A DNA stretch of 64,000 nt from Pseudomonadota bacterium (lineage in GTDB: Bacteria > Bdellovibrionota_G > JALEGL01 > DATDPG01), in the NCBI GenBank assembly GCA_043809315.1, contig JAZDDX010000029.1, positions 1-64,000 on the forward strand, in the 5' to 3' direction. A program made the position numbers and the translations under genes. Shown one piece after another: positions 1-64,000 of the stretch. Positions within the stretch are counted from its first letter, which is position 1, and each line of letters begins with the position of its first letter. The notes under the pieces were generated by a model that was not told the origin of the DNA, made no database searches, and saw nothing but the letters and a program-made list of their open reading frames with translations.

Positions 1-1
1 T

Positions 2-1012
2 TCCCTCCAGTTCGGCGCCGCCGTCGTCCACCAGCGGGCGCTCCGTCCGGAGTTCATCGCCTGGACGATGAAGACCTACAGGATCAGCCACATGGCGGTC
101 GTTCCGATGCTCTTGAAAGCAATCGAAGGGAAGATCCGCGAAAGACTTGCGTCCCTCCCGCCCTGGAAACGCCCCCTCTTCGGAACCCTCCAGGGGATCA
201 ACCGATTTCTGACACGCAAAACGCCGAATGCGAGCGTGAGCCACGCGCTTCTCCGGCCGATCCACAGATCGTTCGGCGGAAAGATCCAGCTCCTCTTCGC
301 GGGCGGCGCCTTCGTCGACCCTGGTACGGCGCAGTTCCTCTACGATCTCGGGATCCCGGTCGTCATCGGGTACGGCCTGACCGAGGCGGGAACAGTTCTC
401 ACGGTGAACGATCTTCACCCGTATCGAAGCGACACCGTCGGGAAACCGATCCGGAACGTCGAGCTTGCGGTCCGCGACAAGAACCCGGCTGGAATCGGCG
501 AACTCTGGGTCAAGGGGCCGACCGTGATGAAGGGGTACCTCGACGATCCGGAGATGACGGCCGAGACGATCATCGATGGGTGGCTCCGAACCGGCGATCT
601 CGGGTATGTCGATGAGACCGGGCACGTGAAGCTCGTCGGCCGGGCGAAGAACATGATCGTCACGGAGGGGGGGAAGAACATCTACCCCGAGGATCTCGAG
701 GCAACGTTTGACGGCCTCCCCGACACCCACGAACACTGCGTCTTTGCGGCGAACTACGTCTGGCCGACGCAAACGCTGACCGGGGAAAAGCTGATGATCG
801 TCCTCCGCCCGAAAGAGGCGGAGCGACTCGAACCACTCCTCCGGGAAGTGCGGCAAAGAAACGGGCGGCTCGCCGACTACAAGCGGATCGCCGGATACGT
901 CGTCTGGCCGGAGGAGTTTCCGCGAACCGCGTCTCTCAAACTGAAGCGTGATCTTCTGGCGGATGCACTCCGCAAAACGCACGGCCGCGACGAGGTCTGG
1001 AAGGAACTGTAG
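2..1012 (+). CDS. Long-chain fatty acyl-CoA synthetase (AMP-binding), 5' end outside window
   Basis: Frame open from the window edge; adenylate-forming motifs GYGLTE, WLRTGDLG, GRAKNMIVTEGGKNIYP. Confidence 0.85.
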   Translation, partial: SLQFGAAVVHQRALRPEFIAWTMKTYRISHMAVVPMLLKAIEGKIRERLASLPPWKRPLFGTLQGINRFLTRKTPNASVSHALLRPIHRSFGGKIQLLFAGGAFVDPGTAQFLYDLGIPVVIGYGLTEAGTVLTVNDLHPYRSDTVGKPIRNVELAVRDKNPAGIGELWVKGPTVMKGYLDDPEMTAETIIDGWLRTGDLGYVDETGHVKLVGRAKNMIVTEGGKNIYPEDLEATFDGLPDTHEHCVFAANYVWPTQTLTGEKLMIVLRPKEAERLEPLLREVRQRNGRLADYKRIAGYVVWPEEFPRTASLKLKRDLLADALRKTHGRDEVWKEL

Positions 1013-1014
1013 GA

Positions 1015-1914
1015 ATGGAACGGTTGCTTGCCATCGTGAACCCGGCCGCCGGAGGGGGGGGCGGGAAGAAAGAGGGGGAGAAAGCGATCGGTCGCTTCCG
1101 GAGCGCCGGATTTTCCGTCGAGGTGGCCGAGACCTCCCGCCCCGGAGACGCCAGTCGGATCGCCACGGAAGCGTATGCGAATGGCGAACGGAACTTCGTT
1201 TCGGTCGGCGGGGACGGGACCGGGTTCGAGATCGTGAACGGACTTTTCCCGGTCGCGACGGAAAAGCAGGAGCGCCCCTCCCTCGGGTTCGTCCCGGTCG
1301 GAACGGGGAACTCGTTCCTCCGGGATTTCACGAACGCCGGCACCCAATACGCGATCGATTCGATCGTCAGCCACAAGAAACGGTCCTGCGACGTCCTCCG
1401 GGTTCGTCACACGGAGGGAACCCTCTATTTTCTGAACCTTCTGACGATCGGCTTCGCCGCCGAGGTCGCGGCACTCCGGAACCGGAGATTCACCGCGCTC
1501 GGAGAGTTCGGTTATATTCTCGCCACGTTCGCGAAACTGGCGACCCTTGACTCGCACCCGATCCCTTTCCGCGTCGACGACGCGCCGTTCGATCGGGAGC
1601 CGGTGACGTTCATCTCGATCAACAACAGTCGCTACACAGGGGGCCACATGCTCATGGCGCCCGAAGCGGACACCTCCGACGGATACGCCGACCTGATTCG
1701 CGTCGCCCCCCTCGGACGTCTCGCGCTCGTACGGGCGTTCCCGCGGATCTTCAAGGGGACCCACACCCTGTTGCCGGCGGTGACCTGCCGTAGAGTCAAG
1801 AGGATCGACTTCGACCTCGACCGGAAGGTGGTCGTTCAGATCGACGGCGAAACATTGACGCTTCAACCGGAACGGGTCGACGTGATGCCGAGCGCCCTGG
1901 AGGTCTGCGCATGA
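1015..1914 (+). CDS. Diacylglycerol/lipid kinase family protein (YegS/DgkB-like)
   Basis: IVNPAAG, GGDGT, PVGTGNSF and QIDGE motifs. Confidence 0.85.
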   Translation: MERLLAIVNPAAGGGGGKKEGEKAIGRFRSAGFSVEVAETSRPGDASRIATEAYANGERNFVSVGGDGTGFEIVNGLFPVATEKQERPSLGFVPVGTGNSFLRDFTNAGTQYAIDSIVSHKKRSCDVLRVRHTEGTLYFLNLLTIGFAAEVAALRNRRFTALGEFGYILATFAKLATLDSHPIPFRVDDAPFDREPVTFISINNSRYTGGHMLMAPEADTSDGYADLIRVAPLGRLALVRAFPRIFKGTHTLLPAVTCRRVKRIDFDLDRKVVVQIDGETLTLQPERVDVMPSALEVCA

Positions 1915-2651
1915 AACTGCTGCAGTACATTTTCTCGGCGGCCGTCTGGACCCTCTCGTTCGCCTGGATGTCGATCCTGGCGATCGCAACGTTGATCTTT
2001 TCAGCGATCTTTTCGTACCGGAGAGTCCACAGCTGGATCCCCGCCCCCGGCTTCGCCCTGATCCCGCGGATGACCTTAAGCCGCCTCAACATCACGTACG
2101 ATCCGAAGCTCGACCGGAAACGCTTGAGCGTCTTCTGCTTCAACCACACGAACCTTCTCGACGCGCACGTCACCTCCGCATCGATCCCGCACGCCTTCTG
2201 CGGCCTGATGAACGCCTGGCAGTTCAAAATCCCGTTCTACGGCTGGCTGATGAGGATGTCGAAAGGGATCCCGGTCCATCGACGGAGCGGAACGAGCATC
2301 CAGGAGCAGATTACGCGCGAGGCGAAAAAGCGGAAAGAGATCGGGTTCTCGATCCTCGTTTTCCCGGAAGCGCACCGGACGCGGGACGGCCGAGTGCACA
2401 CGTTCCATAAAGGGGTTTTTCTGATGGCGCGCGACGCCGGGTACCCGGTGGTCCCGTGCGCGATCCGCGGGAGCTATGCCGTCAACCGGAAGGGATCGTT
2501 TCTGTTTGCGCCGGGCAAGATCGACGTCTGGATCGGCCCGCAATACGAGACGACAGGGCTCTCCGATCCGGAGATCGGCGCGTTGGCCCGGGAGTTTCAG
2601 CAGATCATCACCGAGTACGTGGAGTACGAAGAGAAGGAGAAAGCGGCATGA
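1911..2651 (+). CDS. 1-acyl-sn-glycerol-3-phosphate acyltransferase (PlsC family)
   Basis: NHxxxxD (NHTNLLD), FPEAHRT block, N-terminal hydrophobic segment; ATGA overlap. Confidence 0.8.
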   Translation: MKLLQYIFSAAVWTLSFAWMSILAIATLIFSAIFSYRRVHSWIPAPGFALIPRMTLSRLNITYDPKLDRKRLSVFCFNHTNLLDAHVTSASIPHAFCGLMNAWQFKIPFYGWLMRMSKGIPVHRRSGTSIQEQITREAKKRKEIGFSILVFPEAHRTRDGRVHTFHKGVFLMARDAGYPVVPCAIRGSYAVNRKGSFLFAPGKIDVWIGPQYETTGLSDPEIGALAREFQQIITEYVEYEEKEKAA

Positions 2652-3271
2652 CCGAGATGGCAGTCGACAAGAGAATCACACGGGCGATCGACCAACGGAA
2701 GCAGCGCAAGGGGGAGATCGTGAAGGCGGCGCGCAGATTGATCAGCGAGAAGGGGTACGCAGCCACGTCGATCGCCGACATCCTGGAAGTGGCCGACATC
2801 TCGCGCGGCACGTTTTACACCTACTTCGAGAGTCGCGAGGCTCTCTTCCACGACCTGGTCGACGACTTCGCCCGCCGTTTGATGGCCTGCATCCAGCCGG
2901 TGAAAAAGAATGCCGGGGATCCGATGCAGCTCCTCGAAGCGAACGTCCGCCGCGTGATCGACCTCTTTCTCGAAAACCGGGATTTGACGGTGATTCTGCT
3001 TCGCGAGGCGGTGGCACACGATCGCCTCGTCGATCAGAAATTGCAGCACCTCTACGCGTTTCTGCACCACAACCTTGTCGCCGCGCTCGAGAACGGCGCC
3101 GCGTGGGGGTTGATCCGAAAGGTCGATGAGAAACTCATCTCGGTGGCTCTCTTGGGGAGCATCAAAGAGGTTCTGTATCAATACCTCGTCGTAAAAAAGG
3201 AACCGCTCCCGGACACCGCCGCCATCTCCCGCGAGTTGGTCAATTTCGGTCTCCGCGGCTTAGTCGCTTGA
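2648..3271 (+). CDS. TetR/AcrR family transcriptional regulator
   Basis: HTH GYAATSIADILEVADISRGTFYTYFESRE; ATG at 2648 overlaps the upstream stop. Confidence 0.9.
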   Translation: MTEMAVDKRITRAIDQRKQRKGEIVKAARRLISEKGYAATSIADILEVADISRGTFYTYFESREALFHDLVDDFARRLMACIQPVKKNAGDPMQLLEANVRRVIDLFLENRDLTVILLREAVAHDRLVDQKLQHLYAFLHHNLVAALENGAAWGLIRKVDEKLISVALLGSIKEVLYQYLVVKKEPLPDTAAISRELVNFGLRGLVA

Positions 3272-3274
3272 CCG
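3251..3274 (+). repeat. 24-bp direct repeat, copy 1 (CTCCGCGGCTTAGTCGCTTGACCG)
   Basis: Identical to 6871-6894; flanking bases differ. Confidence 0.95.
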
Positions 3275-3361
3275 GTTCCGGTTGGGCAGTTTCTCGGCAC
3301 AAACCGTCGCCGAGGGTCGCGATTATCGCTTAATATTCGGACACTTAGATTGGCTTAAGCG

Positions 3362-3378
3362 TTGGCCCGAGGCTTGCT
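3362..3378 (+). promoter_or_regulatory. Putative sigma54 (-24/-12) promoter of the subtilase gene
   Basis: TTGGCCCGAGGCTTGCT = TGG-N10-GC with TTGC; nearly the same as the sites at 30858 and 32530. Confidence 0.65.
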
Positions 3379-3391
3379 GACACTAATGAGC

Positions 3392-6300
3392 ATGACTCCC
3401 CATGATCGCCGTTTGGTCTCAATCGGATCGGCGCTTCTCTTCCTGGCGGCCTGCTCGACGCCGGGAACTCCGGATCGGAAAAGCCTTGTCCCCCAGGCCT
3501 TGATCTCTCAAGAATCCCTCACATTTCCAAAGAGTGACGGTACGTTCGGATCGCAGCGATCTCAGGCTCCGTTTTCGCCGACGCATGTTGTCGTCAAGTT
3601 CAAATCGACCATTGCACTCGCGACATCCAACGCTTCTCGGGGAATTGCCACAGCTCCGACTGCTTCGTTGAGTTCGCTATACTCCAAGTACGGAGTCCAA
3701 CGCGCTTCGGCGCTCTTCACATTTGCCGCACCGGCGGCAACCAACGCTTTTCCGACGGTTCTCGATGCGGTCAAACGAAAATTCCCCAAACGGACCCTTC
3801 GCGCCCCGGCCAGCGCCGTCGCACCGGATCTGTCCCGAATCTACGTCCTTACGGTTCCGGACGGAACGGACATTCCTAGAACCGTCGCCGGCTTCGCAGC
3901 CGATCCCGCAATCGAATGGGCCCAACCGGAATATCGTTACACGATCTCCTCCTCGTCACTGCCAAACGACACGTACGTCGATCCCGATCAAAATGGAACC
4001 TGGGCCGTCGGCTCTCTTCCCGGCTTCAGTGCTCTCTTCGATCTTTGGGGACTTGAACGGATCGGAATGAAGGACGCATGGGCGATCACCCAAGGGGTGG
4101 GGGTCGTCGTCGCCGTCGTCGACACCGGCGTCGACTACAAACACAAAGAGTTCTTCCGCGACACGAACGGAAACGGGGTTCTCGATCCGGGGGAGCAATA
4201 CAATATCTGGATTAACCCGGGTGAGGATTTAAACCACAACGGAACCGTTGATGGAACCGACACCTGTCCGATTCCCAACGGAGATTTCGACTGCGTCGAC
4301 AACGACGGGAATGGTTTTGTCGATGACATCGCCGGCGGCAGCTTCGCGGGGGGTTCGAACGACCCGATGGATCCTCACGGACACGGCACCCACGTGGCGG
4401 GAACGATCGCGGCCGTGGGGAACAATGCGCTCGGTCTCGTCGGCGTGGCGCCGAAGGTGAAGATCATGGCGGTCAAGGCCCTCCCTTACGGCAACCTTGC
4501 CAACGCGGTTCTGTATGCTGCTTTGAACGGCGCGGACATCATCAACAACAGCTGGGGATGCGTCGGAGCGCACTTGAAAGACCACGCCCTCGAGGAGGCG
4601 TTCACCACGGCCTATTCTCTCGGCGTGGTTTCGGTCTTCGCAGCCGGAAACGACGCCGTCCCGGCGGATCTTTGCAGCCCCACCAATATGACGGATGCAA
4701 AACCGATCGTCGTAGCCGCATCGTCGCATGACGCCGGAGACGCGATCTGGGAGCATTCCGACTCGGGTGTTCTCATCGACGTCGCGGCCCCCGGCGTAAA
4801 CATTCTCTCCCTTCGAGCTTCGGCCTACGTGGGCGGCGATGGAATGCCGCTCATCGTCGACAACGATTACCTGATGGCAACCGGAACTTCCATGGCCGCC
4901 CCCCATGTCTCCGGCATGGCGGCGCTGGTCCTTGCTCTCCACCCGACATTAACCAATGAGGAGGTCCGCCAGATCCTTCGGGTTTCCGCGCGCGACACCG
5001 GAACGCCGGGATTCGATCTCCGAAACGGAGCGGGGCGGGTCGATCCTACGGCCGCCCTTGCTCTTTCTTCGGCTCCGACAGTCAAGATCGACACACCTGT
5101 CTACGGCGCGAGTTTTTCGTCTCTTTCCGGGACCGTGTCGATCACCGGATCGGCCGGAGGGCCGGGTTTTCAGCACTATCAATTGTTCGTCACCGATCGG
5201 ATTGAAACCCGCATGTCTTGGATCGCGCTTGGCCCGGTCGTTACGGCATCCGTGTCCAAAGGGAGCCTCGGCCAATTCGACCTCTCCCCCCTTTCCGACG
5301 GTCGGTATGACCTAATCCTGGTCGTGAAAACGAATGATGGAAAGGAGTTCCTCGACATTCACGAGCTGTTGGTCCAGGCGGCTCTTCCGCGTCTGCTCAG
5401 TGCGAGCGCAAGCTACGGCGATCCAGCCGTGTCCGGAAAGACCGTCGTCTGGCATGAGTTCGAGAACGATTTCAGCCGAATCCGCGCCATCAATCTGGAA
5501 TCGAACGTCGCGTATTGGATCACACCAGCCAGCTCGGACATGGGCGCGTTCTCCCCTGCGATCGACGGTTTCCGAATCGCATGGATTCAAAGCGATTTCG
5601 CGACCGGGAACCAAACCGTTCACAGCTGCGTGATCGACCCCGTATCCGGAAACTGTCCGGAGGAGCTGATCCCACTCACGGGAATGAACGACGATCATCC
5701 CGCCATCTCCGGAAGCCGCTTGGTCTGGCTCGCGAAGCCGAGGACTCCTCCCGCCAACCCCACAACCGATCCGGAGAGCGACGTCTATCTCTTCGACTTC
5801 GCTAATAACGGCGCCGGTCTTCAAAAGATCACTTCCCACGCGACCGCCGTGAACCGCGTGTCCATCTCGGGAACCAAACTGGTGTGGGAAGATCTTCGAA
5901 CCGGCTCGTCGGAGATCTATCTCTACGATCTCTCGGCTCCGACCAACGGCGAGGTGAGAATCACGCCGCAGGATTCGCCGGGAGATTTCCTCACACAAGG
6001 AATCGGCCTGAAACCGACGATTGTAGGGAATCGGATTGTCTATCAAATGCATCGTGGGGAATGGAACGGATTCTGGAAAATCTTTCTCTACGATCTCGAT
6101 CGAGCGGAATCCGGAGAACAGCAACTCAGCGAAGATAATGTGGCCGCTAATGATCTGGCGTTCTCCGGCCGGTTTGTGATCTGGAGCGAATCGGACGGTC
6201 AAGCAGATCTCATCCGTTTCGATCTCTCGACGCACAAACGAGAATCACTTACGCATAGCTGGGAGGACGAGCTACTACCGACCGCTTCGGGGGATCGGAT

Positions 6301-6868
6301 CGTCTATTTGAGAACGCCCCGAGAGGGGCTTGGGGGGAACAACAGCCTTTTCCTCTGGACCGCCGCAGCCAGGATCTCCGTTACGCCCGGGTGGAATCTC
6401 ATCTCGGTCCCGATGGAAGATCTGATCTCACGGCAAAAGGTCGATCTTTTCCCCTCCGCGACTTCGAGTGCCTTCGAATACACGGTAAAGGGGTACCAGG
6501 TGGCATCAACCCTCTCCCCCGGAAGGGGGTACTGGCTTAAATTTGGGGCCGCCGAAACAATCGCCCTCGTAGGAACGCCTCTCTCCACCATCGACGTGCC
6601 GGTGGAAAAGGGGTGGAACATCGTCGGGTCGGTCTTCAATCCGATCGAGACCTCCACCGTGATGTCGCCGTCCACACCGCCGATCGGGATCCTGGGTTCA
6701 TTCTTCGATTATTCCGGGGGTTACAACGCGAGAACGCAGCTCCAGCCAGGAACGGGATACTGGGTAAAGACCGACATGGCGGGGGTTCTGCGCTTTTCCA
6801 GCGGATCGACAACCGCGCCGCTCGCGCCCCAACTGCATTCTTCGACCGAAGTACCGGCCGCTTTCTAA
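3392..6868 (+). CDS. Lipoprotein S8 (subtilisin-like) peptidase with propeptide, beta-propeller-like repeats and a duplicated GWN domain
   Basis: Lipobox LAAC; triad VVDTG / HGTHVAG / GTSMAAPHVSG; AAGN oxyanion Asn; repeated PAISGxxxVW units; two GWN...PGxGYW repeats. Start may be 3386 or 3392. Confidence 0.9.
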   Translation: MTPHDRRLVSIGSALLFLAACSTPGTPDRKSLVPQALISQESLTFPKSDGTFGSQRSQAPFSPTHVVVKFKSTIALATSNASRGIATAPTASLSSLYSKYGVQRASALFTFAAPAATNAFPTVLDAVKRKFPKRTLRAPASAVAPDLSRIYVLTVPDGTDIPRTVAGFAADPAIEWAQPEYRYTISSSSLPNDTYVDPDQNGTWAVGSLPGFSALFDLWGLERIGMKDAWAITQGVGVVVAVVDTGVDYKHKEFFRDTNGNGVLDPGEQYNIWINPGEDLNHNGTVDGTDTCPIPNGDFDCVDNDGNGFVDDIAGGSFAGGSNDPMDPHGHGTHVAGTIAAVGNNALGLVGVAPKVKIMAVKALPYGNLANAVLYAALNGADIINNSWGCVGAHLKDHALEEAFTTAYSLGVVSVFAAGNDAVPADLCSPTNMTDAKPIVVAASSHDAGDAIWEHSDSGVLIDVAAPGVNILSLRASAYVGGDGMPLIVDNDYLMATGTSMAAPHVSGMAALVLALHPTLTNEEVRQILRVSARDTGTPGFDLRNGAGRVDPTAALALSSAPTVKIDTPVYGASFSSLSGTVSITGSAGGPGFQHYQLFVTDRIETRMSWIALGPVVTASVSKGSLGQFDLSPLSDGRYDLILVVKTNDGKEFLDIHELLVQAALPRLLSASASYGDPAVSGKTVVWHEFENDFSRIRAINLESNVAYWITPASSDMGAFSPAIDGFRIAWIQSDFATGNQTVHSCVIDPVSGNCPEELIPLTGMNDDHPAISGSRLVWLAKPRTPPANPTTDPESDVYLFDFANNGAGLQKITSHATAVNRVSISGTKLVWEDLRTGSSEIYLYDLSAPTNGEVRITPQDSPGDFLTQGIGLKPTIVGNRIVYQMHRGEWNGFWKIFLYDLDRAESGEQQLSEDNVAANDLAFSGRFVIWSESDGQADLIRFDLSTHKRESLTHSWEDELLPTASGDRIVYLRTPREGLGGNNSLFLWTAAARISVTPGWNLISVPMEDLISRQKVDLFPSATSSAFEYTVKGYQVASTLSPGRGYWLKFGAAETIALVGTPLSTIDVPVEKGWNIVGSVFNPIETSTVMSPSTPPIGILGSFFDYSGGYNARTQLQPGTGYWVKTDMAGVLRFSSGSTTAPLAPQLHSSTEVPAAF

Positions 6869-6870
6869 AC

Positions 6871-6894
6871 CTCCGCGGCTTAGTCGCTTGACCG
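6871..6894 (+). repeat. 24-bp direct repeat, copy 2; contains the TTG start of the radical SAM gene
   Basis: Identical to 3251-3274; begins 2 nt after the subtilase stop. Confidence 0.95.
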
Positions 6895-8006
6895 CGGCAC
6901 CCGTTCTTCGGCATCCTCCCCCCGTGCCACACCCGGGAACAACCGATTTCACGAAAACCCCCTTCCTCGTCATCTGGGAGACGACCCAGGCGTGCGACCT
7001 CACCTGCCGCCACTGCCGTGCCTCTGCCGAACCGCACCGGCATCCGACCGAACTGTCGACCGACGAAGGGAAAAAACTTCTCGCCGACATCCATCAGATG
7101 GGTTGCCGCATTGTCGTATTGAGCGGCGGGGATCCACTCAAACGCCCCGACCTCTACGATCTGATCCGCCACGGCCGCTCCCTCGGTCTCCGGATGGCGA
7201 CGATTCCGGCTGCAACCGATCTCTTAACCCGCGACGTTTTGGTGAAGCTCAAGGAATCGGGACTCGAACAGGTCGCCTTCAGCCTCGACTTCCCGACCGC
7301 CGAGCTTCACGACAACTTCCGCGGAACCCCCGGCGCCTACGCGAAGACGCTCCAGGGGGTTGAGTGGGCCCATTCGGTCAAGCTCCCGAGCCAGATCAAC
7401 ACGACGATCACCGCCCTCTCCCTCCCGTATCTGGAAACGATGGGAGAGCTGGTTCAGAAGTTCGGGATCGTTTTTTGGGAGGTGTTCTTCCTCATCCCGA
7501 TGGGACGGGGAAAGCTGCTGGAGGCGCTCGACGCCGAGCAATGCGAGGGGGCGTTCAAACTTCTCTATGATGTCCACAAACGCTGTTCGTTCGTCCTCAA
7601 GGTGACCGAGGCACCGCACTACCGCCGCTATGTCGCGCAGCGGGAAGGGGTGACGCAGGGACTCCCTGAGCGTCTCCGCCGCTCGGAAGGGCCGGGAGGG
7701 ACGGTTGGGTACGCGCTGCAAGCGGTGAACTCGGGGAACGGCTTCCTGTTCGTTTCGTTCGACGGGAACATCTTCCCGAGCGGATTTCTCCCCTCGTCCG
7801 GCGGGAACGTCCGGCGCGATTCGATTGCCGAGATCTATCGGAACGCCCCGCTCTTCCTCGACCTTCGGAACCCGTCGAAGCTCAAAGGGATCTGCGGACG
7901 ATGTGAGTACAAGGCGATCTGCGGCGGGTCGCGGTCACGCGCGTTCGCGACGACGGGGGACTATCTCGCGGCGGAACCTTGGTGTGTCTACCAGCCGCTC
8001 ACTTAG
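6888..8006 (+). CDS. Radical SAM/SPASM protein (AhbD/NirJ-like, resembles the TIGR04053 family)
   Basis: CDLTCRHC motif, SGGDPL, SPASM CGRCEYKAICGGSRSRA...EPWC. Confidence 0.85.
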   Translation: MTAAPVLRHPPPVPHPGTTDFTKTPFLVIWETTQACDLTCRHCRASAEPHRHPTELSTDEGKKLLADIHQMGCRIVVLSGGDPLKRPDLYDLIRHGRSLGLRMATIPAATDLLTRDVLVKLKESGLEQVAFSLDFPTAELHDNFRGTPGAYAKTLQGVEWAHSVKLPSQINTTITALSLPYLETMGELVQKFGIVFWEVFFLIPMGRGKLLEALDAEQCEGAFKLLYDVHKRCSFVLKVTEAPHYRRYVAQREGVTQGLPERLRRSEGPGGTVGYALQAVNSGNGFLFVSFDGNIFPSGFLPSSGGNVRRDSIAEIYRNAPLFLDLRNPSKLKGICGRCEYKAICGGSRSRAFATTGDYLAAEPWCVYQPLT

Positions 8007-8463
8007 CGGCTTTTTTCCCTTCCCCGGGAGGGGACGTGGCTATCAGATCGTCGAACTTCTTGAGCTGCTCTTTCGTGAGCACTTTCTTCTCGGTCAGCAC
8101 CGTCCAGGTCCGGAGCTTGATCAGCTCCCCCTGTAACGACCCGATCTGATCCGCCTTCTGATCGAGCTTCCTCTGGCTCGGATCGTCGTCGCGGAGAAGC
8201 TCGTGCAGCGCAAGGCGCGCTCGGTAGAGATCTTTCCAGAGCTTGCGCCGTTTTTCCTGCGCCTCCATTCGCACCTTCTCGAGCTTCTTGACCTGCGCTT
8301 CCATCAGGCCGAGTTCGGTCGTGTACCAGAGATAGACCGAATCATGCGCATCCCCCAAGTCGGCCCCGATCCAGTCTCCCGGTTGTTGCATCGCCGGGGG
8401 TTCTGCCCGGGCGAAGAAGGGAGTGAATGCGAGAAAAACGAAGAGAGGCAGATATCGTTTCAT
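7999..8463 (-). CDS. Periplasmic Spy/CpxP/ZraP-like helical protein
   Basis: Signal peptide MKRYLPLFVFLAFTPFFARA; LGLMEAQ and VLTKEQ (LTxxQ-like) motifs. Confidence 0.7.
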   Translation of the reverse strand: MKRYLPLFVFLAFTPFFARAEPPAMQQPGDWIGADLGDAHDSVYLWYTTELGLMEAQVKKLEKVRMEAQEKRRKLWKDLYRARLALHELLRDDDPSQRKLDQKADQIGSLQGELIKLRTWTVLTEKKVLTKEQLKKFDDLIATSPPGEGKKAAK

Positions 8464-8495
8464 GCGCTCATTTTCGGCCGCTTCTTCCCCATCCG

Positions 8496-9110
8496 TCAAG
8501 CGGATCGGAGCAGTCCGAGTTTGTCCGCGAGACGATATATTTGCGGACCTAAGGCGAAGGAACCGAGGATCAAAAGGGCAAGGCTCGTGTTGCCGACGAT
8601 GCCGCGAATGACCAGGGCCCTCTCGATCGAATATTTCCAGGACACCCATCCATAAAATGCCGCCTTCGCGATGAAGTAGGCGACCCAAAGAACCGTGAGC
8701 CAGCGGAAAAAAAGGACCTGTTTCGGTTTCATCGGCTCCGTCAGGTTCTTCTTTCTCTCAAAGAACTCCTGAATGATCGATTTCTCACCGAAAATCGTGG
8801 CTCCGAAAAAAAGCCCCACGATGACGTTCGTCATTGAGGCTTCATATTTGAAGAGAAACGAGTCCTTCAAGGTCAGATCAATCAGCCCGAAGACGATTGC
8901 GATCGTGGCCGAGAACTTGAAAAACATTGTCGTCTTCTCGCGGCGGGTTCGTTTGTAGACAATCTCGCCGATCGTCCAGATCACCGCCATCGCGATCGCC
9001 GGCTTGAGCCCCCAGAAGTGGTTTGTCGCGTAGAAAACGATCAGGGGCCCGAAGTTGGCAAAGGCATAGGTCACAGTCGACAACAGCTTGCCTTTCACTC
9101 CTCTCCGCAT
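8496..9110 (-). CDS. YciB/IspZ-like (intracellular septation A) inner-membrane protein
   Basis: About five TM helices; FGPLIVFY start and 'LTLKDSFLFKY' pattern. Confidence 0.6.
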   Translation of the reverse strand: MRRGVKGKLLSTVTYAFANFGPLIVFYATNHFWGLKPAIAMAVIWTIGEIVYKRTRREKTTMFFKFSATIAIVFGLIDLTLKDSFLFKYEASMTNVIVGLFFGATIFGEKSIIQEFFERKKNLTEPMKPKQVLFFRWLTVLWVAYFIAKAAFYGWVSWKYSIERALVIRGIVGNTSLALLILGSFALGPQIYRLADKLGLLRSA

Positions 9111-9121
9111 ATCCTTGCGCC

Positions 9122-9748
9122 GTGTTTCCGTCGACTTATCTCGGCGTCCGCCCGTACCGCGAGGTCTGGGAGCTTCAAGAACAACGCAGGGCCGCCATCC
9201 TCGCTGGGAAGGAGGAGGGGATCCTTTATCTCCTCCAGCACCCCCCAACCATCACGCTCGGCCGAGGCGAAAAAGGGACCAACCTCCTCTACCCAACGGA
9301 AGAGTTGAAAAAGCAGGGGTTCGACGTCGTCGAGACGAACCGCGGCGGGATGGTGACGTACCACGGGCCGGGGCAACTGATCGCCTATCCGGTCTTCGAC
9401 CTCCGGAAACTGCACAAAGGGGTCAAACAGTTCGTCGACGGCCTCGAACGGACGATGATCGGCTGCCTCGCCCGCATCGGGATCAGCGCTCATCAAAGGA
9501 AGGGGTACATCGGGACCTGGGTCGGGGAGAAAAAGATCGGAGCGATCGGGATCCATGTCCGGCGGCAGGTCTCGATCCACGGTCTCGCGCTGAACGTCGC
9601 CACCAACCTGGATCATTTCAATGTCATTACCGCGTGCGGGATCGAGGGGATTCGGCTAACGTCGGTTCAAAAGGAAGGAGTTTCCCGGGACGTTCCGGGG
9701 ATCCTCGAGCCGTTCCTCGAGGCGTTCACGGAAGTTTTCGGAGCGTAG
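9122..9748 (+). CDS. lipB: Lipoyl(octanoyl) transferase
   Basis: QHPPTITLG, RGGMVTYHGPGQ, KIGAIG, HGLALNV, ACG; GTG start inferred. Confidence 0.9.
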   Translation: MFPSTYLGVRPYREVWELQEQRRAAILAGKEEGILYLLQHPPTITLGRGEKGTNLLYPTEELKKQGFDVVETNRGGMVTYHGPGQLIAYPVFDLRKLHKGVKQFVDGLERTMIGCLARIGISAHQRKGYIGTWVGEKKIGAIGIHVRRQVSIHGLALNVATNLDHFNVITACGIEGIRLTSVQKEGVSRDVPGILEPFLEAFTEVFGA

Positions 9749-9750
9749 CC

Positions 9751-11031
9751 ATGTACAAGTCTCTCAAAGGAATGCCTGATCTTCTCCCCGGCGATAGCGA
9801 GCGCTGGCAGGGGATGGAAGACCTCTTGCGGAAGATCCTCTCGTCGTTCGGGTACTCGGAGATCCGGACCCCGTATCTCGAAGAGACCGAACTGTTCGCC
9901 CGTTCGATCGGCGCCGCGACCGATGTCGTCGAGAAGGAGATGTTCACCTTCCAGGACCAAGGGGGAAGCTCGATCACGCTGCGCCCCGAAAACACCGCCG
10001 GGGTCGTCCGCGCCTATCTGGAGAACAACCTCGGACACGGAAACCCGCTCACGAAGCTCTATTACATTGGACCGATGTTCCGTCACGAGAGGCCGCAGAA
10101 AGGGAGATTTCGTCAGTTCTCGCAGATGGGGGTCGAGGCGATCGGAAGTGCTCACCCGATGGTCGACGTCGAAGTGATGACCCTTCTCACCAACGTCGGG
10201 GAGGCGTTCGGTTTGCCGGGGCTCAAACTCGAAATCAACAGTGTCGGCGACAAGAACTGTCGTCCAGCGTATCGGAAGAAGCTCAAAGAGTATCTCGTGG
10301 CACATGTCGCCGATCTTTGCGATAACTGCTTCCGCCGCGTCGATTCGAATCCGATGCGTGTCTTCGATTGCAAGTCGGAAACCTGCCAGGGGATTCTGAC
10401 CAGCGCGCCAAAGATTTCCGATCATCTCTGCGGCGACTGCCGCGATCACTTTGATCAGGTGAAACGAGGACTCGACACCCTCGAGGTCGACTATTCGCTT
10501 CGCCTCTCGATGGTGCGCGGTCTCGATTACTACACACGAACCGCCTTCGAACTGAACGCTCAAGGGCTCGGCTCCCAGAACGCCGTCGGAGGGGGGGGGC
10601 GATACGACGGCCTGATCGAAGAGCTGGGCGGACCATCGACTCCGGGGATCGGCTTCGCGATGGGGCTCGAGCGGCTCCTCCTCTCCGCGTCCAATTTCAA
10701 AGTTCCTTCCTCTTCCCGCCGGTTTTCCTTCATCCCGCTCGACAAAGACTCGGAGCCGATCGCCCTCGCCCTCTCGCAGGAGTTCCGGAAGAAACTCTTG
10801 ACCGGGAACCGCTCTGCCACGGTCGAGACATCGTTCGGCACCACGAGCCTCAAGAGTGCCCTCCGTCAGGCCGACCGGAGTAAGGCCGATTTCGCCGTTC
10901 TGATCGGCGAGTCGGAGCGGATGAAGAAGATCGCGACGGTCAAAAATCTGGCCGCGCATTCGCAGAAAGAAATCCCATTTGAACAACTGACCGAACATCT
11001 GCTGAAGGAAACCGATGGAAGCGCTTTCTGA
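9751..11031 (+). CDS. hisS: Histidine--tRNA ligase
   Basis: [36 protein letters not shown]. Confidence 0.97.
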
Positions 11032-12805
11032 TCGTGAACGGACCCACACGTGCGGTGAGCTGGCCCTGCAGGAGGTCGGCTCGAAAGTGCTGCTCAAAGG
11101 ATGGGCGCACCGCCGGAGGAACCTCGGCGGCGTCATCTTCGTCGACCTCCGGGACCGGTACGGTCTGACCCAGGTGGTTTTCCGCCCCGAAGCGAACCCG
11201 AAGGCGCATGCCGAAGCGGACAAGATTCGGAACGAGTTCGTCCTGGCCGTCTCGGGGCGCGTGGAAGCACGACCGCAAGGAATGGTGAACCCGAAACTCC
11301 CGACCGGTGAAATCGAGGTCGTCGCCGACGGCATCGAGATCGTCGCCGAATCGAAACCTCTTCCGTTCGCGATCGACGAGGAGACCGATGCGTCGGAAAC
11401 GACCCGCCTCAAATACCGCTATCTCGATCTCCGTCGCCCCGAACTCCAGCGGAACTTCATCGCCCGTCATCGACTCACGCAGACGATCCGCCGGTTTCTC
11501 GACGAGTCCGGCTTCCTCGACGTCGAGACACCATTCCTGACGAAGTCGACACCGGAGGGGGCGCGCGATTATCTCGTCCCGAGCCGGGTCCATCCGGGGG
11601 AGTTCTATGCCCTGCCGCAGTCGCCGCAGCTCTTCAAACAGCTCCTGATGATCGCCGGGTTCGACCGCTACTATCAGATCGTCCGCTGCTTCCGGGACGA
11701 GGATCTCCGCGCCGACCGCCAGCCGGAGTTCACCCAACTCGATATGGAGATAGCGTTCCCGACGCAGGAAGGGCTCTTCCATCTCGTCGAAGGGCTCTTC
11801 GCGCGGATCTGGAAAGAGGTGCTCGGGATCCGTCTCGAAACTCCGTTCCCCAGGATCCCCCATTCGGAAGCGATGGAGCTGTACGCCAGCGACAAACCGG
11901 ACCTCCGCTGGCCGATCCCGCTCCGGAACCTTTCGAGCACCTTCGTCAGCACGAAATTCAAGGTGTTTCAGGAGGTGATCGGTCGCGGCGGCGAAATCCG
12001 CGGCATCCGACTGCAGGGCGGAAGCTCCCTTTCCCGGAGCCAGATTGATCAGTTGACCGAGAAAGCGAAAGGGTTCGGCGCCAAGGGGCTCGTCACCGTA
12101 AAGCGGGCGAGCGGAAAGATCTCCTCGCCGGCCGAGAAGTTCCTGACGCCGGAGGAACTCGACTCGGTCGCGACCAACCTCAAGTTGGGAGAAGGGGATC
12201 TCGCCCTTCTCGTCGCAGACCAGCCGTCGGTGGCTCGCGCCACGTTGAACGGCCTGCGCGACCACTGCGTCGCCCAGATGAAGATCCCGCCGGTCGCGTC
12301 GTACGCCTTCGCCTGGGTGATCGACTTTCCTCTCTTCGAATACGACGCCGAGGAGAAACGGTACGTCGCCAAACACCACCCGTTCACCTCCCCCCATCCC
12401 GACGACCTTCCCCTCCTCCGGGAGAGGAAGAACCTTGATTTGGTCCGGGCGCGCGCCTACGACCTGGTGGCGAACGGCTACGAGCTCGGGGGTGGATCGA
12501 TCCGGATCCATCGAACAGAAGTCCAGCAGGTGATGTTCGACGCGCTCGGGATGACCCGCGAGGAGGCGCAGCGAAAGTTCGGCTTCTTCCTCGAGGCGCT
12601 CCAATACGGAACGCCGCCGCACGGGGGGATCGCCTTCGGGATCGACCGGATCGCCATGATTCTGGCCGGATCGAACGCGATCCGTGACGTCATCGCCTTC
12701 CCGAAAACCCAGAGCGCCGTCGACCTGATGGCGGAAGCCCCCTCCCCGGCCGACCCGAAGCAACTCCGGGAACTGTTCCTTTCGCTCGCGAAACCGGAAA
12801 AATGA
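11015..12805 (+). CDS. aspS: Aspartate--tRNA ligase
   Basis: [51 protein letters not shown]. Confidence 0.97.
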
Positions 12806-13434
12806 CGGCGCTCTTCGATCTCGACGACCGTCCCCTTTCCATGGAACGCAGTCTCTGGAGGGACGGCATCGGAATCGTGGCGGGAGTGGACGAAGTGGGT
12901 CGGGGGGCGCTGGCCGGTCCGGTCGTCGCGGCGGCCGTGATCTTCGACGAACGGTGTGCCGAGTTCGCCGCGCGGATCCGTGACTCGAAGCAGCTGACGC
13001 CGGAGCGGCGCGAGGAGCTTTTTCTCCTGATCGAGAAGCATGCGGTGTCGGTCGGCGTAGGTTCGGTCGACCCCTCCGAGATCGACGAGATCAACATCCT
13101 CCAGGCTTCCTTGAAGGCGATGAAGATAGCCGTCGCCCGCCTCGACCCGCGACCCGAACTCTGCCTGATCGACGGGAATTTCCGCGCCCCGATGAAGATC
13201 CCCCAACGGTGCATCATCAAAGGGGACGCCCGGGTCACGACGATCGGGGCGGCGTCGATCATCGCCAAGGTGACCCGAGATCGATTCATGACCGGGATCT
13301 CGGAGCAGTACCCGGCTTACGGTTTCGCCGAGAACAAAGGGTACGGAACCGAGATCCACCTTCGCGCCCTTTCCGAGTTCGGCCCTACCCCGATTCACCG
13401 CCGGACTTTCGCCCCCGTGGCTCAAACCGCATGA
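12802..13434 (+). CDS. rnhB: Ribonuclease HII
   Basis: [32 protein letters not shown]. Confidence 0.95.
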
Positions 13435-13799
13435 CCGACGAGCGGCGGCAGCTGGGAAAAGAAGGGGAAGAGCGAGCTCGCGCCTACCTGGAACAAAAAG
13501 GATACCGGTTGATCGAGACGAACTACCGGACCCCTTTGGGCGAAATCGACCTCGTCATGGAGGACGGAAAAACGCTCGTTTTCGTCGAGGTGAAAGCGGG
13601 GGAGAGCGACCGTGATTTTTCCCCTCTCGACCATTTCGATTCCCGAAAACAACGGAAACTCTTAACGCTCGGGCGCGCCTATCTGGCCCGCTTCGGGCGC
13701 AGTCGGGACGGACGCTTCGACCTGCTCTTGGTCACGCGGGAGGGGGTGAAGTTCCGCATTGACCACCTCGAAGACGTCATCCAAGATCCGGGGCCGTGA
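13431..13799 (+). CDS. YraN family (UPF0102) protein
   Basis: LGKEGEERA, GEIDL, VFVEVK, RFD; typical position after rnhB. Confidence 0.9.
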   Translation: MTDERRQLGKEGEERARAYLEQKGYRLIETNYRTPLGEIDLVMEDGKTLVFVEVKAGESDRDFSPLDHFDSRKQRKLLTLGRAYLARFGRSRDGRFDLLLVTREGVKFRIDHLEDVIQDPGP

Positions 13800-15241
13800 A
13801 GGCGAGCAAGCAGAAATGGGCGGCGCTCAAGTTCCGGAAAAAAATCCGGAACGCATTGCTTCTGTATTACTTGACGCCGATTTTCCTGATCCTGACGACG
13901 TCGGCCTCCCTTTTCTACTACACGACCAAGCGAAACCTCGACGAGGAGATGGGAAAGCGGTTGGTCGCGATCGCCCATTCGGCCGCCTCGCAGGTCCGGG
14001 CGTTCCACATGACGGTTCTCGACCTCAAAGACGCCTCCACGGTCACGCATCAGACGCTTCTGCGACGGTTCGAAACAATCCGCGACGTGAACGGCGTGGC
14101 CCGGGTCTACCTCTTCAATTTCTCCGATGAGAGCCTGCTCGACACCGACCCGGCTTCGGCCCCCGGTTCGACCTACGGACGAAACCGCATTCACAGGACC
14201 GAGATCGAGGCGGCCCGGAACCAACGGCCGACCTCCTCCGTCCTGTTTCAGGGCTCCGACGGGAGTTATTACAAGAGCGCGTTCGCTCCGGTCGTGGACG
14301 AGGGAAAAGTGCTCGCGGTGATCGGGGTCGACGGAAGCGCCACCTTTTTTCAGAGTCTGCATCGCCTCGGCAGCCTGCTGATCTACTTCGCCCTGGCCTG
14401 CATCGCGATCATCGTTCTCGTCAGCATGATCATCTCACGCCAGATCGTCACGCCGATTCAGGGACTGGTGGCGAGCGCCCAGCGGATCGGCGAAGGACAC
14501 TTGGAGGAACCGATCCCGATCCGTTCGGAAAACGAGATCGGGTTCCTAAGCTTCGTCCTGGACGAGATGCGGAAGAACATCGTCGCGCGCGACCGCGAGT
14601 TACAGGTCATGCTCCGTGGAGTGGCGCACGAGGTCCGGAACCCCCTTGGAGGGATGGAGCTGTTCGCAGGAATCCTGGCGGAGGAACCGCAGGTCACGAA
14701 AGACCCGAAACTCAAAGACGCCGTCACGAGAATTCAGAACGAGATCGCGACGCTCAAGCACCTCGTCGAGGAATTTCTCGACTTCGCCCGCGGCCCGACG
14801 CTGCAGTCCGTTTCGGTCGACCTGAAATCGTTCTTCGAGGAGATCCGCATCGCTTTCGCCAAAGAGATGGAGCAGAAGGGGATCCGCTTCGCCACTTCGT
14901 TCGACGGCATCGAGCAAGGCGAGTTCGATCCCGACCAGATGCGTCGGGTCTTCCTTAATCTCGTCGTGAACTCGCTTCAAGCGATGCCACGCGGGGGGGA
15001 GATCGCGATCCGCGCGCGAGGGGAAAACGGCCAGTTCGAGATTACCGTCTCCGACACTGGGATCGGGATCCCTCCCGAAAATCTGGAACGGCTGTTCGAC
15101 CCCTTCTTCACGACGAAGGAACAGGGAACCGGACTTGGATTGTCATTCGCCCGTAAAATTGTTAATGCCCACGGGGGCGAGCTCCGCGTCGAATCGACGC
15201 CGGGGGCCGGAACGAACGTCAGCGTGGTTCTCCCGAGGTGA
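13796..15241 (+). CDS. Membrane sensor histidine kinase (2 TM, HAMP, HisKA, HATPase)
   Basis: AHEVRNPL, NLVVNS, DTGIGI, FFTTK, GTGLGL. Confidence 0.92.
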   Translation: MKASKQKWAALKFRKKIRNALLLYYLTPIFLILTTSASLFYYTTKRNLDEEMGKRLVAIAHSAASQVRAFHMTVLDLKDASTVTHQTLLRRFETIRDVNGVARVYLFNFSDESLLDTDPASAPGSTYGRNRIHRTEIEAARNQRPTSSVLFQGSDGSYYKSAFAPVVDEGKVLAVIGVDGSATFFQSLHRLGSLLIYFALACIAIIVLVSMIISRQIVTPIQGLVASAQRIGEGHLEEPIPIRSENEIGFLSFVLDEMRKNIVARDRELQVMLRGVAHEVRNPLGGMELFAGILAEEPQVTKDPKLKDAVTRIQNEIATLKHLVEEFLDFARGPTLQSVSVDLKSFFEEIRIAFAKEMEQKGIRFATSFDGIEQGEFDPDQMRRVFLNLVVNSLQAMPRGGEIAIRARGENGQFEITVSDTGIGIPPENLERLFDPFFTTKEQGTGLGLSFARKIVNAHGGELRVESTPGAGTNVSVVLPR

Positions 15242-15244
15242 TGG

Positions 15245-16603
15245 ATGGCGCAGATTCTCATCGTTGAAGACAATGTGACGATGCGGGAAGGGATCGTTCA
15301 AATCCTTTCGCGTGCCGGGCACGATGTGCGTGCCGCCTCCGGGGGGATCGAAGGGGTGGAGCTGTTTGCACAGAGCACCCCCGACTTCGTCATCAGCGAC
15401 CTCAAGATGGAGGATCTGGACGGGATCGCCGTCTTACGAAAAATTCGGGAACTCTCCCCGGACGCGCTGGTCATGATCATCACCGCCTTCGGAACGATCG
15501 AGGTCGCGGTCGAGGCGATGAAGCTCGGCGCGTACGACTTCATCACGAAGCCGTTCCCGCCGGAGCTTCTGCGCGTCAAGGTGGCCGGAGCTCTCGAATT
15601 CGCGCGGATGCGGGCCGAGAACCAGTATTTCCAGACCGAGAGCCGACGCGAACATCCCGATACAATGACGGGGCAATCGCGCGCGCTCGCCAACGTCCGG
15701 GAGCAGATCGCCCGCGTTGCGCCGGCCGATTCGACCGTCCTCGTGACCGGGGAGAGTGGGACCGGCAAGGAGCTGGTGGCCCGGGCTATTCATGCGCAGA
15801 GCAAGCGCTCCCACCGCCCGTTCATCAAGGTCGATTGCGCGGCTCTGGCCGAGGGGGTTCTCGAAAGCGAGCTGTTCGGCCACGAACGGGGGGCCTTCAC
15901 CGGAGCGGTCCAGAGGAAACAGGGACGATTCGAACTGGCGGACGAGGGAACGATCTTCTTGGACGAGATCGGGGAGATCTCCCTGGCGATCCAGCTCAAG
16001 CTGCTGCGCGTCCTCCAAGATCGTTGCTTCGAGCGGGTCGGCGGAACCCGCACCTTGAAGGTGGATGTCCGCGTGATCAGCGCCACGAACCGGGATCTTA
16101 AGGAACAGATCCGGACGGGACGGTTCCGCGAAGACCTCTATTACAGGCTTCACATCGTTCCGATCGATCTCCCCCCGCTGCGCGACCGGAAAGACGACAT
16201 CGCGGCACTGACGGCACACTTTCTCGACACCCTCGCGAAGAGAAACGGGCGAAAGATCAGCGTGACCCGGGAGGTTCTGGCCCATTTCCGAACGTACCGT
16301 TGGCCGGGGAACATCCGGGAACTCGAGAACCTGCTGGAACGACTCTATGTCCTGACTCCGGGAGACGTCATCGACGTAGCCGCTCTGCCGGACGAACTCA
16401 AAATCATCAATGATCGTGAGGGGATAGAGCTCCCGGACAAGGCCGTGACATTGGATCAAGCACTCGAAACCCTGGAACGTCAGCTGATCTTGCGGGCGTA
16501 CGAGGAGGCGTGCGGGGTCAAGACCAAAACGGCCCAGTTGTTGGGAATCAAGACAAGTGCGCTATACTACAAACTGGAGAAGTATGGGATTGCGAAGGAA
16601 TAA
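15245..16603 (+). CDS. Sigma54-dependent (NtrC-family) response regulator
   Basis: REC domain, GESGTGKE, ESELFGHERGAFTGA, WPGNIRELEN, Fis-type HTH. Confidence 0.95.
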   Translation: MAQILIVEDNVTMREGIVQILSRAGHDVRAASGGIEGVELFAQSTPDFVISDLKMEDLDGIAVLRKIRELSPDALVMIITAFGTIEVAVEAMKLGAYDFITKPFPPELLRVKVAGALEFARMRAENQYFQTESRREHPDTMTGQSRALANVREQIARVAPADSTVLVTGESGTGKELVARAIHAQSKRSHRPFIKVDCAALAEGVLESELFGHERGAFTGAVQRKQGRFELADEGTIFLDEIGEISLAIQLKLLRVLQDRCFERVGGTRTLKVDVRVISATNRDLKEQIRTGRFREDLYYRLHIVPIDLPPLRDRKDDIAALTAHFLDTLAKRNGRKISVTREVLAHFRTYRWPGNIRELENLLERLYVLTPGDVIDVAALPDELKIINDREGIELPDKAVTLDQALETLERQLILRAYEEACGVKTKTAQLLGIKTSALYYKLEKYGIAKE

Positions 16604-17747
16604 GCTTTCGGGGGTGTTGTTGCTCGCGTTGCTTTCGCTCGCGTTTGCATCGACCGCACTTGCGCTTCCCCCGGATCGTCTCGACTCCGCTCGCACAGTT
16701 GTCTCCCGTCTGACCCGATCACTGGTCGACCAAGACCGGAAGATCGCCGAAACCTCCCGGAACCTCGACCGGATCTCCGCGGAAATTCATTCCCTGAAGC
16801 GGGCGCAAACCAAGGAGACGACGGTGCTTCGCCAGTACCGGCTGCAGGCCCGGCTCCAGGAAGCCCAGGAGATTTCCGATCATCTGGCCGACGCGACCGA
16901 TGAACGCCAGGCAGTGACACTGGAGCTTAGGCTCGCGCGTACGGCGCTTGCCGTTGAACTCGATCGGGCTATCGCGGTTCGGAGGACGATCGCCAACTCG
17001 AATGCCGAAAACTGGAAAACCCGGAGCGCTTCCGCGCACGAGCTCGACCGTCTCCTTCTCGAACGGATGCAGCTCTCGATCGAGCCGACAGAAGGCCGCC
17101 TTCCGTCCGACGCGACGCCGCTCCTTCGGGGAGAGAGCTCCCGTGAGGAAGCCGCCGATCGGCTGAACGCTCTGCGTGACCTGGAGAAGAGGATGGAGGA
17201 TGAAATCTCCATACTCAAGGGGGAGGTAGCGGAGGCCCGCCGCCAGCAGTTTCTTCGGAACGAACTCAGCCATTTGATGGACGAGGAATCATTCTTTGCC
17301 GAACAAGGGTTCGTGCGGGGAGGAGCGGGCCGTACCCCCGGGGCTCTCGCCGCCCTGAAGACCGGCACCGCGGCTTCACCAGCAGCGGCCGGTTCCCCAG
17401 TTGCTGGAACCGCTCCGGGCCAGGATGTTCCGGTCGCGGCCTCGCCGGGAACAGCAGATGCCCGTTCCAAGGTCCCCCTCTCGCCGACCGACCTCGATCC
17501 GACCTCCCACGTAAGTGGACCGGCGGCCGATGCGCCCCTCTCGGACAAGGGAGCGCGCGACCCGCTCGCTCAACTTGCCAGCGAATTTGGCTTGCCTCTA
17601 GACCAGAAACGGGATGTACAAGGTCGAAACCCGGCTTCCACCGATCAGGTTCAATGGCTCGAGAATCGAATCTCCGTGATCCGTGCAATTCTGAACCGCC
17701 TTCATCAAAGGGCGCGGGAACTTGCACGCGAGGCAAGCCGGCTTTAG
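16584..17747 (+). CDS. Secreted coiled-coil hypothetical protein
   Basis: Signal peptide, heptad-rich helices, Ala/Pro linker; GGAG before ATG 16584. Confidence 0.65.
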   Translation: MGLRRNKLSGVLLLALLSLAFASTALALPPDRLDSARTVVSRLTRSLVDQDRKIAETSRNLDRISAEIHSLKRAQTKETTVLRQYRLQARLQEAQEISDHLADATDERQAVTLELRLARTALAVELDRAIAVRRTIANSNAENWKTRSASAHELDRLLLERMQLSIEPTEGRLPSDATPLLRGESSREEAADRLNALRDLEKRMEDEISILKGEVAEARRQQFLRNELSHLMDEESFFAEQGFVRGGAGRTPGALAALKTGTAASPAAAGSPVAGTAPGQDVPVAASPGTADARSKVPLSPTDLDPTSHVSGPAADAPLSDKGARDPLAQLASEFGLPLDQKRDVQGRNPASTDQVQWLENRISVIRAILNRLHQRARELAREASRL

Positions 17748-18835
17748 TCCTCCTTCTCCTCTTCGCGTCCCCACTTTGGGCACAGGAATCGCCCGAATTC
17801 CGACCGCCGTCTCTTTTCCGGATTCAGAATTCCGTCCAAGCGGGGTTTGAATACGATTCGAACGTCTTCAAGATGTTCGGCGGAAGCGACGGGGATTTCC
17901 TGGTGCGATCGTTCTTTCAGAGCCGCGGGCAGTACTCTCCCTCATCAGACCTGAGGCTCGGTTGGGATTACCAGGGAGGTGGAAAGCTGTTCTTCAGTCG
18001 GGGGGAGCGGGACGCCCTGATCCAGTATGCCGAGTTTCCGCTCGCCTGGCAGATTACGCCCGGCTTCGAGATCTCCCTGACCCCTGACTTCAAGTATCAG
18101 AACGAGCGAGACAAGGTCGATGCCACATTCCAGGACATCAACGAAGATTACCTTTCCACCACAACCCGACTCAATCTCCGTTTTCCCCTATCCAACGCAT
18201 GGACGGTCGAGCCGTCCGGAAGCTTCACCTATTTCCGTTTCGAACCGACCCAGAGCTACGGGTTCTTCCGCGAAACGGGGGGAGCGACACTCCAGAAAAC
18301 AATCGGAAGTGTTTTCGCCTACGGTGCCCACTACTCGTACACTTGGCAGCAGTTTGCTGCCGGCGGCCGCAAGGACCAGGAGCACCAGGTTTCCGGATTC
18401 CTTCAGTACCTCCGGGCACCGGTCCTTTCGTTGCGATACACGTTCGAACGGAACGATTCCTCCACGGCCGCTTATTCGTTCGACAATCACCGGGTCACGG
18501 CCCTCATCTCCGTCCCGATGTTCCCCCGCGACCCCGACGACGTTTCGGAGGACGAGCCGGGAATCCCGCCGGCGCTCATCGCCGTCCACGTCCTCGGCAC
18601 CTTGCAGTTCAAACAGTTCCCCTCCGTCTTCGACTACACGCCGGAGGGGCAGCGCTTCCTTCTGACCGGGTCAGAAGACGAAAACTTCAATTCGTTCGTG
18701 GTAAAGGTTTCGGTCCATCCCTTTGTCCGGTGGGCGTTCGAGACGAAATTCACCCGTTACTCCAATGAGTTCTCGAGCCAGCAGGCCGCCTTCCGGCGAT
18801 TCCTGATCTATGCCGGGGTCCGGTACACGTTCTGA
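17654..18835 (+). CDS. Putative outer-membrane beta-barrel protein (start uncertain)
   Basis: Signal peptide ...LLLLFASPLWAQ; YDSNV motif; alternating aromatic strands; C-terminal GVRYTF. Confidence 0.7.
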   Translation: MARESNLRDPCNSEPPSSKGAGTCTRGKPALVLLLLFASPLWAQESPEFRPPSLFRIQNSVQAGFEYDSNVFKMFGGSDGDFLVRSFFQSRGQYSPSSDLRLGWDYQGGGKLFFSRGERDALIQYAEFPLAWQITPGFEISLTPDFKYQNERDKVDATFQDINEDYLSTTTRLNLRFPLSNAWTVEPSGSFTYFRFEPTQSYGFFRETGGATLQKTIGSVFAYGAHYSYTWQQFAAGGRKDQEHQVSGFLQYLRAPVLSLRYTFERNDSSTAAYSFDNHRVTALISVPMFPRDPDDVSEDEPGIPPALIAVHVLGTLQFKQFPSVFDYTPEGQRFLLTGSEDENFNSFVVKVSVHPFVRWAFETKFTRYSNEFSSQQAAFRRFLIYAGVRYTF

Positions 18836-19041
18836 ATGGTTTGCACCCCCAAAACCGATATGGTACGAGCGGCCTTTAAAGCCAAAGGTTGCGCCAGCGC
18901 TAGATTCACTCTTCATCCACCCAACTCAGAACACGATATGAAGAATTCCACTCTTTGGCTTTTCAACGAATTCTCCGGCACGTGGTGTCGCCGGGGATGT
19001 TTCACAGCAACAAGCAACAAGCAATAACAGGAGGCCTCAAG

Positions 19042-19245
19042 ATGCCAAAAGGATCAGTCAAGTGGTTCAACGAGAAAAAAGGGTACGGCTTCATCACCCG
19101 TGAAGACGGGGTCGATGTCTTCGTCCATCACACCGGGATCGAGGGGGAAGGTTTCAAGACCCTCTACGAAGGAGACAAGGTGGAGTTCGAGGTGAAGGAA
19201 GGTCCGAAAGGGCTGCAGGCCTCCAACGTTCGCAAATTAACGTAA
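19042..19245 (+). CDS. Cold-shock protein (CspA family)
   Basis: [29 protein letters not shown]. Confidence 0.95.
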
Positions 19246-19263
19246 TCAAGTTGCCAAACTTCT

Positions 19264-19296
19264 GGGGGCACCGTCTCCGGTGCCCCCTGTTTTTTT
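19264..19296 (+). terminator. Intrinsic terminator after csp
   Basis: GGGGGCACCG-TCTC-CGGTGCCCCC followed by TGTTTTTTT. Confidence 0.85.
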
Positions 19297-19301
19297 CCCC
19301 A

Positions 19302-20282
19302 TCAGAATTCGTCGTCCAAACCTTTCCCGGTGTAGCCGAGTTCGATGTAGCCGATGTCGCAGTAGTTCTGATCGGGGCGGGCGAAAAGCTGTGTGAGCGC
19401 CCGAAACACTTCTAAGTACTCTTTCCCGAGTTTCCGCCGGTCCGCCATCTGCCTCTCCTTGTACGTACGATGGCTGGCGGGGAGACTTGATTCCTCGTGT
19501 TCGAACATCCGTTTCGACTGAAACTGGATCTCGAAAAGTTGGCCCTGATTCTTCGCGAGGACTTTGTACACCTCGAACCCGCTGTTCTTCTTCCGCTCCC
19601 CCACGTAATCCTTCTCCTCCAACACGCTTAGACTCCGGACCTTCCGGATCTCCGTGAGAGCATCCCACATCTGCGTTTCCGTCCGAAAAACCGCCTTGAC
19701 GCCATAGACATCCGCCACGATCTGACTGAACTGCCCGTGGAACTTGTCGTGACGGAACATCCGGTCGATGTCGAAGACCATATCGGTCACCTTGTAACAA
19801 AGGTTCGACGTCGTCTTGATCCGCGTGGAGAGGAGCGCGAGCCCCGACTTCGGGACCGGTTCCGGCTTGTATTGGACGAACGAGAGGATGTTCGTGCTCT
19901 TGAACCCGCATCGGGGGCAGACGGGGAGGTGCTCGATCGCGAGATCCGTATCGGCGCGGTCGTACAGTTCTTTCTTCGGATCGGTGATCGGGACCTGGTT
20001 TTTCAGGATCTCGACATGCTCCGGATGAGAACACTTCCCCCAGCCGACGTAGTGGGTCTTCAGCTCCGCACGCGGGGCGAATCGTGAGAGAAGAGCGCGC
20101 GCCAAGCGATGGAGCCGCCGCTCCCCCATCCGGATCCCGCGATGGAACGTCCGCCGGATGTAGTCGACCTCCCGGGGCGAAATCGTGATCGATTCCCCCT
20201 GCTGGACCGAACGGCGGATCGACGCCAGAATCTCATTGAAACGGCGGTCGCGGACGACCTCCGATAGGGGGGATTCCTTCAC
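19302..20282 (-). CDS. Stand-alone RelA/SpoT-like nucleotidyltransferase-domain protein with Zn-ribbon
   Basis: RIKTTSNLCYK, DVYGVK, KDYV, EIQ, ASHRTYK in the order of the RSH synthetase motifs; CSHPEH...CPRC; GTG start overlaps the rpe stop (GTGA). Confidence 0.7.
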   Translation of the reverse strand: MKESPLSEVVRDRRFNEILASIRRSVQQGESITISPREVDYIRRTFHRGIRMGERRLHRLARALLSRFAPRAELKTHYVGWGKCSHPEHVEILKNQVPITDPKKELYDRADTDLAIEHLPVCPRCGFKSTNILSFVQYKPEPVPKSGLALLSTRIKTTSNLCYKVTDMVFDIDRMFRHDKFHGQFSQIVADVYGVKAVFRTETQMWDALTEIRKVRSLSVLEEKDYVGERKKNSGFEVYKVLAKNQGQLFEIQFQSKRMFEHEESSLPASHRTYKERQMADRRKLGKEYLEVFRALTQLFARPDQNYCDIGYIELGYTGKGLDDEF

Positions 20283-20944
20283 TTGCCTTTGGGGTTGGTT
20301 GCTTCCCGCATCTTCGCGATGGCCCCCTTGTAGTCCCGCGATCCGAAGATCGCGGTCCCCGCCACAAAAACCGATGCACCGGCCGCATGAATCTCCCCGA
20401 CATTTTGAGGACCGATCCCGCCGTCGACCTCGATCAGGATCTTGGGTGCCATCCGCTCCGATTTCTTCTTGAGCGATTGGACCTTCGAGACCGAATCGGG
20501 AAGAAACTTCTGCCCGCCGAAGCCGGGGTTCACGGTCATGATCAGAACCATCGCGATGTCGCTCCAGACATGATCTAGAGAATAAAGCGGCGTCGACGGA
20601 TTCAGGGCCACGGCCGGTTTCGCCCCCGACTCGCGGACCATGGCCAACGCCCGCTGAAGGTGGTGAGTCGCCTCGGCGTGGATCGAGATCCAATCGGAAC
20701 CGGCGTCCCGGAACGCCTGGATGTATCTCTCCGGCTCCTCGATCATGAGATGGACGTCGAGCGGGAGCTTCGTCGCTTTCCGGATCGCCGCGACAACCGG
20801 CGGGCCGATCGTGATATTCGGCACGAAACGCCCATCCATCACGTCGACATGGATCCAGTCGGCCCCGGCAGCCTCGACCGCCTCGATCTCATCCTTCAAT
20901 CGGGAGAAATCGGCGGAGAGAATCGAAGGTGCGATCATTGCCAT
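20279..20944 (-). CDS. rpe: Ribulose-phosphate 3-epimerase
   Basis: IAPSILSADF, HVDVMDG, DVHLMI, MTVNPGFGGQ, VDGGI. Confidence 0.97.
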   Translation of the reverse strand: MAMIAPSILSADFSRLKDEIEAVEAAGADWIHVDVMDGRFVPNITIGPPVVAAIRKATKLPLDVHLMIEEPERYIQAFRDAGSDWISIHAEATHHLQRALAMVRESGAKPAVALNPSTPLYSLDHVWSDIAMVLIMTVNPGFGGQKFLPDSVSKVQSLKKKSERMAPKILIEVDGGIGPQNVGEIHAAGASVFVAGTAIFGSRDYKGAIAKMREATNPKGK

Positions 20945-21909
20945 GGGTATGTTTTCCTCCAGACTTCTTGACCGTTCAGCGTCACGCTCACCTCACTTCC
21001 AGGCATGAGCCAGACCGCGAATTCGGAATTGTTGCCGGGGGTCTGCAGGAAGTCAATCACGCTCACCCCGAACGGTTCGGGGCGATCGACCCGTAACACC
21101 CCCTCTTTCCGAAAAAAGGCCGGGGAGGCCGGGATCGTGACGAACACGAGCTGCCCCTCGCCGGAGGTACCCCCCTCCGGAGAGGGGGGCGCGCCCGCGA
21201 CCGTCAGACGGATCTCATCCGCCGGGGAGACAAACGCGCCGACCGCCGGGTCCTGCCCGAGGACCGTCCCTTCCGGCTTGTCGGAAACATTCCCCGGAAT
21301 CGAAGAGACGGTGAATCCCTCTTCCCGCAGAGTTCGCGCGGTCGCCGCGAACCCCTTCCCCGAATAGTCGGGGATCACGTATCGGTCCGAACAGCGCCCG
21401 GTCGAGAGGAGGGTCCGGACCGAGTCGGAGGTCGTTGTCTCCCCCGGCTGTGGGTCCTGCGCGATCACGAGACCCGAGGGGATCTCTTCCGAACAACTCC
21501 GGGAGACCGGTCCTGGAGAGAGCTCGGAGGAAGCCAACACCACGGAAACCGCGCGGGAGTCCAAACCGACCAACCGGGGGGCGCTTCGCTCCCGCGGCCC
21601 TTTCGAAAGAACCAGACCGACGCTCCTTCCCTCCCGCACCCGTTCCCCCGGCGAAACCGATTGTTGAAGGACATGACCGAGCGGAACGTCGCTGCTCGGC
21701 ATCTCGGAAAACGAACCGGTACGCAGGCCCGCCGACACCAGCTGCTCGCGAGCTTCGTCCCGCCCCAGCCCCAGAACGGAAGGAACCGTCACCTCCCCTC
21801 CGCTCCGCACCAGAAGGCTCACCGTCACGATCGTCGCGGAGGCGTAGACGATCAGAAAAACGAGCCCGTACACGAGGCGGACGGGACGGATGTTCGAACT
21901 CAGCCCCAC
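20935..21909 (-). CDS. Membrane-anchored protein with three PASTA domains, no kinase domain
   Basis: N-terminal TM; three units starting VPSVLG, APRLVG and IPDYSG, each with a G-x-V-x-x-Q-x-x-x-x-G block. Confidence 0.85.
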   Translation of the reverse strand: MGLSSNIRPVRLVYGLVFLIVYASATIVTVSLLVRSGGEVTVPSVLGLGRDEAREQLVSAGLRTGSFSEMPSSDVPLGHVLQQSVSPGERVREGRSVGLVLSKGPRERSAPRLVGLDSRAVSVVLASSELSPGPVSRSCSEEIPSGLVIAQDPQPGETTTSDSVRTLLSTGRCSDRYVIPDYSGKGFAATARTLREEGFTVSSIPGNVSDKPEGTVLGQDPAVGAFVSPADEIRLTVAGAPPSPEGGTSGEGQLVFVTIPASPAFFRKEGVLRVDRPEPFGVSVIDFLQTPGNNSEFAVWLMPGSEVSVTLNGQEVWRKTYPWQ

Positions 21910-22826
21910 TGCATGCCCGGAGAGATCGGATAGCCGGGGAGAAAGCTCGAGATCCCCTGCCGCGCCTTCCCCTCCCGCTGAAGTTCCTTAAGTTCGAGCC
22001 AACCGTTGCCGGTAGCGACCCAGAGACGGTTCTTGAGCCACCGAAGAGACCCGGGGGAGGCCGTTCCGCTCGGCTCTTCCGTCGGGGCGGTCCGGAAGAG
22101 CTTGATCCGCTGGCGGCCGTCCGTCGTGAACGCCGAGGGCCACGGGTTGAACGCACGGACCCGGTTGGCAATCTCTTCCGAGGGACGTTTCCAGTCGATC
22201 TCCCCCTCCTCGGCCGTTACCGGCGGCGCGAGCGTCACGAGGGAACGATCCTGGGGGGTGAATTCCGCGGTCCCGGCCTCGACCTTCTCGAGCGCAGCCA
22301 GGAGCGCCCGGGCGCCGAGCCCGGCCAACCGCTCCGTCAACTCGCCGCACGTTTCCTCGGGACCGATCGCCGTCTCCTCCCGGAGCATCACGTCCCCGGC
22401 GTCCAATTCTTGAACCAACCGCATGATCGAGATGCCCGTGGTCCGATCCCCCGCCGCGATCGCCCGCGCGATCGGGGCCGCCCCGCGCCAGCGGGGAAGA
22501 AGCGAGGCGTGCACGTTCAAACTCCATTCGGGAATCGAGAGGATTTCGGGGGGAAGGATCCTCCCGTACGCCGCGACGACGAAGAGCTTCGCCTTGGTTT
22601 CGCGGAGCCCACTCCAAAGACTCTCGTCCCTCATTTTCGCCGGCTGGATCACATGCAGCCCGCGCGCCGCGGCCGCCGTCTTGACCGCCGGCTCCGATAC
22701 CCTGCGTCCCCGACCCGCGGGGCGATCCGGCTGCGTCACCACGAGCGGGATCTCGTGTCCGCGCGTGACCAGCGCCTCGAGAGAGGCGGCGGCGAACGGC
22801 GGGGTTCCGAAGAATACGATCTTCAA
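21900..22826 (-). CDS. fmt: Methionyl-tRNA formyltransferase
   Basis: IVFFGTP, TQPDRPAGRG, NVHASLLPRWRGAAPI; TTG start overlaps the def stop. Confidence 0.95.
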   Translation of the reverse strand: MKIVFFGTPPFAAASLEALVTRGHEIPLVVTQPDRPAGRGRRVSEPAVKTAAAARGLHVIQPAKMRDESLWSGLRETKAKLFVVAAYGRILPPEILSIPEWSLNVHASLLPRWRGAAPIARAIAAGDRTTGISIMRLVQELDAGDVMLREETAIGPEETCGELTERLAGLGARALLAALEKVEAGTAEFTPQDRSLVTLAPPVTAEEGEIDWKRPSEEIANRVRAFNPWPSAFTTDGRQRIKLFRTAPTEEPSGTASPGSLRWLKNRLWVATGNGWLELKELQREGKARQGISSFLPGYPISPGMQWG

Positions 22827-23368
22827 AGCGCCTTCCGACGATCGTCCGGGGTTCCATCGGCGCGGACCCGCGTCTGCTGAATCTCTTTCCGGTACGCCTC
22901 CCGCCGAAGCGGGCTGACGTAGCTCACCAGGAGTTTCCCATCCAGATGATCGATCTCGTGCAGGAAACAGATCGCCAGAAGGCCCTCGGCCTCCAGGATG
23001 AAACGGGTCCCGTCCGGATTCTCCCCTTCGACCGTTACCTCCGCGGACCGCTCGATCTCGACGTAAAGGCCGGGGCAGCTCAAACACCCTTCCTCGATCT
23101 TCGCCTCTCCCGCGCGGCGCGTGATCTCCGGATTACAGACCGCGTACAGCTGCGCCGGAGACTCCTCCTCATCCGTTTTGACTTCCACGATGATCAATCG
23201 GATCGACTCCCCCACCTGAGGGGCTGCCAGACCGATCCCGGGGGCGTACCTCATCGTCTCCACCATGTCGGCCACGAGCGCCGCCAGCTTGGAATCGAAC
23301 TTTTCGACCGGCTTCGCCACCCGCTGGAGGAGAGGGTCGGGATAGGTAATGATTTTCCGAATCGCCAT
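22823..23368 (-). CDS. def: Peptide deformylase
   Basis: GIGLAAPQ, EGCLS, HEIDH. Confidence 0.97.
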   Translation of the reverse strand: MAIRKIITYPDPLLQRVAKPVEKFDSKLAALVADMVETMRYAPGIGLAAPQVGESIRLIIVEVKTDEEESPAQLYAVCNPEITRRAGEAKIEEGCLSCPGLYVEIERSAEVTVEGENPDGTRFILEAEGLLAICFLHEIDHLDGKLLVSYVSPLRREAYRKEIQQTRVRADGTPDDRRKAL

Positions 23369-23391
23369 CGCGGTGATATTAGCTGTAAAAC

Positions 23392-24660
23392 GTGGCCGAA
23401 GGAACCCTCCCCGCCGTCCTGCGCTACTTCCGCCGAATCCTGCGCGAAGATCCCCCTACCCTGCACACCGGGGTGCGCGCCTTCCACTACCTCGTCCGTC
23501 TCGGAACGCACGTCGTCCTGGAATTGAACGAGGCTCAGTTCCTGCAACGCGCTTCTGCCCTTGCCTATACGACGATCCTCTCCCTGGTGCCGGTCACGGC
23601 TCTCTTTGTTCTGTATTTCAAGATGGCGGGGAAACTGGCCTCATTCAGCTCGTCGGCGCAGGACTGGATCCTGCGGACGTTCGTTGCCGACTCAGCGCAA
23701 GGGGTCGTCGACTACATCGACCGGTTCGTGGCGAACCTCCATACCCGTACCTTGGGAACGATCGGTGCGGCCGGGTTGATCTTCACCGCCTATTCCCTCC
23801 TTCGGACCGTCGAGAAATCGCTCAACGCGCTCTGGAAGGTCCGGAGACACCGGACGATCTGGGCCCGATTCCAGATGCTCTGCTCGATTCTCGTGGTGGT
23901 CCCGACGGCCCTGGCCGCCTCGCTCTATGTCTCCGGCCGAGTTCAGGAGCTGAAATTCTTCCACTCCTACCGGGACCTGACGACGATGGTGCGGACCGCG
24001 TTCGTGCTGGTGCCGATCCTGCTCACGACCTTCTCTCTTTTCATGCTGTTCAAGCTGATGCCAAACACGAAGGTTCGCTGGAAGCCCGCCCTCTTCTCCG
24101 CGCTGGTGGCCGCGGTTCTCTTCGAACTCGCCAAGGGAGGGTTCAATCTCTACGTTCTCAAGGTCATTCCGGTCAGCAAGGTGTACGGCTCGCTGGGATT
24201 GATCCCGGTTCTCCTTCTCTGGATCTACCTCAGCTGGGTGATCGTCCTCACCGGCGTGGAGCTCAACTATACGATCCAAAACTTAGCGGCGCTGCAACGG
24301 GAGATGCGGGAAAAATACACCCAGAGCCCGTTTGCGATTCCGGTTCACGAGGATTGGGGGATCCGGATTGCCGTCGCTCTCGCCCGACACTTCCTTCGGG
24401 GGGATGGGCCGCAGTCCGCCGTGATGCTCGCAGCCGACGTCGGGCTGCCGATCGAATCGGTGGAGGATCACCTGGGGGTCTTGACGAAAGCCCAGCTCGT
24501 CGCCCCCACGGCCATCGCGGAGGAGCCCTCGTACGTGTTCAGCCGCCCGCCCGAGAAGATCACGATCGGGGAGATCGGATCGGCCTTCCGGGCGCAACTG
24601 TCGCTTCCCGCCGAAAGAGAGACGGATCATCAACGAACGCTATCCGAGCTGATTCGTTAG
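23392..24660 (+). CDS. YihY/virulence factor BrkB family membrane protein with C-terminal wHTH-like domain
   Basis: ASALAYTTILSLVP, YGSLGLIPVLLLWIYLSW; tail RPPEKITIGEI. Confidence 0.85.
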   Translation: MAEGTLPAVLRYFRRILREDPPTLHTGVRAFHYLVRLGTHVVLELNEAQFLQRASALAYTTILSLVPVTALFVLYFKMAGKLASFSSSAQDWILRTFVADSAQGVVDYIDRFVANLHTRTLGTIGAAGLIFTAYSLLRTVEKSLNALWKVRRHRTIWARFQMLCSILVVVPTALAASLYVSGRVQELKFFHSYRDLTTMVRTAFVLVPILLTTFSLFMLFKLMPNTKVRWKPALFSALVAAVLFELAKGGFNLYVLKVIPVSKVYGSLGLIPVLLLWIYLSWVIVLTGVELNYTIQNLAALQREMREKYTQSPFAIPVHEDWGIRIAVALARHFLRGDGPQSAVMLAADVGLPIESVEDHLGVLTKAQLVAPTAIAEEPSYVFSRPPEKITIGEIGSAFRAQLSLPAERETDHQRTLSELIR

Positions 24661-25370
24661 TCTTTACCCCGCCGTTGCGAGGCGAGGATGCTCTTCAAGA
24701 AGATCGCCATGTCTTCGCGGCGGGCCGGTGTGAGATCGATAAACTGAACGCCGATCCCCTCCATGAAATCTTTCCGGATCCCCGATTCCCCTTTGCGGAG
24801 GTGAACCACCTCCACGTCGGCCGCGAACTTCCGCTTCGATGTCGGGTGGACTAGAACGATCGCGAGCCGGTCCCCCAGCGCGAACCCTTCGATCGACGTC
24901 TTCAGGAACAACCCGCCGTAACTCAGGTTGTCGGTGATCACTTTTCGGGCCATCGCTTTCGAGCGGATCTCGATCACGAGTTGCGTCCGCGCGCGGGGAT
25001 ATCTCCGACTCCCGATTCCGCGGGCATCGAGAAGCTGATCGATGAACTTGTCGAACAGCCGCGCCTGGCGCGCTTCGATCTTCAGGAAGTGGAACCCCAT
25101 CCCGGGGGTTTCGGTCAGACGGTTCGGCGCGACGATCCGGGCCACCTTGGCGGTTACGCGGATCGTCTCGCCGGAATGCGGGATCTCGATCTGCATCTGG
25201 AGCTTCTCGCCGATCTTCGCGAACGGCTCCTTGGTCTCCAGAAAAATTCCGCTCTTGCTCAAGTTTCCGGTAAACGTCTCCGATTCCCCTTCGAACCCGC
25301 CGATCCGGACCCGGATCTTCGTCTCGACACGCGGTTTCACGCGACGTTCAGCAATTGCCAGTACTTCCAT
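24657..25370 (-). CDS. Tandem PilZ-domain protein
   Basis: RRVKPR...NLSKSG and RRYPR...NLSYGG; GMGFHF / GIGVQF. Confidence 0.85.
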   Translation of the reverse strand: MEVLAIAERRVKPRVETKIRVRIGGFEGESETFTGNLSKSGIFLETKEPFAKIGEKLQMQIEIPHSGETIRVTAKVARIVAPNRLTETPGMGFHFLKIEARQARLFDKFIDQLLDARGIGSRRYPRARTQLVIEIRSKAMARKVITDNLSYGGLFLKTSIEGFALGDRLAIVLVHPTSKRKFAADVEVVHLRKGESGIRKDFMEGIGVQFIDLTPARREDMAIFLKSILASQRRGKD

Positions 25371-25439
25371 AGGCTTCGACCGAGCACCATCTTCCACGAT
25401 CACCCCGGGGGCGGCAAGAAAAAGACCCGTGCGCGGCGT

Positions 25440-26339
25440 CTACAAACGGGAAAGGAACGAACGGAGAGCCCCCTTCCGCTCTCCGGTCCCCGGGCCGGTC
25501 CGCTCGAGAACCGCATCGGCGAGACGAAGGAACGCCCCGGCCTGAACCGACTCGGGGTTGACCGCAACGGTCGGCCGGCCGGTATCCCCCCCGCGCCGGA
25601 TCTCGAGGTCGAGCGGGATCTCCCCCAGGAACGGGACCCCGAGTTCGTCGGCGGTTCTCTTCCCGCCGCCGGCGTCGAAAACTGGGGTCAGAGTATGGCA
25701 ATGGGGGCATTCAAAGGAGGACATGTTCTCGATGATCCCCAGGACCGGAACCGACACCTCCCGGAACATCGCGAGGCCGCGCCGGGCATCGATCAACGCC
25801 ATATCGTTCGGCGTCGTCACGATGATCGCGCCCGAAAGAGGAACGGTCTGGACGATCGTCAATTGAGCGTCTCCGGTCCCCGGCGGAAGGTCGAGGACGA
25901 GATAATCGAGCTCCCCCCAGTTCACGTTCCGGAGAAATTCCTGAAGCATTTTCATCACCATCGGCCCGCGCCAGATCACGGCGGTATTCTCTTCCACCAG
26001 GAAGCCGATCGACATGACCTTGAGACCGTAACGGGAGAGCGGCACGATTTTCTGGTCCGGGCCGAGCGTCGGCCGCTCGTTAAGCCCCAGCATGAGCGGG
26101 ATCGATGGGCCGTAGACGTCGGCATCGCAGATCCCGACCGTCTTCCCCCTCCGTCCCAAGGCAAGTGCCAGATTGACGGCCACCGTCGATTTCCCGACCC
26201 CCCCCTTGCCGCTCGCGACGGCCAGGATGTTCCTGACCCCGGGGATCGGCTGCCTCTCGAGGGGGGCCGGTGCCGCCTTCGTGGGGGGCGCGGCCGTGGG
26301 GGGCTGAAACGTAGGAAGTTCGGTCGGTTCTTTCTTCAT
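25440..26339 (-). CDS. Mrp/ApbC/NBP35 family P-loop ATPase (Fe-S carrier)
   Basis: SGKGGVGKST, DADVYGPS, WRGPM, DLPPGTGD, ENMS..CPHC. Confidence 0.92.
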   Translation of the reverse strand: MKKEPTELPTFQPPTAAPPTKAAPAPLERQPIPGVRNILAVASGKGGVGKSTVAVNLALALGRRGKTVGICDADVYGPSIPLMLGLNERPTLGPDQKIVPLSRYGLKVMSIGFLVEENTAVIWRGPMVMKMLQEFLRNVNWGELDYLVLDLPPGTGDAQLTIVQTVPLSGAIIVTTPNDMALIDARRGLAMFREVSVPVLGIIENMSSFECPHCHTLTPVFDAGGGKRTADELGVPFLGEIPLDLEIRRGGDTGRPTVAVNPESVQAGAFLRLADAVLERTGPGTGERKGALRSFLSRL

Positions 26340-27946
26340 TTGCGTCCCAGAATCTTCTTCGCGAACGAAAGGAACCAACCGCTCGATTGCGATCCTTCGG
26401 TGTTCATCGCCACCTTCAAACCGTCCCGCAAGCTCGCCGGGGTCTGAAGGGTGATCATCTCGCTCATCGTCCGCTCCCCGGTCTCGACGTCACGCACTTT
26501 GATGGTCAAGAGGCACTCGGCGGAGAGATCGAACCGCATCTCCAGATTCCGTCCCCCCTTCTGCCCTTTCTTCGGGGCGGGGAAGCAGAAGGTGCCGAGG
26601 TACTCGTTCTTCAAGACGGTCGGATCCTCCCCCTGATAGATGTCGATCACCAGCATGTCCTCGCGGAACAGGTTGGCCTTATACGCCTTCGACGCGGGGA
26701 TCGGGGTGTTCTTGTCCAGGATTACTTTGAACTTCCCGCCGGTCACCGCGATCCCGATCGGGATCGACAGAACGTCGTGGAGCTTCACCTCTTGCCGGAT
26801 CGCCTTCGGGTTCGCGAGGATCGCCGCACCCAGGGCCACGACTTCGTCGGGATGAACCCCCTTCCGCGGCGCCTTCCCGAAATGGGCCTCGACTCGGTCC
26901 TGCACCAGAGGCATCCGGGTCTGGCCGCCGACCAGGAGGATCTCGTCCAGATCCCCCTTCTTCATCTTGATCGAGTTCAAAACCTGATCGGTGATGATCA
27001 ACGTCCGATCGATCAGATCGGAGGAAAGACGGTTGAGCTGATCGCGCGTCAGCTTGAGCTTCATGTCGACCGGCTGTCCCTTCAGGTCGGCGATGTACGG
27101 AAGAAGAAGTTCGACCTGTTTTTCGACCGACAGCTCCCGCTTGGCCCGCTCGGCCGCCTGCCGGACCCGCTGCACCGAGACCGGCTCCTCGAGCAGGTCT
27201 TTCCCGGTCACCTCCTTGAACTTCTGGAGAGCGAGCCCGGTGACCCGGTTGTCGATGTCGACCCCTCCTAGAAACGTATCGCCGCCGGTGGCGAGGACGC
27301 GGAATTCGTTCGCCTGGACGTGCAGGATCGAGACGTCGAATGTCCCGCCCCCCAGGTCGTAGACCAGAATTTTTTGGTCGAACCCTTTGTTGAAACCGTA
27401 CGCGACCGCTGCGGCAGTCGGTTCGTTGACGATCCGCTCGACCTCGAGTCCGGCGATCGCCCCCGCTCGCTTGACCGCGTGCCGCTGGTTGTCGCTGTAG
27501 TAAGCCGGCACCGTGATCACCGCGCGCTGGATCTTCTGATCCAGCATCCCCTGCGCCACTTCGCGGATCGCGCCCAGAATGTAGGCGGAGATCTGAGACA
27601 AGGTGTACGTCTTCTCCCCGAGCATCACGGCCGCTTCGCCGTCCGGTCCCTCGACGATCGGGTACGACATCAACTGCTTGATCTCCTGCACGATCATCGA
27701 ATTGAATTTGCGCCCGATGAGGCGCTTGGCGCCGAAGATGGTGCAGCCCGGATCGACCACCATTTGATCCAAGGCGGGCTGGCCGGTGACGATCTCCCCC
27801 TTTTTGGTCAGGGCAACAACCGACGGGATCGTCGCGTACCCTTTTTCCGACGGGATAATGCGGGGTTGGCCGTCCTTCACGTACGCCGCGCAGGTGAACG
27901 TGGTGCCCAGGTCAATTCCGAGAATGATCTCCGACGGAGAGGACAT
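26336..27946 (-). CDS. Specialised Hsp70-family protein (short, lacks the DnaK helical lid)
   Basis: GIDLGTT, TVPAYY, NEPTAAA, DLGGGTFD, VGGQTRMP; 536 aa. Confidence 0.88.
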   Translation of the reverse strand: MSSPSEIILGIDLGTTFTCAAYVKDGQPRIIPSEKGYATIPSVVALTKKGEIVTGQPALDQMVVDPGCTIFGAKRLIGRKFNSMIVQEIKQLMSYPIVEGPDGEAAVMLGEKTYTLSQISAYILGAIREVAQGMLDQKIQRAVITVPAYYSDNQRHAVKRAGAIAGLEVERIVNEPTAAAVAYGFNKGFDQKILVYDLGGGTFDVSILHVQANEFRVLATGGDTFLGGVDIDNRVTGLALQKFKEVTGKDLLEEPVSVQRVRQAAERAKRELSVEKQVELLLPYIADLKGQPVDMKLKLTRDQLNRLSSDLIDRTLIITDQVLNSIKMKKGDLDEILLVGGQTRMPLVQDRVEAHFGKAPRKGVHPDEVVALGAAILANPKAIRQEVKLHDVLSIPIGIAVTGGKFKVILDKNTPIPASKAYKANLFREDMLVIDIYQGEDPTVLKNEYLGTFCFPAPKKGQKGGRNLEMRFDLSAECLLTIKVRDVETGERTMSEMITLQTPASLRDGLKVAMNTEGSQSSGWFLSFAKKILGRK

Positions 27947-27981
27947 GCCGACCCGACACGGTACCGTGGGCGACCCCCCTT

Positions 27982-27998
27982 AGCAACCTCGACGCCGA
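27982..27998 (-). promoter_or_regulatory. Possible sigma54 promoter for the Hsp70-Mrp genes
   Basis: TCGGCGTCGAGGTTGCT (GG-N10-GC; CGG instead of TGG). Confidence 0.4.
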
Positions 27999-28049
27999 TG
28001 CTCGCCGGTATTAGCGTCGGAAAACGGTTCGTGATAAAAGCCCTCCCGC

Positions 28050-28136
28050 GCGAAAGTGGCGGAATTGGCAGACGCGCCAGATTCAGGGTCTGGTGCCCGC
28101 AAGGGTGTAGGGGTTCGAGTCCCCTCTTTCGCACCA
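28050..28136 (+). tRNA. tRNA-Leu(CAG)
   Basis: Acceptor stem GCGAAAG/CTTTCGC, anticodon arm CCAGA-TTCAGGG-TCTGG, long variable arm, T-arm AGGGG-TTCGAGT-CCCCT, encoded CCA. Confidence 0.97.
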
Positions 28137-28138
28137 AC

Positions 28139-29293
28139 CTAAAACAATTTTCCCGCGTGCAGCGTCCGCAGGAATTCCTTTACAGGGAGCACCGTGACCG
28201 CCCCGTCCTTCAATCTCTCCTTTCCCAGGTACACTCCGTAAGCTGCGCCGATCTTCCGGAGACCGATCAACTCGTTCAAACTTTTCGAGTATTCGGGCCG
28301 CCATTTCGGTCCGGATTTGATCTCCACACCGATGGTTTTGCCATGGCTTTTCCAGATCAGATCGACCTCTTTGTCGGACGGAAGGCGCCAGTACCCCCAG
28401 TTCTCGTCGTAACCGAGTTGTTGGGCGGCCACGCGGATTTCGTGCAACAACAACGTCTCCAGAAGCCACCCCTTGTTGGTCGGATCGATCGGCTCCCGAA
28501 GCGACCCGCGCAGGGCATTCACGACGCCGGTATCGAAGAAATAGAATTTCGGATGTGCCGCCTCGCGCACCTTCGTCTCGGTTTTCCAGGCCGGGAGCAG
28601 AAAGCTCACGAGCGTATCTTCCAACACCTTGAAATACCCTTGAACCGTGGGTCTCGCGACCCCGGCGTCACGGGCAACGCCTGCAATGTTGAGCGTTTGG
28701 CCGTTCAAGATTGCGGCAACCTCCAGGAACCGCGCGAAGGTGTCGAGATTCTTAACCGCGGCTTCCTGTTGAATCTCTTCCTTTAAGTACGTGATCACAT
28801 AGGAGTTCAGGAAACGGGTCCGCTCTTCATCATCATTCGCCACGAACGATTTTGGAAGCAATCCGAAGCGCAATGCTTTTTCAAGATCCCAGTCCTCGCC
28901 CACTTCCGAAAAGGAGAACGGAGCGAATCGAACGACCTCCGCCCTGCCCGCCAACAGGTTCACCCCCTCCCGTCGAAGTTTCCGAGCGCTTGATCCGGTC
29001 AGCGCGAAACGAAGGGCCTTGTTCCGATTCATCAGGTAATGAATTTCGTTCAAGAGCGCCGGAGCTCTTTGAATCTCATCGATCACCACCCATTTCACCG
29101 GACGCTCGGCCAGAAGCTCGCGCAGGTACGATGGATTCTTGATGATCGCCAAGTAGAGTTCGTGGTCGAGAAGATCCAACCAGAAACCTTCGCGATACTC
29201 CTTCTGAAGCCACGTGGTCTTCCCCGTCCCCCGTGGACCGAACAGAAAAAACGTGTTGTTTCGGGGAGATAGGTTGCGTGTATAGTCCGTCAT
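28139..29293 (-). CDS. AAA+ ATPase with DUF4143 / PD-(D/E)xK-like C-terminus
   Basis: GPRGTGKT, IDEIQ, TGSSARKL, PKFYFFDTG, EVDL...IEIK. Confidence 0.88.
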   Translation of the reverse strand: MTDYTRNLSPRNNTFFLFGPRGTGKTTWLQKEYREGFWLDLLDHELYLAIIKNPSYLRELLAERPVKWVVIDEIQRAPALLNEIHYLMNRNKALRFALTGSSARKLRREGVNLLAGRAEVVRFAPFSFSEVGEDWDLEKALRFGLLPKSFVANDDEERTRFLNSYVITYLKEEIQQEAAVKNLDTFARFLEVAAILNGQTLNIAGVARDAGVARPTVQGYFKVLEDTLVSFLLPAWKTETKVREAAHPKFYFFDTGVVNALRGSLREPIDPTNKGWLLETLLLHEIRVAAQQLGYDENWGYWRLPSDKEVDLIWKSHGKTIGVEIKSGPKWRPEYSKSLNELIGLRKIGAAYGVYLGKERLKDGAVTVLPVKEFLRTLHAGKLF

Positions 29294-29301
29294 CACTTTG
29301 C

Positions 29302-29330
29302 ATTGCAATCTGTTGTCGGGGTCTTGTCAA
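29302..29330 (-). promoter_or_regulatory. Putative sigma70 promoter of the AAA ATPase
   Basis: TTGACA-17 nt-TGCAAT, 8 nt before ATG 29293. Confidence 0.55.
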
Positions 29331-29366
29331 GTGCGTGATGGAAAGGTTGTCGGGGTCCAAGTCCCC

Positions 29367-30128
29367 TTACCAGGCCACGCCATCACCGGGGCCGGGGTCT
29401 GTCACGGGGTTACAGGAGGATCCTGCCCGGTATTGCGCCCAGATCCTCAGTTCATCGCCCGGCTGAAGCTCGAGGCGGTTCCCGAACGTCAGGCCGCCAT
29501 CGAGGGCGGGGGCAATCGATCTGGAATCCGCGACGTCGAACGCCAACACGTTGAGCAGCTCACTGCAATTGGCGCCGGCCTGGTATTCGGCACAGTCGAA
29601 TTCAACGGGGTTACCGTTCCGTACCACTGCGTACCTGAAGCTGGCAACCTGACCGAGCAAACCGGAGTCTCCTGTGACCTTTACCCACTCTCGTCCATCG
29701 TTCGATTTCAATAGCGTTGCTTTTGCTTGTGCGGCGAGTTTACAGGTGCCCGGAGAGACATCGCCTATCCAAAAAGGAGGAATAGAATCCTCGGTCCCGA
29801 TCACGACTAGGTGATCGCCGCTAACGGTGGCGACCGAGCTGCTGGCGGACCCGGTTCCCAAACCCTCGTCATGGGTCGAGTTTTGGGGCACAAGGTCCTC
29901 GGGTTGGGACACCACGAGCGCTGAGGCAGTGTCATCGCCAGCAATCACGAGGTCAGAGCCAGCGCCGACATCAATCACCACGGACCCTACGTCGTTGTTA
30001 GTCGTCACGATCGGCACCATCCCCGAGTTCGCAAGACGATTCAGCTCGTCCTCCACCTTCTTGCCTCCTGCGCACGCAGCGAGCGAGAGAATCGCAATTA
30101 GGAGAGCTATCTTTCTTGCCGTATTCAT
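29367..30128 (-). CDS. Orphan lipoprotein, array member B2
   Basis: MNTARKIALLIAILSLAAC lipobox; shared LVVxGTE and four-Cys pattern. Confidence 0.8.
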   Translation of the reverse strand: MNTARKIALLIAILSLAACAGGKKVEDELNRLANSGMVPIVTTNNDVGSVVIDVGAGSDLVIAGDDTASALVVSQPEDLVPQNSTHDEGLGTGSASSSVATVSGDHLVVIGTEDSIPPFWIGDVSPGTCKLAAQAKATLLKSNDGREWVKVTGDSGLLGQVASFRYAVVRNGNPVEFDCAEYQAGANCSELLNVLAFDVADSRSIAPALDGGLTFGNRLELQPGDELRIWAQYRAGSSCNPVTDPGPGDGVAW

Positions 30129-30131
30129 CGG

Positions 30132-30815
30132 TTACGAATCCTTGCCCGGGGGTGTCCGGAATATTGCCTCGAAACACGCCGTTCCCTCGGCGAATACCTT
30201 GTCGATCGTCAGCACGTCCCCGTTGAATGTCGGAAAGCGGACCTTGAATTTTAAACTTTGGATCGTGATCGGGTCTGGCACCGTGATCGGGTCTGGCGCC
30301 ATTACCAGATCCCGGGAAGCTCTCGTATACCCATCCGACGTTGTCTTAAACAAATGGTCACAATGCTTGCCGTCGGGGTTGCTCGTGTAATCGGCACACC
30401 CTCTCATTGGTGTCGGGTCCCCAAAGTGTTTCAATTTGTAGTCGAACTTCTCAATCTGAGCGAGCCAATCGACATTCCCCGCGATCGTGATCCATACCTC
30501 GCCATGTTCATCCAGCGATGCCGTTGGCGTTGCGTTGTTCTCGAAAACACAGAAATCTGGCTCCGGGTTACCGTCGCCAATTTCCGTGCCCGTCACGACC
30601 AAAGGAAGTGCGTTGCCCGGTGCCCGTGTCTCGGGAGATATCTTCTCGGTCGGACCCAAAGAACCGTCGGTGTTCAAACCGTCGCCCGTCGTGCCGCCCG
30701 TTTCCGTGCCCGCCTTCGCAAGATTATTCAGATCATCTGCAGCCTCTTTCATTCCAGCGCATCCGAAGAGTCCCAGAATCGAGATGATTGCGAACGCGTT
30801 CTTGAGTTTCGTCAT
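30132..30815 (-). CDS. Orphan lipoprotein, array member A2
   Basis: MTKLKNAFAIISILGLFGC lipobox; start inferred from identity with the paralogue at 32490. Confidence 0.8.
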   Translation of the reverse strand: MTKLKNAFAIISILGLFGCAGMKEAADDLNNLAKAGTETGGTTGDGLNTDGSLGPTEKISPETRAPGNALPLVVTGTEIGDGNPEPDFCVFENNATPTASLDEHGEVWITIAGNVDWLAQIEKFDYKLKHFGDPTPMRGCADYTSNPDGKHCDHLFKTTSDGYTRASRDLVMAPDPITVPDPITIQSLKFKVRFPTFNGDVLTIDKVFAEGTACFEAIFRTPPGKDS

Positions 30816-30955
30816 CGCCCGGCCGTCCTTTCCCCGCATACGGACATCTGATGAATACGCAAGCTCCGGGCCAAGTATTTGTTTTGTAAAAACAGCCACA
30901 TAGAAACCACCAGCCCCCAAACGGAACCTTCCTTCGGCAACTCAAGTTCCGGCAT
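30739..30955. repeat. About 215-bp duplicated promoter/leader/signal-peptide block, copy 2
   Basis: Aligns with 32414-32627 with long identical runs and one 3-bp indel. Confidence 0.92.
30858..30874 (-). promoter_or_regulatory. Putative sigma54 promoter, A2-B2 unit
   Basis: TTGGCCCGGAGCTTGCG; upstream CGGAAC-N18-GTTCCG palindrome at 30922-30951. Confidence 0.7.
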
Positions 30956-31097
30956 TCTTCCATGGATAGATGGTGGTTATTTTGCCTTGCAAATATACCG
31001 CGAGAGGTCGACTTCATTATGATCGCGGAGAAGTGAGGCGAAACCTTGAGGACGTCGAAATTCTCCCTTGGCCGTCTTGTTTACCGAAAAGCCGAAA

Positions 31098-31697
31098 TCA
31101 TGGACCGTCCGGATCGACAGGCTTCTCTCCGATGGGGGTACGCACCGTCAAGGTGTACGGCTGGACGGTTTCTGAAAAGCACCGATTTGAGACGTCTTCA
31201 GGTGTCATGATCAGGGTGAACCCGTCTTGAATCGTTTTGGGAATCCGAAACTTCACGATCAGATCCGAGGACGAGTTCCGGATCTTCTCCCATGGGGCAC
31301 ATTTGCTCCCCCCGGTCGCGGTTGCGCAACCACTGACTTTCACGAAATATCCCGGTTTCGTGCCGACATAATCGAATCGGCCGATGTTCTCGATCCAGAT
31401 CGCGGCCTCGTTGCGAATGAAAAGCCACCTTTCTCCATTCAACACTTCGATCGATACCGTCGAGCCGGGTTGCGACCAGGAACAATCGATCATCGGAGAG
31501 CTGAGCGGAGGCTCGACTGTGGTCTCCGTTCCGGTCACCACAAGTCCGTTTCCAGGCGGATCGGCGTCGATTGCCGCGTCCGGTGACCTGTTCGAATCCG
31601 CGAGATGATTTGGATCGTCCGTAACGTTCTTGATTTCGGCGCACGCGGCGAGGGAGAAGATCGCGATCAGTAGAGCTATTCTTTTTGCTGTTTTCAT
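31098..31697 (-). CDS. Orphan lipoprotein, array member B1
   Basis: MKTAKRIALLIAIFSLAAC lipobox; PGNGLVVTGTE; four-Cys pattern; AGGAG RBS. Confidence 0.8.
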   Translation of the reverse strand: MKTAKRIALLIAIFSLAACAEIKNVTDDPNHLADSNRSPDAAIDADPPGNGLVVTGTETTVEPPLSSPMIDCSWSQPGSTVSIEVLNGERWLFIRNEAAIWIENIGRFDYVGTKPGYFVKVSGCATATGGSKCAPWEKIRNSSSDLIVKFRIPKTIQDGFTLIMTPEDVSNRCFSETVQPYTLTVRTPIGEKPVDPDGP

Positions 31698-31731
31698 CGT
31701 CTCATCTCCTCTTCGTCACGTGTCGCACCGT

Positions 31732-32490
31732 CTAGTTGTCAACCGTGAATTGGCTCCTGATCGCCTCATAACAAGGTGTTCCCGGCCTAAAACCCACAGT
31801 GACCGTCAGAAGATCGCGGTTTCGGAGCGCAAAGGGGATATCGAAGTACAGGCTCAGGACTGTAACGGTATTAGGAGCGGGAGGCGGAGGAGGAGGGGGA
31901 GGCGGGCCGTCGATTGGAACACCCCTAGTTGTTCCATCGGACCGTGTCTGGAACAGATGGGTACATTGACCGTCGTATCCAGGGATAACGTCTGAATCCA
32001 CCCATGAGCTAGTCTCGTCGGCACAAGCTCTCAGTGTCGGGGGGGCTAGATAGTGGTCTAATGTGTACGAAACCTTTGAAATCTGTGCGAGCCAGCTGGG
32101 GTCTCCCGTGATGGTGCTCCGTTGATCTAATGTCTCTATCTCTCCGTTGTTAGCACTGGGCTTGCATGCGGCAGCACGTTCGGACCAATATTCGGATTCA
32201 TCAAAGAAGCTGGGGATATCGATACCATGGGGTTCCACAACCAAGTCGGATCCAGCTGGCGAAGGAATATCGTTCCTGCTCCCACCTCCGCCACTGGGGT
32301 TGGTCGCGTTATTGTCGGATCCAGCATTCCCATTCGACGAATTCCCCCCCGGCGTTTGCGACGAACCGGCTGAACCTGTGTCGCTCGTTGCCAACCGCTG
32401 ACTTAAGTCGTCCGCAGCCTCTTTGATTCCGGCACACCCGAAGAGTCCCAGAATCGAGATGATTGCGAACGCGTTCTTAAGTTTCGTCAT
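31732..32490 (-). CDS. Orphan lipoprotein, array member A1
   Basis: Same signal peptide as A2; Gly/Ser/Asn linker; poly-Pro loop; four-Cys pattern. Confidence 0.8.
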   Translation of the reverse strand: MTKLKNAFAIISILGLFGCAGIKEAADDLSQRLATSDTGSAGSSQTPGGNSSNGNAGSDNNATNPSGGGGSRNDIPSPAGSDLVVEPHGIDIPSFFDESEYWSERAAACKPSANNGEIETLDQRSTITGDPSWLAQISKVSYTLDHYLAPPTLRACADETSSWVDSDVIPGYDGQCTHLFQTRSDGTTRGVPIDGPPPPPPPPPAPNTVTVLSLYFDIPFALRNRDLLTVTVGFRPGTPCYEAIRSQFTVDN

Positions 32491-32627
32491 CGCCCGGCCG
32501 TCCTTTCCCCGCATACGGTCATCTGAATACGCAAGCTCCGGGCCAAGTATTTGTTGTGTGAAAACAGCCACATAGAAACGGCAACTCCCCAACCGGAACC
32601 CTCCGCCGGTAACCCAGGTTCCGGCAT
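32414..32627. repeat. About 215-bp duplicated promoter/leader/signal-peptide block, copy 1
   Basis: Aligns with 30739-30955. Confidence 0.92.
32530..32546 (-). promoter_or_regulatory. Putative sigma54 promoter, A1-B1 unit
   Basis: TTGGCCCGGAGCTTGCG; upstream CCGGAACC-N16-GGTTCCGG palindrome at 32593-32624. Confidence 0.7.
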
Positions 32628-32682
32628 CTTTCCTCGTTGTCGTCGTCGCTTCGCTAGAATAGTTTGAAGAACTCGAGCCGAG

Positions 32683-35600
32683 ATGCCCGAACTCTGCACC
32701 AACTGCCGCCGCGCCATACCGGAAGGAGATCTTCGCTTCTGCCCCTATTGCGGCCTCCCCTTCCTCGCCCCGCTCGCCGAGCAGAGATACGCGGTGGTCG
32801 TTTTCGCTGACCTCGCCGGCTTCACCGAGCTCAGCACCTCCATCCCCCCGGCGAGCCTCCGGAAACTTCTCGACGACTTGATGCAGCGGTTCTGCCGGAT
32901 CGTTTCGGACTACGGCGCGAAGGTAGACAAGATCATCGGCGACTGCGTGATGTTCGTCTTCGGAACCGAGCGGACCTCGACCCGGGACGCGACGCGCGCC
33001 CTCGAAACGATCGATGCGATGAAGAAAGAGCTCGAAGCGTTCAATCGCGAGAACCGCCTGACCCTTTCCCTCCACGCCTCGATCGCCAACGGCATCGTTT
33101 CGGTCGGTCGCGTCGGCCCCTCGCAGACCGTGATGGGGGAGGTCGTCAACCTCGCCTCCCGACTTCTCCACGTCGGAGCCAAAGACGACGTCATCGTTTC
33201 CCCCACCTTCGCCGATCTCCTCGACGAAACCGTCCGCCTCGAAGCGCTCACGCCGACCGAGCTCAAGGGGTTCACCGATCCGGTCGTCCCGTTCCGCTAT
33301 CTCGGATTTCGCCGGGACGTAACTCCCCACGACCTTTTCTTCGGACGCGGACCGGAGCTCGAGAACCTCGACCGCCTTCTCGACACCTCCCGCGAAAAAA
33401 GAACTCCTCAATGGATCTTGCTGCAGGGTTCGGCCGGCATCGGGAAGAGCGGCCTCCTCCGGTCGTTTCTCGGACGGCTGTGGGGACGCGACCTGGCGAC
33501 GGTCCTCGTTTCGTTTGAAGATTCCTCCTCCCGACCGATGGAGGGGCTCCAGGCGCTGTTCGGGAAGCTCTTGAATCGTTCCGAGCTGGATTCGGACGAA
33601 CGCCGGAGCACGTGGAAACAGTTCGAACTGGCCCTCTCGATCTCCACATCCCTCGACAGCGAGCAGTACTCGACCCTCGTCTCCCAGATGATCGACGGGG
33701 TCGTGCGCAAGCGTCCGTTGGTCTTGGCCCTGGAGGACTTGCATGCGGCTCCTCCGGCCATCAAGACCATTTTCAATCGGATCCGCGAGATGGCATCGAC
33801 CGGGCCCCTTCTCGTTTGCGCCACCAGTCGGATGGCGGAAGAGGGGTTCGACTCCACCGTCGCTCTCTCTCCCTTGCCGGAAAACGCGGCGAAAGAATTG
33901 TTCGCGCACTTGATCCACGGCCGCACTGTCTCGAACGACGTGTCCAAAAACGCGCTCGCCGGGTGTGCCGGGAATCCGTTTCTGATCCGGACCGTCGCGC
34001 GCGCGATCCAGCGTTCGGTCCATCCGTCGAACCTGTTCGGCGGAAACACCGAGCTTCTTCTCTCCTCCACGCTCGACACCTTCCCAAAGGCCACGCAGGA
34101 AACGATCAAGACCGCCTCTCTTTTCGGTCGTCACGTCCCGATGTTCTACCTCTCGAAAATGACGGGGGAGCCGGAGGCACACCTCCGAAAATCGCTCGCA
34201 CCGGTCGGCGTCTTCCATGTCTCGGATCGGGGAGAGACGTTCGTCTTCGAGCACGTTCTCCTCCAGGAGGCGGCCTATCGGAGAATCGACACGACCCTGC
34301 TCTCCGACCTGCACGGCAAAGCGGGAGCCATTCTGGAGGAAGTGAAGGCTCCGGCGGAACAGGTGGCGTATCACTACGTCCGTTCCGACCAGAAATTAAA
34401 GGCGGTTGCGTTCGCCGTCCAGGCGGCCCGGCGCCTCTCCCGGACTCCGGCCTCGGAACAGGCGCTCGAGTTCGCCCGGAAGGCCGAGGAACTCGCACGT
34501 GAATTGGACGACCCCGCTGTTCTCGCCGAAGGATTGAGCTTGCGATTCCAGATCGAGAGCCGGAATCTCCCGACCGCGCGGGCGGTTTCGCTCTGGGACC
34601 GGTTCGCCAAGACCGTGCCGGCGGATCATCAACATTCCGTCCTCCCGACCTTTCTCTATGCCAAGGCAGAACTCCTTTGCGACCACCGGAGCGACGACGA
34701 CTGCTGGAAAGCGTTGGGGGAGATCGAAGCGCTCGACCCCAAGGTCGACACGAGCTTCCTCAAAGCACGCCTCTTCCAACACCGGGAGCGACTGAAGGAG
34801 TGCCGCCAACTCGTCACCGAACAGCTCTCGGCAAGCGACCTGCCGGCCCGGAAGCGCGGGGAGTTCTTGAGGCTTCTCTGCGACGTTGAGGGGCTCGAGT
34901 ACCACTTCGAAGAGGCGAAACAGGCGGGGTTGCAGGCCCACGCCGTCTGCCGATCGATCGATGACTTTCAGGGGGTTTTGAAGAGCAACGTCATGCTCGG
35001 GTGGCTTGCTTACCGGAGTAACCGGTACGAGGAGGCGAAAGATCATTACACGGAAGCTTCCGAACTCTCCCTGAAGCTCGGAGATCTCCTGGTCCACTGT
35101 CGCGTGCTCTTGAGTCTGGCCCTGGTCAATTTCCGGCTCCTCGATTTCCGGGAGTGCTTCCGGGCGACTTCTCAGGGTCTCGATCTTCTTTCCGGAGGGC
35201 TCAATCATCCCCTGCTGAACCGGTTCCGCCTCACGGTCGCCGACACCGCGTATCTCACGCTGGGGGAATACCAGATCGCCGAAAGTTATTTCCAGTTGGC
35301 TCACACCTATTTCAGTGAACACGGTCCCCCGGAATATTTGACGGAGGTGCTGGCGGGTCTGGCTCACCTCCGCCTCAAGCAAGGGCGATTCGAGGAAGGG
35401 ATCCCGTTTGCGAATGAATCGCTCAACTGTTGTCCCAAGGGAGGGGATGCCGAACTCGTCTGTCGCCTCCTCCGAGCCGATCTCTTGAGCCATCTCGGAG
35501 CGGACGCAGAGGCAAAAGCGGAATGGAAGACGGTCCTCAAGTATCCCCACGCAAACCGGCTTCCGCTCGAACTCCGGACCTACTTCCGGATCGTCGCTTC

Positions 35601-35814
35601 CACGGTCACCGGCCGGAAAGACCGGAAACAGATCGAGGAGATCCTGCGCCATCTCGCCGACCCGGAGATCCGCCCTATCTCGTTCGACCGCCTCGATCTT
35701 CTTCGCGAAGTTCTTTTGTACGGTCCCGATCCACGGATTCAAAAACAGTACGAGGTGCTTCGGGACCAACTTCGGGAAAAAGTTCCCGAGAAGTACCGCG
35801 CGCGGATTGTCTGA
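32683..35814 (+). CDS. Zn-ribbon + class III adenylate/guanylate cyclase + STAND-type AAA ATPase + TPR-like protein
   Basis: CTNC...CPYC; FADLAGFT, KIIGDCVM, GEVVNLASRL; GSAGIGKS, LEDLH; FEHVLLQEAAY; helical repeats. Confidence 0.88.
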   Translation: MPELCTNCRRAIPEGDLRFCPYCGLPFLAPLAEQRYAVVVFADLAGFTELSTSIPPASLRKLLDDLMQRFCRIVSDYGAKVDKIIGDCVMFVFGTERTSTRDATRALETIDAMKKELEAFNRENRLTLSLHASIANGIVSVGRVGPSQTVMGEVVNLASRLLHVGAKDDVIVSPTFADLLDETVRLEALTPTELKGFTDPVVPFRYLGFRRDVTPHDLFFGRGPELENLDRLLDTSREKRTPQWILLQGSAGIGKSGLLRSFLGRLWGRDLATVLVSFEDSSSRPMEGLQALFGKLLNRSELDSDERRSTWKQFELALSISTSLDSEQYSTLVSQMIDGVVRKRPLVLALEDLHAAPPAIKTIFNRIREMASTGPLLVCATSRMAEEGFDSTVALSPLPENAAKELFAHLIHGRTVSNDVSKNALAGCAGNPFLIRTVARAIQRSVHPSNLFGGNTELLLSSTLDTFPKATQETIKTASLFGRHVPMFYLSKMTGEPEAHLRKSLAPVGVFHVSDRGETFVFEHVLLQEAAYRRIDTTLLSDLHGKAGAILEEVKAPAEQVAYHYVRSDQKLKAVAFAVQAARRLSRTPASEQALEFARKAEELARELDDPAVLAEGLSLRFQIESRNLPTARAVSLWDRFAKTVPADHQHSVLPTFLYAKAELLCDHRSDDDCWKALGEIEALDPKVDTSFLKARLFQHRERLKECRQLVTEQLSASDLPARKRGEFLRLLCDVEGLEYHFEEAKQAGLQAHAVCRSIDDFQGVLKSNVMLGWLAYRSNRYEEAKDHYTEASELSLKLGDLLVHCRVLLSLALVNFRLLDFRECFRATSQGLDLLSGGLNHPLLNRFRLTVADTAYLTLGEYQIAESYFQLAHTYFSEHGPPEYLTEVLAGLAHLRLKQGRFEEGIPFANESLNCCPKGGDAELVCRLLRADLLSHLGADAEAKAEWKTVLKYPHANRLPLELRTYFRIVASTVTGRKDRKQIEEILRHLADPEIRPISFDRLDLLREVLLYGPDPRIQKQYEVLRDQLREKVPEKYRARIV

Positions 35815-35824
35815 ACAGGACGGC

Positions 35825-37573
35825 CTACGGCTGCGAGGAAGCTGGGGGCTGGGCTCGCCGGCGATCCCCTTCCGTTTCGACGATCAACCACTCCGCCTTC
35901 CGGTTCCGTGTGACCGTGAGCCCCAGCGCCTCCCCTCCGTTCCCCTCGATCCGCAGGCCTTTAAACCCTTTGTCGATAATCTTCCGGAGCATCTCGTTTC
36001 CCTGTTGCATCCGAACCTCCGGCGGGATCTGATCCCACGCGGCGGGATCGACCTGTCCGACCCAGACGTTGTCCTGGACCCCCATGGGGATCACGCCGAG
36101 CTCCCGCCCAAGCTCTCGGTCCGATGTGAGGTAGATCATCCACCCGCTCAGCGAGTCCCATTCGTAGACCAAAGCTCCGATCAAGGAGATCGCCAGAAGT
36201 CCTCCAAGTAAAGCGCCTTTTCCGATCTTGAGCTGGACCTTTTTCTTTGGAGTTTCCTTTTCATCTTCGAATTCGGGGCGAAAGAAGAACGGATGGTCGT
36301 AGAAGCGCCTCGCACGCCCCAAGGTTTGTGGAAGAGAGGAGAGAAATGTCGAGAATTCGCCGAGGGTAGCTGCCAAATGCGACCGAGCCCGATCCAAACA
36401 GGCCAAGCGATCCCGCACTTCCCCTCTCGGCGCCGCCTCGAATCTGTTTCGGAGTTCTTCGCCGATCTTGAGCACCTCGCCGGCCAAGAACCGATACCCC
36501 GGCTGGATGAGTGCCAGATCCCTCGTGATCGGCCGGAGACGGAAGATCTGTCTCGCTTCGAATCCGGCCTTGAGCGTGTAGGCTTGCGCTCGTTCCAGCA
36601 GTTCCTGCGCTTCGGTTGGAAGGTCTGGGTGAGGCCGGACCTGTTTCGTCCAGTATTCCAGAAGCCAGGCGAGATCCCCCTCCGCTTCTGAACTCAGTAC
36701 GGACGAAAACGATTTCGTTTTCTCATACTCCGCGTACGCGACTGCGGAAAGGAACTGGACGGAGAACGAGTCGGTCGGACCTTTTGTTTCCTTTCGTGTC
36801 GGTGGCGCCGCCTCGGCATGTTGCACCGGGTTTAACTCGTCCCAGACTGTGCGGAGACGGACCAGGGCTGTCAGAATCTCCTTGCGCGTGACGTGATCCG
36901 AGATCGGAAGCCCCGACACGATCGATTCCAGCTCCCCCGCGACCACCTGGAGCTCGGTCGCGAGCCTCCCATGAATGAATTGTCGCTCCACCCGATCGCT
37001 TTGCTCGGCCGCTTCCATCCCCGCCCGGAGATTCAGTTCGGTCATGAGCGAGACGCCGACCGCCCAATCCAGAAGGTTCTCCTTCCGCCCCCCCATCGCG
37101 AGCTTGAGACGGCCGAGCGATCGGGGATCGAGTTTCCGTACGAACGCCTGTCCCGCCGGAGTCTCGAGATTCTCCTCCGCTGCCTGCGCCGCCGAAACGG
37201 TGTTCTGTGCGCGGCTCCGTTCAAGATATTCCTGGATGCAGCGATCGAGCGTGCCGGCGGTCGTTTCGGGAAGCGTTTCGAACTCGACTCCGATCTCGAA
37301 CCCGGGTTTCCCATCCAGCAACGGGATCTCCGCAACGCGCGCCACTTTTCCGTTGATCACGACGGACGGGAGCGAGCCGAACGGTGAGATGAGAAGCGTG
37401 ATCTTCATTCCGGGACGGACCTTCTCGGATCTTTCATCCCTCGGCGCTTCCAGTTGAATTCCGGTCCGGGAGATGTCCCGGGCGAAACAGACGGCCGAAA
37501 AACCGCACTCCACCGAAACGCTGAACGGAATCCGAATCGCCGGCTTCGTCGGTCTTTCGTGGGCCCTGGTCAT
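35825..37573 (-). CDS. N-terminal PilZ-like domain protein with helical region and C-terminal TM segment
   Basis: DISRTG, GKVARV, IGVEF; TM GALLGGLLAISLIGALVY; RxxxR motif degenerate. Confidence 0.65.
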   Translation of the reverse strand: MTRAHERPTKPAIRIPFSVSVECGFSAVCFARDISRTGIQLEAPRDERSEKVRPGMKITLLISPFGSLPSVVINGKVARVAEIPLLDGKPGFEIGVEFETLPETTAGTLDRCIQEYLERSRAQNTVSAAQAAEENLETPAGQAFVRKLDPRSLGRLKLAMGGRKENLLDWAVGVSLMTELNLRAGMEAAEQSDRVERQFIHGRLATELQVVAGELESIVSGLPISDHVTRKEILTALVRLRTVWDELNPVQHAEAAPPTRKETKGPTDSFSVQFLSAVAYAEYEKTKSFSSVLSSEAEGDLAWLLEYWTKQVRPHPDLPTEAQELLERAQAYTLKAGFEARQIFRLRPITRDLALIQPGYRFLAGEVLKIGEELRNRFEAAPRGEVRDRLACLDRARSHLAATLGEFSTFLSSLPQTLGRARRFYDHPFFFRPEFEDEKETPKKKVQLKIGKGALLGGLLAISLIGALVYEWDSLSGWMIYLTSDRELGRELGVIPMGVQDNVWVGQVDPAAWDQIPPEVRMQQGNEMLRKIIDKGFKGLRIEGNGGEALGLTVTRNRKAEWLIVETEGDRRRAQPPASSQP

Positions 37574-37710
37574 TCCGTGGGGTTCAGTTCGAATACGTCG
37601 GGGATTCCGAAAATCGATCCGTTTTTGAAATATACACTCCGCCCGATGATCGTGACGACGACCATTAATTCCAGGAGCGTGAATCCGGATCGAAGGCCGC
37701 GACGGGTCAC
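37570..37710 (-). pseudogene. 46-codon ORF with type IV prepilin cleavage motif (truncated pilin remnant or mini-pilin)
   Basis: GTG start: MTRRGLRSG|FTLLELMVVVTIIGRSVYFKNGSIFGIPDVFELNPTE*; stop overlaps the next ATG. Confidence 0.65.
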
Positions 37711-37717
37711 GGAGGAC

Positions 37718-38674
37718 TTATCTCCCCTTCTCGAGTTTGACGTCAAGAACGAGGCGTTGACCGCCCGTCACGTTGTAGATCTTGGTGTACGGCTTGTACC
37801 CTTTCCGCTTCACCATCAACTTGTAGAGGCCGTGAACGCTCTGTTTTTCCAGTACCGCCGGCGATTTCTTCGCGACGAGCCGGTCGTCGACGTAGATCTG
37901 GGCGTCGGCCGGCTCGCACCGGATGACGACCGTTCCTTCGACGAGGAGCGGGTTCTTGGAACGGTCCGGAAGAATCAACGGTTCGTACGGCTTTTCGACG
38001 ACCACCTCTTTCTTGGCGAGGAGTTCGCCTCGGATCACCCGTTCGTACAGAAACGCCCCCGCAACAACGAGAAGACCGACGGCGGCGACGAAGCGGACCG
38101 CCGTCCCGACCGGAACCGGTGCGCTCGACTTGCGGATCGGGATCCCGCTCCCCGCCGGCAGATTCATCGGCGCCTCGATCGGCCCTCCCCCCTTGTCGGG
38201 GTAGGCCCCCGAAACCGCGACCTGGACGGCCGGTAGGGCCCAGCCGAGGTTCTGGTCGGTCGGCAGCATCAGACGGGTCGTGATCCGTTTCGCCCCTTCG
38301 ATCTTGACCTCCGGTCCGGTCACCAGATCGATCGGTTCGCTCGCCAGCTGACGAACGGCGTCCGGCGTCAAGATCACCAGCTTCGGTTCGCGCCCAAACG
38401 CGATCGTCGGGAGGGTCCGGGGGTTCCCCCCCGCGTCGATCACCATCGGGGGGAGTTCGGCTCCGAACATCTGCGCCAGATCGAAATGAAACCGCATCGC
38501 CGCCTTCGCCGCCGCTTTGGTCGAGGGAAACCCGAGCAGGATCCCCGGGACGAAGATCTCGTCCATCTGGGTCCCTTTGTAGTCGCGGACGATCGTCGGG
38601 GCCGGACTCATCGCCCATTTTTCCCGGCTGATCCCCTGAACGAAGAGCCAGGCGGAAATGTCCGTTTTCGGCAT
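37718..38674 (-). CDS. Membrane-anchored PEGA-domain protein
   Basis: Single TM, then GTVVIRCEPADAQIYVD...YKLMVKRKGY. Confidence 0.75.
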   Translation of the reverse strand: MPKTDISAWLFVQGISREKWAMSPAPTIVRDYKGTQMDEIFVPGILLGFPSTKAAAKAAMRFHFDLAQMFGAELPPMVIDAGGNPRTLPTIAFGREPKLVILTPDAVRQLASEPIDLVTGPEVKIEGAKRITTRLMLPTDQNLGWALPAVQVAVSGAYPDKGGGPIEAPMNLPAGSGIPIRKSSAPVPVGTAVRFVAAVGLLVVAGAFLYERVIRGELLAKKEVVVEKPYEPLILPDRSKNPLLVEGTVVIRCEPADAQIYVDDRLVAKKSPAVLEKQSVHGLYKLMVKRKGYKPYTKIYNVTGGQRLVLDVKLEKGR

Positions 38675-38801
38675 GCCGGGGAAGTATAACGTTCACCGGC
38701 TCGAACGGCCATTTCTAGGCGCAAAACGGGTCGCGCATGACCTGCATCATTCAAATTGCCGTCGGATCGCGTTGGGTCTACAGGGAGCCAGGGAGAACAC
38801 C

Positions 38802-39866
38802 ATGGACATCGGAATCGTAAAGAATCTCGGGGAGAACGAACACCGCGTGCCGATCACGCCGGCCGGTGCAGAGAGCCTGGTGGCAGACGGTCACCGTCTA
38901 TTCGTCGAGAGCGGAACCGGCCGTGACTGTCGTTTCGACGATCTGGAGTACCGGGATGTCGGGGCCGAGATCGTCTACAGCCATGAGGAGGTTTTCCGGC
39001 GCGGAAGACTGATCCTCGGCGTCCGCACCCCCGATCCGGCCGACGTTGCTTTCATGGATCAAGGGCAGATCCTCTGTGGCTTTCTGCATTTGACCGTAGC
39101 TCCGCGCGATCTGCTCCGGTCGATGATCGATCGCAAGGTGACGGCCGTCGGCTACGAATTGATTCAGGACAAGGAGGGGCGGACTCCGATTCTCGGCGCG
39201 ATCGGTGAACTGGCCGGACAGATGGTCGTCCATATCGCCGCTCATCTTCTTCAGAACGAGAGTGGGGGGAGGGGGATCCTTCTCGGCGGCATCGCCGAAA
39301 ACGAACCGGCCAACGCCCTGGTCCTCGGGGCGGGGAGCGTCGGAAAGACCGCGGCCCGTTTTTTCGTTTCGTCCGGCGCGAACGTGACGCTGGTGGATTG
39401 CGATCCGAATACGCTGATCTCCGCCGACCGGGATCTCCAGGCGCAGGCGAAAACCTGTCTGGCGGATCCGGAAACCGTCGCGCGATTGACTCGGGACGCG
39501 GATGTCGTCATCGGAGCGATCCGGATCCCGGGAGAGCGGGCCCCCTACCTGGTGACCCGCGAGATGGTGGCACAGATGAGACCCGGAAGCGTGATCATCG
39601 ACGTCGCGATCGACCAAGGGGGGTGTGTCGAAACCAGCCGCCCCACCACCCTCAAGAACCCGACGTTCCTCGTGAACGATGTGGTCCATTATTGCGTTCC
39701 GAATCTCACGGCGAACATCGCTCGGACCGCTTCAAAAATTCTGACCCAGACTCATCTCCCGTACGTACGCAAGATTGCGGCGACCGGGCGAGTCGGCAAA
39801 GACGGTGTCTATCTGGAGAACGGCGTCGTGCGCTTCGCCGAACTGGCCGAGCACCTGGGATCGTAA
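38802..39866 (+). CDS. Alanine dehydrogenase family protein (divergent)
   Basis: EHRVPITP, FLHL, GAGSVG, DVAIDQGGCVETS, HYCVPN; GGAG RBS. Confidence 0.8.
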   Translation: MDIGIVKNLGENEHRVPITPAGAESLVADGHRLFVESGTGRDCRFDDLEYRDVGAEIVYSHEEVFRRGRLILGVRTPDPADVAFMDQGQILCGFLHLTVAPRDLLRSMIDRKVTAVGYELIQDKEGRTPILGAIGELAGQMVVHIAAHLLQNESGGRGILLGGIAENEPANALVLGAGSVGKTAARFFVSSGANVTLVDCDPNTLISADRDLQAQAKTCLADPETVARLTRDADVVIGAIRIPGERAPYLVTREMVAQMRPGSVIIDVAIDQGGCVETSRPTTLKNPTFLVNDVVHYCVPNLTANIARTASKILTQTHLPYVRKIAATGRVGKDGVYLENGVVRFAELAEHLGS

Positions 39867-39879
39867 GGAGGAAAGAACC

Positions 39880-41178
39880 ATGAAGTGGATGGCTGATTAC
39901 CGAAGCAAACTCACCACCCCGGCGGAGGCCGTCAAGTTGGTGGAGAGCAATCACCGCGTTTATTACAGCGGGAACGCGGCCGCCCCCGTTTCACTCATCC
40001 GGGCGCTCGTCGCCCGGAAAGACGAGCTGCGGAACGTTCAGATCAATCACGTTCTGTTGCTCGGCGAGGACCCGCTCGGGGATCCATCCATGGAAGGACA
40101 CTTCCGGCACAACAGCCTGTTCGTCGGCCCGGCCGATCGGAAGACGGTCAACGAGGGACGGGCCGATTACGTCCCGATCTTCCTCTTCCAAATCCCGCGT
40201 CTCTTTCAGCAGAGGATCATCCCTCTCGACGTGTCGATCTTGCAGGTCTCCCCGCCCGACGAGCACGGGTACATGAGCCTGGGGGTCGAGGTTCTCGCCA
40301 GCAAAGCTGCGGCGGAGAGCTCCAAGAAGGTGATCGTCCTCGTGAACGACAAGATGCCCCGCATCCTCGGCGATTGTTTCCTTCACGCCTCCCAGGTAAC
40401 GGCCATCGTCGAAGAGTCCTTCCCTCTCCCCGAACTCCCGCGACACCCGATTTCGGAGGTCGAGACACAGATCGCCGGCTTCATCACGGCGCTGATCGAG
40501 GACGGCTCGACGCTTCAACTCGGAATCGGGGGGATTCCCGACGCAGTTCTCTCGCAACTCGAGGGAAAACGGGACCTGGGGATCCATACCGAAATGGTGT
40601 CGGACGGCGGAATGGAAGCGATCGAGAAGGGGATCATCACCGGCACGAAAAAGACGATCCACCGAAACAAGGCGGTGATCACGTTCGCCCTCGGATCGCA
40701 GCGTCTCTACGAGTACCTCCACAACAACCCGCTCTTCGAAGCGCACCCGTCCGACTACACGAACAACCCGTTCGTCGTGGCTCAGCACGACAAGATGGTG
40801 GCGATCAACTCGGCACTCGAGGTCGATCTGACCGGGCAGGTCTGCTCCGACTCGATCGGAACGTACGTCTATTCCGGGTTCGGGGGACAGGTCGACTTCA
40901 TCCGCGGAGCCGCACAATCGAAGGGGGGGAAACCGATCATCGCCCTTCCCGCGACCGCCAAGAACGGCACGACGTCTCGGATCGTCTCGACGCTCAAGCC
41001 CGGGGCCGGCGTCGTCACGAGCCGCGGGGACGTGCATTACGTGGTGACCGAGTTCGGGGTCGCGCATCTCTTCGGTCGAAACATCCGGGAGCGGGCGGAG
41101 GCGTTGATCAACGTCGCCCACCCGAAATTCCGCGAACAGCTCGAAGAGGAAGCGAAAAAGCGGAAGCTGCTGCACTAA
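39880..41178 (+). CDS. Acetyl-CoA hydrolase/transferase (4-hydroxybutyrate CoA-transferase-like)
   Basis: TLQLGIGGIPDA, HTEM, GFGGQVDF, VVTEFG; AAGGAGG RBS. Confidence 0.9.
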   Translation: MKWMADYRSKLTTPAEAVKLVESNHRVYYSGNAAAPVSLIRALVARKDELRNVQINHVLLLGEDPLGDPSMEGHFRHNSLFVGPADRKTVNEGRADYVPIFLFQIPRLFQQRIIPLDVSILQVSPPDEHGYMSLGVEVLASKAAAESSKKVIVLVNDKMPRILGDCFLHASQVTAIVEESFPLPELPRHPISEVETQIAGFITALIEDGSTLQLGIGGIPDAVLSQLEGKRDLGIHTEMVSDGGMEAIEKGIITGTKKTIHRNKAVITFALGSQRLYEYLHNNPLFEAHPSDYTNNPFVVAQHDKMVAINSALEVDLTGQVCSDSIGTYVYSGFGGQVDFIRGAAQSKGGKPIIALPATAKNGTTSRIVSTLKPGAGVVTSRGDVHYVVTEFGVAHLFGRNIRERAEALINVAHPKFREQLEEEAKKRKLLH

Positions 41179-41184
41179 TCGATC

Positions 41185-42363
41185 TCACTTACACGGTTTC
41201 TGTCCGCCGAGGGCGACGTACGCCTTTGTCTTGGCGACGAGATTCCCGCCATCGGTCGAGGGGGTGGTCTGTCCGCCGATCCCAGCGCCGTACGCCACAC
41301 CCAGAACATTCGACGCCGCCAGCTCGTCCATGTGCGCGAAAAAATAATCGAGCCGGTTGTCCCGGCTTCCTGTTCCGACCGGCACCTGCCACCAGAGAAC
41401 CGGCCGTTGCATCTCCTCGCTCAAGATCGTCGCCCACTGGTTCGCCTGGTGAAAATCGGGGAGCTTCGTGTTCGTCGCGTTCCACCACCACCCCGCAGCC
41501 ACCGCATCCCGATCGCTGATGTCCGCCACGATGAAATCGGCGTCACCGCACGCTTTCAGAAACGCCCCAAGCGCCTTCGTCGGTGTCGTGATATCGGCGG
41601 AGGAATCGGAGTTGCTGATTCCGTTCGGCCAGACCGCCCATCCGGAGGCGTGCAAGCCCACCTTGGCGTTCGGTGCGTATTTCCGGACCATCGCGATCAT
41701 GCACTGACCCAACCCCGCGATCGTGTCCGGTTTGTCGGAACAATCGGTCCCGTTCGCCGACGCCACCGCCGCGGCGATCTTCGTCGGATCGGAGTTCACC
41801 CCCTGGGCGTATCCCCAGAAGTCCGGTTCGACGTGAAGAAACACGGGTTCGGTTCCGATCGTCTGGAGCAGGAAGCGCCAGTCTTTCAGATATCGGGCCA
41901 TGAACACGGCGTCGGCCGCTTTCGTGACCAGCGCAGCCCCCTCCCCCACACCGGCCGACTGGTTGATTTGATAGTAGGAGAACATCGGGATCTGGTGGTT
42001 TGCTTTCGCGTTCTCGATCTGGAACAGCGCCGTGTGTCCCGGCGGGCTCTGCCAGCATCCCCACCAGTTCGTGCTGCCGCAGGGGCAGCTTCCACAGGGG
42101 TCGGACGTCGTGGCAATCCCTCCGGCGATATAGTTGTAACGAATGTCGAATGGCGCCGCCGCCGCGATGTCGTCTTCCATCGTGGCGCCGATCAGAAGGT
42201 GATCTTTTCCGAGCGCGGAAAGAAGAGAATCAGCCAGGGTCTTGCCACCGGAACAGGTGTTGTCCACCTTGACCGCGGTCCCACCGGATCCCCCGGCCGG
42301 CGAGTCACTTCCGCAGGCGGCCACCAGAAGCAGGAACAACCAAAATCTCTTGGACCGAGTCAT
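41185..42363 (-). CDS. Lipoprotein with possible glycoside-hydrolase-like TIM barrel
   Basis: Lipobox VAAC; Trp-rich; HVEPDFWGY and DRDA acidic motifs; fold is an inference. Confidence 0.55.
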   Translation of the reverse strand: MTRSKRFWLFLLLVAACGSDSPAGGSGGTAVKVDNTCSGGKTLADSLLSALGKDHLLIGATMEDDIAAAAPFDIRYNYIAGGIATTSDPCGSCPCGSTNWWGCWQSPPGHTALFQIENAKANHQIPMFSYYQINQSAGVGEGAALVTKAADAVFMARYLKDWRFLLQTIGTEPVFLHVEPDFWGYAQGVNSDPTKIAAAVASANGTDCSDKPDTIAGLGQCMIAMVRKYAPNAKVGLHASGWAVWPNGISNSDSSADITTPTKALGAFLKACGDADFIVADISDRDAVAAGWWWNATNTKLPDFHQANQWATILSEEMQRPVLWWQVPVGTGSRDNRLDYFFAHMDELAASNVLGVAYGAGIGGQTTPSTDGGNLVAKTKAYVALGGQKPCK

Positions 42364-42522
42364 GAGTTCTCCCGCACCTCATCTTGATTAGGCGCAATCT
42401 CCGCGCGATTTCAAGCTTTCCTCGGAGTGGGTCCGGCCGATTCGCTGAGGCGGATCATTCCGACCTGCCGTTTTCCAGGCTTTTCTGGTACGAATACGTC
42501 CCTTTTTTTAGGAGGCTTGAAC

Positions 42523-45168
42523 ATGTCGAAGCGCGTGTATCTGTTTGGTGCGGAAATGACCGAGGGGAGCAAAACCGACGCCCCCCTTCTCGGTAACAAA
42601 GCGGCGAATCTTTCCGAGATGGCGAAGATCGGGATCCCGGTCCCTCCGGGGTTCGCGATCACGACGGCCGAGTGCAACGCCTATTTAAAGACCGGCGGCC
42701 TGACCGACGAACTCAAGCGGGATATCGACGAAGCGGTGAAGAAACTGGAAACCGCAGTCGGCCGGAAGTTCGGCGACACGAAGGACCCTCTCCTCTTCTC
42801 CGTTCGTTCCGGCGCGATCGTTTCGATGCCCGGGATGATGGACACGATCTTAAACCTCGGTCTCTCCAAGAGAAACGTCCTGGGGCTGGCGGAGATCTCG
42901 CGCAACGAGAAGTTCGCCTACGACACGTTCCGACGTCTCGTTCAGATGTTCGGCGACGTCGTCTGCGAGGTCCCGAGCGAGGAGTTCGAGGAGATCCTCG
43001 ACGCCAACAAGAGGAAGTACGGCTACAAGGTCGATTCCGAGTTCACGGCCAAGCAGCTCCAGGAAATCACCGAGCGGTTCCTGGGAATCTTCCGCAAGCA
43101 CACGAAGCGGAATTTCCCGGAGGACCCGCGCGAGCAGCTGATGCTGGCGGTCGAAGCGGTCTTCAAGTCGTGGCATGCGCCGCGCGCCGCGAGCTACCGA
43201 CGGATCAACGGGATCCCGGGGGACCTCGGCACCTCCGCCACGGTCCAGACGATGGTCTTCGGAAACCGCGGGGAGGACTCCGCCACCGGCGTTCTCTTCA
43301 CGCGCGACCCATCCACCGGCAAGAAGGTCCTCATGGGGGAGTTCCTGCAAAACGCCCAGGGGGAGGATGTCGTAGCCGGGATCCGAACACCCAGCCCGAT
43401 CCAGGGGAAAGGGCACACGCTCGAGGGGTTGTTCCCCCCGGTCTACAAGGAGTTGATGGCGATCAACGACCGGCTCGAGAGTCATTTCAAGGATATGCAG
43501 GATGTCGAGTTCACGGTCGAGAACAACCGCCTCTGGATGCTCCAGACACGGAACGGAAAGCGGACCGCGCACGCCGCGGTCCAGGTCGCCGTCGATCTCG
43601 TCAAGGAGGGGCTCATCGACGAAAAGACCGCCGTGCTTCGGGTCAAGCCGGCGCAACTCGATCAGTTACTGCACCCGGTCTTCGATCCGAAAGCGAAGAC
43701 CGAGGTGGTCGCGAAAGGGTTGCCCGCCTCCCCCGGCGCCGTTTCCGGGAAGTGCACCTTCACGGCGAACGACGCCAAGGCCTGGACCGAGCGCGGCGAA
43801 AAAGTGATTCTCGTCCGCCTCGAAACCTCCCCGGAGGACATCGAGGGGATGCACGCCGCACAGGGGATCCTGACGGCGCGCGGAGGTATGACCTCCCACG
43901 CGGCGGTCGTCGCTCGCGGGATGGGGAAGTGCTGCATCGCCGGCTGCGGCGACATCGACGTCCACCACGACGAGAAATATTTCGTCACGAAATCGGGACT
44001 GAAGTTCAAAGAAGGGGAGATCATCAGCCTCAACGGCTCGACCGGCGAGGTCTTAAAAGGCGAGGTGAAGACGATTCAGGGACAGGTCGAGGGGCCGTTT
44101 GAGGTGTTGCTGGGATGGGCCGACAAGTTCCGGAAGATGGGGGTCCGCACGAACGCCGACACGCCGGCCGATTGTCGTACCGCCCGGAAATTCGGCGCGG
44201 AAGGAATCGGTCTCTGCCGGACGGAGCATATGTTCTTCGACAAGACACGAATCGACGTCGTCCGCCAGATGATCCTGGCGAAAACCCCCGAAGAGCGCGT
44301 GAAACCGCTCGAGAAGATCCAGCAGATGCAGCTCGAGGATTTCAAAGGGATCTTCGAGGTGATGGACGGACTTCCCGTCACGATCCGCCTTCTCGATCCT
44401 CCGCTTCACGAGTTCCTGCCCGCGAATCATGAGGAGATCAAGGCTCTGGCCTCGCGCTTGAAGATCGACGCGAAGGAGCTGGAGACGCGGGTGGAGGGGC
44501 TCAAGGAGTTCAACCCGATGCTCGGCCACCGCGGTTGTCGCCTCGGGATCACCTTCCCCGACATCTACGACATGCAGATGCGGGCGATCATGCTGGCGGC
44601 GTGTGAACTCGACACCAAGACGAAGGTCAAAGTGCTTCCGGAGATCATGATCCCGGTCGTGGCCGACCCGAAGGAGTTCAACATTCTTAAGACCCGCCTC
44701 AGTAAGATCGCGGACGAGATCAAGGGGAAGTACGGCTCGTCGCTCAAGTACTGGGTCGGGACGATGATCGAACTGCCACGCGCTGCACTCCTGGCCGGCG
44801 AGATCGCGAAGGAGGCGGAGTTCTTCTCGTTCGGGACGAACGATCTGACGCAGACCGTGTACGGACTCTCGCGCGACGATGGGTTCCGTTTCGTTCCCGA
44901 GTACATCGAGCAGGGGATCTTCCCGAAAGACCCGTTCGCGACGCTCGATCCGAGCGGTGTGTTCGAGTTGGTGCGGATGGGAACCGACCGCGGCCGGGCG
45001 ACGAACCCGAAGCTCAAGGTCGGGATCTGCGGCGAGCACGGAGGAGACCCGGACTCAATCAAGCTGTTCTACGAGGCGGGACTCAACTACGTCAGCTGCT
45101 CGCCGTTCCGCGTTCCGTTGGCACGGCTGCAGGCGGCGCAGATCTCGATCGAAAAGCCGCGAAGTTAG
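42523..45168 (+). CDS. ppdK: Pyruvate, phosphate dikinase
   Basis: SVRSGA..SMPGMMDT, GGMTSHAAVVAR, GLCRTEHMF, SFGTNDLTQ, GICGEHGG; AGGAGG RBS. Confidence 0.97.
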   Translation: MSKRVYLFGAEMTEGSKTDAPLLGNKAANLSEMAKIGIPVPPGFAITTAECNAYLKTGGLTDELKRDIDEAVKKLETAVGRKFGDTKDPLLFSVRSGAIVSMPGMMDTILNLGLSKRNVLGLAEISRNEKFAYDTFRRLVQMFGDVVCEVPSEEFEEILDANKRKYGYKVDSEFTAKQLQEITERFLGIFRKHTKRNFPEDPREQLMLAVEAVFKSWHAPRAASYRRINGIPGDLGTSATVQTMVFGNRGEDSATGVLFTRDPSTGKKVLMGEFLQNAQGEDVVAGIRTPSPIQGKGHTLEGLFPPVYKELMAINDRLESHFKDMQDVEFTVENNRLWMLQTRNGKRTAHAAVQVAVDLVKEGLIDEKTAVLRVKPAQLDQLLHPVFDPKAKTEVVAKGLPASPGAVSGKCTFTANDAKAWTERGEKVILVRLETSPEDIEGMHAAQGILTARGGMTSHAAVVARGMGKCCIAGCGDIDVHHDEKYFVTKSGLKFKEGEIISLNGSTGEVLKGEVKTIQGQVEGPFEVLLGWADKFRKMGVRTNADTPADCRTARKFGAEGIGLCRTEHMFFDKTRIDVVRQMILAKTPEERVKPLEKIQQMQLEDFKGIFEVMDGLPVTIRLLDPPLHEFLPANHEEIKALASRLKIDAKELETRVEGLKEFNPMLGHRGCRLGITFPDIYDMQMRAIMLAACELDTKTKVKVLPEIMIPVVADPKEFNILKTRLSKIADEIKGKYGSSLKYWVGTMIELPRAALLAGEIAKEAEFFSFGTNDLTQTVYGLSRDDGFRFVPEYIEQGIFPKDPFATLDPSGVFELVRMGTDRGRATNPKLKVGICGEHGGDPDSIKLFYEAGLNYVSCSPFRVPLARLQAAQISIEKPRS

Positions 45169-45914
45169 AAGCTGAACCCGAACGCCAGGAGCGGGATCCC
45201 CAGCGGGGCGTATTCCAGAATCTTGCTGGTCTTTCGATAGACCGGGATGACGAAGCTCACATCCCCGAAGAAACTTCCGCCCGAGCCGAAAAAGCGAAGG
45301 CCGTAGAGGACCGCCCAGGCTTTCCCCCAACGGTCGCTCCTCGGGGCATTGAACGAAAACATCTCGACGTTGAACTTCATATGTTTCGCCATCGAGACAC
45401 TCACCCCAACATTCGGGACCACCGCATACCCCGACCGGCGACCGGTATGGCCACCATAGTTCAGCATCGCGATGTTGATCGCGGCGCGATGGTCGCCGAT
45501 GGTGAGGATCGGTCCGCCGCCGTAATAGTAGGCTGAGTCATTCGAACTCTTGAAGAGGTACGAGACCATTCCTCCTTGGCCGTAAACCCCGAGATGTAGT
45601 TTCGGGTTGATGGAGGTGGTGAAACGGAATGCCGTGCCCGCGACCAGAATCCCGAACGGCGGAACCCCCTGGAGGCCGATCGTGGCCTGATCGTTCACCT
45701 GGAACCCGAAATCCCAAAGACCCAGGTTGAATGCCGTCGCCCTCACCCCTTTCCGGACATTCGGCAGAGCGGTCGGCCCCCAGATCACCCGGGAGGAGGC
45801 GGGGTCGACCGTTTCGGTCCGGGTCGGCGGCTCGATATCCCATTCCGAGACGGCGAGGGCCGGTAGGGAGGTGGAAAGAGTGAAAAGAACGATCGCAACG
45901 GTTCGTTTGGTCAT
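45165..45914 (-). CDS. Secreted hypothetical protein, probable beta-barrel
   Basis: Signal peptide; amphipathic strands; C-terminal FGFSF. Confidence 0.6.
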   Translation of the reverse strand: MTKRTVAIVLFTLSTSLPALAVSEWDIEPPTRTETVDPASSRVIWGPTALPNVRKGVRATAFNLGLWDFGFQVNDQATIGLQGVPPFGILVAGTAFRFTTSINPKLHLGVYGQGGMVSYLFKSSNDSAYYYGGGPILTIGDHRAAINIAMLNYGGHTGRRSGYAVVPNVGVSVSMAKHMKFNVEMFSFNAPRSDRWGKAWAVLYGLRFFGSGGSFFGDVSFVIPVYRKTSKILEYAPLGIPLLAFGFSF

Positions 45915-45926
45915 GCTTCTCCCCTC

Positions 45927-45943
45927 AGCAATCACCGTGCCAA
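45927..45943 (-). promoter_or_regulatory. Putative sigma54 promoter
   Basis: TTGGCACGGTGATTGCT, a consensus match; TGTCA-N13-TGACA at 45965-45987. Confidence 0.75.
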
Positions 45944-46013
45944 CCCTTTCCGTGCGGCGGACGCTGTCAAAGTCGAGCTTTCTGACATCCGGTTGACAGT
46001 CCGTCGGTTCGTC

Positions 46014-46547
46014 CTAACGGACACATTTCGGCGGATCCGCCCGGTCGCAAATTTTCATGTTGTCGTTCACGTACCGGGTGATCCGCTCCGCATCCTCCGG
46101 CGAAAGCTTGATTCGGGGAAGCTGGTACCGGATCGCGTAGACGACGTCGTTCTCCCCGTCCACTACGAGCAGCACGCCGCTTTCGACCTGCATCGGGCAC
46201 TGGTACCGGATCGTCGACCGTTTCCGGTCTTTCGTCTGGGAGATCACTTCCGTCTTGCACTTTCCCAGCCGATACGCCTTGAGGCGCTCCTCCGCCAGCT
46301 TGGGTGCCGTGATTTTCATCGTGGACTTGGGGAGATATTCTTCCACGATCATTTCCGTATACGTAGACGGCGTCTCGCCGACCTTCATGAACATGGTCTC
46401 GCCGTGGTCCCTAAAGTTCGTGTGCTGCGCCGCCCGCCAATGAGGCGGCAGTTTCATCATCAACTCCGGTTTCACACTCTCCACACCGAGACCGACCGAA
46501 GACGTAAGAAGGATCCAAACAAAAAGAGAACCGCGGAAGAGTCGCAT
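46014..46547 (-). CDS. Secreted hypothetical protein
   Basis: Signal-like N-terminus MRLFRGSLFVWILL; four Cys. Confidence 0.55.
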   Translation of the reverse strand: MRLFRGSLFVWILLTSSVGLGVESVKPELMMKLPPHWRAAQHTNFRDHGETMFMKVGETPSTYTEMIVEEYLPKSTMKITAPKLAEERLKAYRLGKCKTEVISQTKDRKRSTIRYQCPMQVESGVLLVVDGENDVVYAIRYQLPRIKLSPEDAERITRYVNDNMKICDRADPPKCVR

Positions 46548-46634
46548 TGTTGAATCGTACCCTCCGGAACCGACCGGGACAAAAAAGTTCGCATTTCGGC
46601 CCGTTCCGTGGAGAAATACCCCTTCGGAGGTGTC

Positions 46635-46955
46635 ATGAACAGGCAACTAGTGGTAATTGCGGTCATCGGATTGGCGACCGTCGCGACGGCCCAACCGGCG
46701 AAGCATGCCCGTCACCGGCAGGTGAGGCAGCAGGAAAGAATCCATCAAGGCGTAAAATCGGGGGAACTGACCCCGGAGGAAGTCCGCAAACTCGAACAGG
46801 AACAACGCTTGGTCCGGCAGGCGAAGAGAGCCGCCCGCTTGGACGGCGTCGTGACGCCCGAGGAAAAGCAGAAGATCCATCAGATGCAGGAAAAGACTTC
46901 GAAAGACATCTACGACGAGAAGCACGACGCGGAAAAAGCTCCGAATACCCCGTAG
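46635..46955 (+). CDS. Small secreted helical protein (RQxxRIxQG...GELT repeat type)
   Basis: GGAGG RBS, signal peptide, GELTPEE / GVVTPEE internal duplication. Confidence 0.75.
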   Translation: MNRQLVVIAVIGLATVATAQPAKHARHRQVRQQERIHQGVKSGELTPEEVRKLEQEQRLVRQAKRAARLDGVVTPEEKQKIHQMQEKTSKDIYDEKHDAEKAPNTP

Positions 46956-48507
46956 CATCGCCTGCGCGGCCCTGTTTCTTCTGGCCTGGACGGCGTTCGG
47001 GACGCTGGGCCGGACACCGTTCCTTTACGACGATGTCGTCACGATCCGGGACAACCGCCTGCTCGCCGATGCCGGCGGCCTTGGAAAAATCTGGCGCGGT
47101 CAGGTCGACCTACGCGGGGAGATGAACGGCGTCTACCGGCCCCTCCTGCTGACCTTCTTTTCCGCCCTGGGGCGCCTTGCAGGGTTCGAACCTCCCGTCT
47201 TCCGACTCGCCTCCCTCGTACTCCATGCTTCGACCGCCTTTCTCTTCTTTCTCCTGGCCCAACAGCTGTTTCGTCTGAGTTCCCTCGCGGCCGCAACCGC
47301 GGCATTGGTCTTTCTTCTGCACCCTCTTCAAACCACGAACCTTGCCATCGCCTGGAAGCAGAGCGATCTTTGGGTTTCGCTCCTTTCCCTTTCCTCTCTT
47401 CTCCTTTGGAACCACAAGAAGGGAATCGTCCCCGCTCTCTTTCTCTTCCTTCTCGCTCTCGGATTCAAAGAAACAGCGCTGATGATGCCGTTCCTCTGGC
47501 TCGCCACCGAACCGTTGCGGGGCCCGGAGGGAAGAAGCAGTAGAATCACCGCGGGCGTCGCGGGCGCCGTGACTGGCACAATCTTCTTTCTGTTTCTCCC
47601 TGCGCTCGTGCGCCCCTCTTCCACCCCGGGCAGTTTCCCGGGAAGCGGCTGGAGCTACTTCCTCACGCAGCTCGGAGTCTATCCGTACTACCTGAGAGAT
47701 CTCCTGTGGCCGCCGAATCTTACGATCGACCGGACGATTCCGCTGGCTTCGTCCCTTTCGGTTTCGCTCTTCCTATCCCTCGCGATCGTATCGAGCCTCT
47801 TGGCCGGCCTGATTGCGGGGACTGTCCGGAAGAATGCCGCCGCGATCTCGATCCTTCTGGCAGCCATCTGCTTCCTTCCCTCTTCGTCCCTCCACCCGCT
47901 CTCGCTTCTCTACGACGAGACGCGCCTCTACCTGGCTCTCGGCTTTCTTTCGATCGGACTCGTGAAACTCATCCTCTCCGTTTTGCCGGACGAGAGGATC
48001 CGGCCGGTCCTTAGAGTTTCTCTCTCGGCGAGCCTGGCGCTTCTTCTTCTCGTTTCCGGCCGACTCGGAACTTTCCGCTGGCGGTCGGAGGAGGCGCTTT
48101 GGGCCTCCGCCCTCGCCGTCGATCCAACATCGCTCCGGGCGCATTACCAGCTCGGGTACCTCGCCCAAAAAGCCCGCGCTCTGGATGACGCCGAACGGGA
48201 ATTCCGGAACGCCCTTGACCTCAACCCTAAGTTCCCGAACGCGCGTCTTCATTTGGGGATCGTTCTGGGGCAGAAGGGGGATCTCGACGGAGCCGCCCGG
48301 GAGTTCCGGCAACTCCTCTCGGCCGAGCCGTATTGGGCGTCCCAAGCCCACTTTTACCTGGGGTTGAATGCGGTCTATCGGCGCGATTTCGCCCAAGCGA
48401 AAGAGGAGTTCGCGACGGTCCGGAATTTCTCTCCCGGATCGGTGGAGGCCGAGCGGGGAGAGGCGATCTTGAACCGGACACGGGCGTACGCTACTCTCCG
48501 CAAATGA
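46927..48507 (+). CDS. TMTC-like GT-C membrane glycosyltransferase with C-terminal TPRs (start non-canonical or uncertain)
   Basis: FLYDD...I..N and YRPL motifs, HPLQT, KE, RLY, W.SE..LW, TPRs; the conserved part extends upstream of the first ATG (47122). Confidence 0.75.
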   Translation, partial: TRKKLRIPRSIACAALFLLAWTAFGTLGRTPFLYDDVVTIRDNRLLADAGGLGKIWRGQVDLRGEMNGVYRPLLLTFFSALGRLAGFEPPVFRLASLVLHASTAFLFFLLAQQLFRLSSLAAATAALVFLLHPLQTTNLAIAWKQSDLWVSLLSLSSLLLWNHKKGIVPALFLFLLALGFKETALMMPFLWLATEPLRGPEGRSSRITAGVAGAVTGTIFFLFLPALVRPSSTPGSFPGSGWSYFLTQLGVYPYYLRDLLWPPNLTIDRTIPLASSLSVSLFLSLAIVSSLLAGLIAGTVRKNAAAISILLAAICFLPSSSLHPLSLLYDETRLYLALGFLSIGLVKLILSVLPDERIRPVLRVSLSASLALLLLVSGRLGTFRWRSEEALWASALAVDPTSLRAHYQLGYLAQKARALDDAEREFRNALDLNPKFPNARLHLGIVLGQKGDLDGAAREFRQLLSAEPYWASQAHFYLGLNAVYRRDFAQAKEEFATVRNFSPGSVEAERGEAILNRTRAYATLRK

Positions 48508-48872
48508 CCGAACCCAGCCCCCCGCACCCGACCCGCGCGCGCCGGATTCCGGTCCGGATCCCGATCGAGCGCTCGACGCTCCCGGTCTTTCTCGACAGCG
48601 AGATCATGAACCTCTCGAAAGGAGGGGTCTTCGTCCGGACCGACCTCCCTCTCCCCCCCGGCAGCTCGATCGATTTCGAGTTCACGATCCCCGGTTCCGA
48701 ACGGGTGATCCGAGCGGAAGGGATCGTCGTCTGGGTCCGGAAACGGGACTCGAAGGACCGGGTCTTTCTCCCGGAACACCCCCCAGGAATGGGGGTTCAG
48801 TTTTCCAAACTGGCATCGGGGGATGTCGAGGCGATCCTCGATGAGATCGAATCGCTGATCGAGATTTCCTAA
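48504..48872 (+). CDS. Single PilZ-domain protein (TIGR02266-like)
   Basis: NLSKGGVFV, GIVVWVR, PGMGVQF. Confidence 0.85.
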   Translation: MTEPSPPHPTRARRIPVRIPIERSTLPVFLDSEIMNLSKGGVFVRTDLPLPPGSSIDFEFTIPGSERVIRAEGIVVWVRKRDSKDRVFLPEHPPGMGVQFSKLASGDVEAILDEIESLIEIS

Positions 48873-48927
48873 AAAATTCAAGCGGTTGATTGTTTGCGGC
48901 TGATCTGATAAAAAAGCGGGTCAATTT

Positions 48928-49437
48928 ATGGCGCCCCTCCCGGCCAATTTACATAAGTTCAAAATCGGAGAAAAGGCCGTCTATCCGGCTCACGGCGTCG
49001 GCGTCATCGAACGGATCGAGAATAAGGAGATCGCCGGGGCGATCCTGTCGTTCTACGTGATCCGGATTCTCGACAGCGACGTGACGGTCATGATCCCCAC
49101 GAACAACATCCAGACCGCCGGTCTCCGGGAGATCATCCAGCCCGAGAAGGTGAACCAGGTCTATAAGATCTTCCAGAAGAGGGACGTCGTGATCGACACG
49201 ACCACTTGGAACCGCCAGTACCGGGAGTACATGGAGAAGATCAAAACCGGGTCGGTCTTCGAGATTGCGGAAGTCATGCGGGACCTCTACGTCCTCAAGA
49301 GGACGAAGACCCTCTCCTTCGGGGAACGGAAAATGCTCGACACCGCCCGGAACCTCCTGATCAAGGAACTGGCCCTCGCCAAATCGGTGAGCGAGGACGA
49401 GATCGAACTGAACATCAAAAAGATCTTCGAAGTGTGA
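48928..49437 (+). CDS. carD: CarD/CdnL family transcription factor
   Basis: FKIGEKAVYPAHGVG, WNRQYR, LSFGERKMLD; upstream of ispDF. Confidence 0.92.
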   Translation: MAPLPANLHKFKIGEKAVYPAHGVGVIERIENKEIAGAILSFYVIRILDSDVTVMIPTNNIQTAGLREIIQPEKVNQVYKIFQKRDVVIDTTTWNRQYREYMEKIKTGSVFEIAEVMRDLYVLKRTKTLSFGERKMLDTARNLLIKELALAKSVSEDEIELNIKKIFEV

Positions 49438-50123
49438 AGGCGACGGCGATCATCACGGCGGGAGGGATCGGAACACGGATCCTGTCCCCCGTCCCGAAGC
49501 AGTTTATTCCGATCGCCGGCCTCCCCCTCATCATCCACACGCTTCGCGCCTTCGATCAGGCGCAAACGATCGATCACGTGATCGTCGTACTTCCGGAAAC
49601 CGAAAGCGATCGGCTGAACCAGCACGAGCTCAAACGGTACGAGATCCAGAAGGTCACCGCGGTCGTCTTCGGAGGGGAGACCCGGCAGGTCTCGGTCGGG
49701 AACGGCCTCGAGGCGATCCGCTGGGGTGCGAAATATGTCGCGATCCACGACGCCGCCCGTTGCCTCGTCACGCCGGAATTGGTCGACCGAACCGTCGCCG
49801 CCTGCAATGGATGGGACGGAGCGATCGCCGCCCTTCCCGTCCGCGATACGATCAAGCTCGTCGAGGGGGAAACGATCCTCAAGACCGAGCCGCGCGAAAA
49901 ACTTTGGGCCATGCAGACGCCGCAGGTGTTCCGCTTCCCCTTCATCCTCGACGCCTACCGGAACGCAAAGGCGACCGGTTTGGTGGCGACCGACGACGCC
50001 GCCGTGGCCGAGAAGGCTGGGGGGAAGATCCGGGTCATCGAGGGGAGCAGCCGGAACCTGAAGATCACGTTCGAGGAGGATCTCCGCCTCGCGGAGACGA
50101 TCCTTAAAGCGGGGGGAAAATGA
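49434..50123 (+). CDS. ispD: 2-C-methyl-D-erythritol 4-phosphate cytidylyltransferase
   Basis: AGGIGTR, PKQF, GGETRQVSV, HDAAR, QTPQ, TDD, NLKIT. Confidence 0.93.
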   Translation: MKATAIITAGGIGTRILSPVPKQFIPIAGLPLIIHTLRAFDQAQTIDHVIVVLPETESDRLNQHELKRYEIQKVTAVVFGGETRQVSVGNGLEAIRWGAKYVAIHDAARCLVTPELVDRTVAACNGWDGAIAALPVRDTIKLVEGETILKTEPREKLWAMQTPQVFRFPFILDAYRNAKATGLVATDDAAVAEKAGGKIRVIEGSSRNLKITFEEDLRLAETILKAGGK

Positions 50124-50602
50124 AGGGAGAGATTCGAATCGGGCAGGGGATCGACTTTCACCCGTTCGCCGAGGGGCGGAAGCTCGTTCTCGGTGGAGTT
50201 GAGATCCCGGGGGCGAAGGGGCTTGCGGGCCACTCCGACGCCGATGCCCTCTCGCATGCGATTGTGGATGCTCTCTTGGGAGCGCTGGCGCTCGGTGACA
50301 TCGGCATGCACTTCCTCGACACCGATCCGAGGTGGAAGGGGAAGTCGAGCCTCCACTTCGTCGAGTTCGCCACGATCCTCGTCGCCGAAAAGGGGTGGAC
50401 CATCGGGAACGTCGATTCGACGATCGTGACGGAAGAGCCGATCTTGAGGCCTCACGTCGAACCGATGCGGAAAAAACTGGCCGGAGCGCTCGCCCTCGAA
50501 CTCGATCAGGTCAGCGTCAAGGCGACCCGACCGGAGAAACTCGGAGCCCTCGGTCGAAAAGAAGGGCTCGTTGCCCTCGCGACGGCGATCCTACATCGAT
50601 AA
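50120..50602 (+). CDS. ispF: 2-C-methyl-D-erythritol 2,4-cyclodiphosphate synthase
   Basis: RIGQGIDFH, HSDAD, GDIGMHF, VSVKAT. Confidence 0.95.
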   Translation: MKGEIRIGQGIDFHPFAEGRKLVLGGVEIPGAKGLAGHSDADALSHAIVDALLGALALGDIGMHFLDTDPRWKGKSSLHFVEFATILVAEKGWTIGNVDSTIVTEEPILRPHVEPMRKKLAGALALELDQVSVKATRPEKLGALGRKEGLVALATAILHR

Positions 50603-50693
50603 GAATGTCAGCTTGAGCCCGACCTGACACGATCCTCGTCCCCCCTGACAGCACCAGCTCACATCATTCCGGACAGTTAGCTTCTTCTCCTGC

Positions 50694-50710
50694 TTGGTAC
50701 GGAGATTGCT
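50694..50710 (+). promoter_or_regulatory. Putative sigma54 promoter
   Basis: TTGGTACGGAGATTGCT; upstream TGTCAG-N12-CTGACA at 50606-50629. Confidence 0.7.
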
Positions 50711-50733
50711 CATCCGGAAGGCAGGAGAAAGAA

Positions 50734-51573
50734 ATGTCGATTCGAAAAACGTCCGTCGTCTGCTCGATCTTGATCCTCTCTCTTGCCGGCTGCTATTTGC
50801 CGGAGGACGATGAACACGGAGCCTGGGGAGAAACTTCGGGCGGATACGGAGGGGGGGTCTGCGGTAGCTCGTACTCGGGTCGGTCACTCACCACGGCCCC
50901 GGACGCCGGCTCGGTGACCTATAACCAGATCTTTTCGGCGGTCGATAACGCCACAATCGAAGGGGAAGGGTTTTTCGTCGATTTCGGAAACGGGACCGAG
51001 ATTTTCGTCTCGAGCCACTTCACCGACAATCCGCACGACATCTCGAACGTCCAGAGGAAGTTCCAGGCGATTCTGAAAGGGGTCAACAAAGTGACTTACC
51101 CCACCCCGCAGTCACTAGAGGTCTTCGTCGAGAGCAAAGCGGTCCTTGGATCGGAAAACCGAGTTTTGACCGTCGACGAATACGAGGCGCTGGCCCGACA
51201 GGTTCGAGAACTCGGCCATAAGAAGACGATCCAACTCGTCTACTACAAGGATCTGACGTTCGAGTTCGACACGGTTCGTTTCTCCTGCGCGAAAATCACG
51301 GAAATCGCCTCGACCACGGAGACGACCGGCGGAAGCGTCTATCTCTTCACCGTTTCTTTTTCGGACGGAACCGATCCCTTAAGCGTCGTCGCCGGCACGT
51401 CGGAGTCCAACTCGCTCGGCCTCCTGGCTGGGATTCAGTCTCAGATCGAAGGGTGCAAAGGGAGTAACCGATCGATCGTAGCGACTGGACTTCAATTCCA
51501 GGAGCAGATTTACACCTGTGACGGAACCCGCTCCGGCTGGACGACGTTCCACACGGAAGTCCGGGTGGAGTAG
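50734..51573 (+). CDS. Orphan lipoprotein
   Basis: AGGAG RBS; lipobox LAGC. Confidence 0.7.
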   Translation: MSIRKTSVVCSILILSLAGCYLPEDDEHGAWGETSGGYGGGVCGSSYSGRSLTTAPDAGSVTYNQIFSAVDNATIEGEGFFVDFGNGTEIFVSSHFTDNPHDISNVQRKFQAILKGVNKVTYPTPQSLEVFVESKAVLGSENRVLTVDEYEALARQVRELGHKKTIQLVYYKDLTFEFDTVRFSCAKITEIASTTETTGGSVYLFTVSFSDGTDPLSVVAGTSESNSLGLLAGIQSQIEGCKGSNRSIVATGLQFQEQIYTCDGTRSGWTTFHTEVRVE

Positions 51574-51575
51574 GA

Positions 51576-51932
51576 TCATTTTTTTTGATTAAAAACGGTC
51601 TTCAGCACCTTTGCGAGCGCCGGCAGATCGCTCCGAACGGTCTCCCAAACAATGTCGATATCCACGTCGAAGTATCCGTGGATGAGTCGGTTCCTGGCCC
51701 CCACCATGTTGGCCCATGGGATCTCTTTGTGTGCGACCTGAAAGCGCTTCGAAACTCTCCCTGCCGCTTCCCCGATGATTTCCAGGTCTTTGATCAGCGC
51801 CAGGGTCAGCATCCGATCGTCGCGGAGATCCTTCCTCGACTTCCCCCTCGCGAATCGAAGCGCCTCCGTGACCGCATCCAACATATGCCGAAGCCGGATC
51901 CGATCGGCGCCCCTCTTCGACTCAGGCGGCAT
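51576..51932 (-). CDS. HEPN/HepT-like (DUF86) ribonuclease toxin
   Basis: LEIIGEAA, IPW, RNRLIHGY (RX4HXY), VWE. Confidence 0.9.
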   Translation of the reverse strand: MPPESKRGADRIRLRHMLDAVTEALRFARGKSRKDLRDDRMLTLALIKDLEIIGEAAGRVSKRFQVAHKEIPWANMVGARNRLIHGYFDVDIDIVWETVRSDLPALAKVLKTVFNQKK

Positions 51933-52425
51933 AGAGCTCGAAAGCCTCTCGCGCTACCTCGTTCCGAAAATATCGGCTCAATTCCGACGGCGTCTTGAGA
52001 TCGACTTTCCGGCCTCCCAAGAGGCCCGATAGCTCGGTGGCCATCCCGGACATGGCAAAAATGCCGGGTTCCTCCCCCTTTCGGAATGCCACCAGAACAT
52101 CGACATCGCTGTCCGGACGAAAATCCGATCGTAAGACCGACCCGAAAAGCGCCAGTTTCCGGATGGCATGTCTCCGACAGAATTCCGCCAACGCGCTCCG
52201 CGACAGAACCAGGTTCTTCCGGACGGCCTCCGGGCCGAAACCGGCATGATCGATCTCACTCAACCCCAAGATCGTCGACAGCAGGTCACTCCGGCTTACG
52301 CCCCGCCGTTGACTCTCTTTCCCAAGCCACCTCGCCTGCAAGGGGGGAAGGGTGAACGAAACGCGCACGCGCCGCTCCTCCCCTTTCAATGGCCGTCCCA
52401 CCCGGGCTCGCGCTTCCGATGGCAT
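51922..52425 (-). CDS. MNT (MntA-like) nucleotidyltransferase antitoxin with N-terminal ribbon-helix-helix domain
   Basis: FGSVLRSDFRPDSDVDVLV (GSX10DXD), KVDL; N-terminal GRP...RVSFTL...GVSRSDLL. Confidence 0.85.
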   Translation of the reverse strand: MPSEARARVGRPLKGEERRVRVSFTLPPLQARWLGKESQRRGVSRSDLLSTILGLSEIDHAGFGPEAVRKNLVLSRSALAEFCRRHAIRKLALFGSVLRSDFRPDSDVDVLVAFRKGEEPGIFAMSGMATELSGLLGGRKVDLKTPSELSRYFRNEVAREAFELYAA

Positions 52426-52429
52426 GCCT

Positions 52430-52460
52430 ATTATGTATTACATAATTGGCAATTTGTCAA
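52430..52460 (-). promoter_or_regulatory. Sigma70-type promoter with palindromic operator over the -10 region
   Basis: TTGACA at 52455-52460 (minus strand); perfect ATTATGTA-N-TACATAAT at 52430-52446. Confidence 0.7.
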
Positions 52461-52466
52461 TATCTA

Positions 52467-53072
52467 TTAGATCCGCTTTAATTCCTGCTCGAGAATCCGC
52501 TGACCACCGCTCGGGTAGGTATAATAGACCCCCAGCCGCATCTTTCCGCTCTCGAGTTTAAAAACCCACACCCCCGAACGATCGAATCCGGCCGGGATAT
52601 CCTTCCCCGGAAGGCACGGCCCACCGGTCTTTTTCACGGTCCCCTTCAGATACCGGTAGGCGAGAAACAGATCGGACGGTTTCAGGTTGAGCCGCGTCGC
52701 CACCCAGGGGGGGATCTCTTTGAACGAAGCCCGCTCCCCGGTCCAGGTGATCGTACCGTCGTCGAACGTCCAGGCCTGATCGTCCGCTAGGACGGTTTCT
52801 TTCTGCGATTCCCCGGTCTCGACCGTTCCGATCAGCCGTCCCTTCGTTTCCCGAAGTTCCATCGCGATCCTTGTCCCGGCGCCGTCCCCCTGCGGGTTTC
52901 CCCCCGCGGTCGTTTCCCTCAGATTGACCGTGATCGCCCCTCTCCAGCGCCCTTCTAGTGATCCGAGTTTCATGGTTCCCCCCTCTTTATCAACCTTGTT
53001 GAGACGTCCATCGGACGTTTGGGCCAAAATCATGACCAAAAAAACTACCATCATCGTGATCATTCTCTTCAT
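52467..53072 (-). CDS. Secreted hypothetical protein
   Basis: ATGA overlap with the rarA stop; hydrophobic N-terminus. Confidence 0.6.
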   Translation of the reverse strand: MKRMITMMVVFLVMILAQTSDGRLNKVDKEGGTMKLGSLEGRWRGAITVNLRETTAGGNPQGDGAGTRIAMELRETKGRLIGTVETGESQKETVLADDQAWTFDDGTITWTGERASFKEIPPWVATRLNLKPSDLFLAYRYLKGTVKKTGGPCLPGKDIPAGFDRSGVWVFKLESGKMRLGVYYTYPSGGQRILEQELKRI

Positions 53073-54415
53073 GACTTCTTCTCCGATTGCCCGCGCTGGC
53101 GCCGCCGGATTTCTTCCCAATACTGTTTCCGCTCGCCGAGTTCCTTCTCTTTCCCCTGATCGGTCGGCTCATAGTAGCGACGGTTCCGCAGTTTCTCCGG
53201 CATGCACTCGAGCGCGGTTGTCTTTTCCTCGGTCTTGTGCGCGTACTCGTACCCCTTGCCGTAGTCGAGTTCCTTCATCAGCTTCGTCGACGCGTTCCGG
53301 ATCGCGAGCGGCACCGGATAGACGTGCCCATCGCGAAGATCTTTCTCAACCCGGCCGTACCCGACGTAAAGTGCGTTCGATTTCGGCGCCAGCGCCAGAT
53401 AGCTGGTGGCCTGCGCCAATGCCAACTTCCCCTCCGGCACGCCAAGAAAATGGATCGCGTCGCGCGCCGCGACTGCCACGACCAGCGCCTGCGGATCGGC
53501 GTTCCCGACATCCTCGCTCGCGAACCGGATCAACCTCCGCGCGACGTAGAGTGGGTCTTCGCCGGCCTCGAGCATTCTTCCCAGCCAGTACATTGCCGCA
53601 TCCGGATCGCCGTTCCGCATACTCTTGTGAAGTGCCGAGATGACGTTGTAATGCTCCTCCCCCGTCTTGTCGTAGAGAAGCGCCGCTCTCTGATTCGCCC
53701 GATCCACCACCGACCGGTCGACCGTCTTCCCCGGCTCGACCAATTCCGAGGCGGTCTCCAATAAATTGAGAGACAGTCGTGCGTCCCCCGGCGCCATCAT
53801 CGCCAGATATTCGAAAGCGTCGTCGGAGACGGCGAGATTCTTCCCCTTGAGCTTTGGGTCCTGGGCGAGCGCGCGCTTGAGCAGCGAAACCAGATCGGGA
53901 AGCGAGAGAGGATCGAGCGTGTAGATCCGCATCCGGGAGAGAAGCGCGCTGATTATTTCGAATGAAGGGTTCTCCGTCGTCGCCCCCATCAGAATCACGT
54001 CGCCCCGCTCGACGAACGGAAGGAATGCGTCCTGTTGCGCCTTGTTGAACCGGTGGATCTCGTCGACGAAGATGACCGTCTGTCGCTTCCCCATGCGACG
54101 GCTCTGCTCCGCCTGGAGCATCACCTCGCGAACTTCCTTGATCCCCGAAAGAACCGCCGAGAACGGCACGAACCGGTACCCGCTCTGTTCCGCGAGGATT
54201 TGGGCGATCGTCGTTTTGCCCGACCCCGGGGGACCCCAAAGGATGAAGGAGTGGAGGGTTCCGGTCTTGAGGGCGCTCGTCAAAAGCCCGGTCGGGCCGA
54301 CCAGGTGCTGTTGCCCGACCACCTCCTCCAGCTTTTTTGGGCGCATCCTTGCGGCGAGCGGGGTGTCGCCGGACCGTTCCAGCGGCTTCTCCGTCGTTGT
54401 GGAAAAGAGATCCAT
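53069..54415 (-). CDS. rarA: Replication-associated recombination protein A
   Basis: PLAARMRP, WGPPGSGKT, DEIHRFNKAQQD, ISALHKS, ASEDVGNADP. Confidence 0.95.
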   Translation of the reverse strand: MDLFSTTTEKPLERSGDTPLAARMRPKKLEEVVGQQHLVGPTGLLTSALKTGTLHSFILWGPPGSGKTTIAQILAEQSGYRFVPFSAVLSGIKEVREVMLQAEQSRRMGKRQTVIFVDEIHRFNKAQQDAFLPFVERGDVILMGATTENPSFEIISALLSRMRIYTLDPLSLPDLVSLLKRALAQDPKLKGKNLAVSDDAFEYLAMMAPGDARLSLNLLETASELVEPGKTVDRSVVDRANQRAALLYDKTGEEHYNVISALHKSMRNGDPDAAMYWLGRMLEAGEDPLYVARRLIRFASEDVGNADPQALVVAVAARDAIHFLGVPEGKLALAQATSYLALAPKSNALYVGYGRVEKDLRDGHVYPVPLAIRNASTKLMKELDYGKGYEYAHKTEEKTTALECMPEKLRNRRYYEPTDQGKEKELGERKQYWEEIRRRQRGQSEKKS

Positions 54416-54468
54416 CGGCTACGGTGCCGTTCTAGCCCCGCCCCGGCGCGGAAGCAAGGAGCCAGACG

Positions 54469-54921
54469 ATGAAAGGAAAACCCCCCCGACTCTCCCACGT
54501 GGAGATGATCCAGCAGGTCCTCCCGGGCGACACCAACCCGCACGGCACCGTCTTCGGCGGAAAGGTGATGCAGTGGATCGACATCGCCGGAGCGGTCTCG
54601 GCAATGCGGCACGTGAAGGGGCCGGTCGTGACCGCCTCGTTCGACCGGGTCGATTTCCTCGCTCCGGGAAAATTAGGGCACATCATGGTTCTCAAGGGGC
54701 AGGTGAACTATTCGGGAAGAACCTCCCTCGAGGTCGGAGTGGAGGTGCATGCGGAGGACCCGATGACCGGCGAGCGTGTGATGACGACGAAAGCGGTGAT
54801 CACATACGTGGCGATCGACGCCAAGGGACGTCCGGTCCCGGTTCCGCGGGTTCTGCCGGAGACGGCCGAGGAAAAGCGAAGGTTTCATGATGGCGAGGTG
54901 CGCCGGAAAGCACGGAAATGA
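54469..54921 (+). CDS. Acyl-CoA thioesterase (hotdog fold, YciA-like)
   Basis: PGDTNPHGTVFGG, GRTSLEV, YVAID..GRP. Confidence 0.9.
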   Translation: MKGKPPRLSHVEMIQQVLPGDTNPHGTVFGGKVMQWIDIAGAVSAMRHVKGPVVTASFDRVDFLAPGKLGHIMVLKGQVNYSGRTSLEVGVEVHAEDPMTGERVMTTKAVITYVAIDAKGRPVPVPRVLPETAEEKRRFHDGEVRRKARK

Positions 54922-55793
54922 AGCGGCACGCAGCGCTGATTCTGGCGTTGTTCGTTTCGGTACCCGGCTTTGCCCAGACACCGACCCCGACCCCGGGTCC
55001 GGAGCACCCTGATTTCGAAGCCTGTTTCCGGAAATGTACCGAAACTCGTTGTCCAAGGTTATCAGCCAGCCAGAGCTGCGAAGCTGTTTGCTCGTCCAAC
55101 TGTTCCTTGGGGGGGATTATCCTTGGTCCGCATTCGGACCGACAGTCCTCTCTCCCCGGAGCCAAGACCGATGCAGGAAGCAGCCGCCCATCGAGCGACG
55201 ACTCCGACGTAGATCCGCTCGCTTTGGTCGCGGTCGCCGTCCTCATGGTCACGCCGATGTTCTATTACGCGGTCGATCGTCCCCCCTCGGAGTCCCAAGA
55301 GGACGCGTTCGGACGATTCAAGCTATCCATTCAGGGCGGCTTGGGTGCGGCACTCCCCGGAAACGCGTTGTTCCGGGCCGGGGGAACCGCTCGCTATGCG
55401 TTCGGTTGGCTCGGCTTCGACTGGATCGGCACTCGGGGAGGGGATGACCGCTTCAACCGCGCGAGCTTGATCGCCGGAGTCAGTCTCCCCCCGAAACGGC
55501 ACATCGAGATGGCGGTGGTCGGCGGCCCGATGTGGGAATGGGGGAGCGGAAGCCAGAGCCTCGGGGGGTTTTTCGGGCTTCCGTCCCGGTTCCTTTTACC
55601 GAGCGATTTTCAGATCCGCATCGACCCGAGGATCGGACGGGTATCGAACCGAACGACGGCCGACTTGGGCGGCCATTTCGGAATTCCGCTGGGAAGGCGG
55701 ACACAAGCGTTGATCGGGGGACAAGTGCTGTTCCGCGGCAAGGACGCGAGTGGCGGACCCCAGCTTCTGATCGAGACCAATCCCTGGAACTAA
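54918..55793 (+). CDS. Secreted hypothetical protein with a six-Cys N-terminal module and Gly-rich beta-strand C-terminus
   Basis: Signal peptide; CFRKCTETRC...CEAVCSSNC; ATGA overlap. Confidence 0.6.
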   Translation: MKRHAALILALFVSVPGFAQTPTPTPGPEHPDFEACFRKCTETRCPRLSASQSCEAVCSSNCSLGGIILGPHSDRQSSLPGAKTDAGSSRPSSDDSDVDPLALVAVAVLMVTPMFYYAVDRPPSESQEDAFGRFKLSIQGGLGAALPGNALFRAGGTARYAFGWLGFDWIGTRGGDDRFNRASLIAGVSLPPKRHIEMAVVGGPMWEWGSGSQSLGGFFGLPSRFLLPSDFQIRIDPRIGRVSNRTTADLGGHFGIPLGRRTQALIGGQVLFRGKDASGGPQLLIETNPWN

Positions 55794-56281
55794 TGAAATC
55801 TGAGGCTGAAGGCGGTGAGCCAGTCAAGGGTCACCACGGTCCGGGGGGGACCGACCGGTGAGATGAACAAGCTCACGCCGGTGTTTAGTTCGTAGCGATC
55901 GCCCAAAGGAAGCACGATGCCGCTGCCGAGACGGAGGTCGAGAGCGTTCTGTTTGTCGTATACCCCGTATCCGGCGCCGAACAGGCCGTAGATCGCGGCG
56001 GGACCGAGGTAGACGACGTCGTACCGGAACTGCGGCATCATCTGGAAGCGGAACTCCTTGCTCGCCCCGAAGAGCGCCATCAGCCCGAACCCCATTCGGT
56101 ATCCGAGGTCGTAATTGAACTCCCCGCCGACCCGCACTTGGTTGTGCCAATTCTTCAGGTTGAACGATGGCCCCCCTTCCACGCCCAAGGAATAGTCCCC
56201 CGGGCCCGCCCATGCGGGAGCGGCCCCGACAAAAAGAACGGACAAAACCAAGGCAAAGACGGTCGTTCTAAGCTTCAACAT
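55790..56281 (-). CDS. Small outer-membrane beta-barrel protein
   Basis: Signal peptide ...APAWA; about eight amphipathic strands; C-terminal LRFH. Confidence 0.65.
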   Translation of the reverse strand: MLKLRTTVFALVLSVLFVGAAPAWAGPGDYSLGVEGGPSFNLKNWHNQVRVGGEFNYDLGYRMGFGLMALFGASKEFRFQMMPQFRYDVVYLGPAAIYGLFGAGYGVYDKQNALDLRLGSGIVLPLGDRYELNTGVSLFISPVGPPRTVVTLDWLTAFSLRFH

Positions 56282-56389
56282 CGTACGAAAACCATAGCTT
56301 AGGCTTCTCTCGTTGGGAAGAAACGGACGCCCCACCGGGGTCTCAATGCCATTGATCTCTCTTCATTCTTTTGGTAGACGCACTGAATC

Positions 56390-56713
56390 ATGACCAAAAC
56401 CGCCTTGCTCTGCGCCTTGTACTTGGTTCTTTCCGCCTCCGTCGCCCAAGGGGCGACCTGCAAGTTCATCTATTGGGGTCCTCTGGCCGGCCAGTCAAAT
56501 TCCGACGCTCAACCGGTGAGCCTTGATGGAGAAACGAGGACGGTGGTTACACAAGAGGATTGTGAAACTCTCGCGCTCAAGGAATTGACCAATTCGTTAA
56601 ATGAAACGCGCTCTACCGGCAGGATCGTGAACAGTAACCGCCTAGAGACCACGACGATCGTCGTGAAAGACCTGGAATATATTTTTGAGGTTCGCGAGCA
56701 CATCATGAAATAG
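56390..56713 (+). CDS. Secreted hypothetical protein
   Basis: Signal peptide ...SVAQG; two Cys in the mature part. Confidence 0.55.
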   Translation: MTKTALLCALYLVLSASVAQGATCKFIYWGPLAGQSNSDAQPVSLDGETRTVVTQEDCETLALKELTNSLNETRSTGRIVNSNRLETTTIVVKDLEYIFEVREHIMK

Positions 56714-56733
56714 ATTTCCCCGGAGGCCCCCCA

Positions 56734-57282
56734 ATGACCCGACAAACATTTCGTTCCATCCTGCTTCTCTCCATTCTCTCCCTTTCGGTAAAGGTCTACG
56801 CAACCGACTGTCGTCTGCTGAAACCGGGCGAACAGGTCAAGAGCGCGTTCGTCACGTTGCATACGATCCAGGGAGACATCGGGGTGACGGTCACGGTACC
56901 CGATCTGAATGAGACGATCGGCAATTGCTCATTCGGCAGAGGGGGGATGATGGCCGGCAATAAACAGACCTATCACTTCACGGAAGCACCGTTCCCTACG
57001 GTTAAGATTCAACCCTGGGTGAACGAGATTCTCGGCTCGGCAACTCAGGTTGTCACGTACACGGATGTGACCGTGGATGTGTCGACAAGCCCGTCCGTCC
57101 CGAGCTTGTTGTTTTCCGGACCCTCCAAAAAAGTGCTCGGATTGCAGGTCGAGAGTGTCTCGGGGGTATCCGGTCATGGCGTGATCGGTTTGACTCCGGG
57201 CGTTCAGGCAAACAGTGCCGATGCCAGCGCCTGGGTATCGTACGGTACATTTTCAGCGAATCATTACGAACTTCGTAATTAG
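56734..57282 (+). CDS. Secreted hypothetical protein
   Basis: GGAGG RBS; signal peptide ...KVYA. Confidence 0.6.
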   Translation: MTRQTFRSILLLSILSLSVKVYATDCRLLKPGEQVKSAFVTLHTIQGDIGVTVTVPDLNETIGNCSFGRGGMMAGNKQTYHFTEAPFPTVKIQPWVNEILGSATQVVTYTDVTVDVSTSPSVPSLLFSGPSKKVLGLQVESVSGVSGHGVIGLTPGVQANSADASAWVSYGTFSANHYELRN

Positions 57283-57452
57283 ATTTCGATAATCCAAATC
57301 CCGCGCTCGGTTTTTTCATCCTCGTGTTTCTTTGGCCGTCGAGGATCGAGCATCGGGGGTTCCGGAAGGGGGAGGTGGAGCGGCAACGGCTGCTGGTACC
57401 CGTCGTGACGGTTCCTGTCGTCTTTGAAGTCCCGTCTCTGTTTCGGCAGCAT
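57279..57452 (-). CDS. 57-aa small protein (not in the ORF track)
   Basis: MLPKQRRDFKDDRNRHDGYQQPLPLHLPLPEPPMLDPRRPKKHEDEKTERGIWIIEI*; GGAG RBS and upstream sigma54 site. Confidence 0.6.
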   Translation of the reverse strand: MLPKQRRDFKDDRNRHDGYQQPLPLHLPLPEPPMLDPRRPKKHEDEKTERGIWIIEI

Positions 57453-57478
57453 TTTCGTGCTCTCCGACTCCTATAAAT

Positions 57479-57521
57479 CGCAACGGACGTGCCAGGTTTC
57501 GAAGCACCTAACTTATTGATA
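57479..57521 (-). promoter_or_regulatory. Sigma54 promoter plus IHF site
   Basis: CTGGCACGTCCGTTGCG (57479-57495); TATCAATAAGTTA matches WATCAANNNNTTR (57509-57521). Confidence 0.72.
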
Positions 57522-57600
57522 ACATGGATTTACGCCGCGCGTCAGAGACCCGCACCTGAGCTGAATTTGAGCAGGGGTGGAACTTTAAAGCCGCACCGCT

Positions 57601-58863
57601 CTAGGGCTTGCTGGTCGGCGTGACGAACCGGTTGTAGAGCCACATCAGAATCGTCGTCAGCAGACCGACCGCCCCCACGACGTACCACATCCGTTCGGGG
57701 GCGTGCTGAACCTCTCCGAAGTAATGAAGGAGCCGGCCGGCGAGTCTCCCCCCGACTAGGTACCCGATCCCGATCGGAAGAAACGCATACCCCATGAACA
57801 GCCCTTGCTGTCCCGGAGGGGCGAGCCTCGACACATACTCGTAATAGCGTGGAGCTTGCGTGACCTCTCCGATCGCAAGCAGAACCAGCGTTGCGGCGAT
57901 CAACCCCGTGCTGCCGCCGAACGTCAGGAAGAGAAAACTCAAGCTCGAGATCAAGACGCCGACAATCATCGCCGGGAAGGCTGGGATTTTCCGTGTGAGA
58001 TAAGTCACCAAGAATGTCGTCGCGATGACCGTCACCGCTTCGATCGCCAGCAAGCGGTCGATGTCGGCGTTCGGATCCACGTAGTCGCGGATGAAGATCG
58101 GCAGCGCCAGGTATTGCTGCCAGAACATCACCCAGAATCCGGAGAAGATCAGAAGGAACGTCATGAACTTCACGTTGCCGAGGACCTTGAACAGGTTTCC
58201 GAACGCCACTCCGAGGCTCGCGACCTTCGGCTCGTTTACGCGCGGAGGTTCGCGGTAGAAGAAAAACGTCACGAAGGCCATGGCGAGACAGGTGGCGGCG
58301 CTGACGCGGAAGACGTTCTCGACCCCGACTGATTTTCGGACGACCGACGCGACGATCGGGCCGATCGCGGCGCCGATGTTCACGACGGTGTAATAGATCG
58401 AGTATCCGATCGAGCGGACGTCGTCCGCAGCCGAGCGGGCCGTCGTGCCGACGACGACCGGCTTGACGACCGCCGGCCCGATCGCCGGAACCAGCATCAG
58501 AATGTGCATCAATGCGAAGAGCGGGAGGATCTCCCGGATCGGGGCCATCCACGAAGCCGAGAGCGACCCCAGCAGGAAGTTTCCGATCGCGAGGATCACG
58601 AACGCGCCGATGAGTGTCCGGCGGAAGCCGAAGCGGTCGGCGAGGGTCCCGCCGATGATCGGCATGAACCAGACGATGAAGCCGTAATACCCGATCAGCC
58701 AGGTGGATTGTTCGCTCGAAAGCCCCAGGTGCTCATGGAGGTAGATCGCGAGAACCGCCTGCGGGCCGTAGTACGCGAGCCGTTCGAAAAGCTCGGTGAA
58801 GTTCGCGATCCAGAACGTGCGGTGAAACCCTTTTCGAATCCTCTCAAACCAGCCTGCGGTCAT
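57601..58863 (-). CDS. MFS transporter, POT/PTR peptide-transporter-like
   Basis: ELFERLAYYG (ExxER) motif, GGTLADRFG, about 12 TM. Confidence 0.85.
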   Translation of the reverse strand: MTAGWFERIRKGFHRTFWIANFTELFERLAYYGPQAVLAIYLHEHLGLSSEQSTWLIGYYGFIVWFMPIIGGTLADRFGFRRTLIGAFVILAIGNFLLGSLSASWMAPIREILPLFALMHILMLVPAIGPAVVKPVVVGTTARSAADDVRSIGYSIYYTVVNIGAAIGPIVASVVRKSVGVENVFRVSAATCLAMAFVTFFFYREPPRVNEPKVASLGVAFGNLFKVLGNVKFMTFLLIFSGFWVMFWQQYLALPIFIRDYVDPNADIDRLLAIEAVTVIATTFLVTYLTRKIPAFPAMIVGVLISSLSFLFLTFGGSTGLIAATLVLLAIGEVTQAPRYYEYVSRLAPPGQQGLFMGYAFLPIGIGYLVGGRLAGRLLHYFGEVQHAPERMWYVVGAVGLLTTILMWLYNRFVTPTSKP

Positions 58864-58891
58864 CGTGATCTCTCCTTTTCAGCTGAATGTT

Positions 58892-60406
58892 CTACGTCTG
58901 GATCCTCGGGAACAAGGGCTTGGAAAGAGCGGTCCGGAAGAGCGCTTGCTCCCCCGCCGGCGGGGAGAGGGTTTCGCCGGCACCGATGGCGGCGAGAAGC
59001 TCTTTCATTTTGACCGGCATCATCGGAAGGAGGCAGAGGCCGGCCCAACGGAGACTTTCAAGAAGGATGTACATCAGTTCGGCGAGCTTCGGTTTGTTGG
59101 CCGGATCTTTCGCCATCGTCCAGGGCTGCCTCCGGTCGATCAGTTGGTTCGCTTCCGTAACCAACTTCCAGGCCTCTTCGAGAGCCTTGTCGATGAAGAG
59201 TGAATTCATATGCCCGTGGTAGCGCGTGATGATTCTACGGATGTTCTCCAGTTCGACGGTTAGGGTGAACTTCTCGGGCTTGCGGAGTTCCTTGCCGAGG
59301 TATTTCTCCGCCATCGAGATTGTGCGGCTCAGAAGGTTCCCCAGGTCGTTCGCCAGGTCGGCGTTGTAACGGAGGGTCAATCTTTCTTCCGAGAAGTCGC
59401 CGTCTTTGTCCCACGGAACCTCGCGCATCAGGTGATACCGGATCACGTCGGCTCCGAACTGTTTTGCGAGCGCGCGCGGGTCGGCGATCACCCCTCGGCT
59501 CTTCGACATCTTCTCCCCCCCCATCGAAACAAATCCGTGCGCCCAGACCGACTTCGGAAGGGGGAGCCCCGCTGCCATCAGCATTGCCGGCCAGATGAGA
59601 CAGTGAAACCGCGTGATGTCCTTGCCGATCACATGCAGGTCGGCCGGCCAGTACTTCCCGTATTTCGGTCCGCCGATCGGGCCGACGGCCGAGATGTAGT
59701 TGATCAAAGCGTCGAACCAGACGTAGGCGACCGCCTTCTCGTCGAACGGGAGCTTCACCCCCCAGTCCTTGTTCGCCCGCGAGATCGAGACATCCTCGAG
59801 CCCTAGCTCCAGGACCCTGAGGATCTCGTTCCGCCTCGTCTCGGGACGCAGAAACCCTGGATTCTTCGCGAAATGGTCTTTGAGCTGTGCCGAGAAGGCG
59901 CTCAAACGGAAGAAGTAGTTCTCCTCCCGGATCCACTCCGGCTTCGTCTTGTGATTCGGGCAGAGCCCCCCTTCGAGATCTTTCTCCTGGTAGAACGCCT
60001 CGCACGAAACGCAGTAGTGTCCCTCGTACGGCGCCTTGAAGATGACCGCCTGTCCTTGGGCGTCTTTGGCGGCGTGAATCCGCTTTGCGACCTCCCGGAC
60101 CGTCTCGTGATGGATCGGTTCCGAGGTCTGAATGAAGCGATCGTTCGAGACGTGGAGTTCGGCCCAGGTCGCCCTGAACTCCTCCGCCATCCGGTCGCAG
60201 TAGGTCTTGGGATCGAGTTTCAGCTCGTCCGCTTTCTTCCGGACGTTCTGGGAGTGCTCGTCGTTCCCCATCACGAAGAGGACGTCGTCCCCTTGCAAAC
60301 GCCGGTACCGAGCGATGACGTCGGCACCGATCTTCTCGTACGCCGTCCCCAAGTGCGGGGTCGAGTTGGCGTAATCGATCGCCGTCGTAACGTAGAATTT
60401 GGGCAT
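58892..60406 (-). CDS. metG: Methionine--tRNA ligase (short form)
   Basis: FYVTTAIDY, HLGT, YVWFDALINY, GKDITRFH, KMSKS. Confidence 0.95.
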   Translation of the reverse strand: MPKFYVTTAIDYANSTPHLGTAYEKIGADVIARYRRLQGDDVLFVMGNDEHSQNVRKKADELKLDPKTYCDRMAEEFRATWAELHVSNDRFIQTSEPIHHETVREVAKRIHAAKDAQGQAVIFKAPYEGHYCVSCEAFYQEKDLEGGLCPNHKTKPEWIREENYFFRLSAFSAQLKDHFAKNPGFLRPETRRNEILRVLELGLEDVSISRANKDWGVKLPFDEKAVAYVWFDALINYISAVGPIGGPKYGKYWPADLHVIGKDITRFHCLIWPAMLMAAGLPLPKSVWAHGFVSMGGEKMSKSRGVIADPRALAKQFGADVIRYHLMREVPWDKDGDFSEERLTLRYNADLANDLGNLLSRTISMAEKYLGKELRKPEKFTLTVELENIRRIITRYHGHMNSLFIDKALEEAWKLVTEANQLIDRRQPWTMAKDPANKPKLAELMYILLESLRWAGLCLLPMMPVKMKELLAAIGAGETLSPPAGEQALFRTALSKPLFPRIQT

Positions 60407-60415
60407 GAACCCCGA

Positions 60416-61123
60416 TTACTTCTTCTTGGTCGTCTTCGGCTTGACCGAAGACGGGGGGGCCTGCATCCCGCCGAACGACATCGTTTGCTTGGTGTAATCT
60501 TTCGGAATCTCGAATAGGGCGTCCGCCAACTTCTCCTCTTTGTACTCTTTGAGCTTCATCTCCTGTTCGACCGTGTTCGTCGGATCGACCGCTTTCTTGA
60601 CGGTGAACTCGATCGGAAGGCCGCTCAGGCCGCTCGGCAGGCCGGAGCCCTCTCCGCCCGGACCTTTCGGCGTGCTCTTTTCCAGTTCCGTCAGCGCCTT
60701 CGCCAGCTCTTTGGAGGTGCAGGCTTCCTCCTTACGCCCCTCGACGCTCCTCTCGAAAACGTCGCAGGAGTATTTCCCGATCTTCTTCGTCTTCCCCGTC
60801 GCCTTAAATGGGACCTGTTTCGTCTTCGCTTCGGCCACCGCTTTGGCGTCCGGCACCGGCATCTCCATGTACGACTTCTGCCCCTCCATCAGCATGACGA
60901 ATCCTTTCATCTTGGGGTTCCGGACCATCACCATCTTCCCCATCGGCATCATGGAGCCGGAGCTCTCGAACCGGACCGACTGGTCCTGCAGCATGTAGGA
61001 GGATTCGATCGTCGCGGTCTCACCGCCGTTCTTCACGGTGACGTCGTAGACGATCCGATAGCCGGTCCCGGCCCAAACGGTCGAAGAGGCTGCCAAAAAG
61101 AGGATTCCGATCAGTTTTTTCAT
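60416..61123 (-). CDS. Secreted DUF4412-like protein
   Basis: Signal peptide; TGKTKKIGKYSC, GLPIE, FEIPKDY. Confidence 0.7.
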   Translation of the reverse strand: MKKLIGILFLAASSTVWAGTGYRIVYDVTVKNGGETATIESSYMLQDQSVRFESSGSMMPMGKMVMVRNPKMKGFVMLMEGQKSYMEMPVPDAKAVAEAKTKQVPFKATGKTKKIGKYSCDVFERSVEGRKEEACTSKELAKALTELEKSTPKGPGGEGSGLPSGLSGLPIEFTVKKAVDPTNTVEQEMKLKEYKEEKLADALFEIPKDYTKQTMSFGGMQAPPSSVKPKTTKKK

Positions 61124-61173
61124 AGCGACCCCTTTCTATCTGCGCGCTTGCGTACGATCCAGAAGAATTTAAG

Positions 61174-63726
61174 ATGGCGCCACCTATGACGCGCCGAAGT
61201 GTCGCCCGTTACGAACCGCTCAAGATCGAACCGAAATGGCAGAAGGCCTGGACCCGCGCCAAGGCCTTCTCCGCCAAGGACGGCAAGGGGAAGAAGTCGT
61301 ACATCCTCGACATGTTCCCTTACCCCTCCGGCCGGATCCACATGGGGCACGTCCGGAACTACGCGATCGGCGACGTCGTCACCCGATACCGGTTGCACCT
61401 CGGCGAGAACGTCCTCCACCCGATGGGGTTCGATGCCTTCGGGATGCCGGCGGAGAACGCCGCGATTCAGAACAACTCCCACCCCCGGAAATGGACGTAC
61501 GACAACATCGAGTTCATGGAGACGCAGCTCAAACGGATAGGCTTGGCGATCGACTGGGACCGCCGCGTCGTCACCTGCGACCCCGCCTACTACCGCTGGG
61601 AGCAGCAGCTCTTCATCCAGATGTACGAGAAGGGACTCGCCTATCGGAAACGGTCGGTCCAGCATTGGTGCCCGACTTGCGAGACGGTGCTGGCCAACGA
61701 ACAGGTCGAAAACGGGAAATGCTGGCGGTGCGATTCGGCTGTCACGAAGAAAGATCTCGACCAGTGGTTTCTGAAGATCACGGCGTACGCCGACGAACTG
61801 CTCGAGGGATTGAAAGAGCTCGCCGACGGGTGGCCGGAGCGGGTCCTCACCATGCAGCATAACTGGATCGGGCGGAGCGATGGGGCGTACATCGACTTCG
61901 AGATCGAGGGGATGCCTGGGGAGAAGCTCCAGGTCTTCACCACCCGCCCCGACACGCTGTACGGCGCGACCTTTCTCTCGATCGCCCCGGAACACCCGTT
62001 GATCGCGAAGGTCACAAAGCTCGTTTCGAAGGAAAAGCGGGAAGAGTTGCTCGCCTTCGCCGAGAAGGTGAAGAAGACCGACGTCTCCGCCCGGACCGAA
62101 GCCTCGCTCGAGAAGGAGGGGGTCGCCACCGGGATCTTCGGACTCCACCCGTTCACGAAAGAGCGGCTCCCGATCTACGCCGCGAACTTCGTCGTCATGA
62201 TGTACGGAACCGGCGCCGTCATGGCGGTTCCTTGTCACGACCAGCGCGACTTCGAATTCGCCGAGAAGTACGGGATCCCGCGAGCACTCGTCATCCAACC
62301 TCCGGATCAGAACCTGACCACGGAGGAGATGGAAGCGGCGTACGAAGGGCCGGGAACGATGATCCGGTCGGGGGAGTTCGACGGACTGGACAACGAACAG
62401 GGGAAGAAAGAGATCGTCGATGCGCTCCGGAAGATCGGCGCGGGGAAACCGGCGATCACCTATCGGCTTCGTGACTGGGGGATCTCCCGCCAACGGTACT
62501 GGGGGACTCCGATCCCGATGGTTCATTGCGATTCGTGCGGCACCGTCCCCGTGCCGCTCAAAGAGCTTCCTGTCGAACTTCCCTCGAAAGTCCCGCTGAC
62601 CGGCGAAGGGGGTTCCCCCCTCGCGCGGATTCCGTCGTTCGTCAAGACGAAGTGTCCGAAGTGCAGGAAACCGGCCCACCGCGAGACCGACACAATGGAC
62701 ACCTTCATGGAGTCGTCCTGGTATTTCCTCCGGTACTGCTCCCCGAAGTTCAAGAAGGGGTTGTGCGATCCGAAGGCGGTCGACTATTGGATGCCGGTCG
62801 ATCAGTACATCGGAGGGATCGAACATGCGATCCTCCACCTCCTCTACGCCCGGTTCTTAACCCGTGTCCTGCGCGACCTCAAGATGGTGAAGGTCTCCGA
62901 GCCGTTCCAACGCCTCATGACGCAGGGGATGGTGATCAAGGACGGGGAGAAGATGTCGAAGTCGAAAGGGAACGTCGTCGACCCGGACTACCTGATCCAG
63001 AAATACGGCGCCGACACACTCCGCGTCTTCTCGCTCTTTGCCGCCCCGGCGGAGCGGGATCTCGACTGGAGCGACCAGGGGGTCGACGGGGCGTTCCGCT
63101 TCCTCGACCGGTTCTGGCGTTTTGTCCTCAATATCGACGCCGTGACGAGAAAGCTCCCGAAGCTCTCGGACGTTGAGATCCGAAAAGACCCGAAGGCGGA
63201 AGAGGTCCTTCGAGGTTTGCACAAGACGATCCGGGCGGTGACCGAAGGGATCCGACGATTCCATTTCAACACCTCCATCAGCGCCGTCATGGAGCTGGTG
63301 AACAGCATTTCGGGAGAGCATCCCGACTTCTGGAGCCTAGCTCTGGAGCCGGAGAAGGGGTCGGATCTCTCGACCGAGCAGCTGGCGGCCTGGAGGGAGG
63401 CGGCCCGCGCGACGGTGATCCTGATGTCGCCGTTCGCCCCGCACATCACCCAGGAACTCTGGAAGGAGCTGGGGAACAAGAAACTCCTGGCTCGCCACCC
63501 CTGGCCGGCGTTCGACCCGGCGCTGGCGGCCGACGAAATCGTGACCCTGGTCGTCCAGGTGAACGGCAAAGTCCGGGGGAAGGTCGAGATCGAGCGGGGG
63601 GCGGCGGAATCGGCCGTCCTGGCGGCCGCCCAGTCAAACGACAACGTCCGACGGTTCCTCGAGGGGAAACAGATACGGAAGACCATTGTTGTTCCCGACA
63701 AACTGGTTAATCTAGTGATCGGGTGA
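61174..63726 (+). CDS. leuS: Leucine--tRNA ligase
   Basis: [40 protein letters not shown]; start may be 61186. Confidence 0.97.
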
Positions 63727-64000
63727 AGATCTCTCCGGTTGTATTTGTCGTAGGCGCGCAACCCCTTCAGCAGAAGCTGTTCGTGGAGGAGGTGCGGAAG
63801 AATCTCTTTCCGAACGGATCCGGAGGTTTGAACGACGACACGTTCGACGCGAAGGAGAAGAACCTCGTCGAGATCCTCGACCTCGCCAACACTTTCCCGA
63901 TGCTCGCTCCGAAACGCCTCGTGGTGGTGACCCTCGCCGACGATCCCAAAGAGGCGGATGAGACGCGCTGGATCTCGTACGTCGAGAACCCCTCGCCGAA
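63723..64000 (+). CDS. holA: DNA polymerase III subunit delta, 3' end outside window
   Basis: GTG overlaps the leuS stop; [11 protein letters not shown]...[15 protein letters not shown]; usual position after leuS. Confidence 0.8.

Follow-up and report, generated by a model that had tools for sequence, protein, structure and literature searches.

The cassettes of integrons as a rule lack a promoter and have an attC of tens of bases at their end, the Xer-dependent IMEX elements and pdif modules rely on dif-like sites of 28 bp whose two arms are inverted, and the identity segments of att sites measure about 15-60 bp. CIMEs, or cis-mobilizable elements, are portrayed, in the account cited here, as a described class which has kept attL and attR and lost the genes for integration and transfer (PMC5704250), and the wzy locus of Salmonella Typhimurium DT8/DT30 is reported as a single-gene locus with perfect flanking repeats that excises as a circle, in a study that also puts the shortest segment usable in RecA/RecBC recombination at 23-27 bp (PMC12074656). 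Target duplications are listed as 4-13 bp in the IS4 family and its relatives and as 8-514 bp for IS1549/IS1634 (PMC2266710). Here we describe a segment of 3,596 bp (3275-6870) that lies between two identical copies of a gene end in a window of 64 kb, the whole stretch of DNA analysed; the features of the operon and of the insert given below are all read from the forward strand.

The protease gene and its flanking repeats

The operon in which the segment lies encodes, according to Pfam and NCBIfam, an AMP-binding enzyme (68-1012, its N-terminus running off the window), a YegS/DAG-kinase-like lipid kinase (1015-1914) and a PlsC-like acyltransferase (1911-2651), followed by a TetR/AcrR-family regulator of 207 aa (2648-3271; Pfam TetR_N, 5.5e-16). 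The coupled junctions noted in the operon by a first-pass annotation are indeed present as ATGA overlaps at 1911-1914 and at 2648-2651, the latter between the acyltransferase and TetR genes.

Copy 1 of the 24-bp repeat (3251-3274) comprises the last six codons of the TetR gene (LRGLVA), its TGA at 3269-3271 and 3 nt beyond, and is the native copy, whereas copy 2 (6871-6894), lying out of place within the 55-nt spacer between the stop of the downstream protease gene and the start of a radical SAM gene, can be regarded as a displaced TetR fragment, because the 24-mer is native TetR coding sequence with residues conserved in the family: among 18 orthologues, G204 and L205 are invariant and L202 is nearly so. 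The two copies agree at 24 of 24 positions in this one contig and are the only matches at up to 3 mismatches on either strand of the window, two matches being reached in none of 100 shuffles. The duplication claimed by the first-pass annotation is thereby confirmed, as is its assignment of copy 1 to the last codons and stop of TetR, and, with no third match in the 64 kb, the 24-mer is not a dispersed repeat within the window. Apart from pieces of a duplicated region of about 225 bp at 30.7/32.4 kb, no exact direct repeat of the window exceeds it in length, other unrelated exact repeats being at most 17 bp long, and gapped local alignment of the repeat flanks found no homology past the 24 bp. 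Symmetry near copy 2 is limited to two CCGCGG palindromes in the context of that copy, which, together with the next 3 nt, forms a CCGCGG...CCGCGG hairpin.

The insert itself begins with 111 non-coding nucleotides (3275-3385), continues with the gene of an S8 subtilase of 1160 aa (3386-6868; Pfam S8, 1.7e-45; TIGR04275 repeat) and closes with the dinucleotide AC (6869-6870) between the stop codon TAA (6866-6868) and copy 2, in agreement with the earlier description of a promoter and one protease gene, the latter ending 2 nt before the second repeat. The protein, which in the prediction supplied with the window begins at ATG 3392 (1158 aa), shows a lipoprotein-type signal (...LLFLAAC), a pro-region, the S8 domain and beta-propeller repeats; its C-terminal domain, about 170 aa long, matches no Pfam family, and the protein aligns with P0122 across residues 62-991.

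Sigma54-dependent promoters combine a GG at -24 with a GC at -12, and a motif search located such a -24/-12 motif, TGGCCCG-N4-TTGCT with fitting spacing, at 3363-3378, one of two matches in the window where 0.29 are expected. From the C of its GC the distance is 9 nt to ATG 3386 and 15 nt to ATG 3392, and the predicted start point at about 3389 falls between these two codons, which would result in an almost leaderless mRNA; no Shine-Dalgarno sequence precedes either ATG. A sigma54 activator of the NtrC type, recognised by Pfam, is encoded in the same window (15245-16603). Transcripts of the protease gene would arise at its own sigma54-type promoter, by read-through from the operon, or in both ways. 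Between the protease and radical SAM genes, terminator-like structures are confined to a weak 5-pair match inside the protease coding region (6155-6172), so that read-through into the radical SAM gene is plausible; transcription may run on up to an intrinsic-terminator-like hairpin with 7 pairs (5 G-C) and a T-run at 7993-8021, which overlaps the radical SAM stop and marks the end of the transcription unit. The proposal that the radical SAM gene now stands behind a sigma54 promoter gains indirect support from the motif and from a predicted transcript that meets a good terminator only past this gene.

The radical SAM/SPASM protein (6924-8006, 360 aa) belongs to TIGR04053 (NCBIfam score 438 bits, cut-off 395). 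Its start had been placed at TTG 6888, inside copy 2, which would give 372 aa, but this could not be upheld: the protein predicted for the window has 360 aa, corresponding to a start at GTG 6924; the relatives P0002, P0003 and P0013 start with M[P/S]HPG at the column of this GTG; and the 12-residue N-terminal extension is found in none of the eight closest relatives (P0002-P0009), four of which start six residues downstream, P0009 one residue before that point and one further downstream. Moreover, in the 372-aa reading the first residue to align with the TIGR04053 model is residue 20. GTG 6924 is therefore most likely the start, which leaves copy 2 within the spacer and makes a TTGA stop/start overlap doubtful. 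Removal of 3,620 bp does recreate the TTGA in sequence, as had been pointed out, but the coupling read into it is questionable; the restored junction would probably consist of the TetR stop and a 32-nt spacer to the radical SAM gene.

The case for a later insertion

The protease gene is an orphan. Apart from the protein itself, two very large protein searches yielded nothing above about 39-43% identity, the best relative reaching 518 of 2640 bits at 37-43% identity, and between about 43% and 100% identity an exhaustive search of 1.84 billion representatives, in which the listed proteins have 571-3372 aa, returned only the window's own protein; the other search covered proteins of 638-2030 aa. 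The neighbours, which are intact, have close relatives: the best non-self relative reaches 312 of 438 bits (71% identity) for TetR, whose orthologue group is sharply bounded with about 80 proteins at E<=2.3e-39 before a drop to 2e-8, and 710 of 838 bits (84% identity) for the radical SAM protein. As judged from matching sources and matching longest-contig values (42,607, 61,631 and 2,922,492), TetR and radical SAM orthologues appear to lie on a common contig in three relatives, and by the same contig values none of the best 120 matches of the protease falls on these three contigs. In the genomes scanned, this TetR was absent and radical SAM relatives reached at most 63% identity.

Since a displaced TetR fragment follows the protease gene, and this gene is an orphan next to neighbours with close relatives, we infer that the 3,596-bp segment is a later, lineage-specific insertion; the suggestion that it entered without damage to either neighbour is in this way supported indirectly. 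The GC3 of the protease gene, 0.68 versus 0.78-0.84 in its five operon neighbours, also speaks for insertion. The absence of any difference between the two 24-mers argues that the event was recent.

Improbable, in our view, is the alternative that the protease is an old resident which the sampled relatives have lost, or are too fragmentary to reveal, and that the 24-bp copy arose secondarily by ectopic duplication or patch repair. It would agree with composition, as codon usage and tetranucleotide signature of the gene are close to the host's and do not point to a foreign origin: its codon-usage distance of 0.078 lies within the span of 28 genes (0.047-0.121), and 8.4% of 202 subwindows of 3.6 kb are further from the window mean. 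Most close relatives are, in addition, present on contigs of 1-5 kb, on which a 3.5-kb gene would be fragmented, one of the protease searches was confined to the size range given above, and the TetR-radical SAM adjacency in relatives is deduced rather than seen directly. Yet there is no known process that would copy 24 bp of a gene end to a site precisely one gene distant in the absence of flanking homology, and both the identity gap among the 1.84 billion representatives and the perfect match of the copies speak against old residence.

Even less credible is a mis-join at a common 24-mer during assembly, for which it can be said that the window belongs to a metagenome-assembled genome, in which its contig measures 111,249 nt. 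Current metagenome assemblers finish with k-mers well above 24, the 24-mer is TetR coding sequence, and the artefact would need the protease gene flanked by the 24-mer on both sides or a 3.6-kb circle carrying it, which amounts to the same biology.

Possible routes of entry

The insert is without the features of a recognisable mobile element. Pfam scans of 11, 46 and 17 ORFs of the window, 14 of the last set being ORFs in alternative frames that lie within the insert or overlap it, recognised no integrase or transposase domain, so that the earlier statement that neither enzyme is recognised in the window stands for these ORFs, and none of the scanned ORFs contains the Phage_integrase domain of an IntI. 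Comparison of the left end with the reverse-complemented right end for terminal inverted repeats gave a best score of 16, which 31% of 300 shuffles reach; no attC follows the protease gene, only 2 nt separating its stop codon from the repeat; no plasmid match was found, and the single phage match, of 82 nt, is not meaningful. What it shares with integrative elements are the identical direct repeats at both ends and a repeat that consists of the target gene's 3' end, which leaves this gene whole.

As a 24-bp stretch made up of a gene's 3' end and stop codon, the repeat fits the identity segments of att sites and poorly fits the target duplications of transposons. The explanation we favour, if tentatively, is that 3275-6870 represents a cargo-only, recombinase-less islet with att-like repeats that integrated via a circular intermediate. 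The segment would have arrived at the short TetR-radical SAM spacer of this lipid-metabolism operon as a circular molecule already bearing the 24-bp identity segment and recombined with the chromosomal copy in a Campbell-type event, one of the two mechanisms suggested by the first-pass annotation, which also named a microhomology-driven insertion. The catalyst would be a site-specific recombinase, whether lost in the meantime or encoded at another locus, or else RecA acting on the least homology that it can use; the repeats would act like attL and attR, and the islet would now be a passenger. The circle, the recombinase and the transcription pattern are what we infer, and several observations count against the circular route: there is no recombinase gene in the 64 kb, the 24-mer lacks dyad symmetry of the kind seen in simple tyrosine-recombinase core sites, the tight gap between protease stop and copy 2 offers arm sites no non-coding space on that side, the other frames of the insert gave no family match that would represent remnants of element genes, and the codon usage and tetranucleotide signature of the protease gene are close to the host's.

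A strong rival, in itself rather unlikely, is a target-site duplication, in which a linear fragment with the protease gene was inserted into a break with a 24-nt stagger, the work of an unusual transposase in trans or of two closely spaced nicks repaired through end-joining, and fill-in duplicated the 24 bp; alternatively, replication switched template to the protease locus and returned 24 nt upstream, so that 24 bp were copied again. Such a one-off event without att function predicts the same anatomy, with an exact copy, nothing else repeated and homology stopping sharply at 24 bp, and accommodates the absence of a recombinase from the window's ORFs and of symmetry from the repeat; the host-like codon usage of the protease gene fits a relocation whose source was the genome itself or a close relative. 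The variable duplications of 8-514 bp ascribed to IS1549 and IS1634 provide a precedent in length, but 24 bp is far outside the usual 4-13 bp (PMC2266710), in line with the first-pass annotation, which called the repeat longer than most IS target duplications. The lack of both terminal inverted repeats and a transposase also disfavours target duplication, and a random break would have needed to fall 2 nt past the natural stop codon.

Very doubtful is a more far-reaching version of the circular route, by which the protease gene would be a minimal recombinase-less cassette that is still moving, excising as a circle and re-entering via the 24-bp copy of the TetR end, a repeat barely long enough for RecA-dependent recombination. 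If true, the surface protease would vary by presence and absence, as has been proposed for the Salmonella wzy locus, and single genes accompanied by the last codons of a neighbour would constitute a general, unrecognised route by which cargo reaches operon junctions with the neighbours unharmed.

The favoured islet, if real, would be a clean natural example of a promoter-bearing gene entering an operon junction with undamaged neighbours and a duplicated gene end as the only trace. For the organism the effect would be smaller, namely the addition of a lineage-specific surface protease and a radical SAM gene 3.6 kb further from the operon promoter and downstream of a sigma54-type promoter. Searches built on integrases or transposases miss such cargo-only islets, and a catalogue of single genes between 15-30-bp copies of gene ends could reveal how common recombinase-independent or trans-mobilised gain is. 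The evidence considered here is a single case on one assembled contig.

Comparison with known systems

Like an integron cassette, the protease segment amounts to one gene that went in as a tightly bounded unit, but its leader of 111 nt bears a promoter motif, its stop codon is followed by only 2 nt, and no IntI was found in the window. With IMEX and pdif modules it shares integration as a unit without a recombinase of its own; the flanking 24-mer, in contrast, is gene-end coding sequence without inverted arms. As in transposition, where inserted DNA is described as flanked by a direct duplication of the target sequence (PMC2266710), a target sequence stands at both ends, but the insert has neither terminal inverted repeats nor a transposase, carries a single protein-coding cargo gene and is bordered by 24 bp. 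The wzy locus, as reported, likewise consists of a single gene between perfect direct repeats without symmetry and has no recombinase identified in that account, in which RecA-dependent recombination is discussed; its repeats, however, are 113 bp long and intergenic, as opposed to 24 bp at a gene 3' end, and its excision, circle, empty-site strains and reversion have been demonstrated experimentally, whereas the protease islet is known from one sequence (PMC12074656). CIMEs, as characterised in the source at hand, resemble it in the repeat pair at both ends and the lack of integration or transfer genes (PMC5704250). They differ in deriving from ICEs or IMEs and in usually keeping remnants of element genes, where the protease insert consists of one cargo gene and its leader. 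On balance, CIMEs and the Salmonella wzy locus appear to be the nearest precedents for the protease islet.

A duplicated TetR gene end

The forward-strand genes before and behind the repeat, identified by domain matches, are an AMP-binding enzyme (68-1012), a YegS/DAG-kinase-like lipid kinase (1015-1914), a PlsC-like acyltransferase (1911-2651) and a TetR regulator (2648-3271), with ATGA overlaps at gene junctions 1911 and 2648, followed by the S8 subtilase (3386-6868, Pfam domain) and a radical SAM/SPASM protein (rSAM; NCBIfam TIGR04053, 438 bits versus a cut-off of 395). A literature search for the family name TIGR04053 found nothing. A terminator-like hairpin with a T-run (7993-8021) overlaps the rSAM stop and no comparable site is present between TetR, S8 and rSAM except one weak 5-pair match within the S8 coding region; transcriptional read-through into rSAM is plausible. 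The remaining window is chromosomal core, encoding HisS, AspS, RNase HII, MetG, LeuS, IspD/F, deformylase and an Hsp70 protein.

Exact copies of the 24-mer CTCCGCGGCTTAGTCGCTTGACCG stand at + strand positions 3251-3274 and 6871-6894; with up to three mismatches allowed, neither strand of the 64-kb window has another, which bears out the duplication claimed by the first-pass annotation. Two matches were reached in none of 100 dinucleotide-preserving shuffles, and when 300-nt stretches around the two copies were locally aligned with gaps, the repeat did not extend past 24 bp. When exact repeats of at least 15 bp were searched all-against-all over the whole window, the only longer set consisted of pieces of one ~225-bp duplicated region at 30.7/32.4 kb, and unrelated exact repeats measured at most 17 bp. 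The repeat is real, sharp-edged and not due to chance; that it was created by faulty assembly is very improbable. Dyad symmetry is absent from the 24-mer. Copy 2 plus the three bases after it folds into a CCGCGG…CCGCGG hairpin; copy 1 pairs instead with the 13 nt that open the insert (3275-6870), and no function is attributed to either pairing.

Copy 1 encodes the last six TetR residues (LRGLVA), followed by TGA and three bases. Aligning the window's TetR to 17 orthologues (48-71% identity) shows a conserved C-terminal motif, FGL-x-GL, with L202 nearly invariant and G204 and L205 invariant; the tails diverge beyond G204/L205. Because this motif is conserved among the orthologues, the 24-mer is native TetR coding sequence, and copy 2, located 2 nt past the S8 stop codon (TAA 6866-6868), is a displaced TetR end. 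In the simplest history, this piece was once joined to the DNA now 3' of copy 2, so that TetR would have stood directly before the rSAM upstream region, and the 3,596 bp of 3275-6870 came between them.

Judged from sequence, the rSAM gene probably starts at GTG 6924 and not, as initially annotated, at a TTG (6888) inside copy 2. The window's own prediction of 360 aa places the start at this GTG, and the rSAM relatives P0002 (84%), P0003 (80%) and P0013 start with M-[P/S]-H-P-G at the same column. Among the closest eight relatives (P0002-P0009), four start six residues downstream of this column, one starts still further downstream than those four and P0009 starts one residue before that point; the 12-residue extension arising from the TTG start is found in none of the eight. 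When the gene is read from the TTG (372 aa), the TIGR04053 model aligns from residue 20 onward, and a Shine-Dalgarno sequence is absent before both candidate starts. A start at GTG 6924 puts copy 2 within a 55-nt spacer, and the junction reconstructed by removal of the insert would consist of the TetR stop and a 32-nt spacer, which probably replaces the TTGA stop/start overlap proposed before.

S8 as an orphan between conserved neighbours

The S8 gene is intact. Its product carries a signal of lipoprotein type (…LLFLAAC), a pro-region, the S8 domain (Pfam, residues 238-550), beta-propeller repeats and a C-terminal domain of ~170 aa with no family match, and its stop codon is its own, not made by the insert junction. 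The C-terminal stretch (residues ~990-1160, 6350-6868), which matches no Pfam family and is unaligned to the best homologue, shows by eye two similar halves, GWN[L/I]… and then G-x-GYW[L/V]K. That S8 and rSAM form a peptide-maturation pair was rejected as unsupported, S8 being a 1160-aa lipoprotein with propeller repeats; it scores 25.7 bits with the QhpE-type protease model, for which the cut-off is 165.

The best non-self S8 match is 37-39% identical (90%-identity clusters, 638-2030 aa) and reached 518 versus 2640 bits for self in an exhaustive scan of 1.84 billion representatives; the best relatives of TetR and rSAM are 71% (312/438 bits) and 84% (710/838 bits) identical respectively. S8 is, by these comparisons, an orphan beside well-conserved neighbours. 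TetR and rSAM orthologues in three relatives have sources and longest-contig values in common (42,607, 61,631 and 2,922,492 nt), values which occur in none of the 120 best S8 matches. From these table columns, not from DNA, we infer that TetR and rSAM orthologues share a contig in these three relatives and that none of those S8 matches sits on it.

A genome scan by rSAM alignment yielded 80 loci, all at most 63% identical, from a collection that lacks the genome of the window as well as close relatives of it. The 24-mer is present in none of the 80, nor are homologues of the TetR, S8, acyltransferase, lipid kinase and AMP-binding genes (tblastn, E<=1e-5, matches above 45 bits). Upstream DNA was sufficient in 71 loci, and in none of them is a TetR-family ORF directly upstream of rSAM; the remaining nine were too short on that side or lacked a suitable ORF there. 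A DUF2914 protein is encoded directly upstream of the TIGR04053 rSAM in seven loci (L022, L029, L031-L034 and L039), titled Acidobacteriota or Terriglobia, and a fused cytochrome b/c protein upstream of it in five (L041, L047, L057, L058 and L073), titled delta proteobacterium, proteobacterium, Deltaproteobacteria or Candidatus Binatus. As the neighbours differ in these distant relatives, the linkage of rSAM to TetR and to the lipid genes is peculiar to the lineage of the window.

The GC3 of S8 is 0.68 versus 0.78-0.84 in its five operon neighbours, with values of at most 0.70 in 5 of 28 genes measured. Neither its codon-usage distance (0.078) nor its tetranucleotide distance, exceeded by 8.4% of 202 windows, stands out, so that composition neither proves a foreign origin nor excludes a donor of similar usage, the same genome included. 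Of the annotated insertion that spared both neighbours, the displaced TetR end and the orphan status of S8 speak in favour, and the insertion itself appears reasonable but is not proven. With that composition a long-resident S8, beside which the 24-bp copy arose secondarily, is conceivable, but given the displaced TetR end and the orphan status it is improbable.

A sigma54-type motif and other features of the window

Ahead of S8, TGGCCCG-N4-TTGCT (3363-3378) agrees with the sigma54 consensus. The pattern TGGC-N7-TTGCW has two matches in the window versus 0.29 expected, a count reached by 4 of 100 shuffles, and 13796-16603 encodes an NtrC-type activator with its kinase; the motif is likely to be meaningful and is a candidate promoter. 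From the C of the -12 GC to the start codon the distance is 9 nt for ATG 3386 and 15 nt for ATG 3392, a spacing that places the expected start point at ~3389 and would give a nearly leaderless mRNA, which is an odd geometry. The other match, TGGCACG-N4-TTGCT at 45927-45942 on the - strand, has the same tight geometry, with ATG 45914 at 14 nt past the C; the gene behind it encodes a signal-peptide protein, and a Shine-Dalgarno-like GAGGGGAG is located between motif and ATG. Either the S8 and 45914 genes have near-leaderless sigma54 transcripts or the motif serves another role. Of the proposal that rSAM now lies behind a sigma54 promoter, the motif, as a putative promoter, and plausible read-through are retained.

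The second direct repeat, ~225 bp at 30735-30960 and 32410-32630 with exact runs of 41, 39, 32 and 19 bp, spans the upstream region and first ~25 codons of two minus-strand genes, 1,675 bp apart, which share an identical signal peptide (MTKLKNAFAIISILGLFG…); the repeated unit corresponds to a promoter plus signal-peptide module. The region ~27300-32700 has the most atypical tetranucleotide composition of the window (GC about 0.555 versus 0.61), holds several ORFs without family match and an AAA_14/DUF4143 ATPase gene (28139-29308, - strand), and adjoins tRNA-Leu (28050-28136), the sole tRNA found, ~21 kb from the S8 insert. It may be a small island at tRNA-Leu; an exact repeat of at least 15 bp involving this tRNA was not found in the window. 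A long + strand ORF (27320-28786) matches Pfam NAD-GH (PF10712), a family known as an antisense artefact of dnaK; the matched part (residues 1-202) is antisense to the Hsp70 gene (26336-27946, - strand), and the ORF is probably not a gene. An adjacent HepT-like ribonuclease and MNT-type nucleotidyltransferase (51576-52425, - strand) are laid out like a HepT/MNT toxin-antitoxin module.

Possible mode of entry and comparison with known elements

Terminal inverted repeats are absent at the insert ends (score 16, reached by 31% of shuffles), whose inverted or direct similarity is not above that of shuffles. As the first-pass annotation had stated, no integrase or transposase domain is present in the scanned ORFs of the window, and no family is matched by any of the 14 ORFs that lie, in other frames, within the insert or across its edges. 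Behind the S8 stop an attC would not fit, Rfam gave no match at E<=1 in 1-12000, and region 3200-6950 had no match among 72,556 plasmids and one 82-nt, 77% match among 50,697 phage records, which we regard as trivial.

We tentatively favour, as one possible course, that the insert entered as a circular intermediate which would have integrated through the 24-bp identity segment, since the repeat is a 3' gene end including the stop and, at 24 bp, is att-like and unlike transposon target duplications. Counting against such an integration are the lack of a recombinase in 64 kb, of repeat symmetry and of element remnants, and the mere 2 nt that separate the S8 stop codon from the repeat. A 24-bp target duplication from a staggered break or template switch, the main alternative, is somewhat less likely: PMC2266710 gives 4-13 bp for the IS4 family and relatives, in agreement with the earlier remark that the repeat is longer than most IS target duplications, but also describes long duplications for IS1549 and IS1634. 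Insertion preceded by a tandem slippage of 19 bp between the two CCGCGG sites was rejected, as it would not yield the CT observed opening copy 2.

The locus adds one more case to a known kind, the islet without integrase between two copies of a gene end; its significance is modest unless excision is demonstrated. Elements without recombinase that retain attL and attR are a described class, the CIMEs, according to PMC5704250. In the Salmonella wzy locus (PMC12074656), a single gene is located between perfect 113-bp repeats, in contrast to 24 bp in our case, and is excised as a circle, no recombinase having been identified there; the authors of that study quote 23-27 bp as the shortest segment on which RecA/RecBC recombination can act, a range within which the 24-bp repeat falls.

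What the first reader, a model, noticed from the sequence alone, without database searches (positions are those of the whole stretch)
29367..32627. Array of four paralogous orphan lipoproteins: near-constant promoter and leader, strongly diverged mature domains
Seen: the order is [A1-B1][A2-B2]. A1 and A2 share about 215 bp of near-identical DNA covering promoter, leader and signal peptide (MTKLKNAFAIISILGLFGCAG). B1 and B2 share a second signal type (MxTAxxIALLIAIxSLAACA). DNA similarity collapses shortly after the lipid-anchor Cys. All four still align by eye on a common scaffold: a low-complexity linker, G..LVV, a first Cys, a W/L..QI..F.Y-like block, a C...C pair and a last Cys near the C-terminus. 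I do not recognise the family. Inference: a disulfide-stabilised surface-lipoprotein repertoire under diversifying selection, or shuffled by recombination at the conserved 5' blocks. Possible roles include prey or surface recognition and immunity. This is my best candidate for an undescribed system here.
Basis: partly seen in the sequence, partly recalled or inferred. Interest (0 to 1): 0.8.

Follow-up and report, generated by a model that had tools for sequence, protein, structure and literature searches.

The report
Orphan lipoprotein paralogue array, shared leader
Four related genes for membrane-anchored proteins of a rare, unnamed family sit in a row, and two of them share an almost identical control region and export signal, probably copied from one to the other; what the proteins do is unknown.

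Summary
On the minus strand lie A1 (31732-32490), B1 (31098-31697), A2 (30132-30815) and B2 (29367-30128), as two close-packed A-B pairs. All four have a lipoprotein signal, a conserved motif after the Cys, a low-complexity tether and an all-beta domain with four invariant Cys. A1 and A2 share about 225 nt at 85-93% identity. This block runs from about 145 nt upstream to codon 17. It holds a -24/-12 (sigma-54-type) promoter-like motif and a palindrome. Synonymous divergence jumps from 0.08 in codons 1-17 to saturation from codon 18. The shared block is therefore a gene-conversion or recombination tract on anciently diverged paralogues, not protein-level conservation. The family has no Pfam, NCBIfam, PDB or fold match. 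Among 1.84 billion representative proteins I found only three supported relatives, plus one more by word search. Two of these relatives carry the same domain (94% identical) behind different leaders, so leader and domain modules do get exchanged. Diversifying selection cannot be tested because dS is saturated. Surface exposure, disulfides and function remain inferred. The closest analogue in architecture, not in sequence, is the Borrelia Erp family. Interest is modest.

The parts
31732..32490 (-). A1 lipoprotein gene (252 aa; lipobox Cys19; domain Cys 109, 156, 176, 240)
31098..31697 (-). B1 lipoprotein gene (199 aa; lipobox Cys19; domain Cys 72, 124, 133, 173); starts 34 nt after the A1 stop, with GAGGAG ahead of the ATG
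30132..30815 (-). A2 lipoprotein gene (227 aa; lipobox Cys19; domain Cys 89, 140, 152, 214). The database gene call starts 35 codons further up, at a TTG (262 aa, P0005)
29367..30128 (-). B2 lipoprotein gene (253 aa; lipobox Cys19; domain Cys 129, 179, 188, 239); starts 3 nt after the A2 stop
32408..32633 (-). Copy 1 of the shared 5' block (upstream region, 5' UTR, A1 signal peptide and post-Cys motif)
30733..30961 (-). Copy 2 of the shared 5' block (upstream region, 5' UTR, A2 signal peptide and post-Cys motif)
32530..32545 (-). -24/-12 (sigma-54-type) promoter-like motif TGGCCCGGAGCTTGCG, ending 39 nt before the A1 ATG
   Evidence: 3 matches in the window against 0.11 expected; two of them are these duplicated copies. 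The consensus is recalled.
30858..30873 (-). The same -24/-12-like motif ahead of A2
32594..32623 (.). Palindrome CGGAAC-N18-GTTCCG, 49 nt upstream of the -24 element; candidate activator (enhancer-binding protein) site
   Evidence: 3 matches against 0.32 expected; 1 of 100 shuffles reached 3
30922..30951 (.). The same palindrome ahead of A2. The arms are conserved and the spacer has diverged.

Best explanation
The locus holds two tandem two-gene operons, A1-B1 and A2-B2. They encode four old paralogues of a very small, unnamed lipoprotein family found in an uncultured lineage.

Each protein has four parts:
- a signal peptide with a lipobox;
- a conserved 12-14-residue motif right after the lipid-anchor Cys (A-[GE]-x-K-x-[AV]-x-[DN]-[DE]-L-N-x-L-[AG] in most members);
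- a low-complexity tether of 32-108 residues;
- an all-beta domain of about 145-170 residues with four invariant Cys.

Shown: the A1 and A2 mature parts diverged long ago, because their synonymous sites are saturated. Their upstream region, 5' UTR and first 17 codons are nearly identical, including at synonymous sites. The 5' module was therefore copied between the two genes recently, by gene conversion or recombination. Among relatives, the same domain occurs behind different leaders.

Inferred: the shared block carries a sigma-54-type promoter and an upstream activator site, so one activator would switch both operons on together. The proteins are lipid-anchored in the envelope, probably the outer membrane because residue +2 is Ala. 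The four Cys form two disulfides. The beta domains act as tethered binding modules for an unknown ligand. B is co-translated with A.
For: Anatomy. Lipobox pattern in 8 of 8 members, and tether lengths and composition.

Homology of all four. A profile hit only these 4 of 680 window ORFs. Four invariant Cys.

All-beta models with the same order of elements: A2 domain pLDDT 54.5; B2 domain pLDDT 72.8, pTM 0.71.

5' block. In A1/A2, pS is 0.08 in codons 1-17, 1.0 in codons 18-29 (where 11 of 12 residues are identical) and 0.75 afterwards. The B1/B2 leader has pS 0.59. The 5' UTR plus leader RNA folds less well than shuffles (z = +2.29), so RNA structure does not explain the identity.

Module exchange: P0009 against P0012 is 6/19 identical in the signal, 12/14 in the motif, 20/45 in the tether and 151/161 in the domain. 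P0007 has a B-type leader with an A-like domain.

Promoter-like motif and palindrome. The sigma-70 scan found no site in either upstream block. A sigma-54 activator gene at 15245-16603 shows that the organism uses sigma-54.

Rarity: only itself among 129 candidates; 3 supported relatives among 1,835,955,588 representatives; one more, P0012, by word search.
Against: No experiment or transcript data exist.

The two -24/-12 motifs and the two palindromes are copies of one duplication. They count as one observation, not two.

Nucleotide-level constraint on a regulatory region could explain part of the upstream identity without gene conversion.

The two structure models share rows in their alignments, so their agreement is not independent. 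The A2 model has low confidence.

No coordinates were available, so Cys-Cys distances could not be checked.

The domain tree does not place B1 with B2. B1 sits on a 3.9 substitutions-per-site branch and only 2 of 5 inner branches are supported. A simple duplication of an A-B unit is therefore not shown.

The terminator-like hits on the gene strand lie inside the shared 5' blocks or inside B2, none in the B1-A2 spacer (5 sites on both strands against 4.1 expected). The operon limits are therefore unproven.

The binding-module function is an argument from architecture only.
Confidence: 0.6

Rival explanations
1. This is a variable surface repertoire. The mature domains are driven apart by diversifying selection. 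The constant 5' block serves as a recombination handle for switching or reshuffling cassettes, as in antigenic or phase variation.
For: Constant leader with diverged mature parts. Leader/domain mosaics among relatives. Hypervariable low-complexity loops at one position: a poly-Pro run in A1 and a tandem 18-nt repeat in A2. GC3 of the four genes is 0.56-0.67 against 0.77-0.84 for the flanking Hsp70-like and cyclase genes.
Against: dS is saturated, so there is no dN/dS evidence. pN is 0.43, below pS at 0.75.

All four genes point the same way. Both A copies have their own promoter-like block, so there is no silent-cassette logic.

No recombinase was found among the 47 of 56 other candidate ORFs scanned, including every candidate ORF within 10 kb of the array apart from two short ones.

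Only two copies share the block.
Confidence: 0.15
2. The four proteins are envelope immunity or inhibitor lipoproteins. They would neutralise periplasm-acting toxins or lytic enzymes, either the cell's own or a competitor's, and have accumulated as an array of orphan immunity paralogues in a variable region.
For: Small tethered beta-sandwich lipoproteins with disulfides fit this class in general (recalled). The array lies in a stretch of atypical composition beside a tRNA-Leu gene and beside a DUF4143 ATPase. That ATPase matches the defence candidate PDC-S01 at 1.2e-56.
Against: No toxin or effector gene is adjacent. PADLOC and PHROGs give no match for the four proteins. No fold match to known inhibitors. 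No attachment-site repeat of the tRNA.
Confidence: 0.12
3. The identity of the 5' block reflects nucleotide-level functional constraint, not gene conversion. The constrained elements would be the activator site, the promoter, the 5' UTR and the translation-initiation region.
For: The block contains promoter-like and palindromic elements. The palindrome arms are conserved while its spacer has diverged, which looks like selection on a binding site.
Against: Codons 5-17 of the signal peptide are identical at every synonymous site, while the next 12 codons differ at all 8 synonymous sites despite 11 of 12 identical residues. The B1/B2 leaders, with the same kind of task, have diverged synonymously (pS 0.59). 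No RNA structure is predicted.
Confidence: 0.13

Closest known systems
Borrelia burgdorferi Erp (OspE/F-related, 'upstream homology box') lipoproteins of cp32 prophages
   Same: A paralogous lipoprotein gene family in mono- or bicistronic operons. It has conserved promoter and operator sequences and a conserved leader ahead of very diverse mature parts, with recombination between members. [quoted passage not shown]
   Different: No sequence relationship: there is no Pfam hit for any member. The array here is chromosomal, among housekeeping genes, and not on a prophage plasmid. There are only two operons. The promoter is sigma-54-like. The mature parts here are still homologous to each other. 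The organism is an uncultured bacterium related to delta-proteobacteria.
Mycoplasma Vpma/Vsp/Vsa phase-variable lipoprotein loci
   Same: Clustered lipoprotein genes that share 5' untranslated sequences and signal sequences, with variable mature parts (passages of PMC2268961).
   Different: Those loci have one unique promoter, silent copies, recombination sites in the 5' UTR and an adjacent tyrosine recombinase (Xer1) that inverts DNA. Here no recombinase was found, all genes share one orientation, and each A gene has its own promoter-like block.
Myxobacterial SitA polymorphic lipoprotein toxins
   Same: Modular lipoproteins with a family-conserved N-terminal part and a swappable C-terminal part, in a related group of bacteria (abstract of PMC8546572).
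   Different: SitA C-termini are polymorphic nucleases with a cytoplasmic immunity partner. Here the C-terminal domains are mutually homologous beta domains with no toxin match. The downstream gene is another lipoprotein paralogue.
Tethered envelope lipoproteins such as RcsF and LpoB (recalled, not checked in any call); Campylobacter Cj0090 (PDB 4gio)
   Same: Lipid anchor, long disordered linker and small globular domain. RcsF has two disulfides (recalled). 4gio_A appeared in both fold-search lists.
   Different: The 4gio matches are not significant (E 0.078 and 0.046; TM 0.24-0.25). There is no sequence similarity to any PDB chain. The resemblance is in architecture only.

Membership tests
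Bacterial lipoproteins (signal peptidase II substrates) | Positively charged N-region, hydrophobic core and a lipobox ending in Cys | tested here: met
   A PROSITE-like lipobox pattern, recalled from memory, matched 8 of 8 family members with the Cys at residue 14-27. K/R residues occur in the first 6 positions.
Bacterial lipoproteins (signal peptidase II substrates) | Actual lipidation and membrane anchoring | not testable with these tools
   Needs labelling, globomycin treatment or fractionation.
Any curated protein family (Pfam, NCBIfam, PADLOC, PHROGs) | Score above the family cut-off | tested here: not met
   Pfam gave 0 families above cut-off for the 4 window proteins; the best were DUF7537 at 13.5 bits against a 31.7 cut-off and AbrB-like at 15.3 against 25. 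It also gave none for the 4 relatives. NCBIfam: 0 of 4. PADLOC: 0 of 4. PHROGs: 0 of 7.
Borrelia Erp / upstream-homology-box family | Sequence homology to OspE/OspF/Elp proteins | tested here: not met
   No Pfam family was detected.
Borrelia Erp / upstream-homology-box family | Conserved promoter and leader ahead of diverse mature parts, in mono- or bicistronic operons | tested here: met
   compared with passages of PMC10016077.
Borrelia Erp / upstream-homology-box family | Carried on cp32-type prophage plasmids | tested here: not met
   The neighbours are chromosomal housekeeping and signalling genes. The four proteins have no PHROG match.
Recombinase-driven phase-variable lipoprotein loci (Vpma/Vsp/Vsa type) | Adjacent site-specific recombinase | tested here: not met
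   No recombinase family among the 47 of 56 other candidate ORFs scanned. These include every candidate ORF within 10 kb on either side except two short ones (20660-20971 and 22006-22413) and one at 38898-39689 that overlaps the AlaDH gene on the opposite strand.
Recombinase-driven phase-variable lipoprotein loci (Vpma/Vsp/Vsa type) | One expression site with promoter-less silent copies, some inverted | tested here: not met
   All four genes are on the minus strand, and both A genes carry the full upstream block.
SitA polymorphic lipoprotein toxins | C-terminal toxin (nuclease) domain and a downstream non-lipoprotein immunity gene | tested here: not met
   No toxin domain was found. The C-terminal domains are homologous to each other. 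The downstream gene is a lipoprotein paralogue.
Sigma-54-dependent promoters | GG at -24 and GC at -12 with canonical spacing, upstream of the gene | tested here: met
   TGGCCCGGAGCTTGCG lies ahead of both A genes. The consensus is recalled. The two sites are copies of each other.
Sigma-54-dependent promoters | Upstream binding site for an enhancer-binding protein, and such activators present in the organism | tested here: inconclusive
   A palindrome lies 49 nt upstream of the -24 element in both copies. An NtrC-type activator gene is at 15245-16603. Nothing links the two.
Sigma-54-dependent promoters | Transcription that depends on RpoN | not testable with these tools
   Needs RNA mapping or genetics.
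Known beta-sandwich folds (Ig-like, BACON and others) | Significant structural or profile match | tested here: inconclusive
   PDB and viral fold searches gave 0 matches at E <= 0.001. The best were 0.026 (PDB) and 0.011 (viral), with TM normalised by query at most 0.39. Atlas structure hits had TM at most 0.46 and used a poor Atlas model. hhalign probability was 7.7% to a BACON-repeat protein.

The most novel reading that the evidence does not exclude
The family is a modular envelope display system. Promoter-and-leader modules, tethers and Cys-stabilised beta domains would be exchanged by recombination near the conserved post-Cys motif. That would give strain-specific repertoires for recognising other cells, prey or surfaces.

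A bolder form concerns the invariant LVVxGT[ED] strand at the start of the domain. It is repeated up to several times in the tethers of the B2-type proteins, and it might be donated to a partner's sheet. A and B subunits would then assemble into lipid-anchored heteromers or short fibres.
Probability: 0.1. Interest if true: 0.6.

Novelty: new variant of a known kind. Interest (0 to 1): 0.3.

Why it matters
If confirmed, this adds an uncharacterised lipoprotein family with an unassigned beta fold. It comes from a poorly known, uncultured lineage whose LeuRS is at most 80% identical to any other sequence found and 58-59% identical to Geobacter.

It would also be a clean chromosomal example of a conversion tract that keeps the control region and export signal of two old paralogues identical. 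That logic was so far described mainly for host-associated spirochaetes and mycoplasmas.

It opens no long-standing question, and no function can yet be assigned. The value is mainly descriptive.

Tried and rejected
- **Word-based search with A2** found only itself (1 of 129 candidates).
Cluster sizes, accessions and contigs of the relatives stayed unseen.
- **The search for related loci with the 7-sequence alignment** gave an error: no conserved stretch.
- **The two genome-contig scans** found no relative. The first used B2 plus P0006 (70 pattern matches, none confirmed). The second used the neighbouring cyclase (145 pattern matches, none confirmed). Synteny and array content in relatives could therefore not be examined.
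- **Complex prediction** for the A2 domain with the B2 domain returned 'no answer' (score 0.00, controls not run). This says nothing for or against A-B binding.
- **Fold searches**, the **PDB sequence profile** (best E 1.1) and the **ESM Atlas** (best feature score 0.77; no usable feature hit) gave no lead.
- **Three further hits of the profile search** (P0008, P0010, P0011) are repeat proteins. hhalign gave 7.7% and 9.6% probability for P0010 and P0011. P0008 was not tested further. I treat none of them as relatives.
- **Integrated element at tRNA-Leu**: no repeat of the tRNA end was found, only a 14-nt chance-level match inside the cyclase gene.
- **RNA structure in the shared 5' UTR and leader**: rejected (z = +2.29).
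- **dN/dS**: not computable because dS is saturated.
- **Domain tree**: too weak to decide whether an A-B unit was duplicated as a whole.
- **Literature**: my three paper searches looked for comparators only. The family has no name to search for, so I make no claim about whether it is in print.
Full report
**What is there.** Four intact genes lie head to tail on the minus strand:

| Gene | Coordinates | Length |
|---|---|---|
| A1 | 31732-32490 | 252 aa |
| B1 | 31098-31697 | 199 aa |
| A2 | 30132-30815 | 227 aa |
| B2 | 29367-30128 | 253 aa |

B1 starts 34 nt after the A1 stop, behind a GAGGAG. B2 starts 3 nt after the A2 stop. About 137 nt of unrelated DNA separate the B1 stop from the start of the A2 upstream block. 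The layout is therefore two close-packed pairs, A1-B1 and A2-B2. The long ORFs that overlap them, including an 880-aa ORF through A1, are artefacts of the high G+C content and of the cyclase gene on the other strand.

**The proteins.** Each begins with a short basic N-region, a hydrophobic core and a lipobox: LFGC in the A type and LAAC in the B type. A PROSITE-like pattern, recalled from memory, matched 8 of 8 family members. After the Cys comes a conserved stretch, for example AGMKEAADDLNNLA in A2 and AGGKKVEDELNRLA in B2. Next comes a tether of 32 to 108 residues, of which 68-89% are G, S, T, N, D, P, A, E or Q. Last comes a domain of 142-171 residues. It opens with an LVVxGT[ED] strand and holds four Cys that are present in all eight members.

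BLASTP links A1 with A2 (2e-36, 38% identity), A2 with B2 (3e-12) and A2 with B1 (3e-9) over most of the length. For B1/B2, A1/B1 and A1/B2 the significant alignment covers only the N-terminal region. A profile of the family found only these four among 680 stop-to-stop ORFs of the window.

**The shared block.** The repeat finder gives 30733-30851 against 32408-32526 (119 nt, 93%) and 30852-30961 against 32524-32633 (110 nt, 85%). The two are joined by a 3-nt indel. In 30-nt windows identity is 87-100% between 32574 and 32440, then drops to about 45%.

Codon by codon, A1 and A2 differ as follows:

| Codons | Differences | pS | pN |
|---|---|---|---|
| 1-17 | 1 synonymous change | 0.08 | 0.00 |
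| 18-29 | all 8 synonymous sites differ; 11 of 12 residues identical | 1.0 | 0.04 |
| 30 to end | saturated | 0.75 | 0.43 |

The B1/B2 leaders have similar residues but pS 0.59. The RNA of the A2 5' UTR plus leader folds less well than its shuffles (z = +2.29).

The simplest reading is that A1 and A2 are old paralogues. Their 5' module, from about 145 nt upstream to codon 17, was recently copied from one to the other. Because dS is saturated in the mature part, dN/dS cannot be estimated. Diversifying selection can be neither shown nor excluded.

**What the block contains.** The sequence TGGCCCGGAGCTTGCG lies ahead of both A genes, at 32530-32545 and 30858-30873. Its GG and GC doublets have the spacing of a -24/-12 promoter (consensus recalled). 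The pattern has 3 matches in the window against 0.11 expected. Its end lies 39-42 nt before the ATG.

Forty-nine nt further upstream is the palindrome CGGAAC-N18-GTTCCG, at 32594-32623 and 30922-30951. Its arms are conserved and its spacer is not. It has 3 matches against 0.32 expected, and 1 of 100 shuffles reached 3.

The sigma-70 scan found no site in either upstream block; its single hit lies inside the A2 coding region. An NtrC-type sigma-54 activator gene at 15245-16603 shows that the organism uses sigma-54.

These features fit a sigma-54 promoter with an activator site, and hence co-induction of both operons. But the two copies are one duplication, and no transcript data exist.

**How rare the family is.**
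- Pfam and NCBIfam give nothing above cut-off for the four proteins.
- Pfam gives nothing for the relatives.
- PADLOC and PHROGs give nothing.
- The word-based search with A2 found only itself.

A profile of the four domains, scored against 1,835,955,588 representative proteins, gave 9 hits at E <= 0.001. Three are the window's own proteins. Three are true relatives with the same leader, motif, tether and Cys pattern: P0006 (1.6e-18), P0007 (7.2e-10) and P0009 (6.7e-6). Three are repeat proteins that I do not accept. For two of them hhalign gave 7.7% and 9.6% probability; the third was not tested.

A profile word search added P0012 and showed that P0006 comes from a MAG labelled 'Pseudomonadota bacterium'. 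Two scans of 185,579 species genomes found neither the family nor the neighbouring cyclase. No relative's locus could therefore be read.

**Modules move.** P0009 and P0012 are identical at 151 of 161 domain residues, but at only 6 of 19 signal residues and 20 of 45 tether residues. P0012 carries an A-like LFGC leader and P0009 a B-like one. P0007 joins a B-like leader to an A-like domain.

In the domain tree only B2+P0006 and P0009+P0012 are supported. B1 sits on a very long branch and does not group with B2. Leader type and domain type are thus uncoupled. It also leaves open whether an A-B unit was duplicated as a whole.

**Fold.** AlphaFold2 on the A2 domain with 4 sequences gave pLDDT 54.5. 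On the B2 domain with 8 sequences it gave pLDDT 72.8 and pTM 0.71. Both models are all-beta. When aligned by the invariant Cys they show the same order of seven to eight strands and one short helix. The two alignments share rows, so the models are not independent.

Foldseek against the PDB and against viral models gave no match at E <= 0.001. The best hits were Ig-like V domains, with TM normalised by query at most 0.39. The PDB sequence profile (best E 1.1) and the ESM Atlas gave nothing. I could not see coordinates, so the two-disulfide idea rests only on four invariant Cys in an exported protein.

**Surroundings.**
- Downstream lie a DUF4143/AAA_14 ATPase (28139-29308), which matches the defence candidate PDC-S01 at 1.2e-56, then a tRNA-Leu gene (28050-28136) and an Hsp70-like gene.
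- Upstream and divergent is a 1043-aa cyclase-AAA_16-TPR protein.
- GC3 is 0.56-0.67 in the four genes and 0.69 in the ATPase, against 0.77-0.84 in the flanking Hsp70-like and cyclase genes.
- No repeat of the tRNA end marks an inserted element.
- No recombinase, phage gene or toxin gene was seen among the 47 of 56 other candidate ORFs scanned.
- LeuRS is at most 80% identical to any other database sequence. It is 62-68% identical to MAGs labelled Pseudomonadota or Bdellovibrionales and 58-59% identical to Geobacter.

**Comparison with known systems.** In architecture the closest is the Borrelia Erp family. It has mono- or bicistronic operons, a common promoter and leader, diverse mature parts and frequent recombination (passages of PMC10016077). 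There is no sequence relationship, and there is no prophage plasmid here.

Mycoplasma Vpma/Vsp loci share conserved 5' UTRs and signal sequences. They work through one promoter, silent copies and an adjacent recombinase (passages of PMC2268961), none of which is present here.

SitA toxins are modular lipoproteins with nuclease C-termini and immunity partners (abstract of PMC8546572). That does not fit either.

**Verdict.** It is a small, compositionally atypical array of four old paralogues of an unnamed lipoprotein family, with a recent conversion tract over the control region and leader of the two A genes. Diversifying selection, surface exposure and any role in recognition or immunity remain untested. 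The novelty is a new protein family showing a known kind of gene-family behaviour, and interest is modest.

Noticed in passing
window 28139-29308 (-), with tRNA-Leu(cag) at 28050-28136 (+): A DUF4143/AAA_14 ATPase lies directly downstream of the array. It matches the PADLOC defence candidate PDC-S01 (1.2e-56) and abuts a tRNA-Leu gene. Its GC3 is 0.69, below the flanking genes. No attachment-site repeat was found.
   Followed up: partly
window 32683-35814 (+): A 1043-aa protein with a nucleotide cyclase domain, an AAA_16 ATPase domain and TPR repeats is transcribed divergently from A1. Its ATG lies about 50 nt beyond the shared block. It has weak similarity to Pycsar cyclases (PycC, 1.9e-15), probably through the generic cyclase domain.
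   Followed up: partly
window 57479-57494 (-): A third and better match to the -24/-12 pattern (TGGCACGTCCGTTGCG) lies ahead of an ATG at about 57451. I did not analyse any reading frame there.
   Followed up: no
window 51579-52425 (-): A HepT-like RNase gene and a nucleotidyltransferase (MNT-type) gene lie side by side. This is the usual arrangement of a HepT/MNT toxin-antitoxin pair.
   Followed up: no
window 29829-30071 (B2 tether); protein P0006 residues 15-122: The tethers of B2 and P0006 contain extra copies of the hydrophobic strand motif that opens the domain, for example LVIAGDD in B2, and FVVTIGKD and IVIGTD in P0006. The other members have it once.
   Followed up: partly
window 30264-30299 (A2) and 31873-31905 (A1): At the same loop, between the third Cys and the next strand, A2 has a tandem 18-nt repeat (PDPITVPDPITI) and A1 has a run of nine Pro. 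This looks like a hypervariable low-complexity insertion point.
   Followed up: no
window 30816-30920 (-): The database gene call for A2 (P0005, 262 aa) starts at a TTG 35 codons upstream of the ATG that gives a proper lipoprotein signal. The extension runs through the promoter-like motif, so the annotated start is probably wrong.
   Followed up: partly
window 24657-27946 (-) and 35825-37573 (-): A truncated-looking Hsp70-family protein (536 aa), an Mrp/ParA-type ATPase and two PilZ-domain proteins flank the region. A PEGA-domain protein lies at 37718-38674.
   Followed up: no
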